Positions 1 to 64,000 of a DNA stretch of 64,000 bases are shown here, piece after piece. The notes under the pieces are model-generated. The model was given only the letters and a program-made list of their open reading frames with translations. It was not told where the DNA came from and searched no databases. The DNA is from Lytechinus pictus. Its lineage: Eukaryota. The translations under genes and the position numbers were made by a program. How positions within the stretch are numbered: the stretch's first letter is position 1; every line of letters begins with the position of its first letter. The stretch covers positions 13,888,001 to 13,952,000 of the forward strand of contig NC_087248.1 of NCBI RefSeq assembly GCF_037042905.1, read 5' to 3'.

Positions 1-20
1 TAAAAAAAAAAAACACGATA

Positions 21-1885
21 TGATTATGACAAGATGAAAATTGTCCAACTTTTTCCCGCTACTTTAATTTACAATTATGCAGTAAATTATCAGAGACTTA
101 GGGGTTGTTGCAAGAAAATATTTGCGATCAATTGCAAATATTCTGTTGCAATTTTACAACTGATAGATCAACGTTAGTTATAGCAAATAAGATTAAACTT
201 CTTGTTTCAAGGAGCAGATTAGCAATCAATCACTAATCTGCAATTAACTGTAGGACATATGATAGACTTTCAGTTGATCGCAAGTTTCTTGCAACACCCC
301 ATAATTCAGTTACACTTATTGTACAAGTGATTGTATACCGTATATATTTCTATGCATGGTTGAGACGGGTTAAATATTTATATAGTGACGAGATAAGATT
401 ATGACATGACAGGATGATAATTATTAAAGGATATTTTACAATAAACATATGACAATATAATATAACAAGATTGTATTAAGATAATACGACAAGATAGGGT
501 AAGATCAGAGGATAAGATCATGCAGATTAAATGGCAAGATAAGATAAGATAGCCTAACATAACAAGACTACAAGATAAGATGATATGACGAGACAAGAAA
601 AAGACACGGTCGAGAGTCTGTAAGAAGGCCATGAAATAGCGTTATTTTCTCCGAAGTCCGGATTTCGTCTGGAATTCTTTATAATGTAATATGTTGTTTG
701 TATTTATCCAAGTTTTTAACCTAGGCTGACTTCATTTTGTGTGAGCTATTGTGGAAGAGGGTGAGAGTTATAAACTGAGGAAGGTGTGCGTGTGTTTTGC
801 AGGTGGGTGTGTGAGTTGGGGTATACTCGGGTGCGTGCGTGCATGTGTGCAAGTTTATATTTTTTATTCAAATTTTTCGAACTTAATATTTCTATTCTTT
901 TTTTTTTCAATCATTGCCTCACTCTTCTTTGGAGTGTACGGGAAATTGTGGCTCTAATTGGTGATGAATTATTTATTCCCCATATCCCAATATGATATTG
1001 GGTAAAAAGCTCTTATGGGGCACTGAAATGCAAATCAAGCAAAAGTCTTTTGATTGAATGCAAAATCTGCATCTCAACTCTCTTCCAATTAACTTCCATT
1101 ACTATTGATTTTGGACTTAGCTTAATATGATTGACAAGGTTTACTCTTTTAACGTTTGCACACACACACATACACCCGCCCTCACACACACACACACACA
1201 CCCCCACACACACAAATTTAATATAACGCCATGCAAAAGAGAAGAAAAGCTAGACTATGATTGTGTTGTAAGGTTACTTTTTTTTCTTGAATTTCAATAC
1301 ATCATAGTTGCATGTATAATATGGGATAAACCTGACAACAGGAAGTATTATGACATAGTGTGATTACGTATAAAAAGATATTATTATGACTAGATAAAAT
1401 TGTCAAACTTTTTCCCGCTACTTTAAGTTACAATTATGTAATAATGGATTATCAGAGAATTATACACTTACGCTTATTGTACAAGTGACTGTATGGTTAA
1501 GACAAGTAAAGATATCATGACGAGATTAGATTATGACGACAGGGTAATTCCGACAAGATATTTTATATTTATATATGACAATATAATATGACAAGATGAC
1601 ATGACGGGATAATAGGAAAAGATAGGATAAGATCACAAGATAAGATAACAGGATAAGCTCAGATCAAATGGCAAGATAAGATAAGATAGCCTAATAACAA
1701 GATAAGATAAGATGACGAGATAAGGTCCCAATATAAGACACATCTAGGGTCTGTAAGAAGGCCCTAAAATAATTCTTTATTATGTTGTTGGTATTTATCA
1801 AAGTTTGTGACTTGAACTGACTTCATTTTGTGTGAGCTATTGTGGAAGAGGGTGAGAGTTATGAACTGATCAAAGTGTCCGTGTG
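21..1885. repeat. Old local direct duplication (~21-790 vs ~1380-1885) containing (ATAAG)n-like and (GT)n simple repeats
   Basis: Shared blocks such as aactttttcccgctacttta and tgtgagctattgtggaagagggtgagagttat. Confidence 0.75.
101..300. mobile_element. MITE
   Basis: TIRs ggggt(t)gttgcaagaaa / tttcttgcaacacccc. Absent from the duplicated segment at ~1380-1480. Confidence 0.7.
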
Positions 1886-2139
1886 TTTGTGTGCATGGTG
1901 CGAGTGTTACGCGCGCTGGTGCGGAGGGTATGTGAGTTGGTGTATAGTGGGGTGTGGGTGTGTATGTGTATAAATGACTATGCGGTAGGGTGGTGTGGGT
2001 GGATGCGATTTGGGCTGTATTACGTATTATCTCGAGTCAATGCGAATCTAACTCAACTAAATGATGATAAACAGCGAGGTTGAAATGGGAAGCAAAATGA
2101 ACCATTCAACAAATAATTTCTAAAAAAGAATCCGATGGT

Positions 2140-3393
2140 TTATGAGTTTGGTGAAAGTTCAGGATTCCCTTTTCCATGAAGATGTATGTAACACACGGTC
2201 GTAAACACAAGTCCAATAGCTAGAAATGATATTATGGAAATTATGATGGCGACGATTTTCTTTACATTTTGTACCCATTCATAAAAAAGTTTCTTGACCA
2301 AAGTGCAATTAGCACTTGGCCCTATGGAAGCTGCAAATTTGCGTAGTTTGGAGGTTTGTTTCGGTGGTAACGTTGTGATTTCAGCTTGCGTTGACGTTGA
2401 AGCAGTTGGCACACTCAAGACCAATTTGGCACAATTCAAAATTGTAGAATAGTTGGAAACCTCAATGAACGATGTACAAGTATTCAGGTCTCCGAGTACG
2501 TTCAACGTTCCTGTGATGTGGACGTTTGGTTTTTGATGAGAGTTATGTTTACAGAGGAACTCTGTGTGATTCTCAAAAGAAGGAATATATAACAATCCAG
2601 TATCATTGTCTTGGATATGGAACCATATTGGATGTGTTTTTCTATTTCCATTGCAGCGTTCAAACACTATCTTATCTTTATTATTTAGAGAGTCCATTGG
2701 TTCTTCAAAAGAAGCAACCCTACACGTCTGGTTTATCATATTCTTTCTATATGTCACCCTGCTTGGTGAATTGTTTGTGTGAAACAATATTTTTTCAAAA
2801 TTTAGAAGCAACGTGAAGCTATTTTCAGAATTGTAAATATCTTGATAATCATTGTCAGATGTTATATTGGAAAGATTCGTTTTCATTTCATCCTCATCCA
2901 ATGGTTTGCAAGACATCGTGACTGTTTTAGTAGTATTCTGAAGAAGCTCTGTGGAAGGAGAGGGGTCGGTAACGGTCAAATTCAGGTTTAAAATGATACA
3001 TTTACTTCTTGATCTATCATGCAGCTTTATTACATGATGACCTGTGTCATTATTCTGAGCATCTTCAATGAATATTGTGACTTTGGTTTTATTTTGTATT
3101 TCTGGAATCAATTTGTAACGTTCAAGGCCGTCTTCCGATCCGGAGCACTGCAGATCATGGGTGCAGATCACTTCCCACATCCTCCCCCTTTTTCGCCATA
3201 ATAGCGAATGGTTCTTGCCGAGTGGTAGATTTAGATATAGACTGAGAGAAACATTCTGCCCTCTGACGACACTTAACGTTTTATCTTCTCTGGGTGCACA
3301 GCTACTACTAGCTGATACAAATGTAAGCTGCCATACCATAAGACCAAAGAGCAGCATCTTCCATCCAAGTTTGACAGTATCCTGACGATGCAT
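2140..3393 (-). CDS. Intronless type-I membrane protein with N-terminal non-canonical V-set Ig-like domain; short cytoplasmic tail (Ig receptor copy A, ~417 aa)
   Basis: ATG at 3393 (the ORF track starts at an upstream TTG). Signal peptide (MLLFGLMVWQLTFVSA), V-set hallmarks (GQNVSL, LLWRK, ERYKL, IFIEDAQNNDTG), many NxS/T sequons, S/T-rich stalk, TM helix IVAIIISIISFLAIGLVFTTVCY, ~15-aa tail. Paralog of 5357-7456. Confidence 0.8.
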   Translation of the reverse strand: MHRQDTVKLGWKMLLFGLMVWQLTFVSASSSCAPREDKTLSVVRGQNVSLSLYLNLPLGKNHSLLWRKRGRMWEVICTHDLQCSGSEDGLERYKLIPEIQNKTKVTIFIEDAQNNDTGHHVIKLHDRSRSKCIILNLNLTVTDPSPSTELLQNTTKTVTMSCKPLDEDEMKTNLSNITSDNDYQDIYNSENSFTLLLNFEKILFHTNNSPSRVTYRKNMINQTCRVASFEEPMDSLNNKDKIVFERCNGNRKTHPIWFHIQDNDTGLLYIPSFENHTEFLCKHNSHQKPNVHITGTLNVLGDLNTCTSFIEVSNYSTILNCAKLVLSVPTASTSTQAEITTLPPKQTSKLRKFAASIGPSANCTLVKKLFYEWVQNVKKIVAIIISIISFLAIGLVFTTVCYIHLHGKGNPELSPNS

Positions 3394-3553
3394 TGTCAAT
3401 GGATAAGACTCAGAGATGCGAAATTATAACCCTATTGATCAACGTCGATTCGTGAAATAATCACATATTTTTCTGGATTCAAAACAGCGTAAGTCATTAG
3501 CATGATGCTGGTAGTGAATAGTAAAAGTAAATCCTTCAAGTATATATCGAGTA

Positions 3554-3863
3554 CAGAAGCGGATCTAGAGGGGGTGTTGGGGGGGTTGCAACCCCCCCCC
3601 CCCAAAAAAAAAAAAAAAAAAAAAAATCCGGGGACCATTTTTTTAAATCTTATCTTTTTTTTAAACTTGTAATTTTATTAGATGCAAGAAAACGCCATTT
3701 TCACACACAGATTTTCAAAAAATTTCCCTATTGTGGGAGGGGGAACACCCCCCTCCCACACCCTCCCCCCTCGCTCGCTCCGCTCGCTTGGACTCGGTCG
3801 CTACGCTCCCTCGCATACCACCCCAACCCCCCCCCCCTTTATAAAAAGCTGGATCCGCCCCTG
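3554..3863. mobile_element. CAG-ended MITE with 5-bp TSD, just upstream of Ig copy A
   Basis: cagaagcggatct... / ...ggatccgcccctg, with GAGTA on both sides. Confidence 0.7.
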
Positions 3864-5356
3864 GAGTATGCATGTTTTCCTCACAGTCATTAACATAGAC
3901 TTTTGAAAGTGAACCATGTAGGCGGACGACTTTGAAAAAGAAAATGCGATTGGCTACAAATTACAAGTAGTCACGCTGGATGGCACTGGTTAGTTCTTCT
4001 TTGCGATGAGTCAAAACAGCGTATTCAAAATCGAAAGAGCGCGTCGACCAAATCGAAAGTATGCAACAGGTAAAATGCTCCGCCATTGGAAAGAAAAGCT
4101 CATGCCCTCGTGAAGTATATTGAAACTTAGTATTGTTTCGAAGATTTTGGTCCTTGAAGAACTACCTTAAACAATATACTGAAAATCGTCTAAACAATCA
4201 AATTAATCTAGATAAAGAGCTCCATTCTGGTTTCCAATTGTCTCTTGACCGATTAACCATATATAGGGATGCTCATTGGACGTGTTTGAATGTTTTATTG
4301 ACAATTTGATCTGTCTACATGTACCTAAGGCGTGAACTGGTCCATTAATATCTTAATGAATTTGAAATGAATATTTGATTGTTTTGTTTTAATGTCTTGG
4401 AACCTTTCTCAGAGGCTTTATCAACCATAAAATTTACGCTGAAATCATTGGCTACATTTTGATATTATACACTTTTTTTCTTCAGATCCGCCACGCGAAA
4501 AAAAAAAATGCTGTCAACAGTGATAAGAAAAACTAAAAATAACCGTGTGTAGATTTATGTTACTCCCTCAACGAAAATTTTCCATTGTTTTTGCAAGAGA
4601 TGATTGGTATTAAAATGATTTTTATGGTTTGAATCCGAAAGACAATAAACATCTCTACCACATCAATCATACTAATCGGTTTTGTGATAGATATAACAAC
4701 CGTGAAGGTCTCGTATACAAGACAAATGTACTTGTTTGTATGTAATTATTTGAAGGAGGGTGTCCAACAATATACTTCAATATGTCAAAATTTATCAATT
4801 CAAAGCAGTCTATTTGATATTTTCTGTCACTTCACCTGCTTGTGACACTGTCATGTCCCGGGGACGTTCTTTCATAGGTAGTGTATCCTTCTGATACTGT
4901 CCTGCCATCTATTATCTAATTGTCTTTTGATTGGTTCGAGTACTATTGCTTAAACTTATAGCGGACGAAACAAGAAATGTGGGTACAAGAAAACAAACCA
5001 AACTTTTCAATCAGTTGTAGGACAAACACTTTTATTTAGATTTTTGTTGAGCTATAGCAGAAAAACACTGATCAAGTAACTGGCGACCAAGCACCATTTG
5101 TATTTTTCGTATCAAACTTTTTTACAACATGCGTGGATTACTTCCAATGGAGTGATAATGATTGAAGGGGATACATTAATTCCATACATACTTCAGGACA
5201 TGTCATTTCTTGAACATCCACATAATGCTAAATAATTTAGGTGACTTAGAATGATATTGCACACCTTAATAATTCCAAGGAACTGTTGATCAAATAATTA
5301 AATACGATAGTAACAATGCTTCTCTGAATCGACTTGTCTGAAAATTATAATTCACA

Positions 5357-7456
5357 ATGCGTCACCACCATAGCTTGACACTTGGATGGAAAATGTTGTT
5401 CTTTGGACTTATGTTGGATCAACTTACATTTGTATCAGCTAGTAGTAGCTGTGTACCCAAAGATGATAAAACGTTAAGTGTCGTCAGAGGGCAGAATGTT
5501 TCTCTCAGTCTATATCTAAATCTACCACTCGGCAAGAACCATTCGCTATTATGGCGAAAAAGGGGGAGGATGTGGGAAGTGATCTGCACCCATGATCTGC
5601 AGTGCTCCGGATCGGAAGACGGCCTTGAACGTTACAAATTGATTCCAGAAATACAAAATAAAACCAAAATCACAATATTCATTGAAGATGCTCATAATAA
5701 TGACACAGGTACTCATGTAATAAAGGTGCAAAGCGGAACAAGAATCAAGTGTACGATCTTAAGCCTGAATTTGACCGTTACCGACCCCTCTTCTTCCACG
5801 GAGCCTCTTCAGAATAATAGTAAAACATTTACAATGTCTTGCAAACCATTGGATAAGGATGGCATGAAAACGGCTCTTTCCAATATAAAATCTGACCATG
5901 ATTATCAAGATATCAACAATTCTGAAAATAGCTTCACGTTACTTCTAAATTTTGAAGAAATATTGTTTCACACAAATAATTTTCCAAGCAGGGTGACACA
6001 TAGAAAGAATATGATAAACCAGACGTGTAGGATTGCTTCGTCAGGAGAGCCCTTATACCCTCTGAATGATAAGGATAAGATAGTGTTTGAACGATGCAAT
6101 GGAAATAGGAAAACGCATCCAATATTGTTCCATATCCGTGACAATGATACCCGATTATTTTATAATCCTTTTTCGGAGAATTACACAGAGTTCCTCTGTA
6201 AACATAACTCTCATAAAAAACCTAACGTCCACATCAGAGGAACGTTGAACGTACTCGGAGACCTGAATACTTGTACATCGTTCATTGAGGTTTCCAACTA
6301 TTCTACAATTTTGAATTGTGCCAAATTGGTATTGAGTGTGCCAACTGCTTCAACGTCAACGCGAGCTGAAATCACAACGTTACAACCACAACAAAACATA
6401 TCTACAACCCCTACAAAAATGTCGGCAGAAACTATCAGTACAGAGAAAGGAGGTGATGAACAACAATACATAGTAATTTTAATCTCAGTTGCATCAATAT
6501 CCGTCATTGCACTTGGATTCTCAGTTGCCTCGTGTTTTTACAAATACAAATTAGTAAGCGGAAGAGGAAACCTTACTGACCATCGAATGAACTTCAAAGC
6601 TGCACATCAGGATGCAGAACCTGTCCAAAGCAATTCTTCTCAGGATTTGTCGCAACACGGTAACAGGGGAACTGTGATATCAGAGAATCCGATTGAAGCT
6701 TCAAGTGACAAAGGAAAGCATGGACATGGTCCAGCTTCATCTGGATGTCAGAGTGAAACTCACGCTAACGAACCACATTCGACACCCTCAGGGTCTGTCA
6801 AGGATCACACCAGACTTCGAGGATTGCCTGATCTTGGGGAAGCAGCTACTTCTACCGACAAGGTGTCCAATAATAAAAACACTCATGTTGATTATTCAGA
6901 AACTATCTATTGCTCTTTGGATGGTTCTGAAGACGAGGGTAACGCTGAAACACGGCCCCCACTTCAATGTTTATCGAGTTCGTTGTTGAGTAGATATGAC
7001 GCCCAATGTGAAGAAGATGCTCCAGATGTAAAGAGTCCTCCTTCGTCACCTAAGGACCTTGGGGATCGGATTGAGCTAAATAATCCCTTTTATGGAGTCA
7101 TTCCTCTACCTTCATCAGGTAAGTCAGATGACCTGACTAGAAACGAAGGAAATCATTCCCTTTCTGACAAAGAATTGCCGTCCTGTATTGCACATACAAA
7201 TACAGGAGGAAGGAATGCGTCGGCCTGTAGTGTCCTGGTGAGGCCAGAAATCGAAGCCTTGTATGCCAAACCCGACAAAAACCGAAAGAAAAAACAGTCA
7301 GATGCTCTTTTAGCCTTGCCCAATTCTTGTCAAGCGGAGTCGACCATTGTAGACATGGATTGCTATTATGTAAACGTTCCGGCAGCCAACAATTCAAGAA
7401 GTTCTACTACGATTGTTACTCGAAAGAGTGATTGCATATATGAATCCTGTGATTGA
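5357..7456 (+). CDS. Intronless type-I membrane Ig-like receptor with ~300-aa cytoplasmic tail carrying tyrosine motifs (Ig receptor copy B, 699 aa)
   Basis: Single ORF: signal peptide, ectodomain paralogous to copy A, TM YIVILISVASISVIALGFSVASCFY, then a low-complexity tail with TIYCSL, NPFY, LYAKP, YYVNV and IYESC. Confidence 0.85.
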   Translation: MRHHHSLTLGWKMLFFGLMLDQLTFVSASSSCVPKDDKTLSVVRGQNVSLSLYLNLPLGKNHSLLWRKRGRMWEVICTHDLQCSGSEDGLERYKLIPEIQNKTKITIFIEDAHNNDTGTHVIKVQSGTRIKCTILSLNLTVTDPSSSTEPLQNNSKTFTMSCKPLDKDGMKTALSNIKSDHDYQDINNSENSFTLLLNFEEILFHTNNFPSRVTHRKNMINQTCRIASSGEPLYPLNDKDKIVFERCNGNRKTHPILFHIRDNDTRLFYNPFSENYTEFLCKHNSHKKPNVHIRGTLNVLGDLNTCTSFIEVSNYSTILNCAKLVLSVPTASTSTRAEITTLQPQQNISTTPTKMSAETISTEKGGDEQQYIVILISVASISVIALGFSVASCFYKYKLVSGRGNLTDHRMNFKAAHQDAEPVQSNSSQDLSQHGNRGTVISENPIEASSDKGKHGHGPASSGCQSETHANEPHSTPSGSVKDHTRLRGLPDLGEAATSTDKVSNNKNTHVDYSETIYCSLDGSEDEGNAETRPPLQCLSSSLLSRYDAQCEEDAPDVKSPPSSPKDLGDRIELNNPFYGVIPLPSSGKSDDLTRNEGNHSLSDKELPSCIAHTNTGGRNASACSVLVRPEIEALYAKPDKNRKKKQSDALLALPNSCQAESTIVDMDCYYVNVPAANNSRSSTTIVTRKSDCIYESCD

Positions 7457-8197
7457 CTCCCGTTGATGATATAACTCGGCCTATTGGCACATTCCTCTAT
7501 ACTTGATAACTAATTGATAACCAATTAATGTAACTAATAATGTAAGGATGACGCTATGGCATTTCGATAGACGATAAACGACCTATTAACGTCTTATTTT
7601 CCTTAGTTTGAACTAGACGGGATATAGGCATGATAGGATAGTATACTTATACGACCCATGCGGACCTCTGTTTGGGGCACTCATCCGTCTTCTGTCTTCA
7701 TCTTCTTTTTTATTGGGAGGAGTGCGTCTTTTTCTCCTTTTTTCATGACTAATTAATAAAAATCATAGGGGTCGCCCGCAACATGTCCCTAGCATGTGGC
7801 GCCGCCAAACCAATTCGCATAATCATGCACTATTTTGTGAAATAAGTCATCGCTATTGTATGATGTGTTCATTGCTGGAATGCTACTATGCTTTTTTTGG
7901 CGTAAGACAATATTCCTCGATAAATGGTAGGCCCTAAAGCAATGATTGTGATCGTAATGTCGTCTGAATTGTCGCATGTTGAATAGCTATTCTTCATGAT
8001 ATGTGTTAATGTATGTTATAAGTAGAGGACACTGTAGCCTTATGTAAGAGACATTCCATCTCGTAAGCCGAATGACTTTGGAAGCGGATTGAATTACGAT
8101 GGATAGAAACGTGGTTTGGTCAATAAAAGAAAATGCACATTATTGTTTTTTTCGACATGTCGTGGGATAACATACTAATGCCATACATGTATTATAG

Positions 8198-8395
8198 CCC
8201 TATTCGACGGTCTAGTGGTCTGACTCTCGTCTATAAAACAGAGGGTCGTGGGTTGGATTCCAAGCCATAGCTTGTTTTCCCGTCAAAAAGACATTTATCC
8301 TAATAGCACTGCACTCGACCCAGGTGAGGTGAATGTGTACCAAGTAGGATTCATTCCTTGAACGCTTTAATCGCGCTATGGAAGCTCAGCTATGA
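8198..8395 (+). mobile_element. Degenerate tRNA-derived SINE
   Basis: A-box-like ggtctagtggtc, B-box-like gggttggattcc, and the ctcgacccaggtg...tacc core seen in deuterostome SINEs. Confidence 0.6.
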
Positions 8396-8523
8396 TATCT
8401 GAGGGCCGTTTCTTAAAGCTGTTCGTAAGTTAAGACCGACTGGTGAACTTTTCTTACGCGCTATATAATCATCCAAGAACATTTTATTTTAACGAACAGC
8501 TTTATGACATACCCACCTGGGGC

Positions 8524-8753
8524 CACTAGCGTACCTACGGGGGGGGGGGGCAGGGGGGCACTCTGGTACGAAATCCTTTATTTGTGATCGAAGACCTTTT
8601 TTTTTTTTTTTTTTTTTTTGCTTGTCAATTTTTTTTCTGGTACGAAATCCTTTATTTGTGATCGAAGACCTTTTTTTTTTTTTTTTTTTGCTTGTCAAAT
8701 TTTTTGGCGGACGGTTTTGCCCCCCCCTGTGGAAAATCCTAGGTACGCCACTG
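8524..8753. mobile_element. hAT-like MITE with 8-bp TSD
   Basis: cactagcgtacct / aggtacgccactg, TSD CCTGGGGC at 8516-8523 and 8754-8761. Confidence 0.8.
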
Positions 8754-8929
8754 CCTGGGGCAATAATATGACACCAGGTTCTAGTGTATATGCATATATA
8801 TATGTATAGTGACTGTACTATATAAATGGATTATTATTATTACTACGTCGTATGCATGTCATACCAATAACTTATATTCATTCTTATTTAATTATTACTT
8901 GTGCTTTAATCCTTGGACCCCGTGGAAAA

Positions 8930-9800
8930 ACAGTAGGGGAAGGCGGGTTAAGTTGTGACACTTTTTGCATTTTGCATGATAGAATTGATATGACTAATAA
9001 TATTGTAGAAATAAGTACCTTGCCTTTAAATATGATTCTTGGGAAATCTTTTTCACCTATATACAACTTTCTACCCCCACACTGAAAGTCGTTGTGACCT
9101 TTGAAAAAAACGACGTCAAGTGGCACAACTTGCCCCATCTATGGGGTAAGTTGTGCCACCTTCGAGGGTAAGTTGAGCCACAAAAACTATGTACAAAATG
9201 TATGCGGGAAGAACCAGCATGTCAATTTTTTATTTAAAGTCTTTTCACTTGCTAATTCTCTAAAAATACCAACATTCTCTAAAAGTAAAAGAACTGTCAT
9301 GTGAATTTGCTCTTTTCTGCCTGCATATCGATGGCTTTTTAAGGTTTGATTGTGTTTTTGTTTACATTACCATAAGAATTACCATGGCTCAACTTACCCC
9401 ATGTTTGCTGGCTCAACTTACCCCAGTCCGAACTTAATGCGATAATTTCGCATCCACACATTTCTTATGTATCCATCATGTAAAAGACTGTGACAAGAAT
9501 GAAGATCCATACCTGGACTGACAATGTTGTTCTTATGCTTTATTATATGTAAAGAAGTGTGTGTGTAAAAAACACTTATCTATTTCACACCCTTTTTTAC
9601 TTTTTTGGCTGAAATTTGTATTTTTCCCTCTAAAAATATACTTTTTGTTTCAAAGTTGAAAACAATGTGGTGGGGTTAATGGTTATGTAATGGGTCATCA
9701 ATACATGACACCACCATAATGTCTGACTCATTCATTATTGGCCTGGGGGCGGTGGCTCAACTTGCCCCTATGCTCAACTTACCCCGCCTTCCCCTACTGT
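8930..9800. mobile_element. Non-autonomous TIR DNA transposon
   Basis: acagtaggggaaggcggg.taagttg / caacttaccccgccttcccctactgt, with internal repeats of ctcaacttacccc. Confidence 0.8.
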
Positions 9801-10408
9801 CTATCGGCAGAGCTGAACTGGGTGTTCTTCCGATTTCACTATTTATCATGTCTCTTTGATATTGTTGTTTCTTTGTATATGTTTGTTCTAACTTGTTATT
9901 TTTATATCTTGCTTTTATATGTTCATGTTTTTTTATTGTGAATTTCGGAGAATGAATAAATATAAACATAGGTTGTTTCGTATGACATGTACGATGTTTA
10001 AAAGGTTTTCAGTAAAGTTGGTTTCCCTGATTTTTGAAATTGTTTTGTTAATAGGCATGACTACCAGCTCGTTGCTATCCCTACTTGCCGTACAGCTATC
10101 GAAGTTTTCGGAGAGCATAAAAGAAAAGTATAATAATACAGGCCAATGCATGTTTCAGTCAGTCAAAGATATTGGAGTAAAGTAATGAATTAATTCTCTC
10201 TCCTCCATTTCACAGTATAAATGCAATCACAGCGAACATATCAGTAAAATTTTCTTTTAAAAATGTCATCACTGATTCATCGTTAATTTTAGTCAGAATC
10301 ATTTTCAAAAGTTGATGCTCGGTTGACTTTTCATTTTAGATGTCCCGGACATTTGGTCTAAATTTTAGCTTCTAAAATTTTAGGCCCGCAAGAACGGGCC
10401 TAATTTAT

Positions 10409-11032
10409 ATCGTGTGAGTAAAAAAATGACACCTCACAAATCCCCGATTTAAGGAAGAAATATGTCATGAACACATAATCATGATATCTAGCTGGAAAGA
10501 GTATTCCTTCCAAAATAATTTGATACTACCTTTATGTGATATGTCTTCACGCTTGGATAATCAGTAGGTATTATTTGCATTGATGTAAATTCTGATTTGC
10601 GCCAAATTAAGGCATGACAGCAATGAATGAATCAAAATGCCAATGATGTCATGATCTGACATGATTTAGTAAACATATTTTGCAAATCCCTTTTAAATGA
10701 AATCAACTTGAGAATTGATACTAAAAAGTGTTTATTAAACAATTGTAATGTAAACTATTGAAAAGGTGTTTTGAAATGTATTTTAATGCAACCCTTGGTT
10801 ATGATTATGACATCATCTGGATTCATTCATTGCAGCCATGCCTTACTTTGGCGCAAATCAAAATTTATATCACTACAAATAATACCTACTACTTATCCAA
10901 GCGTGAAGACATACCACATTATTTTGGAGAACTTGTTCTTTCATGCCATATAATTATAATAATTATGTGTTCGTGACATATTTTTCCTAAAATTGGGAAT
11001 TTGTGAGATGTCTTTTTTTTACTCACACGGTA
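10409..11032. mobile_element. Tc1/mariner-like MITE with long inverted arms
   Basis: cgtgtgagtaaaaaaa...cacaaat / atttgtg...ttttttactcacacgg(ta). Arms are complementary over >150 bp. Confidence 0.7.
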
Positions 11033-11170
11033 AATCCAACCCAATCTACCCAATTCCAAAGACAATTCTGGCTACCAGTTTTACTATGTTTTCATACTGC
11101 AAACGGCAGGGTATAAAAGCCTGCCTAAAGCTGAGTAAGTTTTCAATATTTAGTTAGTTTGGAGTATCGT

Positions 11171-12286
11171 TTTTGTCTCACCTGCATAGCAGAGTGAGAC
11201 TATAGGCGCCGCTTTTCCGACGGCGGCGGCGGCGGCGGCGGCGGCGTCAACACCAAATCTTAACCTGAGGTTAAGTTTTTGAAATGACAGCATAACTTAG
11301 AAAGTATATGGACCTAGTTCATGAAACTTGGCCATAAGGTTAATCAAGTATTACTGAACATCCTGCCTGAGTTTCATGTCACATGACCATGGTCAATGGT
11401 CATTTAGGGTCAATGAACTTAGACCATGTTGGGGGAATCAACATCAAAATCTTAACCTAAGGTTAAGTTTTTGAAATGTCATCATAACTTAGAAAATATA
11501 TGGACCTAGTTCATGAAACTTATACATAAGGTTAATCAAGTATCACTGAACATCCTGCATGAGTTTCACGTCACATGACCAAGGTCAATGGTCATTTAGG
11601 GTCAATGAACTTTGGCCGGATTGGGGGTATCTGTAGATTTACCATCATAACTTTAAAAGTTTATGGATCTGATTCATGAAACTTGGACATAATAGTAATC
11701 AAGTATTACTGAACATCCTGTGCAAGTTTCAGGTCACATGATCAAGGTCAAAGGTCATTTAGGGTCAATGAACTTTGGTCAAATTGGGGTATTTGTTGAA
11801 TTACCGCCATAACTTTGAAAGTGTGTTAGTCTAGTTCATAAAACTTGGACATAAGAGTAATGAAGTATCACTGAACATCCTTTGCGCATTTTAGGTCACA
11901 TGACCAAGGTAAAAGGTCAATGAACTTTGGCCATAATGGGGGTATCTGTTGAATTACCATCATAACTTGGAAAGTTGATGGATCTTTCTCTTGAAACTTG
12001 GACATAAGAGTAAGCAAGTATCACTGAACATCCTGTGCGAGTTTCAGGTCACATGATCAAGGTCAAAGGTCATGTAAGGTCAATGAACTTTGGCCACGTT
12101 GGGGGTATTTGTTGAATTACCATCATATCTCTATAAGTGTATGGGTCTAGTTCATAAAACGTGGAAATAAGAGTAACCAAGTATCACTGAACATCTTGTG
12201 CGAGTTATAGTAGTTTTCAAAATCAGCACTGCTGCTATATTGAATCGCGTGATGCAGGTGAGACGGCCAGAGGCATTCCACTTGTT
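11171..12286 (+). mobile_element. Helentron-associated interspersed element (HINE/DINE-1/pearl-like), copy 1
   Basis: 5' subTIR gtctcacctgca with nearby inverted gtgagac, (GGC)n microsatellite, five ~150-190-bp internal tandem units, 3' tgcaggtgagac. Inserted in a T-run. Confidence 0.8.
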
Positions 12287-15200
12287 TAAAATAGCGACCG
12301 CTTTTATCAATTGTTCAGGTTTTTATTATAATGTTTTTAGTGGCCAGGCCCTATGCTTGTCCATAATAAAAATGAAAAGTGCTCTATTTATTATTTATCA
12401 TAATTATCAGTTGTACTTTGTGGAAATTTGATTTCATCTTTGGGAATATAGGACACCGTCTTAAAATAGTGTTTTTTTTAATAGCTCTTTGAACACTTTT
12501 TGAAAAGAAAATACATTATTACAAATAAAGCTAACACAATGATTACACTCCGAATTTGACAGTCCATCCATACTTGGAAAATGGTACTTGACCTATAAGA
12601 AAAAAATCAAATTCAATTCAATTAAAACTTATTTCAATTTGGAATAAAGAAACATAATTTGCGAGTTTTAGATTATCATAGTTCATAATACTTTTATGGG
12701 TCAGTCTATCACATTAAGAGCGCCCTTTACTGGCCGCAACCAGCTTTGTAATAATCCTTTTCTCCATGGTCATTGTTCTTTGCTCTTTTTGTTGTAATAT
12801 TTTCACTTTTTGTGTGTGTGTACTTTCTTTGAACTAGTGTTTTACATAGGCCTATATATTGTCATTATTTTTACTGCAAAATTAAGTAAATGTGAATTGA
12901 CCTTAAATCCAAGAACTGAATTAAAGAAAAAAATACTACTACGTAAAATTTATTTCGGGACCCCTTTAAAGTCATCTTTAAGAAATAAAATGTATCAAAT
13001 AAATTGTTAAGCATCACAACAGTTTCATGGAATTAATACTCCATCATGTACATTATTTTAACAGTAATGTACGTGGCTCGATGAGCCAAAATATACAGGG
13101 GCGAAATAATAAATTAACAAATAAAAATGGAAATCTAATTTTGTGAGTGATAAGTTTTTACATCATATTAAAAAAAATTGTATATAATTTTACTTATCCT
13201 TATTTCCATCCTTTATCTTTTGTTGTCTTGGTTGTGGATCTTTGGGTGATCAAATGTCCGGCCAAGCCCCCCCCCCCCTCCCCATATCTGCCTCTCTCTC
13301 TTTCTCTCTCTCTCCATTCATTACGCAGTGTTGCACATCAATGAACTGGAAAAGTTATTTGTTTTGGGGGGGGATTTAGTAAGCCTTAAGGCAAGCTTTA
13401 AACCTGTCCATAGCTGTGGTATAGATGTAAAAAAGATATTATTATGAATGAGAAGATTATCCTAAAATTACCAGTCCATCCCAAGATTGGAAGAGGCATT
13501 TAGCAACAACAAAAACCCCGGAATGTTTGTCGGGTGTGACCTTTTTAAAGTAGGTATGTGATTGTAAATTTTACCCAAATGATATTTGATACAATATTTT
13601 TCTCGGGGGAGGGGTGGCAACCAGAGACCGATTTCATCTGTCAATGAAGTGAGAGCGAGGAGATATCGTCCGGTTTCTGCTAGGATGGCGTTTTTCGTTG
13701 CTTTCTTGTCATTTGGACCAATAATAGATTTTGATTGTATTTCACCATGATCAGATGGTAGCTATTCACTTCAGGGAGAAATGTTCTTTAGCAATTTTAT
13801 AATATCCTTGCTTATTCTTTCAAAAATTCACCACCCCATATTTCTAAGTATTTTGGGAGGAGGATGATAGGGACCCTAGTTATCAAAACAAGTTTTGAAT
13901 GTGGTTTGAGGGAAATTCTTGTGCGAATTGTTGCTCTGTGCAGTGTTTGATAGCATGCGTATAATTGTTTGAAAATAACTTGTATAAGTATTAATTTGTC
14001 GCCATTAGCATTTTTTTCATTTGTTATTTAAAAAAAGGATCTCATTTAGTGCTCTCCTTGCTTCATTTTCAATTATTATTCACTCTTCTCAGTCGAGTGT
14101 TTGTATATTAAAGAGAGGGGGGCTGACCCTACACCGTGAAAACGCTGTTTGAAATTTTAAGCACGTTGTTTAAGCCCGTCACTCTATAACAACTACTGTT
14201 TTAACTTGTTAAACAACTATTTAAACATTTTAAACAGCTTTAAACAATTTCAAAATGTTTAAACTACTCGTTGTTAGATTGACAGGCTTAAACAACGTGT
14301 TCTTTTAATGTGTAAGTGGTACACCATAAGCCGTGTTATGATCATAATGAAAATGCATAATAATTTAATCGACAATGCTCTTTTATCCTACATTCAAATA
14401 AATGAAAATGCTACATACATTCACATATGGGTGCACTTGTTTGTGTTTGCTTTTTGTAAGAAAAAATATGAATATAAATAACTATTAAGTAGAAAATATC
14501 AGCTTTTCCATTGTCAGTGATTGTGGCGCTCGACGCCGACATAGCCTTGTAACTTTGGTCTCCAGCCTTCTTCATGGCCGTGAAGTATGGATTGCTGTTT
14601 ATGCTGGCTAGATTACAAACAAAATATGGGCGCGTATTTTAATGTATCTATCATGTCATTGTATAATCATTATGTAAAATACAACCTTCAGAATCTAAAT
14701 CATAGCAATAAGAGATTGATCAAGGAATTTGTTTCATATTTGAAGTTTTATTTAAATCAATACGGATCTAAACAATTTTGTGTATTAGAGGTCAAGAAAA
14801 TTATTGATATATTGTAATTCCTGTTATAAATATTATATCATTTGACTCTTGAAAAAAAGTTATTCCTATGTAAATATGTATATATGTAAATATTTTGAAA
14901 CAATAAATCCTCAAGGAAGAGGCAAAGAGAAAAAAAAAATATGTCATTGTATAAAGATGATATTATGTCACCATAATCATAAAACATATTAATAAAACTT
15001 GACTGAACAACAAGTTCATGGCTGCTTTTGACTGATTCCTTATTTTGTCACAAAGCGGGTAATTAACTATTCAAGTGAATAAAACCAGAATAGAGCAATT
15101 TCTGGTGACTTTTAATTAGGAAAATTCCTTTCATTTTGTAAAGCTTTATCCATCACAATAATGTTCTGGATTTTAAGATGAGAAAGGGAAAGGAAAGGAT

Positions 15201-16432
15201 AGAGAAACTGATTCGAAAATGAAAGAGCTAGAAAGAGAAATAAAGGGATGGCCAGCGAAAAAAAGAGAAGGAGAAAGGAAGATAGATCAAGTTAAAGAAA
15301 TAAAAGGTCGAGGAAGAGAGAGGGGAGAGTGAGATAGCATCAAAGAGAAAACAGATGTACATAGTGCCGTATTAAGCTAATATAGGCCTAAATGATGATG
15401 AGCATACGCCATACATCGGACTTTAGTTTGTACAATGCTGTGAATTTTAGTACTGAAAAAAGATTACATGAACAATTAGGGGATGTGTAGTGCGAATGAG
15501 GCTTTTAAAAAGGGTCATTATAGTCCGAACTGTTGGCCAAAAAATTAAAAAAATAAAATAAAACGAACAAACAAATAAATCATCAGCACTAAAACTGTTG
15601 GCCTTTTCTTCCCGAAAAAAAACTGTTTTCCTTCCCCATGTTCCCTAATTTCTCTTGCTTTTAAAACTGATCGAACCACAGCCTATGTATCAATTCAGCG
15701 GAACGAAGACGTTCTTTCATAAGTAGTGTTGCTTAAACTTAAAGCGGACGAAATGAGGGTACAAGAAAACAAAGCAAACTTTTCAATCAGTTGTTGAAGG
15801 ACAAAGACTTATTTAGTTTTTGTTGAGCTAGCACACAAACACTGATCAAGTAACTGGCGACCATGCACCATTTTTTTTTTCGATTTAACTCTTCTACACC
15901 TTGCTTGGATTACTTCCAACGGAGTGATAATGATGGAAGGGAATACAACCACTCTACTTCAGGGTATGTTATTTATTGAACATCCACATAATGCTAAATA
16001 ATTTTACTTGGTGACTTGGAATGATATTGTACACCTTAATAATCCCTGTAATAATTCCAAGGAACTGTTGATCAAATACTTGAATACGATAGTAACAATT
16101 TTTCTCTGAATCGATTTGTCTGAGAATTGTAATTCACAATGCGTCGGCACCATTAAGGCCACCGCACACCTAACGACCCGACTGGTCGGCGACTGGCTTG
16201 CGACTGAGAGAGGGGAGATGAATCGCAAGGCAGTCATAAGCCTCGACACCGCACATCTTGCGATCCGATCTGCGACTCACGCATGCGCTTTTTGCTTTTT
16301 GGCATAGCATCTGAGAAATTGCGCTTACTACTGCGTATGCGCGTTGTTTATCATAATACGCATCGTGCAACTCTGCTGTGTGATTGGCTGGAAGTTGGAT
16401 TGAGCTTGCGATCCAGTCATAAGGATTCGACA

Positions 16433-19143
16433 GTGCAGTGCTGACCAGCTACACCTTCTCTATACTCTTCCTATGGAACAAATATCAAAGAACCTTTTCT
16501 ATAATCTTCCTGCAATGTGCTTGGATCCGACTCAAATCGACCTGCTGCTTGATCAACTTAGCGAAGAAATGTTGAAGGTATCACTAACTCTACCACACTC
16601 GAAGGGCCGTCAGAAAAGAAAAAGGAAAGGGAAAAGAGAGTGGACCAAAAAGGTAGAGGCATGTTATAAACAATCTCAATATTACTGGCGTCTCTGGAGG
16701 GCCAGCGGAAAACCAAAAGGCAAGGACCCTCTCTGGATCAAGCATGTATATACAAAACGTCTATTTAGAAGTAGCATCAGGCAAGCACGGCGGATGTATC
16801 ACAATAATCTCCTTTCAGAAATTGAGGATGCTAAAGGTAGCAATGATAAACTCTTCTATAGGCTTGTCAAAAGCACTAAAGGATCTCGGTCCACTGATAC
16901 ACTGTCTTATAGGGGTACAACATATGAAGGAGAGGCAGTTTTAGATGGCTTCAACTCACATTTCTCAGATCTTGCTAAACCGGATTACATGAATGCCTCT
17001 TCTCCGCCTGAATTGGATGAAGCTATTCCCACTCGCCCGTTCCAGGAAAATTTGAATCAACCACTTCAACCCTCTACTTCAAAAGATCTAGATGAAGCTA
17101 TTAATTCTCTCAAGAAACAAAAAGCTGCAGGACCTGATAATATATCTCCTGAGCATCTTATATATCTTGGCCCAATAGCTCGGAAATTACTTCTCGCCCT
17201 CATCAATCGATGTATATCCCTAAAGTATATTCCTGAACCTTTGAAGTCCGGCCTTATAGTCCCAGTTCACAAAGGAAAGGGAAAAGATGTAAAAGATCCT
17301 TCTAACTACCGAGGCATAACAGTTTCTTCAACAATTGGTAAAGTTTTGGAAATGCTCATCAAATCTCAACTAGAAATTCCACTCGCAATAAATGATGTCC
17401 CAGACCAGTTACAATTTGGATTCCAGAAAGGCAAATCTTGCCTCCTTACTGCATCTTCACTGGAATTAATAATCCAACTGAACTCTGCCAAGAAATGTAC
17501 AACATACCTTGCTCTTCTCGACGCACAGAAAGCATTTGACATCGTTTGGCATAAAGGCCTATTTTCTAAGCTTCAAAACCTAGGCCTCCATGAATCCCTG
17601 TTATCTACACTGGAAGAGTTCTACAACGGTAGTACCAGTAGAGTCATGTGGGAAGGAAAAGTCAGCTCTCCTTTTCAAATCCTTCAAGGTGTAAAACAGG
17701 GGAGTGTGCTCTCTCCCACCTTATATACAGTCTTCATCGATGGCCTGATCAAATCACTAAGGAACGCTTGTCTTGGATGCTCTATTAATGGTTGCTACAT
17801 GGGAGTGATAGTACTAGCAGATGACGTTGCTCTAATCAGTACATGCCCCCGAGAACTCCAATCAATGCTGGATCTCACCTTCTCTTATTCCTGTGATTGG
17901 AGATATAAAATTAATCCACAAAAAAGTGCCGTAGTAGTAATAAACAAAAAAGCATCAACCAGTGTAAGTTCAGTCGAGTGGAAAATGGGAGGAATGACAA
18001 TCAAGGAAAGCAGAGAGCACCCACACCTTGGCATAGTAAAAAGCAATTGTAATATTGACCATACCAATAACATCATTTCAAAGGGATATAACACCTTCTT
18101 CTCTCTCACTGGAACTAAGCAAGGAACTCTACGCCTGCTGCCACCAATATGTACTCATCTTTGGAAAATGTTCTGCATACCAAGAATGCTATATGGGATT
18201 CAGATTATTCAACTTACCAACTACATGCTGTCCCGTTTGAACAAGGCCCAAACATTTCTTTTTAAAAGAGTGCTTGGTTTGCCAAGGAGTGCGGCGGACG
18301 AAATTGTTTATTTATTGCTCGATATCCTCCCAATGGATAAGCGAATCGACTATGAAATTCTTCTCTTACTTGGGCAATATGCAAGCCTTTCAGACGAACG
18401 CACTGAGAGAAGAATCCTGTTGAATGGTATAGCATACAATACACCTTTGGTAAGACGCTGGATAAAAATCCTCAATAGTTATGAGCTTCCAAGTCTCCCT
18501 AACATCCTTAGAGATCGCATTCCATATAAAGTATGGAAGAAGCTAACACTGGGAAAAATTTATAAACAACACTATGCTGCCCTTGAAATTGCAATTGCTA
18601 AAAAATCTTCTCTAAGTCTATGGTCGGGCATGACCCAACGTGATAAAAAGAATTATTACCCAAAGCAAGTCTCCAGCCCTCTCCTGAGGGAAGCTATGTC
18701 CATCAGAGCTCAATTATCCTGCAGTACATACCCAACGAATAGAAGGTTATTCTCTCTGAATCAAAGTACCACAAAGTCCTGCAAGTTCTGCCACTCCGAA
18801 CTGGAAAGTGTTGTACATTTTGTTGGAGAATGCCCAGCGTTTAGCACACACAGGAAAACCCTTCTAAACTTAATAAAAGAAGACGAGGAACTGCAGTATT
18901 TTTCTGTGCATTTCAAAGATCAAGAACCTCAACAATTTACCGCTTCCGTCCTGTTTCTTCCTGACGTCGAATTAGCAGATTCCTCCAGAAACGACCTCAA
19001 CCTACTTGTCTTAAATTTCTTGCATAAGATTCACCTCTCTCGATCTACCTTACTCTCACGTCAAAATATGTAACGCTAATGTTAATGCAGTATTAAACTG
19101 CGGATCTCCGATACAGCGGAGGAAGGATACAGAAGAAGAAGAA
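16433..19143 (+). mobile_element. 5'-truncated non-LTR retrotransposon (RTE-X-like LINE)
   Basis: Contains the RT ORF and a 3' (GAA)n tail ending ~19143. Apparent GACA duplication at 16429-16432 and 19144-19147. No APE endonuclease domain, so 5' truncated. Confidence 0.8.
16473..19073 (+). CDS. LINE ORF2 reverse transcriptase with C-terminal CCHC zinc finger (endonuclease missing)
   Basis: RT motifs KAAGPDNI, NYRGIT, QFGFQKG, LDAQKAFD, GVKQGSVLSP, LADD, HLG, plus CKFC...ESVVHFVGEC. Uninterrupted 866 aa. Confidence 0.92.
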   Translation: MEQISKNLFYNLPAMCLDPTQIDLLLDQLSEEMLKVSLTLPHSKGRQKRKRKGKREWTKKVEACYKQSQYYWRLWRASGKPKGKDPLWIKHVYTKRLFRSSIRQARRMYHNNLLSEIEDAKGSNDKLFYRLVKSTKGSRSTDTLSYRGTTYEGEAVLDGFNSHFSDLAKPDYMNASSPPELDEAIPTRPFQENLNQPLQPSTSKDLDEAINSLKKQKAAGPDNISPEHLIYLGPIARKLLLALINRCISLKYIPEPLKSGLIVPVHKGKGKDVKDPSNYRGITVSSTIGKVLEMLIKSQLEIPLAINDVPDQLQFGFQKGKSCLLTASSLELIIQLNSAKKCTTYLALLDAQKAFDIVWHKGLFSKLQNLGLHESLLSTLEEFYNGSTSRVMWEGKVSSPFQILQGVKQGSVLSPTLYTVFIDGLIKSLRNACLGCSINGCYMGVIVLADDVALISTCPRELQSMLDLTFSYSCDWRYKINPQKSAVVVINKKASTSVSSVEWKMGGMTIKESREHPHLGIVKSNCNIDHTNNIISKGYNTFFSLTGTKQGTLRLLPPICTHLWKMFCIPRMLYGIQIIQLTNYMLSRLNKAQTFLFKRVLGLPRSAADEIVYLLLDILPMDKRIDYEILLLLGQYASLSDERTERRILLNGIAYNTPLVRRWIKILNSYELPSLPNILRDRIPYKVWKKLTLGKIYKQHYAALEIAIAKKSSLSLWSGMTQRDKKNYYPKQVSSPLLREAMSIRAQLSCSTYPTNRRLFSLNQSTTKSCKFCHSELESVVHFVGECPAFSTHRKTLLNLIKEDEELQYFSVHFKDQEPQQFTASVLFLPDVELADSSRNDLNLLVLNFLHKIHLSRSTLLSRQNM

Positions 19144-19334
19144 GACATGTCAAATCCTTCCGATTTTCCTTGCGACTTGTCTCTGACCGGTCTGCGACTC
19201 GAAGCTGACAAGAGCTGTGACGTCACATCTCTCCTCACCCAGTCGCAAGCCAGTCGGCGACTGGTCGGGTCGTAAGGTGTGCGGTGGCCTTAACACTTGG
19301 ATGGAAAATGCTGCTCTTTGGACTTATGGTGTAC

Positions 19335-20096
19335 CCGGCCCCCACACACAGTGTTATTTAGGGTACGTTTATGTTCGTTCCCTCTCTTTGAAAGCACCCC
19401 CTATCTCATGTCTGCCAAAATTTCTGAACCCCCCTTTCGCGGGCTTTTCGCGGGCATTTCCTGCCTTGGAGACCCCCCTAAATCCGGAACACTGCTCAAT
19501 GTACCCCCTTTCTCAGGTGAGCTCTCATTCCTACCCCATATCTCAGGACAGACACCCCCCCCCCCCCCACTTTATATCAGGTAAGCTGTCAAGCTGTCAT
19601 ATATAGGTTTCCTGATGTCATGATGGAGGACAAGCTTTCAAAACTAGCAGGAATGTCAGGAATTTGATCCCGGCAGGAGCCGCGGAACGGTTTTCAAATT
19701 TGGGGGGGGGGGGGTGACCATGCAAAAAATCACAATCATATGGTCATTTTGAGCCAAAAGTGGGGGGGGGGCTGACAATGCAAAAAATCACAATCATATG
19801 GTAATTTTTACGTTTTTGTACATGGTTTTGAAAAAAGGGGGGGGCTGAAGCCCCATCCCCCCCCCCCCGCTTCCGCGGCCCCTGCCGGGATTTGATCATT
19901 TATTTCTATGATATTCAAGATATTCTATAACCCCCTTTTTTATTTCCCAGGAGTCCAAAAATTAAGAGAGAGAAAAATACCTCCCCTTTTTACAATTCGC
20001 GGGCCGGACTTGTCCCCCGAAAAAGTACCCCTTTACCGGACATTTTGGGAACATGCATGCGGTCCCTTCGACCCCGGAGTGGGGGGGGGGGGCGGG
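19335..20096. mobile_element. Non-autonomous DNA element with 9-bp TSD (Mutator-like TSD length), itself containing a CAGG-ended MITE (~19674-19884)
   Basis: ATGGTGTAC duplicated at 19326-19334 and 20097-20105. C-rich and G-rich complementary termini. Interrupts the Ig pseudogene signal peptide. Confidence 0.75.
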
Positions 20097-20979
20097 ATGG
20101 TGTACCAACTTACATTTTTATCTACTCGTAGTAGCTGTACACCCAAAGAAAATAAAACTTTAAGTGTCGTCAGAGGGCAGAATGTTTCTCTCAATTTATA
20201 TCTAAATCGGCCACTCAGGGGGGCGGTAGGGGTGGTCGCCCCCAAAAAGAAAAAAAGGAAAAGGAGAAAAACAAAAAGCGAAAAGGGAGGAAAGGCATAG
20301 CTTTGTTGTTTTTTCCTTCTTTTTTTGTCAAAAGAATAATAACCTAAACGAAACGTTGATCTTCTCTCTTCATACAAAATTTTGCTTCCGTGCGGGAAAT
20401 ATATCGAAAGCGCCTTCACCCTTTGTTCCCTACACCTTTTTTCTACTCCGTTTTCCCCTTCTCGGCTGTGGGAATCTTATATTTTTGCCAGAAATTATAA
20501 ATTATACATGGGTGTATAAGAGTATGAAAAGTACCTTTTTTTATTGCATTGACACAAAATGTCGGCTCTTCTGTTCGGAGTGGGTAAACGTTACCGTCAC
20601 TTCCCGACTCCCCAAATGAAATTTCTTTGGCTTTTCAGCAAGCAACTATTGGCAAAGTATATCTACCCAAAGGGGGAGGCATTAAATTCGTGCCGTGCAA
20701 TATGCAAAAGTATGTACGATATGAAACTTTATACTAAATCGCTGTACATCCATCTCCTGTCTTGTTTTGTGCCATTGATTCAAAATGTTATAATCACTGA
20801 AAAGGAAGCGCTTAATTTGAGCGAAATTACACAATTTTGTTTCTTGTAAAATAAATCACAGAGGTTTCCGTGCTTCACGAGCACGGGAAAAGGGAACTAA
20901 GTCCCTCTTTTAGCTTCTAGCTTGCATCATCCCTTTCACATTTTGAGCTCGTCTTTCTTCTTAATCGGGTTATAGTCTA

Positions 20980-22085
20980 TGTGACGTTTAAGTCTCATTA
21001 ATTTGTATGTCCCTCGTTAGCAAGTCACAAAATCAAACCGAGTTGCGATACCAATTGTTGAACTCTTGAATGCATGGTTCGACCTGCAGTTTAATGAAAC
21101 AATAAACAATCATAAATTGAATGTCATGAAAAACTTGTACAATTGTCGAATGTAGCGTTAATAATCCAATACCTATACATTCACAAAGCCTTTAAATTGT
21201 ACACGAGTCTAAGACATCAACTGACCAGATAATCTAACAACTGTCCTTATTTGTTTCTTATGTTGTTATCATAAAGCTCTCAATTACCGGTATTCATCAT
21301 TAGGCTGCATCCGAAATAAATAACTACAATAACAAACCATTTTGTAAATATAACCTCAACTGAAACATCAAGGTATGATTAAATTCTCACATTTGTTTCT
21401 CATATCCAAAATTCTATATTAAAAACACATTCAGCCATGCCTAAGGCTACAGAAAATATGCCCCTAGCAAGGCATCCCTAGGTTAGCTTGTAACCTTTGA
21501 CCTACTTTCAGTCATACCACTTGTGCATGACTATTATGACATAAATTACCACTATTATCATAAAGGCATGAATTATCATCACTAACAAACTTCATGCAAT
21601 TATGTACCATTTACTTTTCATATCTTATGTAAATAAACGTTTACTAGCTTAAATCAACACACGTGCGTGCTGCGGTCAAGTTTCGCGCACTACACACACA
21701 GTATTGTACTTATACATATGTACATAGACACACCGAAACTTTCACTGAACATGAGCGATAATTCATACAACTTTTGTAACAAAATTTTCACCAAAATATT
21801 CATCATTTAAATCATTTCTTAATACAAACTATCAGTCAACTATTCTTTTTCATATAAACATCTATTTTTAGAATACTTACAACATTGGGCTTGGTCAAAG
21901 GGCAAAATAACGATGACAACAAATTAGCAAGTGTTCCCAAACCAAGTAAAAACATGGGGGACAAAATACAACGCCCTCTACCGATTGGCAACAAAAACCT
22001 ACGCTTCTGACGTCACCGAAACTTTGTGACCCGGAAACGATATGTAAATTTCACACTATAACCACTTTGCATCGTACACTCTACA
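20980..22085 (-). repeat. 3' LTR (~1.1 kb) of the BEL/Pao element
   Basis: On the minus strand a purine-rich PPT (tttagggggccggaa, 22086-22100) is followed by TGTAG at 22085. The LTR ends ...ACGTCACA at 20980, next to the TSD. No second direct copy exists to confirm the U3 boundary. Confidence 0.7.
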
Positions 22086-22402
22086 TTCCGGCCCCCTAAA
22101 TGTGAAGCCTATACAGCTGAACATTTACAACATAATTAAATATTAGCACATCATCTTTACATGTGTTACACAATTTCCAAAACAATCGCTGCATGCTTAG
22201 TATCTTACACACGACTTGTGCATTAAATATTTACACCTTCTTTTGCTAGAAATCAAATGGACATAAATTTGCATAAATCAACTCCAAAATGAAGACAAAT
22301 GTCTCCCTTGCATACACTCATGCAACTTCTTTGTTAATGAGAATTCTCATCAAAAAGACAATATTGTGGCATTCTTATTCTACAGCTACAGTAACATATT
22401 TA

Positions 22403-22441
<39 letters not shown>

Positions 22442-23518
22442 AATATATATATCAAATCATAATTTGGTTCATTCTTCATCTTGAACCTGAAATAAACAAT
22501 AATGCATCCTTTCAAATTTTGAGTGAAATGTTATACTGCAATAATCTTCTCTGTAATACAAGGCAAATACTCCTTTTAAATATATACAAATTAACACAAC
22601 GTTCAGTTTGTACAAATTACTACGAAAAATGCAAACATCATTCATAAAACTAACCAAAGTGGCTTGATATGATGCAAAGGAGTCCAATTTCTCAAACTGG
22701 ACTAGATATGAGACAATTCTGCTGCTTGTAAAGTTTTACCTCCTCTAATTATGTTTTAGAAAAACCTTTTATTATAGTCTTTTAATTCTATCACAAAATC
22801 ATATTTGTCAAACTATAAATTCACCTCTTAAACAAACATTGTATATTTGACACCTGAATGCTTCCTGAATTCAGCTTTCCTTACAACAAACACATTATTG
22901 TATAAAGGAATTTTCAGTCACAAATTTGCAATAACATGCACCTGTTTCTTGTGTAATCATACTGAGTAAATCTTTCACATATAAATCAGAAAGTCCACAT
23001 TTACAACATGTATGAATAATTGTTCACTGTTTCTTTAAAGAGGGAGGGAAAAGTTCTGAGTTCAATGTTCAGCAGTGGGTCAAACTTGAAGCTCACAGAT
23101 TGTAAGAGTTTAATAACATTTTAGAGTTCAGGTTAAAGTTCATTCTGACTCTGGAATTCTCTCTCTGAATAAATTCTTCTGCAAATTTCTCCAAAACAGT
23201 CACTTCTCTGTTGTAGAGTTCTCTGAGCGAAATGATTGAAATATTATAAATTCTCTCAAATTCTTCTTTTCAAACAGTCTTGGCTGGATAAATTGCTCAA
23301 AAGAAAAAGATAATTGTTCAATATCACAGATAAACTATGCTTCTTCATCTGGGTTGATCCACTAATACCGATTGCTCCAAATATCTCGTTGGCTCAAATA
23401 GCAAATGCTCCAAAATTATTAATTTCAAATATATAAGAGGCAGCGCTTGGCTTGCACCTCATCACAACATATTTCATATTTCCTAGCTGTTGTGATATAG
23501 ATTCAATTCCACAAATTT

Positions 23519-26500
23519 TCACAGATCCCCTTCCAAAATTAGGCATAACTTGCTAACAGGTCTCAGCCGCACACCCATCTTGGTTTTGACCTCACATTGA
23601 CGGATGAGACCCTTCCTATCAGGCCTCGTCTGTAGCACTCGTCCCAGTAGCCAGGAGTTTCTCGGTGCATTTTGGTCAACCAAAAGGACAACGTCGCCAA
23701 CCTGGATGTTGCGTCTCGGGGAAACCCATCTCTGCCTGGCTTGCAGTTGAGGTAAGTATTCTTTTACCCATCTAGACCAGAATACATCCGACAGGTACTG
23801 CACTTGCCGCCATCTTCTCCTTGCATATACATCCGTATTGACAGTGATGGAAGGAGGTAGCTGTGGTTTAGTGTTCAGTAGAAGCACATGATTTGGAGTT
23901 AACGCTTCCACATCATTGACATCATTTGTTACCATGGTGATTGGCCTGCTATTTATGATACTCTCTATTTCACAGAAAAGTGTTTGCAGGCCTTCATCAG
24001 TCAGTATCTGCTGTGTAGTGAGAGAAAATAGCACCTTTCTGACAGTCTTGATCATTCTCTCCCACACTCCTCCATGATGCGAGGCACCTGGGGGGTTAAA
24101 GGTCCACTTTACTTCCTTCTGGAGGAGCTCATCATGGAGTTGTGACTGGTTCCATTTTCTGATTTCCATTTTTAGCTCCTTCTCAGCTCCGACTAAATTG
24201 GTACCATTGTCAGATCTGATCTCTTTAACATTTCCTCTCCTTGCCATAAATCGTCTGATGGCATTTATACATGAGTCAGTGTCTAAGGAATGTGCCATCT
24301 CCATATGAATAGCACGTATCGCCAGACATGTGAATACTACTCCATACCGTTTCTCCATGCAGCGTCCCCTTTTCACATCTATAGGTCCGAAATAGTCCAC
24401 ACCAACTCTAGTAAAGGGGGGCTCATCTGGTCTGATTCTGTCTTCAGGTAAATCGGACATCTGCTGTTCCATTACCTTTCCTCTCTGCCTTTTACACATG
24501 ACACATTTGCCCACCATATTTCTAATCAATGAGCTGGCTCCTGTTATCCAGTACTTCTGATGAAGGATTGATATCATGTGATTTCTGCCACTGTGACCAG
24601 ATACTTCATGAATTTTCCTCAGAATAAGCATAGTCACGTGACTGTCTTTAGGCAGTATCACTGGGTGATTAGCTTCATGTGGTAGAGAAGACCTACTCAA
24701 TCTGCCACCCACTCGAAGGAGGCCATCATCCATCTTAGGATCCAGCTTGTAGATCTTACTGTTTTTCTTTACTGTCTTCCACTTCTGATTAGCTCCACCA
24801 TCGTCTGACTGTGCTGTGTTCAAGGCATTTATTTCCTCTGGAAATGCTCTCTTTTGCTCATATGAAAGAATTTTCTTCTCTGCTTCTCTCATTTCATCTA
24901 GTGTCAGTCTAGCTTTCAAAGTCTCTGGTGGATCAGATTTATGTTTGAGCCATACAAAGAACCTCCGAATCCAGCATACTGCTCTCTTCAACCTGTACCA
25001 AGTGGAGTAGTGGCTCAGAAATTCCAAAGTATGGTCAGTCTCAGTTGTCTCCACCATGAATGACTTCCCGTCACTTTTGACCTCAAGATCACTGTCATTT
25101 CCTAGTTTGACATCTGTCACATCTTCAGGCCATGTACTCTCATCATGATAGAGGAAGTCAGGTCCATGTAGCCATCTTTTGTTTTCCTTCATCTCATTGG
25201 CAGTCATACCCCTAGAGGCTTCGTCAGCAGGATTCAGACTTGTCCTCACATGACGCCACTGGTTTGGGTCTGACTTATCTCTGATTGCTGCAACTCTATT
25301 AGCAACAAATGTTTTGAACCTCCTGTCCTCGTTCTTGATATATCTCAAGACAATGGTACTGTCAGTCCAGAACGTCGACTTTGAGATGTTGACATCTAGC
25401 TCCTGTCTCAGAACTCCATCAAGTTTTGTTGCTAGAGTTGCTGCCATTAGTTCAAGCCTCGGCACTGTTACTTTCTTTAAGGGTGTGAGTCTAGACTTGG
25501 CCAATATCAGACTACAATTCACTGTCCCTTCTGTGTTTACCATCACTAAGTAACTCACTGCTCCGTAGGCCTTCTCTGATGCATCAGAAAAATGGTGTAA
25601 CTGGTAGTCCTTCACAGCCCCGAAGTCATGTGGCTTGATACATCTATTTATTGACATGTTTGACATCTCTGGCAGATCCTTCAGCCAGTCTTCCCATTCT
25701 TGTCCTTCACGGTCAGGTACTGGTTCATCCCATTTTAACTTCAATCTGCATAACTCTTGCAAAATGCTCTTTGCCTTCAGGATGTAAGGACTGATGAACC
25801 CCAGAGGATCGTAAATGGACGAAACCACACTCAGCAAACCTCTCCTTGTAGGTGGCTTCTTCTTCGGTACAGCCTTGTACACGAAGCAGTCAGTTTCAAT
25901 GTCCCAACTCAGTCCGAGAGCCCTGTCTACTGGAAGTGCATCATGGTTTAAATCTAATCCCTTTGCCTGCTTTGCTCTCTCTGTTTCTGGGATTGATTCC
26001 AGCACATCAGGATGATTACTTAGCCATTTGGTGAGTCTGAACCCACCTTCCAAGAGCAAACTTCTCAGCTCAGCAGCAATCTTTACAGCTCTCTGTACAT
26101 CATCCACGGACACCAGACAATCGTCCACGTAGAAATTGTGTTGTACCATCTTGACAACTTCCTCATCATACTCTGCCCGATGATCTGCAGCTGTCAGGCG
26201 AAGGGCATAAGTGCAGCAGCTGGGACTCCATGTCCCCCCAAACAAGTGGACACACATTCTATAGACCTCTGGTTGAGCTGTCATATCTCCTGAAGGCCAC
26301 CACAGGAACTTAAGCACATCTCTATCTGCTTCTGGAACCCTCACCTGATGAAACATGGCCTCTATATCAACCATTATTGCCACTGGTGCTTGTCTGAATC
26401 TGAGAAGAACTCCAATGAGTTTATTTGTTAGGTCTGGACCTTGGTAGACTACATCGTTCAAAGCAGTCCCATTACACTTTGAGGCACAGTCGAAAACGAT

Positions 26501-28450
26501 TCGCACCTTATCCGGCTTCATGGCATGCAGGACTGGGTGGTGGGGAAGGTACCATTGTGCCTTATCATCGTGGAAGGAATCTTCTTTAGGCACCTTTTCA
26601 CAGAAGCCCTTCTGTAACAGATCATTCATGCCTTCTGTGTATTTTGAGCGCAATCTGTCATCCTTGCTCAGTTTTCTGCTAAGGCTCACCAGTCTCTGCT
26701 CTGCTACCCATCTGTTATTTGGAAGCTCTGGTGGTCGCTGTTTAAATGGTATGGGCAGCTGATAATGTCCATCTTCCATGGCCTTTCCTTTTGCCCATAT
26801 CTCAGTTACCTTTCTGTCATTCACCGACAGGCCTCTTTCATCAGCGGTTTCTGCTTCCAACTTCCAAAATCTTTCAAGCTGCGTCTCCAGATGACAATCC
26901 CCATCAATAAAGCTGCTTGAAGCCTTGACATGTCCCTGATTAGCCTCTCCAGATATCGGACCATGTAAGGACCATCCAAGAATTGTACGTACAGCATATG
27001 GTCCAGTCTCTGCCTTTCTCACCTCCAGAGGAATGAGGGCCTCAGGTGCATCTTGACCAATCAACAGACCGATCTCTTGCCCTCTTGCAATTGGCAAATT
27101 AATATCTTGTAGATGAGGCCAACCAGAAATCTCTCCTACTGATGCCATGTGATCACTCCTGATGTTTATCCTCTCCTTAGTGAATACATTTTCTATCCTA
27201 ACTGCTTCAGACATTGGGCCAGTATCAACCACCAGATCCACTACCTTGGTTTCCAATGTCTGTTCATTGTCGATGGTGGTCAACGATAGCCTCTGTGTCT
27301 GACCTTTGGCATTCAACTTCTCCGCCAGGCTCTTGGTACAGAAGGAGTTCGTGGATCCTGTATCCAACAAAGCAAATGTTCTCAATGCTTTACCACCAGA
27401 TGCTGTTTGGACTCGAACAGGCACAATGGGCAGGACACATCTTTTACCGGCCCCCGTGGCATTACCAAAGGTGCTTTTAGCAGTCTCGACGAACCCATTC
27501 TGAGATGATGATGCTGTGGTCCCATCAGTCTCACTGGAACTGGATGACTGCTGTCTTGTATCCTTCAAAACATCTGTCTTCTGTGAATCGTCCTTCCTCT
27601 TAAGATGCAGAAACCTACTATGTTTCCTATTACATCCTTTCACAGAGCAGGTTCTATTTAGGAAACATTTACTTGAACTGTGTCCTGGCTTGAGACAATT
27701 AAAGCATAAATGCTTATCCTTCGCCATTTGCAAACGTTCTTCAGGTTTCATGTCCTTAAACAGGTTGCAAGAAAAGATGCCATGGTCCTTGTCACAAAGA
27801 ACACAGTCCACTTCCTTCTTCTTCTCTGATCCAGCAAAGTTGACCCCAGCTGCTTGAGATGATCTTTTCCCAAGTGACTGTTTTGATCCTTGAGGCTGCT
27901 TCTTCTTGTCTCCAAACAGCTCTCCATAGACTGGATCATTGATTTCACAGGCTGCGTCAGTCACAAAGCGTACCACATCTTTCAACTTGGGAGATCTACC
28001 TTGGTGACGGACATCTTTGACGACCTTGAGCCACCTGGCTCTCAGATAATAAGGCAGTCTCTCTACAATCTTTACAAGGTGTTGTTGCGAACTTATCTCT
28101 GCAACCATGTCCACCGCCTGTAGAGTCTCGCAGCAAACCTGCAGCTCATCTGCGAACTTCTGCAGTCCTTTCTTGTCACTTGGCTGCAATGTTGGCCCAT
28201 TAATGACTTTCTTTGTCCAAGCATCTCCTATCTTGAACTTGTTGCCATATCGTTCTTCCAGGATGCTTCTGGCTTTCTTGTAGGCTACTGCAGAGTCCAT
28301 GACCATACACGACTGAATAATGGATCTTGTTTCACCTTGGCAACAACTGAATAACTTCAGAAGCTTGGAGCTGTCATCCAGGGACGTCCTTCCTACCAGA
28401 CTGTCAAATGATGTGATAAATTCATGGTAGTGTAGAGGACTTCCATGCAT
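23519..28450 (-). CDS. BEL/Pao Gag-Pol polyprotein (N-terminally truncated Gag, PR, RT, RNase H, integrase), 1643 aa
   Basis: Three Cys/His knuckles (CVLC..H..C, CFNC..GH..C, CSVKGC..H..LH), protease LLDTGS, RT YVDD, RNase H FSDAS, integrase HHCC plus GVDYFGP, SDNGTN, GVWER. BEL domain order, no internal stops. Confidence 0.95.
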   Translation of the reverse strand: MHGSPLHYHEFITSFDSLVGRTSLDDSSKLLKLFSCCQGETRSIIQSCMVMDSAVAYKKARSILEERYGNKFKIGDAWTKKVINGPTLQPSDKKGLQKFADELQVCCETLQAVDMVAEISSQQHLVKIVERLPYYLRARWLKVVKDVRHQGRSPKLKDVVRFVTDAACEINDPVYGELFGDKKKQPQGSKQSLGKRSSQAAGVNFAGSEKKKEVDCVLCDKDHGIFSCNLFKDMKPEERLQMAKDKHLCFNCLKPGHSSSKCFLNRTCSVKGCNRKHSRFLHLKRKDDSQKTDVLKDTRQQSSSSSETDGTTASSSQNGFVETAKSTFGNATGAGKRCVLPIVPVRVQTASGGKALRTFALLDTGSTNSFCTKSLAEKLNAKGQTQRLSLTTIDNEQTLETKVVDLVVDTGPMSEAVRIENVFTKERINIRSDHMASVGEISGWPHLQDINLPIARGQEIGLLIGQDAPEALIPLEVRKAETGPYAVRTILGWSLHGPISGEANQGHVKASSSFIDGDCHLETQLERFWKLEAETADERGLSVNDRKVTEIWAKGKAMEDGHYQLPIPFKQRPPELPNNRWVAEQRLVSLSRKLSKDDRLRSKYTEGMNDLLQKGFCEKVPKEDSFHDDKAQWYLPHHPVLHAMKPDKVRIVFDCASKCNGTALNDVVYQGPDLTNKLIGVLLRFRQAPVAIMVDIEAMFHQVRVPEADRDVLKFLWWPSGDMTAQPEVYRMCVHLFGGTWSPSCCTYALRLTAADHRAEYDEEVVKMVQHNFYVDDCLVSVDDVQRAVKIAAELRSLLLEGGFRLTKWLSNHPDVLESIPETERAKQAKGLDLNHDALPVDRALGLSWDIETDCFVYKAVPKKKPPTRRGLLSVVSSIYDPLGFISPYILKAKSILQELCRLKLKWDEPVPDREGQEWEDWLKDLPEMSNMSINRCIKPHDFGAVKDYQLHHFSDASEKAYGAVSYLVMVNTEGTVNCSLILAKSRLTPLKKVTVPRLELMAATLATKLDGVLRQELDVNISKSTFWTDSTIVLRYIKNEDRRFKTFVANRVAAIRDKSDPNQWRHVRTSLNPADEASRGMTANEMKENKRWLHGPDFLYHDESTWPEDVTDVKLGNDSDLEVKSDGKSFMVETTETDHTLEFLSHYSTWYRLKRAVCWIRRFFVWLKHKSDPPETLKARLTLDEMREAEKKILSYEQKRAFPEEINALNTAQSDDGGANQKWKTVKKNSKIYKLDPKMDDGLLRVGGRLSRSSLPHEANHPVILPKDSHVTMLILRKIHEVSGHSGRNHMISILHQKYWITGASSLIRNMVGKCVMCKRQRGKVMEQQMSDLPEDRIRPDEPPFTRVGVDYFGPIDVKRGRCMEKRYGVVFTCLAIRAIHMEMAHSLDTDSCINAIRRFMARRGNVKEIRSDNGTNLVGAEKELKMEIRKWNQSQLHDELLQKEVKWTFNPPGASHHGGVWERMIKTVRKVLFSLTTQQILTDEGLQTLFCEIESIINSRPITMVTNDVNDVEALTPNHVLLLNTKPQLPPSITVNTDVYARRRWRQVQYLSDVFWSRWVKEYLPQLQARQRWVSPRRNIQVGDVVLLVDQNAPRNSWLLGRVLQTRPDRKGLIRQCEVKTKMGVRLRPVSKLCLILEGDL

Positions 28451-29005
28451 TCAAGAGTTCAACAATTGGTATCGCAACTCGGTTTGATTTTGTGACTTGC
28501 TAACGAGGGACATACAAATTAATGAGACTTAAACGTCACAGTCTAAGAAATCTCAAAATTGTAACAGGTTAAAGTTTTAGAGAAATTTCTAAAGTTCAGA
28601 GCTTCAACGCCATTCGCGGGAAGGAATAGGGCCTATTTCCTTCCTGCATACCCGTCTTCTACTCTGTTTTGCGACTTGAGTTAAGTTGAGTTAACGAAAT
28701 CTATATAAAATCTGATGTGACCATGCAAGGTAGGCATTTTATACCACTTATGTTCTCAATTTATATAAAACGTTTTAGCTTCCGCGCTTTGCGCGGTAAG
28801 AAGAATTATTTTGAATTCCTCAATCTTTTCCTATTTTGGGGGCGCTAATAATTTCATGATTTACAAAACATGAAAAGAGTGTCCCGTTTTAGGACTATTT
28901 TTTCCGCTCGCGCTTCCCGCTCGTATTAATTATGTACTTATATACCTGTCCTGTTCATGATTACAAAAAAGTGTTTAGAATGCCCCATTTTTAAGTCAGA
29001 AAGAC

Positions 29006-32000
29006 AACAATTTCAGCTCGCGCTTTGCTCTCGCATTGTTTGATTTTTTAACAAGTCCAATTTCGATCAGGCCAGAACATATATTAAAAATTTCTACTCG
29101 CGATTCGCGCTCGCCGTAATTATTTAGTTACATACATCTTGTTCACGATAAAACATTGCTCAGAATGTTCAATTTTCAGGACAAAATACATGAAATTTCC
29201 AACAAAAAATATTTGCTCGCGCTTCGCGCTCATTTTTCAATTAGGGCTTACATGAGATTATTTATTTATGTTTTGTTAGAATGTCTCCCAACTTCATTAA
29301 ATGTGCTCGGTCGCTTCGCTCTCTCGCGTTTGCATATATTAACTATAGGGACTATATATAGCTTAGTATAACACAACAGGTTCATTATTATAGCCATTGA
29401 CAAAAGTCCTTAGAGGCCTTTAACTTAAACATAAAAAGACTTTATGCACATGGTTATATTTCCCGTATACATATCCTTAGGTGTGGGGGTGTCCCCCAAA
29501 TTTTTAATAGGTCAATAATTATTGCTTTCATCCCACCCCCTCCCGCCGTTCACTGCTCGGAACGCATTTACCACGGTGATTTCTGTTATTGTATAGTGTC
29601 ATCATAATTCTAAAACATATTAATAAAACTTAAATGAACATCAAGATCACGGCCGCTTTTGGTTGATTCCTTATTTTATCACAAAACCGGGTGATTGGCT
29701 GAGTATTCAAGTGAATAAAAACAGTATAAAGCCATTTTTGGCGAGGTTTACTTTTAGGAAAATCCCTTCATTTTGTAAAGCTCATATCCATCACATTTTG
29801 TCCGACAAGTTGTCAGATCTCACAACTTTCCTTGATGTTAATTGGCTGAGCTAGAAGCACTGTTACTGTGGTAACTGTCAGATAAAATTGGACTTGTCGG
29901 ATAAAATGTCTGACAAGTCCTACATCCCCCTATTAAATGCTCCCCAGGATTTTAAGATGAGAAAGGGTAAGGAGAGAGAAACAATTTCAGCTCGCGCTTT
30001 GCTCTCGCATTGTTTGATTTTTTAACAAGTCCAATTTCGATCAGGCCAGAACATATATTAAAAATTTCTACTCGCGATTCGCGCTCGCCGTAATTATTTA
30101 GTTACATACATCTTGTTCACGATAAAACATTGCTCAGAATGTTCAATTTTCAGGACAAAATACATGAAATTTCCAACAAAAAATATTTGCTCGCGCTTCG
30201 CGCTCATTTTTCAATTAGGGCTTACATGAGATTATTTATTTATGTTTTGTTAGAATGTCTCCCAACTTCATTAAATGTGCTCGGTCGCTTCGCTCTCTCG
30301 CGTTTGCATATATTAACTATAGGGACTATATATAGCTTAGTATAACACAACAGGTTCATTATTATAGCCATTGACAAAAGTCCTTAGAGGCCTTTAACTT
30401 AAACATAAAAAGACTTTATGCACATGGTTATATTTCCCGTATACATATCCTTAGGTGTGGGGGTGTCCCCCAAATTTTTAATAGGTCAATAATTATTGCT
30501 TTCATCCCACCCCCTCCCGCCGTTCACTGCTCGGAACGCATTTACCACGGTGATTTCTGTTATTGTATAGTGTCATCATAATTCTAAAACATATTAATAA
30601 AACTTAAATGAACATCAAGATCACGGCCGCTTTTGGTTGATTCCTTATTTTATCACAAAACCGGGTGATTGGCTGAGTATTCAAGTGAATAAAAACAGTA
30701 TAAAGCCATTTTTGGCGAGGTTTACTTTTAGGAAAATCCCTTCATTTTGTAAAGCTCATATCCATCACATTTTGTCCGACAAGTTGTCAGATCTCACAAC
30801 TTTCCTTGATGTTAATTGGCTGAGCTAGAAGCACTGTTACTGTGGTAACTGTCAGATAAAATTGGACTTGTCGGATAAAATGTCTGACAAGTCCTACATC
30901 CCCCTATTAAATGCTCCCCAGGATTTTAAGATGAGAAAGGGTAAGGAGAGAGAAACAATTTCAGCTCGCGCTTTGCTCTCGCATTGTTTGATTTTTTAAC
31001 AAGTCCAATTTCGATCAGGCCAGAACATATATTAAAAATTTCTACTCGCGATTCGCGCTCGCCGTAATTATTTAGTTACATACATCTTGTTCACGATAAA
31101 ACATTGCTCAGAATGTTCAATTTTCAGGACAAAATACATGAAATTTCCAACAAAAAATATTTGCTCGCGCTTCGCGCTCATTTTTCAATTAGGGCTTACA
31201 TGAGATTATTTATTTATGTTTTGTTAGAATGTCTCCCAACTTCATTAAATGTGCTCGGTCGCTTCGCTCTCTCGCGTTTGCATATATTAACTATAGGGAC
31301 TATATATAGCTTAGTATAACACAACAGGTTCATTATTATAGCCATTGACAAAAGTCCTTAGAGGCCTTTAACTTAAACATAAAAAGACTTTATGCACATG
31401 GTTATATTTCCCGTATACATATCCTTAGGTGTGGGGGTGTCCCCCAAATTTTTAATAGGTCAATAATTATTGCTTTCATCCCACCCCCTCCCGCCGTTCA
31501 CTGCTCGGAACGCATTTACCACGGTGATTTCTGTTATTGTATAGTGTCATCATAATTCTAAAACATATTAATAAAACTTAAATGAACATCAAGATCACGG
31601 CCGCTTTTGGTTGATTCCTTATTTTATCACAAAACCGGGTGATTGGCTGAGTATTCAAGTGAATAAAAACAGTATAAAGCCATTTTTGGCGAGGTTTACT
31701 TTTAGGAAAATCCCTTCATTTTGTAAAGCTCATATCCATCACATTTTGTCCGACAAGTTGTCAGATCTCACAACTTTCCTTGATGTTAATTGGCTGAGCT
31801 AGAAGCACTGTTACTGTGGTAACTGTCAGATAAAATTGGACTTGTCGGATAAAATGTCTGACAAGTCCTACATCCCCCTATTAAATGCTCCCCAGGATTT
31901 TAAGATGAGAAAGGGTAAGGAGAGAGAAACAATTTCAGCTCGCGCTTTGCTCTCGCATTGTTTGATTTTTTAACAAGTCCAATTTCGATCAGGCCAGAAC

Positions 32001-32906
32001 ATATATTAAAAATTTCTACTCGCGATTCGCGCTCGCCGTAATTATTTAGTTACACATACATCTTGTTCACGATAAAACATTGCTCAGAATGTTCAATTTT
32101 CAGGACAAAATACATGAAATTTCCAACAAAAAATATTTGCTCGCGCTTCGCGCTCATTTTTCAATTAGGGCTTACATGAGATTATTTATTTATGTTTTGT
32201 TAGAATGTCTCCCAACTTCATTAAATGTGCTCGGTCGCTTCGCTCTCTCGCGTTTGCATATATTAACTATAGGGACTATATATAGCTTAGTATAACACAA
32301 CAGGTTCATTATTATAGCCATTGACAAAAGTCCTTAGAGGCCTTTAACTTAAACATAAAAAGACTTTATGCACATGGTTATATTTCCCGTATACATATCC
32401 TTAGGTGTGGGGGTGTCCCCCAAATTTTTAATAGGTCAATAATTATTGCTTTCATCCCACCCCCTCCCGCCGTTCACTGCTCGGAACGCATTTACCACGG
32501 TGATTTCTGTTATTGTATAGTGTCATCATAATTCTAAAACATATTAATAAAACTTAAATGAACATCAAGATCACGGCCGCTTTTGGTTGATTCCTTATTT
32601 TATCACAAAACCGGGTGATTGGCTGAGTATTTAAGTGAATAAAAACAGTATAAAGCCATTTTTGGCGAGGTTTACTTTTAGGAAAATCCCTTCATTTTGT
32701 AAAGCTCATATCCATCACATTTTGTCCGACAAGTTGTCAGATCTCACAACTTTCCTTGATGTTAATTGGCTGAGCTAGAAGCACTGTTACTGTGGTAACT
32801 GTCAGATAAAATTGGACTTGTCGGATAAAATGTCTGACAAGTCCTACATCCCCCTATTAAATGCTCCCCAGGATTTTAAGATGAGAAAGGGTAAGGAGAG
32901 AGAAAC
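29006..32906. repeat. Tandem array of 4 near-identical ~974-bp units
   Basis: Units start at 29006, 29980, 30954 and 31928. The fourth has a 2-nt insertion and one substitution. 'aac' microhomology at the junctions. Confidence 0.95.
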
Positions 32907-33568
32907 TGATTCGGGGTGAGAGAAAATTGAAAGAGCTGTTTGTTTAAAGTGATGGCCGGCGAAAGAAAGAGAGGGATCAAAGGAAGATAGAACGAGTTAA
33001 GCAACTAAAAAGTTGAGGAAGAGAGATCGAGGGGTGAGTGAGACAGAATTAAAGAGGTAATAGGTATCTAGTACATGATATGGACTGCAGTAAATCGGAC
33101 TTTAGTTTTGTTGTAGGACAATATGCTGCTGAATTTCATCACGACAACAAGAGACTCAAAAAATATATAGACCTACATGAATAATTAGGGGATGCGGAGA
33201 GCGAATGTTGGGTCATCAGTCCAAACTGTTGGCCATGAAAAATTAGGAAAACAAAAAAATTAAAAACAAATAAATAAAACAAATGAACAAAGAAAAGGGT
33301 CATCGGCAAAAACTGTTAATGGCCATTTCGTCCCGGAAAGGCTGTTAATTTTCCTCCCTGTTTTTTTTTTTCTTGCTATAAAAAAATTGAACCCCTCCCC
33401 CTCCCTGGCTTCGATCGGCCTACGGACTTGCATGAATCGCCAATATTTTTTTAATGCAAAAATTGATGTCATATGGCCTATCCCAAAAAAATTGGGTATA
33501 TATAGGGGGGCTGATCGAGCCGAAAGCGGAGGGTGACCATGCCCCCCCCCCCCAAAAAAAAAAAAAAA

Positions 33569-33604
<36 letters not shown>

Positions 33605-33734
33605 TAACAATCAGATGCAAATTACGGTATATGTTTTTTGTTTAAAATACGATATAACGTATACGTAAGCACCCCCCCCCCCCCCCCCCCCCCCCGTTTT
33701 GTTGCCCCTGATCCGCCGGCCGCCCCTGATTCGC

Positions 33735-33928
33735 CAACACGATACACGAAGTTCTAGCTGAGCTACAGCTAGCGCTAGTTAGCTCCGAGCTCCGGCCCGG
33801 CGCGTAGCTGGGGCTGCGCTGCGTGAACTGCACCGCATCGTGCCCGCCACTGCCAGGAAGTTCTCGATCGTTCTGCTTTTTTGTCCCCTTTCATATTTTC
33901 TATTTGTCAGCAAAGCAAGTGCGCAAGA
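33735..33928 (+). promoter_or_regulatory. Probable Hikeshi promoter / 5' UTR
   Basis: CpG/GC-rich island directly before the ATG, with an imperfect heat-shock element TTCtcGATcgTTC at 33861-33873. Confidence 0.45.
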
Positions 33929-33958
33929 ATGTTTGCTTGTCTAGTTGCTGGGAGGTTG
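33929..33958 (+). CDS. HIKESHI: Hikeshi coding exon 1 ([10 protein letters not shown])
   Basis: ATG at 33929, donor TTG|gtaagt. Matches the conserved Hikeshi N-terminus (MFGCLVAGRL type). CpG-rich promoter-like DNA just upstream. Confidence 0.9.
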
Positions 33959-36900
33959 GTAAGTGGAATATTACTCAGAATTCTACATTTATTTAGCTAA
34001 GTTCTAACAGTTTGAGTTAGATCGAAATCTGTCGCAGTAAACACGAATCTTAATATGTGGGCGCATGTTCAAGTCGCACTAGGCCTATACCGTATAGGCC
34101 TACGGTATTATATTAAGCCAAAGCAAAGGGCAAGGCGGGGGCTAGACAGGAATAACCGTCGTTTCTGGGGATTTATTCAACAATTTCTGACATTTTACTG
34201 TAATCCCCATTAACCGACGGTAGGGTATACGTGTGGGCTCGCATGTTTTCTCATTCCCACCCTTTTGTCAATTCACAGTCCAAAGTTTGATGTAATTTTA
34301 CACATCGAATTTACAATCTAAGGATGTATAGGCTATAGCCATCAAACTTTTAAACCATGATATTTAGTGAAGACAATATTTTAAACGATATAGATTAATA
34401 AAAGGCATGAAAAATTATACTTTACCGATGTTTAATTGGGTTGAACACGATCAAAATAGTCAATATGGCAGCCAAACTGTGAAATATTTACAAACGAACG
34501 GAGAGGGCGTCAACAATCACGAATGTGATATCGATATTGCTTTCGATATTATACGATCTGCTCCTTATGCGAGCGAAACCGCTACGATCACAAGTAGCAG
34601 ACGACAATCAAACGATCACTTTAGTTCAAGCAGCATAAACGAAAGGCCTGCATGATGGATGCTGTAGCCAAGGGGATATTCGGGGAACACTTCACTCTCA
34701 AGCCTGACCAGCGGGAAGCGCTACAGTGTTTGGAGGACGGGAGAGACCTGTGGGTCCAGCTCCCCACTGGACATGGAAAGTCGGCGATTTTCACCGTCTT
34801 TCCGATATGGAAATCAAAGGTTATTAATTTTTTAATAGGCCTACTTTATTATAAAATATTGGGAAAATGATAACTACCGTAGTATTAACTTTGACATTCA
34901 AAATGCAGCTTTCATCGTTTAGACCCAGATCTAGGTTTGTGGATCACTTAAATTCAAGCAGTATAAACATATGGCCTATTTATACTACATAATCGTTTCA
35001 ATTGAATATCAAATGGCACTAAAACACTTATATGATGCTATATCTGCATACTAGTCTAACACTGAACATAAAATGAGTGAAAAAATGATTTTAACAGAAA
35101 ATATTTTTATAGGTTAGAAGTTCCCATAGACCACTACTCCAACTGACCAGACATACAGTCCCAGTTAAATCAAATACACAATTTATTACGTTTATTTACA
35201 CCTTATTCTTTCTATTCTTCTTTCATTTTACACTATTTATTTTGTGTTGGGCTATTCTGATGACTGGCCACATTGAATGCATTTGTTTATTTCAATGTTT
35301 TTAAATCTTTTCTATGTGAACACTGACTGAAATTAAGTATAACGTCGATTATTGCAATCCACACAGTCAAGTCCTGGATCTTCTCGTATAGGCCTATACG
35401 TTCAAATCGCTGTACAGAGTTGCTATGATTGTCGTCTCAGGGGGATATGAGTCAATTTTGAAAAGACATTTCCAACATCTTTATACCTATCATATTTAAA
35501 TGTCTGATTAAGAAACCTTCAAACACCCCCCCCCCCCAAAAAAAAAGGGGGAACAAACTCTAAGAAATGATGTTAAAATTCTGCAATAGCTATCTATTCA
35601 AAGTGTTATTTGAGGGCTCCAATTATAGGCTTTATCATCGAACCATTCAAATTTGAAGGAAAGGGGAGTGTCTCCTTTGCGTCGCTATTATCACCACAAT
35701 AGAGGCTATACTGCTTGTTTAAGACGACTCGTAATATTAGATCCATATTGACCTTTATACTCTCATGTAGGACCTTTAGGTCTAACTATTCTAAAAACGC
35801 AAAACTTTAAAGACAATCAGACCAATTAATGCTACACAGAGTGAACGCCAATTCAGATCCACCCAATCGGCTGGCAAGAAAAAAAAGGAGAGAAAGAGAA
35901 AGGAAGAAAGAAAGTGGGGTTAAAGAAGAATTATTGTCGACCTATGTTATAATGATAATAATAATGGATGTGTAATGCGCCAAATCCACTCGGCAGGGTG
36001 CCCGAGGCGCAGTGAAAGAAAGAAAAACACAGAGAGAAAAATACAAAGTATGTTATAATATATGAAATTATATTACGTGTATTTTTATTTCAGAACTATT
36101 TATGAAACATAATTTGCTTAAATGTTAGTCCCTACTGGTGCTTGCGTTGTCTGTTTGATGAGATAAATAATCCTGTTTAAGGAGATTAAATGGTTCTAAA
36201 TCATCCCGTTTCCAAGTCCATAAATATACACCAAATATATTTCCTTGTATTCGGATTTTTCAAAATTATTGTATGTAGTGACATTGATTTTTTTTAATGA
36301 CTACTACATTTGCCGCATTTAAGGTCTAAATATAAAACATTTCCAGTCCGTGCTTACGTTGACATTAGTGCATTGGCCATACAGTGGCGTACCGTGTGTC
36401 ACGGCATGGGGGGACCAGCAAAACAAAATGAGTATACTAATAGAGGCATTTTAAGGGCAGTGCCATTAAACGGATATGTATGTTACTGATAAAAAATAAT
36501 GCGAGCGCCAAGCGCGAGCTGAAAATCTTTGATATTCAGACCTAAAAAGGGACACAAGCATTTTTTTGTAATTATGATACGTGCCCGTCTCGCTAAACAA
36601 TGCAAAACTGCTGAAATGTTTGTATTTATTGACCCCAAACAGGGACATTTTAAGGACAATAGGCCTATTTTAGGAATCCATATCCATGTACATATCTCAA
36701 AAGCTACGTTTCTCTTCCCTTCTCCCTCTTTTTCTCCTTTTCCCGTTTTTTAAATATTTTTGCCAGCCGAGGGGGGGGGGGGGTGCCCCCATGTCCCCCG
36801 TAGTCACTCCACTGATTGGTGAGATATGTCTACTCTTCATGACACGAGCGTAAATCCAGAGGGGGGTGGGGGTATGCATCCCCTCCCCCCACACTTTTCA

Positions 36901-39900
36901 ACACAGAAAAAAAATATTCTTTAATTATCAAATGGTCAATAACTTTTAGTATGTGGATTTATCTTTAAATGCAGTCAAGGTGCTTAAATTGGCCAAGTTT
37001 TTCCATTTTAAAGATGAAAAATTTCTCACTCGGCCGCTCTGCCCCGCGCTTAATCTAATTTGGCCTTGACAATCACTACGTTTAGCTTATTGCAGAGGTT
37101 AATTTATATCCACTGCGTAATGGGAATATGTTTATAATAATTCAATTTTTTAATATAAGATTCCAATGACTTTTAAATATGATGATAACTATGGACCTTA
37201 AACGAATCAAACATCCTTTAAATATACACTTTCGTGAATATGGGGGAGGGGCTGTCATAACTTGGAATCTCTGTGGAAGCGCAGGAATTTTTCACCAAAA
37301 TATAGGCTCAGTCTTCTTCGTTTCTTCCGAAGAAATGGCGAAGCATAGCTGGTCACTTTCACTTTCCTCCCCAGGTAAACATTGATTCTACTAATTTTCT
37401 TTAATTTGGATTTATTTTCAATTACATTTGAATTGCTTTCAGATAATTTTGAAATTATTCTGCAACATCTGTCGCAAATGAATTTTTTTGATTTTTGATC
37501 TGGTGTCACTTTAATTCCCAATGATTCGACAGCGTCAGCAGTGGTGTAATCACGGTGATCCAATTTTGCATTCAAAGATCTTCTTTTATTAGGATGATTA
37601 TTCAAATTACGGTCACAATTACAACACCAGTAGTCAGCCATAATTACTAAAATGAATTAATGAATCAAATAAAATTACCACCAGCAATCAGCACACCTAA
37701 CGTTATACATGGCAATATACGAATAAAATAATACGATACGATACACTACACGAAGATAAACGATACTAGTTATAATCGCGATAAATCGAGACATGAAAAA
37801 GTTAATAACGATAATGACGTCATTCAAGATGGCAACTTGCAAGAAAAACCGTCAGGTCAGGTGAAAATGTCTTAGATGACAGATTTCTCAATCATCCAGA
37901 GGATTTTTTTCAATAACTCCGGCCCAAGGTATGCAATTAGCTTAAGTTATCTATATTACACTGATAATGGAAACCATGAAAATGTCAATTTTGCCTAAAA
38001 AAAGTTTTAAATCGCGATCTATAAAACGCTAGTTCACTATACGTTGGCTGTAGGTAGGGGCCCCCTCCGCTTCAGTCTATGTATGGTGAGTGAGCCAACG
38101 CAGTTCAGCGGAACAACCAAAATACAGAGACTGAAGCTTTTGGTCTAGGCGGGGGCTCGAGCTCGACGGGAAGCTCGGGCGGAGCTGCTCAAGTGCACGT
38201 AGGCCTAAAGTGAATCAAATGGCAAAACTCTCGGGGCGATGCTGGGGTCAAAATCATTTCTATTTTTTCACTTATTCAATAAACAAGGTTATGAATGATA
38301 TAACCTTGTTTTCTGTAAAAAGACTTAGTCTTAGTCTTACTCTTACACCGGTATCTAAGACTAAGTATGATGGTGGGCCCCAAGTCTGCGCACCTAACAG
38401 TTTGAGTTAAGATTTATCATGAATTTTTTCTTATTTCACAAAATCTTTTGGTTAATAGTATTCCTTACATTATAAAGAGTGAGTGTACCAAATTTCTCAT
38501 TAAAAAATGAAAGAAAATATAAGATTTTCTTGAAAAAACCTTTGGGCAGTCATTTTCAGATTGAAAAAAAAATGGTACCCCATGTCTGCGCACTCATTCA
38601 CTTTGCACACGATTCAGGGATTTTGATGACAAAGGCTGCATTTTGAGGCCGTCACATGAAATTCCCTGAATTCATTATTTTTCCACCATTTTGAGTCGGA
38701 TTTTTTTATGAATACCTGTCTATGTATTGCATGTGTAAATTTCATGCTCGTTGCGTATCCTCTTTTACTAGAATCGCGCAGATACGCGGGTGCGCAGACT
38801 TGGGAGACCGCGCGCGCGCAGACATGGGGGCACTTACCATACGCCCGGGGGGCCACTTACATTGACGAGTGGATACCATGCGCGACCAAAAAAACACGTA
38901 AAAAGGATGTCTTTTTCAAGATAGGGCACGTTACGTACGTAACGTGATTAAGGGTGTCAAAAACACTAAAATAATTAATGAAAAAAGGGTATCTATTTTC
39001 GCTAGGAAAGCTACGTAGACCGTAGTACGTGTATAGGGTCAAATTTGCGAGGGTGTAAAAATTAAAGGATGTACTTTTGCCCCAAGGCAAGAGTCAACAC
39101 TACGTGTTTAGAGTACGATTTGGGCGAGATGTGGGGCTGTACTAAACCCAATGATGTGGGTAAAGGTAGGCTGACTACCGACGTCCGTGACATAGCAATA
39201 AAAATATCACTACTTGTTTAGGGGGTCAAGGAAAATACATGTTTAGGGTGCTTTTCAGGACCCCATGGTCGCGCATGGTATCCACTCGTCAATGGAAGTG
39301 GCCCCCCCACCCCCCCCCCCCCCCCCCGGATCTAACGTTGTTCCAGTGCAGTGGCAGTGCACTCATTCAATGAACAAGAAGGTTTTGATATACCGGTAAC
39401 CTTATTCTCTGTTCTCCATGTGTGGCACTATCAGATTTCATTACAGCTAAATCATACAACTTGGCTCTTATTAAAGGTAAATTGTGACATTGGTTTAATT
39501 CAATTTTTTAAAACATATTTCGCGCTTTGCTTTCCGCAATATTGATATACAAGTTCTGATTCCTAACAATGCCTGGATTGGCCAGAATGTACTGTTTTGT
39601 TTTTCCAAAAAAATAAAATAGATGAGAAGTCCCGAATTGTCTGCTTTATTTGGAAGTATGGTTAATCGAAGGAAGGAAATATGAAGAGCGCCACCTTGAG
39701 ACCAAATGATTCGATAACTTCCGATCAGTGCAAGACAACACCGCCCAGATTCGTGCCGTGTGCACAACATTTACTTTGAAACGTACGATCGACCTTGATC
39801 ACATTGTCAACAATACGGGGAAAGTCCCGCTTTGCTGCACGTTGACCGCGCAGACTGAAATCAGGGTTGTTCTGTTCCTATATTTCCTTCAATTTCGTAG

Positions 39901-42900
39901 AAAGCGTGTGTAAATACGGAAGATGCCTTGGACGTGCAGGCCCCTGTAATGCACACTTTCAAAGAATCAGATACCGCGGACATGTCAAATCCTTGGTCAA
40001 ACGTGCTTCGTGCAGTGACCATCACGACAATGACGTTATGCATGTTCAGCCCGGCTACCCCCACTTCTTTCAAATTGCGGTGATTTGGGTTTGTGTGTGT
40101 GTGTGTATATGAGAGATTTTTTCCTTTCTCTCATATATTTCGTTTCTCTCTTTATTACTTCCTCAGTGTATGGAAGGCTAGGCAAGCAGGACCGGAGGCG
40201 TGTAAGGATGCTTGTGAAAGGGAAAGAAAATGGCTATTCGTATTTCTTTCTTCCTTCCTAATTCCTTTCTTTTTTTTCTTTCTTTCTTATTTTCTTTCTT
40301 TCTTTCTTCCTGTTTAGTTACATTTTATTATACACAACTTTTCCTTTTCTAATTCCGTTCACTAAACTGTTATCACGTTTTTTGATTTGCTCATTATGAT
40401 TCATATCACGTGTTGTATGATGTCTTTATTTATGATACTCTTGAAAAAAAGAAGGAAAAATAATAACTGTGCGTCCTATATAGACTACCTCTATCAGTAA
40501 ATGTACAGCCTCCACCTACAATACCGCGTGCTCTGTTTTTGTCTCACCTGCATAGCAGAGTGAGACTATAGGCGCCGCTTTTCCGACGGCGGCGGCGGCG
40601 GCGTCAACACCAAATCTTAACCTGAGGTTAAGTTTTTGAAATGACAGCATAACTTAATATGTATATGGACCTAGTTCATGAAACTTGGCCATAAGGTTAA
40701 TCAAGTATTACTGAACATCCTGCATGAGTTTCACGTCACATGACCAAGGTCAATGGTCATTTAGGGTCAATGAACTTAGACCATGTTGGGGGAATCAACA
40801 TCAAAATCTTAACCTAAGGTTAAGTTTTTGAAATGTCATCATAACTTAGAAAATATATGGACCTAGTTCATGAAACTTATACATAAGGTTAATCAAGTAT
40901 CACTGAACATCCTGCATGAGTTTCACGTCACATGACCAAGGTCAATGGTCATTTAGGGTCAATGAACTTTGGCCGAATTGGGGGTATCTGTAGATTTACC
41001 ATCATAACTTTAAAAGTTTATGGATCTGATTCATGAAACTTGGACATAATAGTAATCAAGTATTACTGAACATCCTGTGCAAGTTTCAGGTCACATGATC
41101 AAGGTCAAAGGTCATTTAGGGTCAATGAACTTTGGTCAAATTGGGGTATTTGTTGAATTACTGCCATAACTTTGAAAGTGTGTTGGTCTAGTTCATAAAA
41201 CTTGGACATAAGAGTAATCAAGTATCACTGAACATCCTTTGCGCATTTTAGGTCACATGACCAAGGTCAAAGGTCAATGAACTTTGGCTTAATGGGGGTA
41301 TCTGTTGAATTACCATCATAACTTGGAAAGTTGATGGATCTTTCTCTTGAAACTTGGACATAAGAGTAATCAAGTATCACTGAACATCCTGTACGAGTTT
41401 CAGGTCACATGATCAAGGTCAAAGGTCATGTAAGGTCAATGAACTTTGGCCACGTTGGGGGTATTTGTTGAATTACCATCATATCTCTATAAGTGTATGG
41501 GTCTAGTTCATAAAACGTAGAAATAAGAGTAACCAAGTATCACTGAACATCTTGTGCGAGTTATAGTAGTTTTCAAAATCAGCACTGCTGCTATATTGAA
41601 TCGCGTGATGCAGGTGAGACGGCCAGAGGCATTCATCTTGTTTGTTATATATATAGCCTACTATTCCGTTTCTTTTATTTTGAGGCCAGCTATAATAAAG
41701 GTTACGAGTCAATCAATGACATGTCAAGCTGCCTACGTGCTTGGGTCGAAGAACATCACGAATATTGTTATATTTTGGGGATTTCATTTCATCTTTCGTT
41801 CCAATGGGGTGTATGGCTTTACGATTTAAAAAATCTGCTCGCGGGCGAGCATAAATGTAATTTTTTGAAAGTATATTCATGATTATTATTATACCTCACC
41901 CTTTTTCTTTTTTCTGTCTTTATTTTCTCCCCGGGGGGGGGGGGGCACTCGACCAAAAAAAGTGGTAGGGGTGTGCCGCTGGCGAGACTAAAAACGGGGT
42001 CTTGGAGCGGGCTTATTGTAAAGAGGAGGGCCCTCGGAACGGGCTTTTGGAACTACAAATGTTTGTGAAAATGGGGGTCCTTGGAACGGATCGCCAGCGT
42101 GTGAGTGCGTATCATTGGCGGTGGAAGCAAAAAAAATTAGGGGAGGTCCACCTGAAATTTTGGGATGGACACAGGTACAATTTGACAAGCCCCCTCCCCC
42201 TCCCAAAAAAAAGGTTATCAACCTAAATTTTAGGAAAGTGGATCACCCAAATTGTTTGACAAGGAAAATGAAAAAAAGGTAATCAGCCTACATTTTAGGG
42301 GGGACCACAAACATTTCAGGGGGGTCCACGTGAATTTAGGGGGGGGGACGCACGAAACAAAATTGACAAGCAAAAAAAAAAAAGGTTATCTGAAACAAAA
42401 AAATTTTGGGGAACCGTCCCCCCCCCCACCTCAAGTCCCCCCTGTCCTCCCCCCCCGCTTTTATGGTGCGTATGTATCCCTATGGAGCGGGCATGCGTGC
42501 ATGATGCAGCGAGTCCGGCGGGCGCCGAGTGCGCTCGCGTAGAGGTGGTCGGACAGCGCTCTGCGGCCGCTTTTTACCAAAATTGCAGCTTATTGTAGCA
42601 GATCAATGCGACCGGAACGGCGTAACGAAAAATATGCGAAGTTTTCGAGCGGATTTCTTTCTTCTTTTTTTCTAGATAAGAAGAAAAATGCTATGCTTTG
42701 GAGCGGCTTTCTTTGTTCTTTTCTCAATAACACAAAAATGCTATGCTTTGGAACGGAAATTTGAGTGTCAAAAAATGGGGGTCCCCTTCGCGGCACATAC
42801 CCACTATGCATTATATACTGAGTGCCCCCCCCCCATCCTTCTTTCTTGGAGGTACAGCTTTTAGAGGGGACCGTGAGTCCTGAGCCCTTTCTGTACGCCC

Positions 42901-45900
42901 ATGTATAGGGGGTCGAGTATATACTTGAGTAAACTAAATTTAGTCCTACGAGCGCGTGAGCTGCAATAAAAAAAAAAAAACTGACTGACAATAGTGCTAA
43001 TGTTTAGTAGGTGCATGCTTATTCGCGCCGTCTCCGGGAAGGGGCAGGTTGTGGCGGAGGGTGAGGTAATTGGTTGCCGACAGATATGAGTCATTAGGCT
43101 TTAGTGTTCCTCATCTTTACTTCTTTCGTCAATATACGGGCAGACCAAGAACAAAATATCTCGAATATTGTTCGGAGCGCAAACTGACTTTTGTTAAAGA
43201 TTTAGACATAAAACAGGGACATTCTAGCCACTATTTATAACCATAATATGATTAGGAAGAGTATCATGCTCAATAAATGAAGAACCCACTTGCAAAAGGG
43301 GTTAGGTCCATTTTTCATCAAATATGATTTTTTTTTTGTCTCAATGTATAGATTTGTAGTAGCTCTATAAGGTGATTCCAAAAAAAGTTGAAATTTCCAT
43401 TAAAAATTGATCTAATGGCAAAGAAAAATCACTTTTTTTTAAGGGGTTAGGTCCATTTCAGTTTAGTTGCAAAAGGGGTTAGGTCCACACAGAATTTTTT
43501 TAAAGATATGAAGACTGGTTGATTTCTTTTATATCCAATTTTATGTTCTCATGGCAGGGTATCACAAACATTAAATTTCGCATAAGAATATTGCAATAGG
43601 GGAGAATTAAAAAAAATAATAAATTTCTTGGAGTTGACCTATAACCCCTTTTGCAAACAAACTATTCTGAAGAGCTCATTTGTCAAAAGGGGTTAGGTCC
43701 ATTGTTCATTATTTATTTTGTTTTCTGTCTCGAATCCTCTAAAATTTTAGTCGTTCTGATGAAAACAACGAAATTTTGAAATTCGAATCATATGAAAACG
43801 TGAATAAAAGTGGCAAAAATAAATCACCTTTTTAATCAAAATAGATTGGATTCATTCCAGTTTAGTAGCAAAAGGGGTTAGGTCCACAATGATAATTTTT
43901 AAAAGAATATATAGAAAAAAATTGAAGACAGGTAGATTTACTTCATACCTAATTTTATGTTCACATGATAGGGTAGTACATCATGACAATTTAGTTCCTC
44001 ATAAGAGTATTGCAGTAAGTGAGAATAAAAAACATGGTTTTTCTCGGAATGGTAAAAAGTGGACCTAACCCCTTTTGCAACTAAACTCTTCAAATAATGC
44101 GAGCGCGAAGCGCTATCTTATTTTTTTATATTCAGTCTGACATGAAAATTGTAGATTTTAATCACAATCTATGTATGTCGATGAGTAATCAATGACAGCG
44201 CATAAGATAAAGCATAAGATAATAGTTTTTATACAAACCCGAGCATTTAATTTTCACGTACATGTAATGGATGATACGTCGAGCGCGACAGCCCTGCATG
44301 AACTGTCATCGGTATTCATGGATGAAAAAAAAACCTTTCATGCACTCTTTTAAATTTCACTTCTCATTTCTTTTTTATATATTCTCCACCCTTTTACAAC
44401 ATGAACCTGAATAAAGGAAACTTCGAGAAAATTTAAAAGGGTGGTGAAATAAACGGAACACAAAAAGCAGGCCATGCAATGCGCTTACTTGCGTGGATGT
44501 GTACATCTCAAAATGATAATATCATGTATAAAAATATAAACATGAGGATATTATTTCATTTCATCTTGGATTAAAAAAAAAAAAAATTCGCAGTTAGTAT
44601 CACTTCCCGAAAGGAATGTTTTCATTCAATAGCAATACATTAGAAGAAAAATTGATTTCGAGAAAAATAATGAGAAAAACAATATAAATGGTCATTAGTG
44701 CGTAAATCCGATATCCATCACTTCCAACGTCATGATAATTACGTACATTATTATTACTATTATTAATACACCATCGTTATCATTATTATTATATTGGGGG
44801 ATATATACCCCACCCACCCCCGGGATGGAAACCTATATCTGTTATAGTCAAATAACAGAACGTTCCATCATTGTTTCCGCTCACCACACATGGTATTTCG
44901 TCATTATTTTATCATTTATCAATGATATGAACTATCATGACTAAAATTTTTGTCTACCATGTAGATATTTTGTTTCAATTATATTCTGTTGAAATCGCTG
45001 GATTACAGATGGGGTGAGGGCCATGGACACCTCCCCCGGCCCATAAAAAAATCCCCGTTAAGAAAACAGAAGAGAATAGGAAAGAACTGAGAGACAATAG
45101 GAAATAAATTATCATCTCAATAATAGGTCAAAATCTATCACAATCAGTGTTTTGTTATGAGGAATGTCAAGACATTTGCCCGATACGCCATTCTGTCCAA
45201 CTCAATTTTTGCCCATTTTACGCTATTGGTCACTTATCATTGTCAATTTGGAATTAATGAGTTCTTGATTAATTCAGTATTGTTTTTATCTTTCTGTATT
45301 TTCGTTGCTATACAATTCCTATATCCGGTTGTGTCTATAGTCTTCATGTTCACATTTTCAAAGGGACTTTCTTTTATTTCAATATTGTTCTCCAACTCTT
45401 TTTTGGAAGTTTTTTTTTCGATTTCTTGATTGGATAAACAAAATAAATTTACAATGCATGTAGCATAATCATAATACGGCCTGAAATACAATTGACAATG
45501 TTTTAACTGTATGAAGATAGGACTTAGACATAAAGAATGTAAAAGCATATAACTATCATGAACAATGCAGAAAATGCAGAGTAAAACTCCAAAAGCAAAG
45601 AAATGCTTGAAACGTATCAGCCAAAAAGGGGGAGAAGGGCTACACGGAAACTTATGAATTAAATTGGTCCGTAAGAAAAAATTAATGTCACAAATAATCA
45701 AAGTATTACAGGGGCCACGGAAACGGGGGGAGGGGCTGCGGCCCACGCACTGCAAAAAAACGTAAAAGTTACCATCGGATTATGATTATTTGCATGGGCA
45801 GCCCCCACCCCATCACACTTTCCAATCCGTTTCGCGGCCCTTGAGAAAGGGAAAAAAGTAGGAATCCAAAAGTGAAGTGTGAGCTTTATTTTGGTATATG

Positions 45901-48900
45901 CCTAGATTCAAAGAAATATATCACTTGTGAGTTATTGCCCCGTGGCCGCTGTGCATTCATATACTTCTACATATCGAATTACCGCTCAGTGAGGATTCAC
46001 AAGTATAATTATCATTTTTCTCCTGGAGTTTATGAAAACATAATAGGCAAGAATATTTTCATCGGCAACATGAAAAATGTGCATCTCATATCCGTTAAAC
46101 CTCGGGACCTGCCCATCATTTTCAAACAAGAATGTCATCTTTACTTCCAAAGGTAGGCTTTTCCCGCCCCAAACTATTCTTACAAGCCATATATAGATGA
46201 GTAAATTTACTTTATCATCAATAATGATTTCAACATTATTTTCCGCCTGAGTTGTAAAATGTTGATGACGCCGTGGAGCTAAAGGCGTCGGATATAATAC
46301 AACATTTAATTCGTCTTTCTATATATACTCTAAAAATGCGTTACAGGATAATTATGCCCTTTAATGATAACACCCACTTTTTCATGTATTCTACCATTTT
46401 GATTGTTTTTTGTTGTTGTTTTTGTGTAACTTTCGTTGGTATTTTATTTTGTTTATTTACACCCAGCTATCACTTCGGACCGTCTCGACCTCGTATTCTT
46501 TGGTTGTGTATTCAATAGTCCAGATACTTCTTTCATTCTCTTTCCCCTATTTCACGACGGCAGCATATCATATTTTGGAACCTATGAATTGAGGGGTTCG
46601 GGTTACTCTACATCTTTTAAACATATAGCAAGATAAAACGCAAAAAAATGCCATGTGATTTTTTTATGGCCAGCCCCCTTCACCCTTTCTGCTCAGCCCC
46701 CACACTTTCAACTCCATGCTGCCACTGCCTTAGCGTTAAATGACCCAACAACTCGACGCAAACAACATTATTTTTTGTGCGAGTGAACTAAGCGAGGGAA
46801 TCCAGAAAATTATTCCTTCTTTCATGTCATTGTTTTCTCAATTTCTATTTCTACATCTTTTCTATTTCTATATCTTGGTCACAGATCTTCTTTCTTGAGG
46901 GCGGATGGTCCCCAAGCCCCCGCCCCCAACATGTACGCCATGCAGTGACATTGCATGTACTCTATTTATGTGACGCCCCTTTCCCCTTCTTGATATCAAA
47001 GCCATTTAAACCTCGCAGATTGCCGGTTTTTTAATCAAATCGCAGGTATATACAGAATATAGCTTTTACACATTACATTTATTCAACCCAGTTGAACCGA
47101 ATATTTTGAGGTGGCCAAACATAGCAATGTGGGAAAATTTGTAAAAAGTCGCCAGCACGCGAGCAAATCGAGCTAGAAAAAATTGCCCAACGAAATTGAC
47201 ATTTCATTGTTTCCATTCATTTCATCATACGTTGTCTCCTATAATTTATTTTATTACTTCTTGGGTGTAGAACCACTTGTAGGCCAGTGATTGAACTTAA
47301 AGGAATGGTCCCTACAAGGAGCGTTACAGAGCCATTTGAAGGTTATAGATGAAGAGCTCCTACCGCGTGGGGTCTGGGGCAACTGCCCCGGTAGCTTATT
47401 TGAATAAAATTTAGCAAGTTTATAGCACTATGTTGTAAGCAGTCCTTCTTTTTCCCCACTCTTTATTTTCATTCCTCGGCAGCCCGGTTGTGTCATTAAT
47501 TTTTTTTCTTGTCTTTTTTCTTTGATTTCCAATGTAGCTTTTGACTATTTCCATTCCGACCTTCATTTACCGCTATGTTTTCTATTGCATTAAATATAGG
47601 CCTATTTCGGAATGATTTTTTCTTTCTCAAATGTTCTTCTTTCATTCCTTTTCCGTCCGATATCCGTCCTTTTCCATTAAAAAAAATATTCGTTTTCTTT
47701 CACTTTTCTCTTGCCCTTCCCTTTTCCTCCTTTCCTTTTCTTTCCCCTTCCCCTTTCACCCTTATGTTTGTTAAAATATCCCTCCCTTTTCCCCGTTTTT
47801 TTTTTTTTTTTTCTTCAGTGAAATCCGTTAGGGGGCAGCTTGCCCCCCCCCCCCCCCCGCCTGTTACGCCACTGGTCGTGCCGAAACAGAATCTACGGTA
47901 TTGTTTACATAGCAAATCTCAGAATTTCCTTGCTCTATGAAGTTTCAATCTTGGCAGAGGCTGGGACGAGCATGTGGAAGTAGCTAGCGACCACTTTGTG
48001 TGCGACCAAGGAGTTAGAGTGATATCTCCTTGGTGCGACCATGGTGCAACTCCCCTACAACCCATGCCTCAGGGGCCGCGGAAGCGGGTCCGGGGGGGGG
48101 GGGCTGGGGGAATTCAGCCCCCCGGCCCCCTCACTTATTTCCAAAACAGTGTACAAAAAACGTAAAAATGACATTAGGATTGTGATATTTTGAATGGTCA
48201 GCCCCCCCCCCCCCCCACTTTGAAAACTGTTCCGCGACCCATATTGCCGTACCTATTACCCCATACCACTGGTAGAACACGAAACGGTAGCTATAGGCCT
48301 ACGTCTAATCCGTAAGACTATGAAAAAAACTGAAGGCCAATGCATGCAGCTGCCTCTACCTGTACCAAGATCATATCATGTACGCACAAGTTGGGTAAAC
48401 CCATCCCGAAACCCATATATACCTAACAGTGCTGTAACTTCCATTTCATTTTGTAAAGAGGCAGAGAATCTATTTGCGATGACCGTAGCAAGTGGTTCCT
48501 CTCATGCCCCCAAACAAAGTGTGAGCCGTGTAATTGTCATTTTCACCGCCAAGCACGTACAAGCAGTCATTTACATTTTTTCTCAAATAAACATAGAGCG
48601 AATGCGTATTTTTTGCTATTTTTTCTACATGACCAGCTCATCTGTCCAGCCACCAATTCATTTTATTTCATCATTTTATCATTGGTATCCATTCGTTCAT
48701 CCATTCAATCCGTCCCTCCTGGGGGGTTATCAGTAGGCCTATCCATCGGATGATCGGGCGGATGATACAATACACCCATACCCAGGCCCAGCTATCAATC
48801 CATCATTCATTCTCTTCACTCGATCTTCAGTCATTTCTCCATCCAAGGAGATTGCTCCATCCGTCCATAGAATATAGCTTTAGATCTGTCCATTGGTAAT

Positions 48901-51900
48901 AAGGCTACCACCCTCTCTTCTGCCGCCCCCAACTTTCCGGCTCATGGGCTCGCATGAGTGTGTGTGAGCGAGTTGATCTCCTCGAAATTGATACACAAAT
49001 CATACACCATGGGGCTATAAATAGCTCCATGCTTACACATTACGTTGGTCTGTTCTCTTCTGCTTCTCCAAGTTTGCGTAGTCTTCTTCACGTACCTTGC
49101 TTCCCGGATTCCCCACGCGTTCATTGTAAATACCGTCTTAGAGACCCAAATACACATTGTATCTTGCCTGTACTCATGTTATTATTTGTACTGTGTGTAT
49201 ATTTTTATGATTGCATGTGACTGTGCTTTTTAAACAAGCAAATAAAGAAGAATTAATAACTCTGGGTCTATAGCACAGAGTTCGGTCCTGTATATATATA
49301 TCCCCAGATAAAAATCACACTTTTACTGCTGAGCAATACTGAACTTCTCATTATTAAAAATCGAGATGCAAGTTTCCTTGCAGGGCTGCAAAATTAATAG
49401 CTATTTTGTCACTGTTTTTTGTTGTTGTTGAAATCTTGCCGAGTACGTCATGTCTGCCCCATCCCTCAATTTTCTCTGCTCATCATCTGCTTGTGAATTA
49501 AAATTCCAAAACGTGCTTCGATACTCGCATACACGCACTATTCGGTCTATATGTGTAGACTATACTCACGTACTTTGCATGCGATGATAATGTCCTGTGA
49601 CTGTGATGTGAACCGGTAGCTTGTGTGCAAAGCGTAAACAAGTCGCTAGCCGGCTGGCATCGGCGCTTTGAGCTTGCACGCACCGTTCGAACACTTCCCT
49701 GGTTCGACGTTTGCTTTCTCAGCTACACACATACGGGGATTTCTAGATACTGCGCATGCGCGATGACGTATTCATCAATATGCATGACGTCGTAATGAAT
49801 ATGCATTATTCGAACAGTGTTCTAAGATCAATTTATTTTTTAACCCGAGAGGGCGTCAATAGAAAGGTCCTAAGTATAAACGGTTAACCGATAAATATAT
49901 AATACATGTTTCACCCCTCAATATCATGAAAATAGAAAAGTTATGCAAGTTTTTTTTCCGTGATAAAATCGAGCAATAATATAGGTATTTAATTAATGTA
50001 ATAATTTTGAAATTGATTCATTGCCCTTTTCTGAGAACAACCAATCATACACTATACCTTTAAATTTGATTCTTTTAAAAATAGAGATTGAAAAATGAAA
50101 ATTTTGTTGCCATATTACTTTCCACCAATAGAGGGCTTTCACAAAAATATGCCCCAAATTCAAGTTTTTGAGCACTCTGGGGCCGATTGCATGAAAGGGT
50201 CTTTGCAAGGACTGTCTTTTGTGTCCCCCATTTTTATTTCAAATTTTAAAAACTCCCCGCTTATAGCACATCATAAAAGATGGGTGACATGACCCTTTCG
50301 TGCAATCGGCCCCTGGTGAGTAAAATTGTTTTCCCAGTTACTAATGAAAATTAAATTGCTATTAATGGAAATTAGTGTTTTTGGTCACAAAAGTGTTATT
50401 TTAATGATTTTTTAAAGTGTGTGTTGTCGTGTACTGCATTGGTATACCATAGTCCTACCTGTAGCTTCCCCACAGGCCGGGTAGTTGCAGTGAGCAAGTG
50501 CTCCAGTTTGGCAAATAACTTAGTTAGGTTGGCAATGAAATGTTTGACTGATTTTCTCTTTTTCTGTGGAACAAATGCTTGATTGTTTGACACTGTCAGA
50601 TTCCATTACAGCTGATCATCATATTAATTATTTTTTCTAAATCAAAAATACAGATTGAAAAATGGAAATTTTTCATGCCATATTTAACTTTCCACCAATA
50701 GAGGGCATGCACAAATGTATACCCAAAATTCAAGTTTTTGAGCCCTGGGCAATCGGTCAAGAGCTTATATTGCACCTTGAAGTGCTAACTTCACTTCAAT
50801 ATCTAGATCTACAATGTACATGTATGCTAGGAAGTTCAGCTTACTGTGCAGTTCATTACATGTTAGACCAAGGCTGGTCCAAGCTTCAGTCTCTGTTCCG
50901 CAGACACATGGGCCCGTATTCTGAAGTCGGGTTTAACTTAAACTCAGGTTTAAAGTTGTGGTTAAAGTATGGGAAGCCAAAAGTATCAAATTTTTTATTA
51001 AGTTGTATGTTTCTTATGTTTACTGTGCTCTTTCCTGATTCATCGATGGTGAAGACAATCATCTATTTATACTTCCTACACAATTATGAATAATTTGAGA
51101 GCCGAATGAGCTAAAGTATGATATCTCTACTGTTAGTGATTATGTAACAATTGGCTGTCCATACTTAAACCACAACTTTAAACCTGACTTCAGAATACGG
51201 GCCATGGGCCCGTTTCTGGAAACCAATGATAAGGAAAACATATCTATCCATTTTCTACCACCATGACCATGCATGGAGTTGGTTCATCTTAAACCTGTTT
51301 CATGATCAGGAGAGGCGCTGGTCTGAAAATGAGGATCGTCCCTGTTTTAATTACAGGGATTGTCTTTGTTTATAAATGACTTTTCCACACAAGAAATCGA
51401 GGAAAGTTTGCGGACAGGTGGCCGACACCAATCGAGCGTGCTAGTCAATGTAAACCTATCAGGTCTCATAACAGACAATAGGAAGACGGCAAGTCATAAG
51501 AAGTAGACAGGTTAACTGGGGGGGCTTTGAGGTCACATAATCTGTTTTTAGCACTCATCGATCCCTTGTAATTGCCATCTAGTTCCCCCAGGGGGAAGTG
51601 GAAAAAAAACTGTCCTCATAAACAAGGACAATCTCATTTTATCATTAACATGATTTGTCATGTGGACTACATGTATGATGATATCCTGACTTCCTGGGAC
51701 AATTCTCACTTTGTGACTGACACCTCTACTGATGAAAGGCTTCCTAACTAGAATCTCTTCATACTGATACTACCAGCAGTTCTAAAGAGCAGACAAGACA
51801 AAGCCTTTATTTATTTTCACAAAGCCAAACTGATAAAACTGCAATTATTGTGATGAATTGGGAATTATGCCTGATAGAAATAGAAGTGGAGGCAAAATAT

Positions 51901-54900
51901 GTATCATCATTCATCTAGTTAAATAATGAAGACTAGAGCATTTAAACAAGTGAAAACTATGAATAATTTATTTCATTACCGGGTACCCAAAAACCACATT
52001 TGGAAGTTGAGAAGGGTACACAAGTGAATGGAGGTAAACAAATTACAATTTTACATGTAGATTTTAACTGCAGTACAGGTCGTGGGAATTCGCTGGAGGG
52101 AGAATTTGAGAAAAAAAAACAATATTGTGAATGTCATGTTATAGATTATACTTTTTCATTTGATGGAATATAGTAATATTTTGGTATACTGTAGATGCAC
52201 TGTGGGGGGGGGGGTGCTTTAAGATATATAGAAAACTTTTTAATCAGTAGATGCAAAAGACTTATCTTTTCTATTTTCTAAATATTTTGTTCTGGTGAAG
52301 ATACATGTAGTCATTTACATGTACAATGTATTTTCTCAAGATATTAAGGTTTTCTTGTATATCTGAGACTTCTGATTGAAATCAATATTTGTTATAATTT
52401 TACATATTGAATAACTTTTATTTCCATATAGGTGCAAGGTGAGCCACAGCAAGTTGATCCCACCCACTTCATCTTCAACATTGACAACGCTGCCTCCATC
52501 AATCATGTCATTGTCTTCCTCACAGGTGCTGCAGCTTTCCCGGAGGGTACAGGAGCGGCGGTCCACTTCGGCCAGCCCAGCCCCACCGGAATGACGTGGC
52601 ACAACCTGGGTTACATCTCCAATGAGAAACCCAGTGTTATCTTTAAGATATCGGGACTAAAAAATAGTGAGTATTCAAGATTCTCGCTTTGCTTTTGAAT
52701 CAGTACTGATTGATTGTCTTGAAATAAAGGGCACAATGTAAAGCAAGTTTCCTGAACATACATTTAGGCATTGTGTATAAATTTGAAGATAAACAAATAC
52801 AGAGCACTGTTTCTCTCTAAAGCCATTCAGATATTTCCTCTTTGAAAATTATCACAATCAAATTTTTGAACTATTGCAATAGGAGGGAATAAAAGAGATT
52901 TCTCACAAATACATTTAATCTAATCTTGACTAGAAAGAGGTAATACATATTTTGAAATAATGAAATAATAGAATTTCAATTATAAATACAGTTACATGTA
53001 GTATCTCCTAATAAATAATTTTTCAGCCCCACCCCCCCCCCCCCCCAATAAAAACAAAATGAATAAATAAATAAATAAATTTTAAAAAATGAATGAATGA
53101 ATGAATGAATAAATGAAATAAAAATACATTAATGAAAAATAAATAAATGGGTATTAGCAGCTTAGCCGCTCTCTATTCAATTGCAAATCTCCAAGTTTAT
53201 CAGACCTTTTTCATAGTGATGATAGACTGTTTTAATAGCATGTTAATCGTTATGGGGTGCTGTTTTTATAACCAACAAGTAACTTTGTGCTCTTCTCATC
53301 CCTAGTGCAATCAACACCAAACAACTTCTTTACACAAGCACAACAGGCCAATGCACTGCTCCCCTCCACTTCAGCCCATATAGGGATTGCTGTTGAGCCT
53401 CTGACAGAGTTGAAGCAGCAAACACCTGCAGCAAATACACAAGTATGTATTCCTGGGAAGGGTTTCATCAACATTTGTCATCCGACAAGTTGTCAGCTCT
53501 GAAAACTTTCCTTGGTTTTGATTGGCTTATAGGCACTGTTACTATGGTATTACTATTAGATAAAATGGCACTTGTTGGATAAAACATCAGACATGTCCTT
53601 TTGTGAAACACTTACCAGATCTTTATGAGTGAAATATTGGCAGCCCTCCATGAAGCAATCATGGTCAGATTTGTTTTTTGTTTCAATACATTAATAATGT
53701 ATTGAATCACAAGGTGAGGTTTAAAACACAACTTTCAGTTCATAATCCTGAGTAGCGATGATCTCATTCAGTATTGATCTCCAATTCTGATACTGTTTAG
53801 GGTTTGCAATATTTGATTAACCCTAAAAGGACTGGGCTGTTTGAGATGTATTGAGGACTGGGGGGGGGGGGGGGGGGTCCATGATGATCTCGGCCGTCGT
53901 TCGCGCGATCGTGCTGAAATCTTTACCACATAAACTACAAGCGAGTATAAAAAAAAATGCTGGAAATAATTATTTTTTATTTATTATGAATAAAATATGC
54001 AAATTTATTCATGAAAAACATCATTTGCCTATCTAACACCCAGTTTCACTTCAAATTTTCTTCTTTTTTTTCAATGGAAATTATTACAGACCATTTAACA
54101 ACTAAATTAAACCCTAAATTCATTAAGCAGACCAATTAGAACGATAAATAATCACTGTCTTATGAATTTCATCTCCCATAGACTTTGTACACAAAGTATA
54201 AAAATGAGCCATTTTCGGCATGACATCGTCTCGTAAAAAGTCACGGGACGTTGCGATGCTATATCCGTATGTCGCGTATTTGGTCTCAATAGTTGTGCGA
54301 GACTTCAAAGAAAAAAAGTCATAAAATTATACGGCGCTATCTTTTTTTTGTTTCGGAAATATCGCGCGAAGCGTCGAGGGGGGGCCTCATGGCCCCCCCC
54401 CCCCCAGTCCTTTTAGGGTTAAAGCACAATTGGCTGAGCATCCGCATATATCTTTGAGATTGATTAGGCCCTCATTGATATTTATTGCACAGGAACTATT
54501 TTACCCACTTTTTTGCATTCAAAAGTACATCGTGCTCTGAAGCCAATTTTAAAATTTACAGGTGCTCTTTTGTAACTTAAAAGGCTTTTTTTTGTTGTTA
54601 CATTTTGAAGGTGAATCTCCCTTTGCCCAGTGTATTCTTGCGGACATCTGGAGCCTGTTTTATAGAGGACTTACAACTGTTGTAACTTTGTAATTATGGC
54701 AACTACCATGGTAACATGGCTCAGTAGCCAATCATAATCAATGTTACCATGGTAGTTGCCACGATGGCAAAGTTACAACAGTTGTAACTCTTTATGGAAC
54801 GGGCCCCTGGTGTTTCTGTTTATAATGATATTGACAGTATGGATTTTTATGCAAACTTAGTCTCATTTTTTTTTTTCAAACAGGCATCAAATGTAGAATC

Positions 54901-55084
54901 CTTTGTACAATTCACCCAGAAGATGCTGGAGAACTTCTACAACTACGCCTCTTCTTTCGCCATCAGCCAAGATCAGATGACCCCTCAACCAGGCATCCAG
55001 TACCTTCCCGCTGATGTCCTTACCAAGTGGTATGAAACCTTCCAGAGAAGACTCACGCAAGATCCAAACTTCTGGAAGAAATGA
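33929..55084 (+). CDS. HIKESHI: Protein Hikeshi (Hsp70 nuclear import carrier, OPI10/DUF775 family); join(33929..33958,52432..52666,53306..53442,54884..55084), 200 aa
   Basis: Exons translate [10 protein letters not shown] / [13 protein letters not shown]...[10 protein letters not shown]...[19 protein letters not shown] / ...[10 protein letters not shown]...QQTP / ...[16 protein letters not shown]...[19 protein letters not shown]. All introns are GT-AG, phases are consistent, total 603 nt. Confidence 0.95.
34652..34819 (+). pseudogene. Orphan first exon of a RecQ-like SF2 helicase (probably transposon-borne, AcademH-like)
   Basis: LKPDQREAL (Q-motif-like), [11 protein letters not shown] (Walker A). 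Ends at possible donor AAG|gt. No downstream helicase exons recognised. Confidence 0.65.
37255..37641 (-). pseudogene. zf-AD-like C4 zinc-finger N-terminal fragment, probably transposon-derived
   Basis: CCNC...(~46 aa)...ICDRC followed by a helix and a basic NLS-like RKKRRR. Convergent with the helicase exon. Confidence 0.45.
38844..39329. mobile_element. MITE with CCCGG(G)n termini
   Basis: ggccacttacattgacgagtggataccatgcgcgacca / tggtcgcgcatggtatccactcgtcaatggaagtggcc. Confidence 0.8.
40537..41642 (+). mobile_element. HINE/pearl-like element, copy 2
   Basis: Near-identical to 11171-12286. Confidence 0.8.
43279..44091. mobile_element. Non-autonomous DNA transposon with 4-bp TSD (Sola-like)
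   Basis: gaaga...ttgcaaaaggggttaggtcca / tggacctaaccccttttgcaa...tcttc, TSD AAAT. The motif aaggggttaggtcca is repeated internally. Confidence 0.7.
50910..51203. mobile_element. Harbinger-like MITE (other copies ~55963-56735 and ~56949-57256)
   Basis: TIRs ggcccgtattctgaagtc / gacttcagaatacgggcc. Confidence 0.7.
52432..52666 (+). CDS. HIKESHI: Hikeshi coding exon 2
   Basis: Acceptor tttccatatag|, donor A|gtgagt. Contains [10 protein letters not shown] and [10 protein letters not shown]. Confidence 0.93.
53306..53442 (+). CDS. HIKESHI: Hikeshi coding exon 3
   Basis: Acceptor ctcatccctag|, donor CAA|gtatgt. Contains [10 protein letters not shown]. Confidence 0.9.
53821..54418. mobile_element. 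Non-autonomous piggyBac-like element
   Basis: TTAA|ccctaaaaggactggg ... cccagtccttttaggg|TTAA. Confidence 0.85.
54884..55084 (+). CDS. HIKESHI: Hikeshi coding exon 4 (terminal)
   Basis: Poly-T acceptor ...aaacag|. [16 protein letters not shown]...QDPNFWKK then stop. Confidence 0.93.
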
Positions 55085-57917
55085 GATGAAAATTGTACAA
55101 CAGCGGTCATACTGACGCTCATGTGCATGCAAAAATGCTGAAATGCTAGACTACATGTATCAGACTTTTGAACTAAAGCATTTAATCATACTTTGCCAGT
55201 CTACATGTATCAGAATTTCAGGGTCAGTATTTCATCGTCCTTTGCTTTGAAAGAGAGAAAGGTAGTAGAAACGAGTGAGGTCCTGAAGATCAAATTTCTG
55301 ACTGCAGACTTACGATGTGCGCACGTCTCAGGAAGTCAGATGGCATGAAGGGCATCACCTCTTAACCAAGGTCATGTGGGGCTATTGCTTCGAGGACAAA
55401 GATCCTTGCTTTGCTTTTAAGAGAGCAGTGAAGATGGATGCATCACTGTAGTTTGACACAAAGCAAGAGCAAAACATGAAATTTTCTGATTTAAAGATGG
55501 CATTTTATTGAAAGCAAATGCGCAGAAATAAGAGTTTCATGCATGGAAACAAGCAATGCTATGCATGTGGACAGGCTATACGCAGAGGAAGTTTGATCTA
55601 GTTACAAACTGACAGAGAAAATCATAATGATGTTGCATATATATCACTGCATGTAAAACATGTTTATAAGCTTTGAACCAAAGACAGAAAGTGAGCTTTT
55701 TGAAAGATAGCGTATGATTACCAAATGAAGAAAATACTTTAACCTTAGTCATACTCTACATGTAGTTAATTGTTCTCTGTTCAAGTACTTCCATTGGCAG
55801 TGGAATGAATTTAATGTCATAATAGCTGGTACATGGACATGTATTGGACATAAAAATGTTGCATTCTAGAATAAATGAAGCAGGGACTGTTTGAGTAATT
55901 TTAGACTCCAGTTAATGTCATTTAATGAGGCTGTGGTACTCTAAATTAAACATACATGTATTGGCCCGTATTCTGAACTCAAGCCTAATTAAAACTTTGA
56001 TCTCATGTTGTGGTTTAACTATGGATAGCCAATTGAGATGCAAAAATTTAAACAGTAAAGGTTCAATTTTAATATCAGCTCATTTGACACTCAATTCATT
56101 CAAAATTTCTAGACAAGTAAAATAGGGTGTTTTTTCACCACTAAGAGCATTCAGGAAAAGCAAAGAAATAAGAAAAATAAGAATGCAATGTGAACAACAT
56201 GTTAACATTCTCAGCTTCCCATAATCTTGGCACAAAGTTGGACCATAGCTAACTAAAGTGATGGTTCGTGGAGGCTCTGTTTTGCTATTGCATATTCATT
56301 TATCAGATCCTGATCTATAGGAATACTCATAAATATTCAAGATCTTGAGCTGCAATCCCAGCATATGCACAATTTTGCGTTTACGATGTTTTGAAATCGG
56401 CAGTGAATTGATATGTGTGAGGAAATTGCTACTGTCTCTAAATCACCAATTTTGAGAGTGATCGGAGGATGGACACGGAGTGAAATTAGAATGAAATGTA
56501 GGCCTAATGAAATGTAAGAATATTTGTTGTGTACCAATTGTAAGGTCATTTTGTTACATGAGTTTTATGTTTTCCCCATATAAAATGACACCTTTGTCAC
56601 TTGGAGTATCAGAGCAAGTTATTCATTTTGAGGGTTCTGGTAGGTGTAGCAGTGGTAAAGTGTAGTGGAGCATCAAGAATCTACACTCGAGGTAGACCGT
56701 AGCCTAAGTTAAACTGGACTTCAGAATTCGGGCCAGTGGCTGCTGGTACTCGATTTTGATTGGAAGTATCATTAGCAGCAGACTTGGATGATATAATGAT
56801 TATTTATTTGCTCTTGTAATGCTAAATATTGCTACCATATCACCTTTATACTGTTACTCCCAGAGGTAGGTGTCACAATGTATGCAAGTGATAGTATTTT
56901 CATCAGAACAGAGGGTTGTAACACCATGGACCTACTAGCAAACACAAAGGCCCATATTCTGAAGTTAGGTTTAAATTAAACTCTGGTTTTAAGTTGTGGT
57001 TTACTATGGATAGCCAATTGTGGCATAAATCTTTAATGTTAAAAGGTTCGATGTATCAGCTCATTTGGCTCTCAAATCATTCTTAACTGCCTGGGAAGGG
57101 TAAATAAGATAGTCTACATTCAAGAATTAGAAAGAAAAAAACAGTGAACATAAGAAAGATACAATGTAAACAACTTCGGACATTTTGGCTTCCCATAATT
57201 TTAGCACATAGTTTATAGACCAGGGTCTAATGAAACCCGACTTCAGAATACGGGCCAAAGGGTTGTAACACAATCAATATTCGCAGTTGATTGTAAGGTT
57301 TTGAACATGGTTTGTTTTAGACTTAAATATGGCTACTTTATATATTGAATGCACATCTTTTGTGATTCAGGGCCCAGTGTTTTGAAGCCAATGTTGTATA
57401 AATTCTCTGTTCCATATTTGAAATAGGAAGACTTGATTTTGAGCTGCTCTCGATTTCAACTGATTCCTATCCTGCTCTCCGCTAATCTAATGATCGGGAT
57501 TTCAGATCTGATAGTGGAACAGGGGTTTAATCCTCAGGCACCCATACAGAGTTAACATAAAAATTCACTTTTAGGCAAGTCTGTAGAGTGTAAGATGTAT
57601 CAATTAATTAGAAGTTGCCTAAATCAGGCGAAGCTATGTATATGTCTTATGAACACTTTTTATTATTATTTCTTACACAGAAGGTTGAAAAGTGAGACTA
57701 AAAATGTAATCAAGGTGTGGTATTTGATATGAGTGTATATATTCTAGTTGGGGAAAAGTGCATTAACAACATCCTTTTTGTTTGGTATGAATATTAATTC
57801 ACATTCTTAAGAAATCTGTACCAAAAGTGAATTGAAAAAGTCCTATTTTAAATTTTACACCCATTTTCAGGGGGTGCTGCCTATGATGTATAACATACAC
57901 AGCGCTCCCTACCTGTA

Positions 57918-58135
57918 GTAATAATAATGATATTAATAATAATACAAACATTTGTAATGCGCCGCCAGGTATCCATCATAAAAAGATGCTCATGGTGCAA
58001 TACGAGAAGAAAAAGAAAATTGAAAACCTCTAAATAAGGGGGAAGTAAAGCTTGTGTGAATAACCAGGTTTTCAGAGAACTTTTGAAAGTGGTGAGACTA
58101 GAAATATTGCGGATGTCTTTTGGAAGTTGGAAGGT
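57918..58135 (-). mobile_element. 3' end fragment of an L2/CR1-type LINE
   Basis: Minus strand encodes LPKDIRNISSLTTFKSSLKTWLF (typical ORF2 C-terminus), followed by a short 3' UTR and (TAT)n tail. Confidence 0.7.
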
Positions 58136-58314
58136 TTGGATTTAGTCGAATTGTGAGAACTTTTGAAAATGGTGAGACTAGAAATATTGCGGATGTCTTT
58201 TGGAAGTTGGAAGGTTTGGATGTAGTCGAATTGTGAGAACTTTTGAAAATGGTGAGACTAGAAATATTGCGGATGTCTTTTGGAAGTTGGAAGGTTTGGA
58301 TGTAGTCGAATTGT
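58075..58314. repeat. 3 x 80-bp tandem repeat
   Basis: Units at 58075, 58155 and 58235, nearly identical. Confidence 0.9.
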
Positions 58315-59382
58315 GCTTCCTCGGGCCAAGGTAACAAGGTACTGTACAATCTGCCAGAGGAAATCAAGTTTCTTTCATCTAAACTAAACTTGCACGGTTT
58401 TCTTGTAAGATTTTAAGTGACAAGTGTAAAAAAAAATGTCATTCCTGTATAGAATGGGAAGAGTTAGGTAGAGCTCATTGTTAGTCTGCAGGCACAGACC
58501 CTGATTGAAACTTTGATCAACAAGTGGGTCTCCATGCAAAGACTAGCACATTCAAATACTGTTTCAGGGCCTTCAGTACACAAGGCTATGCAATTCGAGT
58601 CAAGGGTTTGCACAGCAGACTAGCTCACTGTAGGGCCTTTGCCTTTCCCTCTTGTAATTCTACATCTGTAATGCACTAATACTGTGCTTTAATCCTTTGT
58701 TTTATATTCCATGGTGTGTCTGTTTTTATTATTTGGTTGGTATAGGGGTGGGGTAAACTTACACCTTAAAACATATTATCTTAAACTATTCATGACAAGG
58801 TAACATAGAACATTTTTCGTAAAATTATTTTGGTAAGTGCTTGGGTTATACATGTATTTTTTTCTAAAGTTGCATGTGTTGGATATTGTATTTTTTGCAT
58901 GAAATTGAAACAAGAATACTAATAAAATTCACAGTACTTTTATCATTTATACCAATTCATTTGCAACTCGATTATTCCTGCAAAAGTGTCTGCATAATTA
59001 TGAAAAATATATTTATATTTTTTATTTTAGTTTTACATAAGGAGGTGCTGTAGATAGTGAATATTATGAAAATTGTATAATAATTTTACTCAGATCTCTT
59101 TGGTCTTCGGATATTCCACGATTCGATTAGGCATGTTAAGGCCCCGGCTGGTTAAGGCCACCGCACACCTACATGTACGACTGTTCGCGAACCGATTTTG
59201 GAACAAATCGCATTTTGCTCATTTTGTAAAAATGTGAATGGACCATATCATTTTATTTGAGGTTAAAATTAATTGAAAGAATACTAATATAACCATTTTG
59301 AAAGATTGCAAGCGTTTATTTTGGAGTAAAGGCCAAACCAGTTTCAAATCGTAGCCAGTAGGACTAGCTGCTATGACGTACG

Positions 59383-62300
59383 CATGGGCGGAAATCCCAG
59401 GGGGGACGTGTCCCCCCTACCAAAAATAGAAGGGGGGACACAATATCAAATGTCCCCCCTACTATTTTTGGTCTTTTATGATGGAGAAAAATGCATCATT
59501 CACATTCGAAATAATACATGTATTTTGGACTAAATGACCTTAGATTTTGGGTGAAAACCTTCTTTTTTTTTGGGGGGGGGGGCTTGTCAAATTTTCCAGA
59601 GTGACTAAAATAAGATGAGGGGAAGACTGGAAAATAAAAAGAATCTTTCATGTCACTATATGAAATTTTCGCTCGCGCTCGCATTGCCTGTCAGGTGATT
59701 TTTCAATATGGAGCTTAAATATCAAGTTTGGAAGTCAATATACATTACACATTTCACCTCGGAAATCAAACTTTCATTATTTTGTGTGATTTACAAACTG
59801 ATTTTTAAAAAGTGCTCTGTAAAAGTGACGCTTCATGGTCTGAATATTGACATTTTTTGCTCGCACTGAGCGCTCGCAAATTTCGATTTATTAAGTACCT
59901 ATTATTTTTGTGTATTCCATTTAGTTTGGAAAAAATCAAGTCTGATTGTCAAAACGTATCAGATAGCGCTGGCTACTCGCTCGCATTTTAATTGGCCATT
60001 TATGTATGTCTCAATATTGATTTTCATGACAGTTTATCAAAGATTTTGCGCTCGCATTAATGGTTAAAAAATATTTTGACTGATGCATTCTATTCATAAT
60101 TACAAAATTGCTTGAAATGTCCACTTTTCAGGCCATAATATCATCAGATTTCTCGATGATATCTGATGATATTATGGCCTGAAAACTTGACATTTCAAGC
60201 AATTTTGTAATTATAGGCATTGATAAATAAGATATTAATAATTTAACGATTAAACTGTCCCTCATTTTTTGTTTCATCTCGCGCTTAATTAGCAAGAGGA
60301 ATAGGAAGATAGTCATCATTTTCATATGACATGTCCCAAGGATGTCCCGGTCCTATGTCAAAACTCAAATAACAATGAAAAATATCAGCTCTTTATTAAG
60401 TGCGATCCATATCCACCTCACAATTTTCCTACAAAGTGCTTGAAATATATAGCTGAAATTGACTCTTTTTTCAGATTTTTCATGATAAAAGAGGTGTAGA
60501 ATGCCTAGATTCTAGGTCTAAATCTGAAACACTCGCATGTTTATTCAGATATTCAACTTGTGCTCTATTTAAATCATTATCCAGTTTCAGATCACAATAT
60601 CAAAAATGTTCTGCTCGCGCTTTGTGCTCGCATTATTAATGTAGAAAAATCTCCTATTACTCATCCTTTTCATGATTTACAAAACATGAAATAGAGTGTC
60701 CCGTTTTTGTCTCACCTGCATAGCAGAGTGAGACTATAGGCGCCGCTTTTCCGACGGCGACGGCGACGGCGGCGTCAACACCAAATCTTAACCTTAGGTT
60801 AAGTTTTTGAAATGACAGTATAACTTAGAAAGTATATAGACCTAGTTCATGAAACTTGGCCATAAGGTTAATCAAGTATTACTGAACATCCTGCCTGAGT
60901 TTCATGTCACATGACCAAGGTCAAAGGTCATTTAGGGCCAATGAACTTAGACCATGTTGGGGGAATCAACATCAAAATCTTAACCTAAGGTTAAGTTTTT
61001 GAAATGTCATCATAACTTAGAAAATATATGGACCTAGTTCATGAAACTTGGCCATAAGGTTAATCAAGTATTACTGAACATCCTGCCTGAGTTTCATGTC
61101 ACATGACCAAGGTCAAAGGTCATTTAGGGTCAATGAACTTAGACCATGTTGGGGGAATCAACATCAAAATCTTAACCTAAGGTTAAGTTTTTGAAATGTC
61201 ATCATAACTTAGAAAATATATGGACCTAGTTCATGAAACTTATACATAAGGTTAATCAAGTATCACTGAACATCCTGCATGAGTTTCACGTCACATGACC
61301 AAGGTCAAAGGTCATTTAGGGTCAATGAACTTTGGCCGAATTGGGGGTATCTGTTGAATTACCATCATAACTTTGATAGTTTATGGATCTGATTCATGAA
61401 ACTTGGACATAATAGTAATCAAGTATTACTGAACATCCTGTGCAAGTTTCAGGTCACATGATCAAGGTCAAAGGTCATTTAGGGTCAATGAACTTTGGCC
61501 AAATTGGGGTATTTGTTGAATTACAGCCATAAATTTGAAAGTGTGTTGGTCTAGTTCATAAAACTTGGACATAATAGTAATCAAGTATCACTGAACATCC
61601 TGTGCGAGTTTCAGGTCACATGATCAAGGTCAAAGGTCATGTAAGGTCAAAGAACTTTGGCCACGTTGGGGGTATTTGTTGAATTGCCATCATATCTCTA
61701 TAAGTGTATTGGTCTAGTTCATAAAACGTGGAAATAAGAGTAACCAAGTATCACTGAACATCTTGTGCGAGTTATAGTAGTTTTCAGAATCAGCACTGCT
61801 GCTATATTGAATCGCGTGATGCAGGTGAGACGGCCAGAGGCATTCCACTTGTTAGGGCTAAATCTCGAATTTTTCTGCTCGCGCTTCGCTTGCATCAATT
61901 GGTTAGTTATATAGCTACTCTGTTCACGATTACGAAAATTGATTAAAATTTTCGATTCTTTTTGTAGAAATGTCAACAATTTTCAGCTCGCGATTCGCGC
62001 TAGCATTATTTGATTGTTGAAATATGTAACGTCTTCATGGCTGAGTGCAAGCAGTCCTTAACAAGTACCTTTTCGATCAGTTCAAATAAAAAAAAACATT
62101 TCAGGCTGCACTATGCACTCGCATTATTAATGTAAGGACCGGGTGTAAGGAAGGCCCCCATCAATTACTCATCCTTTTCATGATTTACAAAACATGAATA
62201 GAGTGTCTCGTTCTTATGTCTAAATCTCAAAATTTTCCGGTCGCGCTTCGCGTTCGCATCAATTGTTTTAGTTATATACCTATTATATATGTTTCAGTTA

Positions 62301-62812
62301 CAAAAAGTGCTTAGAATTTCCATTCTTAAGGCAAAAATTTCAAAAAAAATTTTAGCTCGCGCTTCGCGCTCGCATTATTTGATTGTTGAAATATGTAACG
62401 TATTCATGGCTAACATTTTCCATCGGTTAACATCTGCTCGCACTTCGCGTTCGAAGTAAATATGTAGTTGCATATACATCTTTTTCAGGATAACAAACAT
62501 TGCCCAGAATGTTCAAATTTTAGGAAAAAATACATAAAATTCCCCCCCAAAAAAAAAAAAAAAAAAAATTGCTCGCGCTTCGCGCTCGCATTATATTATA
62601 TATTTATGTTGAATTATAAGAATAAAGCTAAAAAGTGGCCATGAGGACTACTCCTTCAATGAAACAAACAAAAATCATCTTCGAGCGGCCGATCGGGGAT
62701 TAACATATCTATGGCTGAAAAAAAATTCGCCCCCCCCCCCCATTGGCGAAGGCTAGCTGGATCCGCCCCTGTTGTCCCCCCCCCTACCTTTTGGGACAGA
62801 TTTCCGCCCATG
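59383..62812. mobile_element. 3.4-kb non-autonomous hAT-like element with nested insertions
   Basis: TIRs catgggcggaaatc / gatttccgcccatg, 8-bp TSD GACGTACG at 59375-59382 and 62813-62820. Contains HINE copy 3 and many gctcgcgcttcgcgctcgc motifs. Confidence 0.85.
60705..61853 (+). mobile_element. HINE/pearl-like element, copy 3 (different internal unit composition)
   Basis: Same termini, with an early internal unit duplicated. Inserted without a TSD into the T-run of gagtgtcccgtttt|ag (empty-site-like sequence near 28877). Confidence 0.8.
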
Positions 62813-62915
62813 GACGTACGTTTTTTTTTTTCTGTTTCTGTTTCATTAAACCTAAATATTAAATTCGCTTTTATTCTAAGGATGATAGCATTGTCACAGA
62901 TTTGAACATATATAG

Positions 62916-63064
62916 CAGGGGCCGCGGAAGCGGGGGGGGCTTCAGCCCCCCCCCCCCCCCCCCACTTTTTTCCAAAACCATGTACAAAAACGCAAGAATG
63001 ACCATACGATTGTGATTTTTTGCATGGTCAGCCCCCCACTTTGAAAACCGTTCCGCGGCCCCTG
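62916..63064. mobile_element. CAGGGGCCGCGG MITE with 5-bp TSD, ~290 bp upstream of the hyaluronidase ATG
   Basis: caggggccgcggaa / ttccgcggcccctg, TATAG on both sides. Related copies near 19674, 45709 and 48070. Confidence 0.75.
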
Positions 63065-63351
63065 TATAGGGATTCGTTCGACGATTTAGAACATTGCCCC
63101 GGAACATTGCACAGTAAGATATTCCAAGTCTCAATATTACAATCACATTCTACAAAATGTTATTCTGATATCGGGTCGCCTTTGGGGGCGTGTACGCTGC
63201 ACTCGAGCTCCAGCCGCGCTCCGCTTCACCGACTGCATGCACCAATCAACCTTCACCTAAGCTAGAAAGGGCGTGGTCATCAGGGCACATGTGTATGAAG
63301 TTTGTTGACAACAGCTTTTTTGCATCATCTCTGGCTACATGTAGTTTCATC

Positions 63352-63810
63352 ATGAATTTGATACATTTTCAAAATAATTGTATTTCTATCCTGACTATAT
63401 TGTGTTGGTGGTCTTTACAGACGCTTGCTTATTCGAAATCTGATCGCGATTGGTTGAAAAACCTTCACTCCACGTCGCAGGATTCAAGAAAATCCGCAAT
63501 AACCATTCATCAACCTCGAGCGGCGATCAACCCTCGTCACGCGCCGAAACATCACGGTGGTAAAGTCATAAATAGCGACAAAATTTTCCGGGCGATTTGG
63601 AATCTACGCAACCATTGCGGAGACCGTTTCGGTATAGAATTGCCATTGTCGGATTACGGGATTGAATTTAACAGAAATGACAAATGTACTGGTGGAAATG
63701 TGATCAATTTGTTCCATAGAAATCAGATGGGACTGTTTCCACGTTACGAATATGTACCTGGGCCTGGCAATGAAACGCAACCAGTTCCAGTTAATGGAGG
63801 AATACCACAG
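63352..63810 (+). CDS. Hyaluronidase (glycoside hydrolase family 56), first coding exon; gene continues beyond the window
   Basis: Signal-peptide-like MNLIHFQNNCISILTILCWWSLQTLA, then GH56 N-terminal motifs F..IWN...HC..RFGI.L.LS.YGI..N, GLFPRY and PVNGGIPQ. Donor CAG|gtcagt at 63810. An alternative is an acceptor at 63420. Confidence 0.88.
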
Positions 63811-64000
63811 GTCAGTGTTGATTGTTGTACTTCTACTTGTACTCCCGTCTCCCGGCATGCCCGGGATTGTTTGTACTCTTTTTAACTTTTAAAGTTTTGG
63901 AAAGTAATTAATAAGACTGCTTATTATAAGTCCCGAGCGAGCGATCAAAGTGAGCAAGAAAAACATCACCTTTTCTTCATAATCTATATTTGATATATTT

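What the first reader, a model, noticed from the sequence alone, without database searches (positions are those of the whole stretch)
2140..7456. Candidate invertebrate paired-receptor system: head-to-head intronless Ig receptors with shared ectodomain but long tyrosine-motif tail vs almost no tail
Seen: two divergent single-exon genes ~1.96 kb apart with highly similar ~335-aa signal + ectodomain regions. The stalks do not align and the TM segments are only distantly similar. Copy B has a ~300-aa tail with several Tyr motifs; copy A ends ~15 aa after the TM. A third copy lies ~9 kb downstream of copy B. Established: vertebrate paired receptors (KIR, LILR, SIRP, CD300, CEACAM) and Hydractinia Alr genes share this logic of similar ectodomains, alternative tails and clustered birth-and-death evolution. 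Inference: an undescribed immune, allorecognition or adhesion receptor family. Copy A has no charged residue inside its TM (only KK just before it), so it may be a decoy or ligand rather than a classical activating receptor.
Basis: partly seen in the sequence, partly recalled or inferred. Interest (0 to 1): 0.85.

Follow-up and report, generated by a model that had tools for sequence, protein, structure and literature searches.

The report
Sea urchin Ig receptor gene pair
Two neighbouring, oppositely oriented sea urchin genes encode surface proteins whose outer parts are kept almost the same by DNA copying, while one has a long tyrosine-motif signalling tail and the other almost none; they belong to an undescribed urchin-only Ig receptor family and resemble vertebrate immune "paired receptors", but I found no firm evidence that either gene is expressed.

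Summary
Copy A (2140-3393, minus strand, 417 aa) and copy B (5357-7456, plus strand, 699 aa) are intact single ORFs lying head to head. They share a 1046-bp ungapped inverted repeat at 90% nucleotide identity (83% amino-acid identity) covering the signal peptide and ectodomain. Beyond it, the stalk, membrane anchor and tail share no detectable DNA similarity.

The first domain is a V-set Ig fold that lacks the canonical disulfide. Domain 3 is weakly Ig-like and domain 2 is unresolved.

The genes belong to a small family seen mainly or only in sea urchins: 17 representatives among 1.84 billion proteins, one of them a fish V-set protein that is not a member. The only named member is an "uncharacterized" Lytechinus pictus protein. 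In that species the family is tandemly clustered and each coding sequence is a single ORF.

Long tails carry conserved tyrosine motifs. Short-tailed members also occur in what is probably another sea urchin.

A 204-nt identical tract inside otherwise diverged arms indicates ongoing gene conversion.

The "third copy" is only a dead 5' fragment broken by mobile-element insertions.

Three RNA-seq runs showed no reads on either gene, and neither protein is in public protein collections.

My reading is a paired-receptor-like system, closest in logic to Siglec-5/14, without the charged-anchor rule for the short partner. Function and expression are unproven.

Other first-stage notes of this scan already cover this same stretch (s1-317613, s1-317742).

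The parts
2140..3393 (-). Copy A coding sequence, including its stop codon: 417 aa comprising signal peptide, ectodomain of about 350 aa, stalk, membrane anchor and a 15-19 aa tail.
   Evidence: ORF list; hydropathy; family HMM E 6e-113.
5357..7456 (+). Copy B coding sequence, including its stop codon: 699 aa comprising signal peptide, ectodomain, stalk, membrane anchor and a cytoplasmic tail of about 305 aa.
   Evidence: ORF list; hydropathy; family HMM E 7e-113.
2355..3400 (-). Inverted-repeat arm in copy A, from 7 bp before the ATG to codon 346.
   Evidence: blastn: 1046 bp, 90.2% identity, no gaps.
5350..6395 (+). Inverted-repeat arm in copy B.
   Evidence: blastn. Overall dS 0.174, dN 0.086; signal-peptide part dS 0.65.
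5465..5668 (+). 204-nt tract identical between A and B (codons 37-104; the copy A counterpart is 3082-3285). It is read as a recent gene-conversion tract.
   Evidence: Per-site comparison; permutation P < 1e-5.
5447..5791 (+). Domain 1 of copy B (aa 31-145; copy A counterpart 2959-3303). It is a V-set Ig domain without the canonical B-F disulfide. The A/B differences cluster around the predicted F-G loop (aa 124-135).
   Evidence: Family profile against PDB sequences: 153 hits at E <= 1; the 60 listed are all Ig-domain proteins, nearly all V-set, best 1.4e-5. AF2 pLDDT 71-90. Foldseek to PD-1: TM 0.75, rmsd 2.7 A. Pfam V-set is below its cut-off. Residue comparison.
5792..6394 (+). Domains 2 and 3 of copy B (aa 146-346). 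Domain 3 is weakly Ig-like; the fold of domain 2 is unresolved.
   Evidence: Domain 2-3 profile against PDB: TCR-alpha V, DIP and DCC Ig domains at E 0.002-0.08, on the domain 3 part. AF2 pLDDT below 40. hhalign between the domains was negative.
6467..6538 (+). Membrane anchor of copy B (aa 371-394).
   Evidence: Kyte-Doolittle 2.62.
2188..2256 (-). Membrane anchor of copy A (aa 380-402). It holds no charged residue; KK lies just before it.
   Evidence: Kyte-Doolittle 2.84; weak similarity to copy B's anchor, shuffle P 0.004.
6902..6919 (+). Tail motif TIYCSL (Y518), which is ITIM/ITSM-like. In relatives it reads SxY[CS]SV.
   Evidence: Motif table across 8 long-tailed members.
7259..7288 (+). 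Tail motif LYAKPDKNRK (Y636), conserved in all 7 long-tailed members that reach this far.
7367..7378 (+). Tail motif YVNV (Y671), of the pYxN type that Grb2 SH2 domains bind. Relatives have LY[VIM]N near the C-terminus.
   Evidence: The binding preference comes from general knowledge and was not tested.
7436..7453 (+). C-terminal IYESCD (Y695), identical to the end of homologue P0001.
3394..5356 (.). 1963-bp spacer holding both upstream regions. The copy A side carries a dispersed repeat at about 3540-3870. Copy B's upstream 430 bp is shared with the relic copy but not with copy A.
   Evidence: Sequence; blastn; RNA reads fall only on the repeat.
15708..20216 (+). Dead third copy: 5' flank plus codons 1-58 in three pieces (15708-16153, 19289-19331, 20097-20216). 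It is split by a LINE (16154-19288, RT ORF 16473-19073) and by a 765-bp insertion with a 6-bp overlap at its edges.
   Evidence: blastn and tblastn; Pfam RVT_1; family HMM hit on the last piece only.

Best explanation
Copies A and B are two members of a family of type I membrane receptors known so far mainly or only from sea urchins. Members have a V-set Ig domain, about 200 further extracellular residues that are probably Ig-like, one membrane anchor, and usually a long tail.

Copy B is the standard long-tailed form. Its tail keeps four tyrosine motifs that are conserved in paralogues 30% identical or less: an ITIM/ITSM-like S/TxYxx[VL], LYxKPDxxRK, a YxN motif, and IYES. It most likely signals by tyrosine phosphorylation and recruitment of SH2-domain proteins (inferred).

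Copy A is an older paralogue. Its stalk and anchor have diverged beyond DNA recognition and its tail is reduced to about 15 residues.

Repeated gene conversion between the inverted arms keeps the ligand-binding ectodomains of the two genes alike. This is shown by the mosaic of divergence: dS is 0.65 over the signal peptide, 0 over 204 nt, and about 0.19 elsewhere.

The expected outcome is two surface proteins that bind the same or similar ligands, only one of which can signal. Copy A would act as a non-signalling competitor or decoy, or would signal through an unknown partner. This is the logic of vertebrate paired receptors such as Siglec-5/14, reached independently and without the charged-anchor/adaptor rule.
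For: Anatomy of the pair:
- ORFs and repeat arms.
- Mosaic divergence and a 204-nt identical tract, permutation P < 1e-5.

Ig fold:
- V-set by family profile, by Pfam in 6 of 13 members, and by AF2 plus Foldseek.

Family:
- Membership, with the L. pictus named member.
- Three tandem single-ORF genes in L. pictus.
- Tail motifs conserved across members.
- Short-tailed homologues (the P0007 cluster) are intact in 7 contigs from different runs. They have a real stop codon followed by AT-rich sequence and an AATAAA.

Constraint on the pair:
- No indel in 1046 bp, and dN/dS 0.50.
- Copy A's C-terminal part weakly resembles family stalks and anchors, z about 3.
Against: - No RNA reads on either gene in three 2026 RNA-seq runs, each about 25% sampled. 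Only one 225-nt low-depth contig, in a run of uncertain type, touches copy B's tail.
- Neither protein is in a 15-billion-protein collection.
- Copy A does not share copy B's upstream region.
- Copy A's open frame is only weakly improbable under neutrality: P 0.16 for 50 substitutions.
- dN/dS of 0.5 fits a constrained copy B paired with a neutral copy A.
- There is no charged anchor residue in copy A.
- Domains 2 and 3 are not resolved.
- The motif-to-SH2 link is inferred from vertebrate knowledge.
Confidence: 0.5

Rival explanations
1. Copy A is a functionless by-product: a truncated duplicate or decaying paralogue that stays open only because gene conversion from the functional copy B keeps refreshing its 5' kilobase. 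On this view the 'pairing' has no biological role.
For: - No expression was detected and the gene is not annotated.
- Copy A's upstream region differs from copy B's.
- The locus demonstrably makes dead copies, as the third-copy relic shows.
- A pooled dN/dS of 0.5 is compatible with a neutral copy A.
- P(no stop) is 0.16 under neutrality.
Against: - Copy A's unique 71 codons lie outside the conversion tract. They are still open, encode a strong membrane anchor followed by basic residues, and weakly resemble family stalks.
- There is no indel in 1046 bp.
- Tail-less members are intact in another species across 7 samples.
- Both genes have a Kozak-like context and a downstream AATAAA.
Confidence: 0.3
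2. Both genes are functional, but as adhesion, gamete-recognition or developmental surface molecules rather than immune-type paired receptors. The similarity of the arms would then simply reflect the mechanics of an inverted repeat.
For: - V-set domains and phosphotyrosine tails also occur in adhesion molecules: nectin, JAM, CAR, MXRA8 and myelin P0 are among the fold and profile hits.
- No immune expression data exist.
Against: - Clustered, fast-diverging families with a single-ORF coding sequence, pseudogenes and ITIM-like motifs are more typical of immune or recognition receptors.
- The best fold matches are PD-1, TREM1, NKp44, CD300 and 2B4. This is weak evidence, because V-set folds are all alike.
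Confidence: 0.15
3. The inverted pair is an assembly artefact, for example two haplotypes or paralogues joined wrongly.
For: Sea urchin genomes are highly heterozygous. The best DNA run holds only 12% of copy B's sampled words.
Against: - The arms differ by 10% in a mosaic pattern.
- The flanks on both sides are entirely different, and each gene ends in its own coherent anchor and stop codon.
- There are no N runs in the window.
- The low word share fits runs of less than 1x coverage.
Confidence: 0.05

Closest known systems
Vertebrate paired receptors whose ectodomains are homogenised by gene conversion (Siglec-5/Siglec-14, Siglec-11/16; more broadly KIR, LILR, PILR, SIRP, CD300). This comparison rests on general knowledge.
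   Same: - Adjacent genes.
- An N-terminal V-set ligand-binding region kept nearly identical by gene conversion.
- The membrane-proximal, anchor and tail parts are unrelated.
- One partner has a long tail with an ITIM-like tyrosine motif and the other a very short tail.
   Different: - There is no sequence kinship beyond the Ig fold.
- The short partner has no charged anchor residue, and no DAP12- or FcRgamma-type adaptor link is evident.
- The coding sequence is a single ORF.
- Domain 1 lacks the canonical disulfide.
- Expression and ligands are unknown.
Hydractinia Alr family (Huene et al. 2022, PMC9546547)
   Same: - An invertebrate, clustered, fast-diverging IgSF family with pseudogenes.
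- An atypical V-set domain 1 that standard motif searches nearly miss.
- Further domains recognisable only with difficulty.
- Cytoplasmic ITAM or ITIM-type motifs in some members (abstract).
   Different: - A different phylum and no detectable sequence relationship.
- Alr genes have introns and alternative splicing.
- An allorecognition role is shown genetically for Alr1 and Alr2, whereas nothing functional is known here.
CD2/SLAM family (CD2, CD48, 2B4)
   Same: - An N-terminal V-set domain without the canonical disulfide.
- Tails with TxYxx[VI]-type motifs (copy B has TIYCSL).
- The family includes a tail-less member (CD48).
- CD48/CD2 and 2B4 are among the profile and fold hits.
   Different: - The hits are no better than those to many other V-set proteins (E 2e-4; TM 0.71).
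- The ectodomain here is about 315 aa, not V plus C2.
- Membership is not supported.
Lytechinus pictus LOC135153983 (XP_063955053.1) and its two tandem neighbours
   Same: - The same family by profile (E 6e-15).
- The same architecture and a single-ORF coding sequence.
- The same tail motifs.
   Different: - Only about 20-25% identical to A and B.
- All three are long-tailed and arranged in tandem on one strand, not a head-to-head long/short pair.

Membership tests
Immunoglobulin superfamily, V-set domain (domain 1) | Sequence match to V-set profiles. | tested here: met
   On single sequences Pfam V-set is below its cut-off (15.8 and 14.8 bits against 26). However, 6 of 13 family members hit it, best E 5.4e-5. 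The family profile hits 153 PDB sequences at E <= 1; the 60 listed are all Ig-domain proteins, nearly all V-set, best 1.4e-5.
Immunoglobulin superfamily, V-set domain (domain 1) | Nine-strand V-type beta sandwich. | tested here: met
   AF2 with a 23-sequence alignment gives pLDDT 71-90 over aa 31-145 with 9 strands. Foldseek matches PD-1 at TM 0.75 and rmsd 2.7 A, probability 1.0, with 500 or more hits.
Immunoglobulin superfamily, V-set domain (domain 1) | Canonical B-strand to F-strand disulfide and the DxGxYxC motif. | tested here: not met
   The motif reads DTGTHVI, and the B strand reads VSLSL, without a cysteine. The conserved cysteines are instead C32 and C132. The invariant tryptophan (W66) and the RY.L and D.G motifs are kept.
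Immunoglobulin superfamily (domains 2 and 3) | Ig-like fold or profile match. | tested here: inconclusive
   Domain 3 has weak profile hits to TCR-alpha V, DIP and DCC Ig domains, E 0.002-0.08. Language-model neighbours are C1-set and C2-set clusters at 0.86-0.88, which is a lead only. AF2 pLDDT is below 40 and hhalign between the domains was negative.
Paired receptors (vertebrate sense) | Closely linked genes with highly similar ectodomains. | tested here: met
   The genes are 1963 bp apart. The ectodomains are 83% identical in amino acids and 90% in nucleotides over 346 codons, and there is a gene-conversion tract.
Paired receptors (vertebrate sense) | One partner with an ITIM in a long tail. 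| tested here: inconclusive
   Copy B has TIYCSL. Relatives have SVYCSV, SAYSSV and STYCSV, which fit (S/I/V/L)xYxx(I/V/L). Phosphorylation and phosphatase recruitment were not tested.
Paired receptors (vertebrate sense) | A short-tailed partner with a charged anchor residue that couples to an ITAM adaptor. | tested here: not met
   Copy A's anchor, IVAIIISIISFLAIGLVFTTVCY, has no K, R, D or E. The short-tailed homologue P0007 has a histidine in its anchor.
Paired receptors (vertebrate sense) | Both partners expressed on immune cells. | tested here: inconclusive
   Zero reads in three RNA-seq runs from unknown tissues, and one 225-nt contig on copy B's tail in a fourth run.
Sea urchin receptor family defined here (LOC135153983-like) | Profile match over the ectodomain plus the conserved tail motifs. 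| tested here: met
   HMM E about 1e-113 for A and B. Exhaustive search gave 17 representatives. Copy B keeps motifs M1, M2, M4 and YVN. Copy A matches in the ectodomain only.

The most novel reading that the evidence does not exclude
This would be a true invertebrate paired-receptor system that evolved independently of the vertebrate ones. A signalling long-tailed receptor and a tail-less decoy or co-receptor would have ligand-binding V-set ectodomains held together by ongoing gene conversion across an inverted repeat. They would belong to an undescribed sea urchin IgSF family used in immune or self/non-self recognition.
Probability: 0.3. Interest if true: 0.8.

Novelty: new variant of a known kind. 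Interest (0 to 1): 0.55.

Why it matters
Sea urchins are known for huge innate receptor families (TLR, NLR, SRCR). Ig-type receptors with opposing or decoy partners are, to my knowledge, essentially a vertebrate story.

This family has four relevant features: it is clustered, its coding sequences are single ORFs, it has a cysteine-less V-set domain, and it has conserved phosphotyrosine tails. It also contains a long/short pair tied by gene conversion. Together these would show that the paired-receptor design arises repeatedly.

It would also give an experimentally tractable echinoderm model: binding assays, tail phosphorylation, and knock-down in larvae or coelomocytes.

The case also shows how such families escape annotation. 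Neither protein is in public protein sets, and Pfam misses the domain on single sequences.

Tried and rejected
- **Word-indexed homology search.** It found only P0001, both with copy B alone and with a 13-sequence profile, because the candidate list saturated. The exhaustive HMM search was needed.
- **AF2 on a 3-sequence alignment.** It failed, with pLDDT 34.
- **Internal domain similarity.** hhalign of D1, D2 and D3 against each other found nothing.
- **Tail remnant downstream of copy A.** tblastn with 8 family tails and a tail HMM over six frames found nothing convincing. A weak DYDD-like match at 1475-1564(+) lies on the wrong strand inside a repeated element, so I treat it as chance.
- **Promoter homology between A and B.** None beyond about 7 bp before the ATG.
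- **Further family members in the window.** None.
- **Species.** The LINE ORF is 95% identical to a Lytechinus variegatus protein, while an earlier scan note calls this genome L. pictus. Exact look-ups of window proteins found nothing, and L001 shares no DNA with the window. I therefore say only Lytechinus sp.
- **Literature.** Three searches found no paper on this family.
- **Positive selection.** I considered it for domain 1 and do not claim it. dN/dS is about 0.8-1.0 over aa 105-145, but this rests on only about 18 substitutions.
Full report
**1. The observation**

The window holds two intact ORFs facing away from each other.
- Copy A occupies 2140-3399 on the minus strand. Its first ATG is at 3393, giving 417 aa.
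- Copy B occupies 5357-7456 on the plus strand, giving 699 aa.

A self-comparison of the DNA shows one ungapped inverted repeat, 5350-6395 against 3400-2355. It is 1046 bp long at 90.2% identity. At protein level this is 83% identity over 346 residues. The repeat starts 7 bp before the start codons and stops abruptly at codon 346.

Beyond that point a local DNA alignment finds nothing. The proteins there share only a faint resemblance over the membrane anchor and a G(K/R)GN just after it (score 40, shuffle P 0.004).

Hydropathy gives one strong anchor in each protein. Copy A ends 15-19 residues after its anchor, whereas copy B continues for about 305 residues. The window has no N runs.

**2. 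The 'third copy'**

Only fragments exist.
- 15708-16153 matches copy B's upstream 430 bp plus the first few codons, at 82.5% identity.
- 19289-19331 matches codons about 6-20.
- 20097-20216 matches codons about 19-58, at 86.7% identity.

The first gap holds a LINE with an open 866-aa reverse-transcriptase ORF (RVT_1, E 2e-30). The second gap is a 765-bp insertion whose edges repeat 6 bp of the gene. Nothing homologous follows codon 58, and the family HMM finds no other member in the 64 kb.

The third copy is therefore a dead relic. It does show that copy B's upstream region belongs to the ancestral duplication unit, while copy A does not share that region.

**3. What the proteins are**

Single-sequence Pfam gives only a sub-threshold V-set hit. 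The word-indexed search found a single relative, P0001 (572 aa, 39% identical, ending in the same IYESCD).

An exhaustive profile search of 1.84 billion representatives found 17 proteins at E <= 0.001.
- Two representatives carry source names. One is XP_063955053.1, an 'uncharacterized protein LOC135153983' of the sea urchin Lytechinus pictus, which belongs to the family. The other is a fish protein made of V-set repeats (E 5e-5), which is not a member and only links domain 1 to V-set.
- The rest are unnamed proteins from ENA assemblies or Logan contigs.

Evidence on the domains:
- **Domain 1, by sequence.** With a 23-sequence family alignment, the profile matches 153 PDB sequences at E <= 1. 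The 60 listed are all Ig-domain proteins, nearly all V-set (MXRA8 at 1.4e-5, CD48/CD2, pIgR, TIM-1/3, PD-1, JAML, Siglecs, Dpr, TCR-alpha), and the matches fall on domain 1. Six of 13 members hit Pfam V-set.
- **Domain 1, by structure.** AF2 now models aa 31-145 at pLDDT 71-90 as a nine-strand sandwich. Foldseek returns PD-1 (TM 0.75, rmsd 2.7 A), VH domains, CRTAM, nectin-1, PD-L1 and 2B4. In Swiss-Prot models it returns TREM1, NKp44, PD-1 and CD300.
- **Domain 1, motifs.** The domain keeps the invariant tryptophan, the RY.L strand and the D.G motif. It lacks both canonical cysteines; conserved C32 and C132 may substitute for them (this is an inference).
- **Domain 3.** It gives weak Ig hits: TCR-alpha V at E 0.002, plus DIP and DCC.
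- **Domain 2.** It gives none, although most relatives have cysteines about 60 residues apart and a C.V.H motif there.
- **Domains 2 and 3, other tests.** AF2 does not resolve them, and hhalign between the domains is negative. Language-model neighbours are C1-set and C2-set Ig clusters at scores that count only as leads.

**4. The family**

In L. pictus, the 22-kb locus around LOC135153983 holds three tandem, same-strand, uninterrupted ORFs of 583, 656 and 689 aa. All have a signal peptide, ectodomain, anchor and long tail. An earlier unchecked scan note (s1-327661) reports a six-gene array of similar single-exon Ig receptors 390 kb from this window on the same sequence piece.

Aligning the tails shows motifs conserved among paralogues that are otherwise 30% identical or less:
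- S/TxY[CS][ST][VL]D. Copy B has TIYCSL; relatives have SVYCSV, SAYSSV and STYCSV, which fit the ITIM consensus.
- [LM]Y[ASP][KQ]PD..RK, present in all seven long tails that reach it.
- HIY[GE], which is the C-terminal IYESCD in copy B and P0001.
- LY[VIM]N. Copy B has YVNV, the classical pYxN pattern bound by Grb2-type SH2 domains (general knowledge).

Such conservation inside otherwise low-complexity tails argues that copy B is a working phosphotyrosine-signalling receptor.

Tail-less forms are not unique to this window. The P0007 cluster (426 aa, 15-aa tail, a histidine in the anchor) occurs intact in seven Logan contigs from different runs. In the longest contig the stop codon is followed by stop-rich, AT-rich sequence with an AATAAA 42 nt downstream. 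Its short tail is unrelated to copy A's, so truncation has probably happened more than once (inference).

**5. History of the pair**

Divergence along the arms is a mosaic.

| Region | Divergence |
|---|---|
| Signal peptide | 20 differences in 90 nt, dS 0.65 |
| Codons 37-104 | 204 identical nt |
| Remainder | dS about 0.19 |

A run of 204 identical sites among 101 differences in 1038 sites never occurred in 100,000 permutations. This is the signature of repeated gene conversion of different ages laid over an older duplication, not of a single recent duplication.

Other points bearing on this history:
- Copy A's private C-terminal 71 residues weakly resemble the stalks or anchors of P0001, P0007, one L. 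pictus gene and copy B (z about 3). They are open and encode a strong anchor.
- I therefore read copy A as an old family member that lost its tail and whose ectodomain is kept like copy B's.
- Overall dN/dS is 0.50 and there is no indel in 1046 bp.
- Around the predicted F-G loop (aa 124-135) the two proteins differ most, VQSGTRIKCTILS against LHDRSRSKCIILN. The counts are too small to claim positive selection.

**6. What is missing**

- **Expression.** Reads were laid on three 2026 RNA-seq runs, each about a quarter sampled, and one older run. No read lay on copy A or copy B. Only the dispersed repeat at about 3540-3870 was covered. One 225-nt contig of depth 2.4 with five differences covers 7043-7267 in copy B's tail. 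The tissues are unknown to me, so this is absence of evidence.
- **Annotation.** Neither protein is in the 15-billion-protein collection.
- **Neutrality of copy A.** The test has little power: P(no stop) is 0.16 for 50 random substitutions.
- **Downstream of copy A.** No tail remnant lies within the 2.1 kb available. A distant spliced exon cannot be excluded, but it would be unlike every long-tailed relative.

**7. Comparison with known systems**

The mechanism I propose is that of paired receptors kept alike by gene conversion; Siglec-5/14 is the textbook case (general knowledge). The defining feature of the activating partner, a charged anchor residue coupling to an ITAM adaptor, was tested and is not met. 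Copy A is therefore better described as a candidate decoy, competitor or partner-dependent form.

The Hydractinia Alr family (PMC9546547) is the closest invertebrate analogue in style: an atypical V-set domain, clustering, pseudogenes, and ITIM/ITAM motifs. It is unrelated in sequence and differs in gene structure.

CD2/SLAM proteins share the cysteine-less V domain, ITSM-like tails and a tail-less member. The matches to them are no better than to other V-set proteins.

I found no paper on this family.

**8. Species**

The LINE ORF is 95% identical to a Lytechinus variegatus protein and 44-48% identical to L. pictus proteins. An earlier scan note calls this genome the painted sea urchin, L. 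pictus. I could not settle the question and say Lytechinus sp.

**9. Verdict**

- The Ig assignment is sound for domain 1.
- The paired-receptor reading is the best available model at about 0.5 confidence. The main rival, that copy A is a conversion-refreshed non-functional duplicate, stands at about 0.3.
- This is a new variant of a known kind, of moderate to good interest pending expression data.

Noticed in passing
window 3540-3870: A dispersed repeat with poly-C and poly-A runs lies in the spacer on the copy A side. It is the only part of 1700-7699 covered by RNA reads (word depth about 100 in X15). Reads carry variant forms, for example a 76-nt skip from 3706 to 3783 replaced by a C-run, and they run on into unrelated sequence, so the RNA comes from other copies elsewhere.
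   Followed up: partly
window 16154-19288: A LINE is inserted in the dead third copy. Its 866-aa ORF is open and has RVT_1 and zf-RVT hits but no endonuclease domain hit in Pfam. It is 95% identical to L. variegatus LOC121406831 over 45% of its length, which suggests a young element.
   Followed up: partly
window 19332-20096: A second, 765-bp insertion in the relic copy repeats 6 bp of the gene (copy B 5411-5416) at its two edges, like a target-site duplication. The element was not identified.
   Followed up: no
window 20975-28545: A BEL/Pao-type retroelement, noted by another first-stage finding, has an open 1643-aa ORF at 23519-28450(-). It lies just after the point where the relic copy ends.
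   Followed up: no
window 17-812 and 1377-1907: A direct repeat pair (87% and 71.5% identical pieces) lies downstream of copy A's stop. It is rich in short DKI/DKM-type periodic sequence. A weak DYDD-like match to a family tail motif at 1475-1564(+) falls inside it and is probably chance.
   Followed up: partly
window 8562-8705: A tandem duplication of a 74-bp unit (93% identical) lies about 1.1 kb downstream of copy B.
   Followed up: no
L001 2600-12070 (L. pictus CM073229.1, about 13.46 Mb): Three tandem single-ORF family genes of 583, 656 and 689 aa. Only the last was returned as a called gene in the locus table, so the other two may be unannotated.
   Followed up: partly
P0001 (UniParc UPI000222A274): The closest homologue has a copy A-like stalk and a copy B-like tail but no hydrophobic anchor between them. 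It is either a secreted or anchor-less form, or a gene model that skipped the anchor region.
   Followed up: no

Follow-up and report, generated by a model that had tools for sequence, protein, structure and literature searches.

Patchy sequence identity between two head-to-head intronless Ig V-set genes of Lytechinus pictus, probably left by recent interlocus gene conversion

The window analyzed here is a 64,000-nt stretch of the Lytechinus pictus genome (RefSeq assembly GCF_037042905.1, contig NC_087248.1, positions 13,888,001 to 13,952,000 of the forward strand), and all positions given below count from its first letter unless a chromosome is named. Two long, uninterrupted ORFs lie head-to-head ~2 kb apart. 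Gene A (2140–3393, minus strand) is an intronless ORF of 417 amino acids, counted from the ATG at 3393, and its product consists, in order, of a signal peptide, a V-set-like domain, ~200 beta-rich residues, a hydrophobic transmembrane (TM) segment and, on the cytoplasmic side, a tail of ~15 amino acids. Gene B (5357–7456, plus strand) is an intronless ORF of 699 amino acids; its ectodomain is organized as in gene A, its stalk and TM segment differ, and its cytoplasmic tail of ~290 amino acids contains tyrosine motifs. Each protein has a hydrophobic, signal-like N-terminal segment, many N-x-S/T sites and a single hydrophobic stretch that resembles a TM segment. Both genes encode type I membrane proteins with an N-terminal Ig V-set fold.

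A repeat finder reported the two genes as one inverted pair. Arm A (2355–3400, minus strand), which starts 7 nt ahead of the ATG of gene A and reaches codon 346, aligns gap-free over 1046 nt with arm B (5350–6395, plus strand), with 102 mismatches (90.2% identity, no indels) and with sharp homology boundaries at both ends. In gene B the homology likewise begins 7 nt before the ATG, and it stops at 6395, ~45 codons ahead of the TM segment. Upstream of 5350 and after 6395, blastn and tblastn found no A-B similarity at the DNA or protein level, and when the tail of B and the 3′ end of A were used as queries in tblastn and blastn, no homology beyond the arms was detected. What A and B have in common is confined to a block that opens at the start codon and closes where the ectodomain ends. 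A preliminary description of this DNA had called the TM ends far more diverged; they do differ, and to the point that similarity after 6395 is wholly undetectable. It had also treated A and B as old paralogs, which is uncertain. A could be a partial inverted copy of an ectodomain of the type found in B and in a broken third copy (relic C, see below), joined to a new 3′ end; equally, A and B could be old paralogs whose ectodomain block, taken as a whole, is an old tract of conversion. The spacer between the divergent genes (3401–5349) is asymmetric, containing a high-copy repeat at ~3548–3909 and, on the side of gene B, 420 nt (4939–5356) in common with relic C.

Outside the arms, the two proteins have different relatives. 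The tail of B is homologous to the tail of P0001 (E = 2e-18), a UniParc entry that is the only close external relative, at 39% identity; word-indexed protein searches, an exhaustive profile search and an exact look-up found none closer. The tyrosine motifs in this tail are T-I-Y-C-S-L, Y-V-N-V, L-Y-A-K-P and I-Y-E-S-C, among which no canonical ITIM or ITAM is established. The C-terminal 83 amino acids of A have no relative elsewhere in the genome and no significant BLASTP match to P0001, and the translation of its hydrophobic TM segment contains no charged residue. In a full-length alignment, A extends ~20 residues further than B into the stalk of P0001.

The family to which A and B belong comprises at least 12 intronless paralogs in L. 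pictus, most of them at C4:13.43–13.48 Mb and one on C5. The product of one member, 420 kb away, is identical at 660 of 660 residues to XP_063955053.1, annotated as "uncharacterized protein LOC135153983 [Lytechinus pictus]". Conversion among the other members was also considered and dropped, since the identity of these paralogs is only 72–76%, over parts of their length.

Sequence profiles and structure models were used to assign the N-terminal domain. The Pfam V-set profile scores 15.8 bits for A and 14.8 bits for B (16.5 for the ectodomain alone), below the gathering cut-off of 26, and it matches 13 of the 48 family sequences at E ≤ 0.01 (best, 9.4e-12). Four positions, W66, R92, D116 and G118, do not vary across the family alignment, and Y93 hardly varies. 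Both canonical B-F disulfide cysteines are replaced in A and B according to this alignment, with W66 and D116-x-G118 kept; the paralog L014 retains the canonical C...W...DSGSYEC. An AlphaFold model built with the 48-sequence alignment places residues 38–143 (pLDDT 87–96) in a nine-strand sandwich, and the best structural match of an earlier model of domain 1 is an antibody Fv (Z = 12.7, rmsd 2.6 Å, 113 residues), followed by V domains of TCR, PD-1, butyrophilin (BTN) and CAR. Domain 1 is therefore predicted with high confidence to adopt a V-set Ig fold. Domains 2–3 (~200 residues) are beta-rich and of low confidence in both structure models.

The mismatches between the arms are not evenly spread. 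Perfect tract 1 (5465–5668, plus strand; codons 37–104) is identical over 204 nt to its partner at 3082–3285 on the minus strand, and in the structure model its product runs through V-domain strands A′ to D together with the BC and C′C″ loops. Tract 2 (6238–6383, plus strand; codons 294–343), whose partner lies at 2367–2512, has 2 mismatches in 146 nt and abuts the 3′ homology boundary; it opens with a perfect run of 93 nt (6238–6330), after which mismatches follow at 6331, 6363 and 6384. Our recount of both tracts agrees with the preliminary description, which had reported the 204-nt reverse-complement identity as well as a second identical tract of ~93 nt from 6238 that continued with two mismatches to ~6383.

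If the 102 mismatches fell at random over the 1046 sites, runs of this kind would not be expected, and the uniform distribution that had been named as a possible refutation of the mosaic is rejected. In a permutation of the mismatches, a run of 204 occurred in 0 of 200,000 trials (P < 5e-6), the longest run averaging 50 and reaching 175 at most, and an analytic estimate for a perfect run of 204 is ~8e-8. Within 5465–6395, a second perfect run reaching 93 or more has P = 4.5e-5, and when only third codon positions are counted there is a run of 76 (P = 4.5e-4). Tract 2, with at most 2 differences in 146 sites against a background of 12.8%, has P = 5e-7. When BIC segmentation was applied with a strict penalty, tract 1 was the only separate block recovered. 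The mosaic pattern of identity is real and statistically solid.

Synonymous and nonsynonymous differences between A and B were counted by the Nei-Gojobori method. Tract 1 contains 0 synonymous differences over 45.3 sites, against ~10 expected from pS = 0.216 in the middle segment between the tracts (P = 1.6e-5). Differences in protein constraint along the genes cannot account for identity that extends to silent sites. The G+C content is 0.44 and 0.42 in the two tracts compared with 0.34–0.36 in the middle, and the higher values are as expected from biased conversion.

A third, broken copy of the 5′ part of the gene allows the relationships of A and B to be compared on the two sides of a tract boundary. 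Relic C (15722–20216, plus strand, in the orientation of B) was found by a genome DNA search as three pieces (16083–16153, 19289–19331 and 20097–20216), the first of which was extended by local BLAST to 15722–16153. This first piece corresponds to the upstream region and the first codons, and the relic ends at about codon 58. It is interrupted by an insertion with a reverse-transcriptase ORF (16473–19073) and by a second insertion. Upstream of the coding region, C matches B over ~430 nt at 82.5%, a homology that A does not have. In the signal-peptide region, 13 informative sites join B to C, 7 join A to C and 5 join A to B. Over the 66 nt with which tract 1 opens, 6 of 6 informative sites join A to B against C. 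The switch in topology between the two regions is significant (Fisher P = 3.4e-4), in a small sample with only these 6 sites inside the tract and in a comparison that reaches the 5′ boundary of tract 1 only. B is thus nearer to C outside tract 1 yet identical to A inside it, which points to a conversion between A and B after the B/C duplication.

Recent interlocus gene conversion between A and B is the best explanation of the mosaic, with a probability of roughly 0.75. The ectopic gene conversion proposed in the preliminary description is supported by the identity of silent sites in the tracts together with the topology switch relative to relic C, in a case that is built on one assembly and in which the closest external relative is only the 39% identical P0001. 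Two stretches of ~200 and ~150 nt within the ectodomain block would have been overwritten very recently, likely during the repair of a break templated by the inverted paralog 2 kb away, with non-reciprocal copying. Such copying would have wiped out all differences in the converted stretches, silent ones too.

Outside the tracts, divergence is concentrated in three segments. The signal-peptide region (5353–5464, plus strand) is the most diverged aligned segment (dS = 0.50), with differences at 21 of 70 sites in 5353–5422. Dense patch 1 (5726–5763, plus strand; partner 2987–3024) differs at 14 of 38 sites and sits within a patch at codons 119–136 with pS = 0.41 and dN/dS = 0.56. Dense patch 2 (6032–6073, plus strand; partner 2677–2718; codons 226–239) differs at 14 of 42 sites, with pS = 0.63 and dN/dS = 0.22. 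Scan statistics for the two dense patches are modest (P about 0.01–0.03). Their 33–37% differences compare with 9.2% (pS ~0.15) in the rest of the middle segment, and synonymous divergence is higher in the patches than in that remainder (P = 0.0015). For the middle segment as a whole, dS = 0.255, dN = 0.113 and dN/dS = 0.44. The ~40 amino-acid differences previously noted between the tracts are matched by our count of about 41–42 over codons 105–294, and the two peptides given for the F-G region, HHVIKLHDRSRSKCII in gene A and THVIKVQSGTRIKCTI in gene B (codons 119–134), are confirmed.

The concentration of differences in dense patch 1 could suggest that conversion was accompanied by diversifying selection on the F-G (CDR3-equivalent) loop, with replacements favored on a ligand-binding surface. 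The position of the patch fits this idea: as the preliminary description had placed it, residues 119–136 extend, in the model, from the last part of V-domain strand F through the F-G turn (127–128) into the beginning of strand G, and in the family consensus no part of domain 1 is less conserved than these residues. Moreover, the V domain outside the tract has a dN/dS of 0.82, above the 0.37 of domains 2–3. The latter value departs from neutrality (P = 0.001), which shows purifying selection on domains 2–3 and indicates that both ORFs are under constraint now or were so recently. However, pairwise dN/dS is below 1 in both dense patches, and in the F-G patch silent differences are as enriched as replacement differences. 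Selection on amino acids does not enrich silent differences, so the pattern in this patch counts against it, as does the low dN/dS of the equally dense second patch. Polarizing the A/B differences with P0001 gave no information, as P0001 matches B at 7 sites, A at 5 and neither gene at 33. Diversifying selection on a ligand-binding surface, as put forward earlier, is therefore unlikely, and dense amino-acid differences in a CDR3-like loop are not evidence for positive selection when silent sites are equally diverged.

The high silent divergence of the patches points instead to older unconverted or imported sequence and not to replacement-driven divergence. Divergence in the dense patches appears to predate a homogenization of intermediate age that passed them over. 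An alternative is import from a donor no longer present in the assembly. Import of the F-G patch from a third assembled paralog is unsupported, since a genome search that tolerated as many as 3 mismatches found no further copy of either the A or the B version. Outside the tracts the block stands at ~9% divergence, and the islands of 30–37%, namely the signal-peptide region, the F-G patch and the second patch, are most readily understood as older sequence skipped by earlier homogenization rather than as products of positive selection. The preliminary description had the two genes repeatedly homogenized. That patchy conversion recurred is plausible though unproven, and would fit the at least three levels of divergence (0%, ~9% and 30–37%).

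Identical tracts could also arise during assembly or polishing if reads from one paralog had been used to correct the other, in which case the real genes would differ in the tracts. Public read data were examined in this respect. Six runs from three studies each contained ~10% of the sampled words, and four of them, aligned as Logan contigs of ~130 nt, show 5–9% differences (92–95% alike). Depth is zero over 5358–5900 in these four runs, so that essentially none of tract 1 in gene B is covered, which leaves room for such an artefact. Against it, the arms are otherwise 10% diverged, align gap-free and continue into unrelated 3′ ends, which argues against a fold-back or a collapse. Polishing would also have had to switch ~20 expected differences consistently to the state of one paralog, with sharp edges, and to do so twice. 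In addition, a few contigs matched two places in the window, as expected if the common tracts are real. An artefact is a still less probable explanation than diversifying selection. Least credible of all is an overlapping DNA or RNA functional element that forbids even silent changes in both genes, a purely logical alternative for the silent-site identity that lacks direct support, as relic C, a pseudogene, has 6 differences over 66 sites of tract 1 and such constraint over 204 nt in two paralogs, next to ~22% silent divergence, would be unusual.

In the textbook account, gene conversion limited to the ectodomain keeps pairs of activating/inhibitory or decoy receptors alike in vertebrates, and the CEACAM (CEACAM1/3), KIR, LILR and CD300 (CD300A/C) pairs resemble Siglec-11/16 in this respect. 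Conversion restricted to the ectodomain has been documented for vertebrate paired receptors such as Siglec-11/Siglec-16 (PMC5701461). Like these, A and B are Ig-superfamily membrane receptors with near-identical ectodomains and unrelated TM and cytoplasmic parts, and constraint on the converted part is relaxed yet below neutral. Unlike them, A and B belong to an echinoderm, are intronless, so that the block they have in common has no exon bounds, and lie head-to-head only 2 kb apart. They also depart from activating/inhibitory pairs, in that the short-tailed A is without a charged TM residue and B is without an established ITIM.

The arrangement can also be compared with arm-to-arm conversion in inverted duplications and palindromes, with which it has in common closely spaced inverted arms and identical cores beside diverged edges. 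In contrast to those systems, the identity between A and B is patchy, with two short tracts in a 1-kb arm and no single long core, and each arm is part of a protein-coding gene that has stayed distinct from the other. Within sea urchins, two papers on the SpTransformer/185-333 (SpTrf) genes invoke recombination or gene conversion (PMC1988830, PMC8634487), and the TLR genes form intronless multigene families (PMC3367398). The family of A and B resembles the SpTransformer/185-333 and TLR expansions in being clustered, rapidly evolving and largely lineage-specific in echinoids. It differs in its proteins, which combine a V-set Ig domain, two beta-rich domains and a tyrosine-motif tail, and its immune role is putative.

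The A/B mosaic is chiefly of value as a clear local instance of a well-known and common process. Wider in reach, and of low probability, is the idea that the pair is an invertebrate analogue of paired receptors, in which recurrent conversion would keep the CDR1/CDR2-equivalent face identical in the long-tailed, signaling B and the tail-less A, conversions that erase the F-G difference would be selected against, and the ligand surface would be mostly common and tuned differently in the two proteins. Any benefit would then come from an identical binding face in two differently tailed receptors. A vertebrate-like conversion signature in an echinoderm Ig V-set pair would extend paired-receptor logic outside vertebrates, and the interest of the locus would grow if A and B prove to be a functional receptor pair. 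It would also point to an uncharacterized, fast-evolving family of sea-urchin receptors, with its intronless genes and conserved tyrosine-motif tail.

Variants in other individuals were listed for part of gene A (2545–2762). Polymorphism passed between the genes by conversion could produce them, but we do not take them as a sign of ongoing conversion, since ancestral states in a diverged allele or a sister species would look alike. Of the 17 variants listed, with 61 more beyond the listing, 8 fall on sites that are diagnostic between A and B, and 7 of these 8 carry the letter of B.

The stretches shared by genes A (2140-3393, minus strand) and B (5357-7456, plus strand) are richer in G+C than the diverged middle that separates them. 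G+C is 0.44 and 0.42 in the two identical or near-identical tracts (5465-5668 and 6238-6383, gene B coordinates), and across the middle (5669-6237) it is 0.36 in gene B and 0.34 in gene A. This difference fits GC-biased conversion, but composition alone could suffice. Over 2545-2762 of gene A, contigs that derive either from other individuals or from a closely related species are 5-9% divergent from the reference. Among the variants listed, the gene B letter is carried at seven of the eight varying sites in this segment at which the two genes are diagnostically different. These B letters in gene A contigs represent either ancestral states or polymorphism common to both paralogs.

A broken third copy of this receptor gene, relic C (15722-20216), lies in the same orientation as gene B. 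It retains ~430 nt of upstream sequence resembling that of gene B, while its remaining coding part consists of the first ~58 codons. Two insertions interrupt the copy: one bears a reverse-transcriptase ORF (16473-19073), and the other, ~770 nt long, is located between copies of a 10-nt duplication, ATGGTGTACC (near 19322-19331 and at 20097-20106). Relic C is cut off ahead of a BEL/Pao element (20975-28545).

The same genome carries at least 12 paralogs, all intronless and 450-800 aa long, at loci L003-L013 (G000:C4:13.43-13.48 Mb, on the contig that carries genes A and B) and L014 (C5:15.38 Mb). Their identity to the gene B product is 19-25%, and they have in common the cytoplasmic motifs Y-C-S-x-D-D, L-Y-A-K-P-D-x-S-R-K-T-K and D-Y-D-D-P-R as well as the C-terminal motif L-Y-M-N-T-S. 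A profile search for the receptor family returned 125 proteins at E<=1e-10; the sole annotation of one paralog is that of an uncharacterized protein in Lytechinus pictus. Neither gene A nor gene B (2140-7456) has its exact product in a 15-billion-protein public collection in which a family member from the same genome is present. The pair may lack public annotation or may be given different gene models there.

The spacer separating genes A and B contains a high-copy repeat (3548-3909), where Logan contig depth reaches thousands to tens of thousands, compared to tens elsewhere, and where loose contig ends are numerous at 3678, 3749, 3768 and 3863. Further along, a tandem array of ~160- to 190-nt units that are 61-91% alike (11255-12000) adjoins nested inverted repeats (10408-11032). 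Near the window end, an ORF at 63190-63885 partially matches hyaluronidase (Glyco_hydro_56, E=9e-10) and is probably a single exon of a gene extending past that end.

Follow-up and report, generated by a model that had tools for sequence, protein, structure and literature searches.

The window, by which we mean the whole 64-kb stretch analysed here (C4:13888001-13952000 of the 811-Mb Lytechinus pictus assembly), contains an integrated unit of 7,561 bp bounded by a 98-nt inverted repeat. The two arms of this repeat, at 20980-21077 and 28443-28540, show 100% complementarity and constitute the sole perfect long inverted repeat within the window. The outer termini of the unit read TGTGACG... on the left and ...CGTCACA on the right (TG...CA), and a copy of GTCTA adjoins each of them, at 20975-20979 and 28541-28545, beyond which lie the left part (20582-20974) and the right part (28546-28855) of a dispersed host repeat. 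The interior is read from right to left, on the minus strand. Its last component is a single 3' LTR of 1,106 bp with TG...CA ends (20980-22085), of which the left arm represents the last 98 nt, a putative U5 or R-U5. A polypurine tract adjoins this LTR (22086-22097; sense AGGGGGCCGGAA) and is preceded by a 1.4-kb AT-rich non-coding region extending from the ORF stop to the tract (22098-23518; GC about 0.30-0.34), in which the only ORF of the window copy is one of 93 aa on the plus strand, while the same region of the sister copy described below holds none of at least 150 aa.

The minus-strand frame at 23519-28450 is uninterrupted and encodes 1,643 aa, comprising gag without its first 180 residues, followed by protease, reverse transcriptase, RNase H and integrase. 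The Pfam domains occur in the order DUF1759 (gag), Asp_protease_2, RVT_1, Peptidase_A17, Integrase_H2C2, rve and DUF5641, with a match to Peptidase_A17, the Pao signature, at E 3.6e-51. The translation displays the catalytic motifs DTG, YVDD, HHCC and D,D,E, and the Pfam domains of the ORF include rve and Integrase_H2C2 and no recombinase domain. On these predicted domains and their order, the element is classified as a BEL/Pao retrotransposon, the identity that an earlier reading of the sequence alone (hereafter the sequence-only reading) had given it. The start codon of the ORF (at 28450) and its second codon derive from the inverted putative-U5 block, as does the stop just upstream of that start. 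A look-up of the exact 1,643-aa protein in other assemblies returned no record.

The nature of what is missing becomes apparent from a full-length sister copy at C3:21441018-21450190 (the C3 copy), which is colinear with 20980-28464 of the window at 99.2% nucleotide identity. The C3 copy possesses two direct LTRs of 1,103 bp each, mutually identical, a 5-bp target-site duplication (TSD) of ACCAC, an intact ORF of 1,821 aa starting 53 nt past the 5' LTR, and a polypurine tract adjoining the 3' LTR with the same sequence as in the window. Both of its LTRs align end to end with the LTR of the window copy at 99.2% and are identical to it over the last 98 nt, and residues 3-1643 of the window ORF align without gaps to residues 181-1821 of the C3 frame, from which they differ at 14 positions. 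The window copy thus retains the 3' LTR, the polypurine tract and everything from gag codon 181 on, and lacks the 5' LTR (1,103 nt) together with 591 nt of internal sequence (53 nt of leader and gag codons 1-180). The right arm occupies the vacant position: it repeats, on the plus strand, the terminal 98 nt of the LTR, so that instead of two direct LTRs the element carries one LTR and an inverted LTR end. The window copy cannot replicate as a retrotransposon, because it has neither a 5' LTR promoter nor a primer-binding region.

Most of the architecture proposed by the sequence-only reading is borne out by this comparison: the perfect 98-bp terminal inverted repeats with TG...CA ends and flanking GTCTA, the presence of a 3' LTR and a polypurine tract at positions that match the C3 copy, and the replacement of the 5' LTR, primer-binding region and start of gag by the terminal 98 nt of the LTR in inverted form. 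That reading would have had to be abandoned if the family LTR naturally began with the 98-bp sequence; the canonical LTR begins TGTAGAG..., and the 98-nt sequence is absent from its outer end. One detail of the right arm requires amendment: a three-way alignment reveals that its first 4 nt, CCAT at 28443-28446, belong both to gag and to the inverted block. The breakpoint consequently lies somewhere within those 4 nt of microhomology.

The target site establishes how the unit arrived. A query made of the two flanks with one GTCTA between them matches at least 15 paralogues of the dispersed host repeat at 79-85%, with alignments that run through the join, and in 6 of these the 80 nt around the join are gap-free and contain a single GTCTA. 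The GTCTA duplication is a true TSD, of a length within the 4-6 bp integrase-type duplication expected of BEL/Pao, and three other insertions of the family likewise have TSDs of 5 bp: ACCAC in the C3 copy, GTGTA at a solo LTR on C12 and CATTT at a solo LTR at C4:31.44M. Since the paralogues hold an ungapped single GTCTA at this point, the 7,561-bp unit entered the chromosome whole and in its present form, as had been claimed for it. This result bears on two explanations that place the origin of the structure elsewhere, and it is very unlikely that either an assembly artefact or a later rearrangement would reproduce an exact LTR terminus beside a duplicated target. Replication template switching at microhomology can yield inverted duplications, and it can be imagined that an ordinary two-LTR insertion was rearranged after integration by a deletion combined with an inverted duplication of the far LTR end. 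The outer breakpoint of such an event would nevertheless have to match the boundary between element and TSD to the base and to rebuild a perfect integrase end, ...CGTCACA, beside GTCTA, and we regard this sequence of events as scarcely credible.

An assembly artefact, for example from a chimeric or fold-back read, would be consistent with the read data, which provide no independent support for the junction and, coming from other individuals, do not speak against it either. Logan contigs of four runs from four studies, all of other individuals, were inspected over 27600-29400: those covering gag continue beyond 28446 into canonical gag, those covering the 98 nt continue before 28443 into the canonical LTR, and no contig among the four runs bridges 28443-28446 or 28540/28541. 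Similarly, no sequencing run was listed for the junction 60-mer, of which two words were sampled. However, an artefact would not place a 5-bp target duplication around the unit in a repeat with uninterrupted paralogues, nor would it stop exactly at the LTR terminus or select the best homology site of the element (see below), and the window contains no N, with neither gaps nor N near either junction; its probability is accordingly minimal. As far as can be seen, the insertion is private or polymorphic.

The family to which the element belongs is small. Only two members with a near-complete internal region were found, the window copy and the C3 copy; the other remains are a 3'-truncated fragment on C6, the two solo LTRs mentioned above, and older relatives at 76-88%, among which those on C8, at 85%, are solo LTRs that lie within a duplicated segment of 3.1 kb and have no gag beside them. 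This BEL/Pao family is low-copy and recently active, and the window copy is a recent insertion. The sequence-only reading had proposed a genome-wide search for the junction, with a single copy to be taken as the mark of a one-off aberrant cDNA, and a single copy is what the search returned: the junction 29-mer occurs once in the 811-Mb assembly, even with up to 3 mismatches allowed. It follows from this uniqueness that there is no propagating family. The idea of such a family, with the element as a Ginger-like, integrase-type DNA transposon in the making, draws on a layout of 98-bp terminal inverted repeats (TIRs) starting TGTGA, an intact integrase ORF and a 5-bp TSD, which resembles that of Ginger and TDD elements (PMC2836005). 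It is opposed not only by the unique junction but also by the canonical form of the other near-complete copy and by the retention of gag, protease, reverse transcriptase and RNase H in the element. In addition, excision of integrated DNA is not known from retrotransposon integrases. We therefore attach next to no weight to the propagating form; the transition from LTR to TIR suggested by the sequence-only reading has only shape in its favour, given a single junction copy, a polyprotein kept whole and no sign of mobility at the DNA level. The window copy is a one-off replication accident, neither a member of a propagating family nor a new kind of transposon.

We propose that the accident consisted of a single recent insertion of a defective cDNA, generated by a strand transfer in inverted orientation during reverse transcription, and we assign to this reading a probability of roughly 0.8. 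In this event, the antisense sequence of the last 98 nt of the LTR would have been joined to gag about 540 nt into the ORF, at the 4-nt CCAT microhomology, which lies at the edge of a 27-nt imperfectly similar stretch. The product would have been a linear double-stranded DNA with a U5-type integrase end at both extremities, and the integrase of the element, its own or that of a sister copy, would have joined both ends to one target with the usual 5-bp stagger.

The evidence that bears most closely on the joint itself concerns the inner 27 nt of the inverted block (28443-28469, plus strand), which are similar to the replaced gag sequence at 21/27 positions with one 2-nt gap. We took as query the 3'-terminal 27 nt of the 98-nt antisense-U5 DNA, a DNA equivalent in sequence to a minus strand that has grown 98 nt from its primer, and performed a 3'-anchored scan of both strands of the full-length C3 copy, excluding the query's own places in the LTRs (18,124 positions). 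The top match is the exact gag junction, with a score of 12, whereas the next independent site scores 8 and the scan has a mean of -2.7 (sd 2.6); when the query is shuffled with its terminal ATGG retained, a score of 12 is attained anywhere in only 2% of trials. The homology at the acceptor that characterises aberrant transfers of strong-stop DNA is thus present here, the gag site ranking 1/18,124. When the gag sequence was instead used to query every site as a potential acceptor, the junction ranked only in the top 1.3%; the 3'-anchored scan is the informative one of the two. It is a new result that no other site in the whole element matches the 3' end of the antisense-U5 DNA as well as the gag junction does, and on this ground the site appears to have been chosen by homology. 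RNA structure offered no pause signal at the gag site, which was less structured than shuffled sequences (z +1.8), and the structure of the U5-leader RNA did not differ from shuffles (z -0.3).

As a separate observation at this locus of gag, 36 nt are missing in frame from the C6 fragment, between AGTC repeats, and the deletion starts 2-6 nt from the same site. It hints at a local hot spot, with very few copies behind the suggestion.

The asymmetry of the homology also informs the direction of the transfer. In the final product, the similar zone keeps the U5 version, and homology on the U5 side together with retention of the U5 version is what would be expected if the antisense-U5 strand had been the invading primer. 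It is therefore most likely, judging from the similarity pattern, that the short antisense-U5 DNA provided the invading 3' end, on the minus strand at gag. We hypothesise that a short nascent minus-strand DNA, 98 nt from its primer and possibly a complete strong-stop DNA, would have annealed by its 3' end to a finished minus strand at gag and been extended as plus strand, the complementary strand then being completed by copying it. The sequence-only reading had invoked the opposite polarity, with a copy-back template switch in which the nascent minus strand left gag for the 5' end of a minus strand; the notion of an inverted strand-transfer error is retained as the best explanation, while that polarity fits less well, because the departure of a long minus strand from gag would draw on no more than the 4-nt overlap, and the rank-1 homology would go unexplained. 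Under either polarity, minus-strand DNA must have served as acceptor, and a linear DNA with two U5 ends must have been formed.

The same junction can be approached through host repair. In this scenario, a 5'-truncated cDNA and a short fragment of a U5 end would have been joined head to head before integration, by microhomology or single-strand annealing, and integrase would then have inserted the U5/U5 product. A 4-nt microhomology is typical of alternative end joining, and the 21/27 similarity also favours a repair of the annealing type; the sequence alone fits both this and reverse transcription. We nonetheless infer that reverse transcriptase made the joint, and consider host repair unlikely, since it requires two independent breaks, one exactly 98 nt from the end of the cDNA and the other in gag, as well as a mismatched heteroduplex resolved wholly to the U5 version, whereas with DNA of the strong-stop type a free 3' end is available close to this position and no break is needed.

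A further scenario dispenses with a joint before integration. In vitro, integrases routinely insert two donor molecules in concert, and the U5 ends of two separate cDNAs might have been inserted at one target, with their degraded distal ends rejoined afterwards, which would yield the same TSD and the same two U5 ends. Degradation would then have had to reduce one molecule to exactly 98 bp while reaching no further than gag in the other, the repair would have had to hit the best homology site in the element, and a chromosome break would have been mended without loss, so that we hold this course of events to be quite improbable.

If the strand transfer during reverse transcription is accepted, there would have to be either a pause or an RNA 5' end exactly 98 nt from the primer to leave a 3' end free at that point. 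Several motifs around the boundary of the block are of interest in this respect: a TATA-like TTTATT lies 24-29 nt upstream of it, ATTAAA lies 13-18 nt upstream, and GTCGAAC, the 7-nt sequence immediately upstream of the block, has its complement in GTTCGAC, situated 4 nt after the 5' LTR. From these motifs it is plausible that the 98-nt block is a putative U5, and its boundary may be an RNA 5' end. As to the primer, no TGG-type primer site follows the 5' LTR of the C3 copy; the complement of the 16 nt after the LTR was not commoner than a control pattern, and the seven exact or one-mismatch loci of this 16-mer complement that were scanned contained no tRNA gene. If the RNA starts at the boundary, or is cut there for self-priming, the 98 nt would be a complete strong-stop DNA and the event a misdirected first strand transfer.

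It is conceivable, though we grant it only a faint probability, that the copy represents a natural starting form for an integrase-type DNA transposon, in which 98-bp TIRs with two functional U5 integrase ends enclose an intact integrase gene and could be recognised anew by the integrase of the family at the DNA level. In a milder version of the proposal, the 98 nt would amount to a complete strong-stop DNA and the BEL/Pao family would use an unconventional primer, possibly priming itself, as the 7-nt complementarity would suggest. The starting-form proposal, if true, would mark a path along which LTR retrotransposons might give rise to Ginger-like elements.

Taken as a one-off insertion produced by an inverted strand transfer, the window copy can be placed among several known systems. 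It shares with canonical BEL/Pao elements, represented by its C3 sister, the polyprotein domains and their order, the LTR sequence, the polypurine tract, the TG...CA ends and a 5-bp TSD, and differs from them in having one LTR and two U5 ends as termini. The defective proviruses of retroviruses offer a close likeness, in that integration fixes errors of reverse transcription, the junctions fall at limited homology and the loss of the 5' LTR precedes integration. Among defective HIV-1 proviruses, cases have been attributed to strong-stop DNA, complete or incomplete, that was misdirected at the first strand transfer, and inversions are on record as well (PMC12657518; PMC9278108), and HTLV-1 proviruses without a 5' LTR, formed before integration, are also reported (PMC3185741, citing Miyazaki 2007). 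The first-strand mis-transfers described are onto RNA, in direct orientation, and give deletions, whereas the transfer proposed here is inverted, has minus-strand DNA as acceptor and creates a second U5 integration end. Our full-text literature searches found no LTR retrotransposon or provirus in which an inverted U5 replaces the 5' LTR as second integration end. The copy may be viewed as a clean natural record of two processes that are otherwise mostly seen in vitro or inferred: an LTR-retrotransposon integrase performing a normal concerted insertion, with 5-bp duplication, on two U5 ends, and an inverted strand transfer onto DNA whose landing site is predictable from homology to the short minus-strand 3' end.

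Strand switches with an inverted outcome are known from other replication systems. The copy-back (panhandle) defective genomes of negative-strand RNA viruses acquire terminal complementarity by a strand switch, and 5'-inverted LINE-1 insertions (twin priming) acquire an inverted segment by a switch to the opposite strand. The former, however, are replicating RNAs, with other polymerases and templates than those of the window copy, and in twin priming the segment that becomes inverted, at the target site, is an internal 5' one and not the element's own 3' terminus. DIRS-type elements resemble the window copy as retroelements bounded by inverted repeats. They employ a tyrosine recombinase and produce no TSD, while the window copy has a DDE integrase, a 5-bp TSD and canonical relatives with direct LTRs.

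The Ginger1, Ginger2 and TDD elements possess TIRs of about 40-270 bp starting TGTNR, short TSDs and an integrase-like DDE protein (PMC2836005), and the 98-nt arms of the window copy, which start TGTGA, fall within that range of length and that terminal motif. The resemblance does not extend to multiple TIR-bounded copies with TSDs of their own, the junction 29-mer being found once. Ginger elements form multi-copy families with mostly 4-bp TSDs, have a transposase that groups with Gypsy integrases and lack reverse transcriptase and RNase H, in contrast to the window copy, which is single and has a complete BEL/Pao polyprotein gene with RVT_1 and Peptidase_A17 in the same ORF. The locus demonstrates that one accident can set terminal inverted repeats around an intact integrase gene, and in this sense it makes a route from retrotransposon to DNA transposon concrete, with no evidence that the window copy ever went further along it. 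Such copies can be expected to be misclassified by LTR finders and TIR finders alike, and a screening of long-read assemblies for them would be worthwhile. Set against all these systems, the copy in the window is real and unusual: a defective insertion that ends in U5 on either side and adds a new structure to an already known type of such insertions.

The gag site at which the window copy is joined to the inverted 98-nt block of its LTR has a close neighbour in another member of this low-copy BEL/Pao family. In the fragment copy on C6 (locus L045, C6:8354500-8362500), 36 nt are deleted in frame at about 2896-2901 of the locus (sense positions 1701-1740 of the family), with AGTC direct repeats at the deletion ends, and the start of the deletion lies 2-6 nt downstream of the gag position where the window copy is joined. 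Strand transfer may have a local hot spot at this gag site. The C6 fragment itself ends abruptly at sense position 3279.

Rearranged and reduced copies are also found elsewhere. An older relative on C2 (L046, C2:47820500-47825000; 78-88% identity) carries two deletions, such that LTR 35-661 is directly followed by gag 1902-3665 and this by the final 148 nt of the LTR, all in direct orientation. A solo LTR on C4 (L011, C4:31444082-31447137), flanked by the TSD CATTT, has lost 42 nt within its terminal 98 nt, with a GACTT repeat on either side. Two loci on C8 (L007, C8:39313470-39316572; L008, C8:27425390-27428492) each hold one solo LTR with 85% identity to the family, enclosed in a duplicated 3.1-kb segment whose copies lie 12 Mb apart in inverted orientation and share 95.7% identity.

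The window copy was inserted into a dispersed repeat of at least 700 bp (window 20582-20974 and 28546-28855), the many paralogues of which show 79-85% identity across about 700 bp and 88-92% over the right flank's initial 60 bp. At 28850-29230, short direct repeats are clustered in units of 27-38 nt containing CTCGCGCTTCGCGCTC; this short repeat is very abundant, with a summed Logan contig word depth in other runs of up to about 150,000. A separate inverted repeat of 1,046 nt (2355-3400 versus 5350-6395) shows 90% complementarity.

Within the LTR, the 98-nt block is directly preceded by GTCGAAC (window 21078-21084), a sequence complementary to GTTCGAC, which lies 4 nt beyond the end of the 5' LTR at the full-length sister locus on C3 (L031, about 9577-9583). 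That 5' LTR is not followed by a primer-binding site of the tRNA type (TGG...). Although we know of no description of such a mechanism in BEL/Pao elements, this complementarity, together with the lack of a TGG-type site, would fit self-priming similar to that of Tf1.
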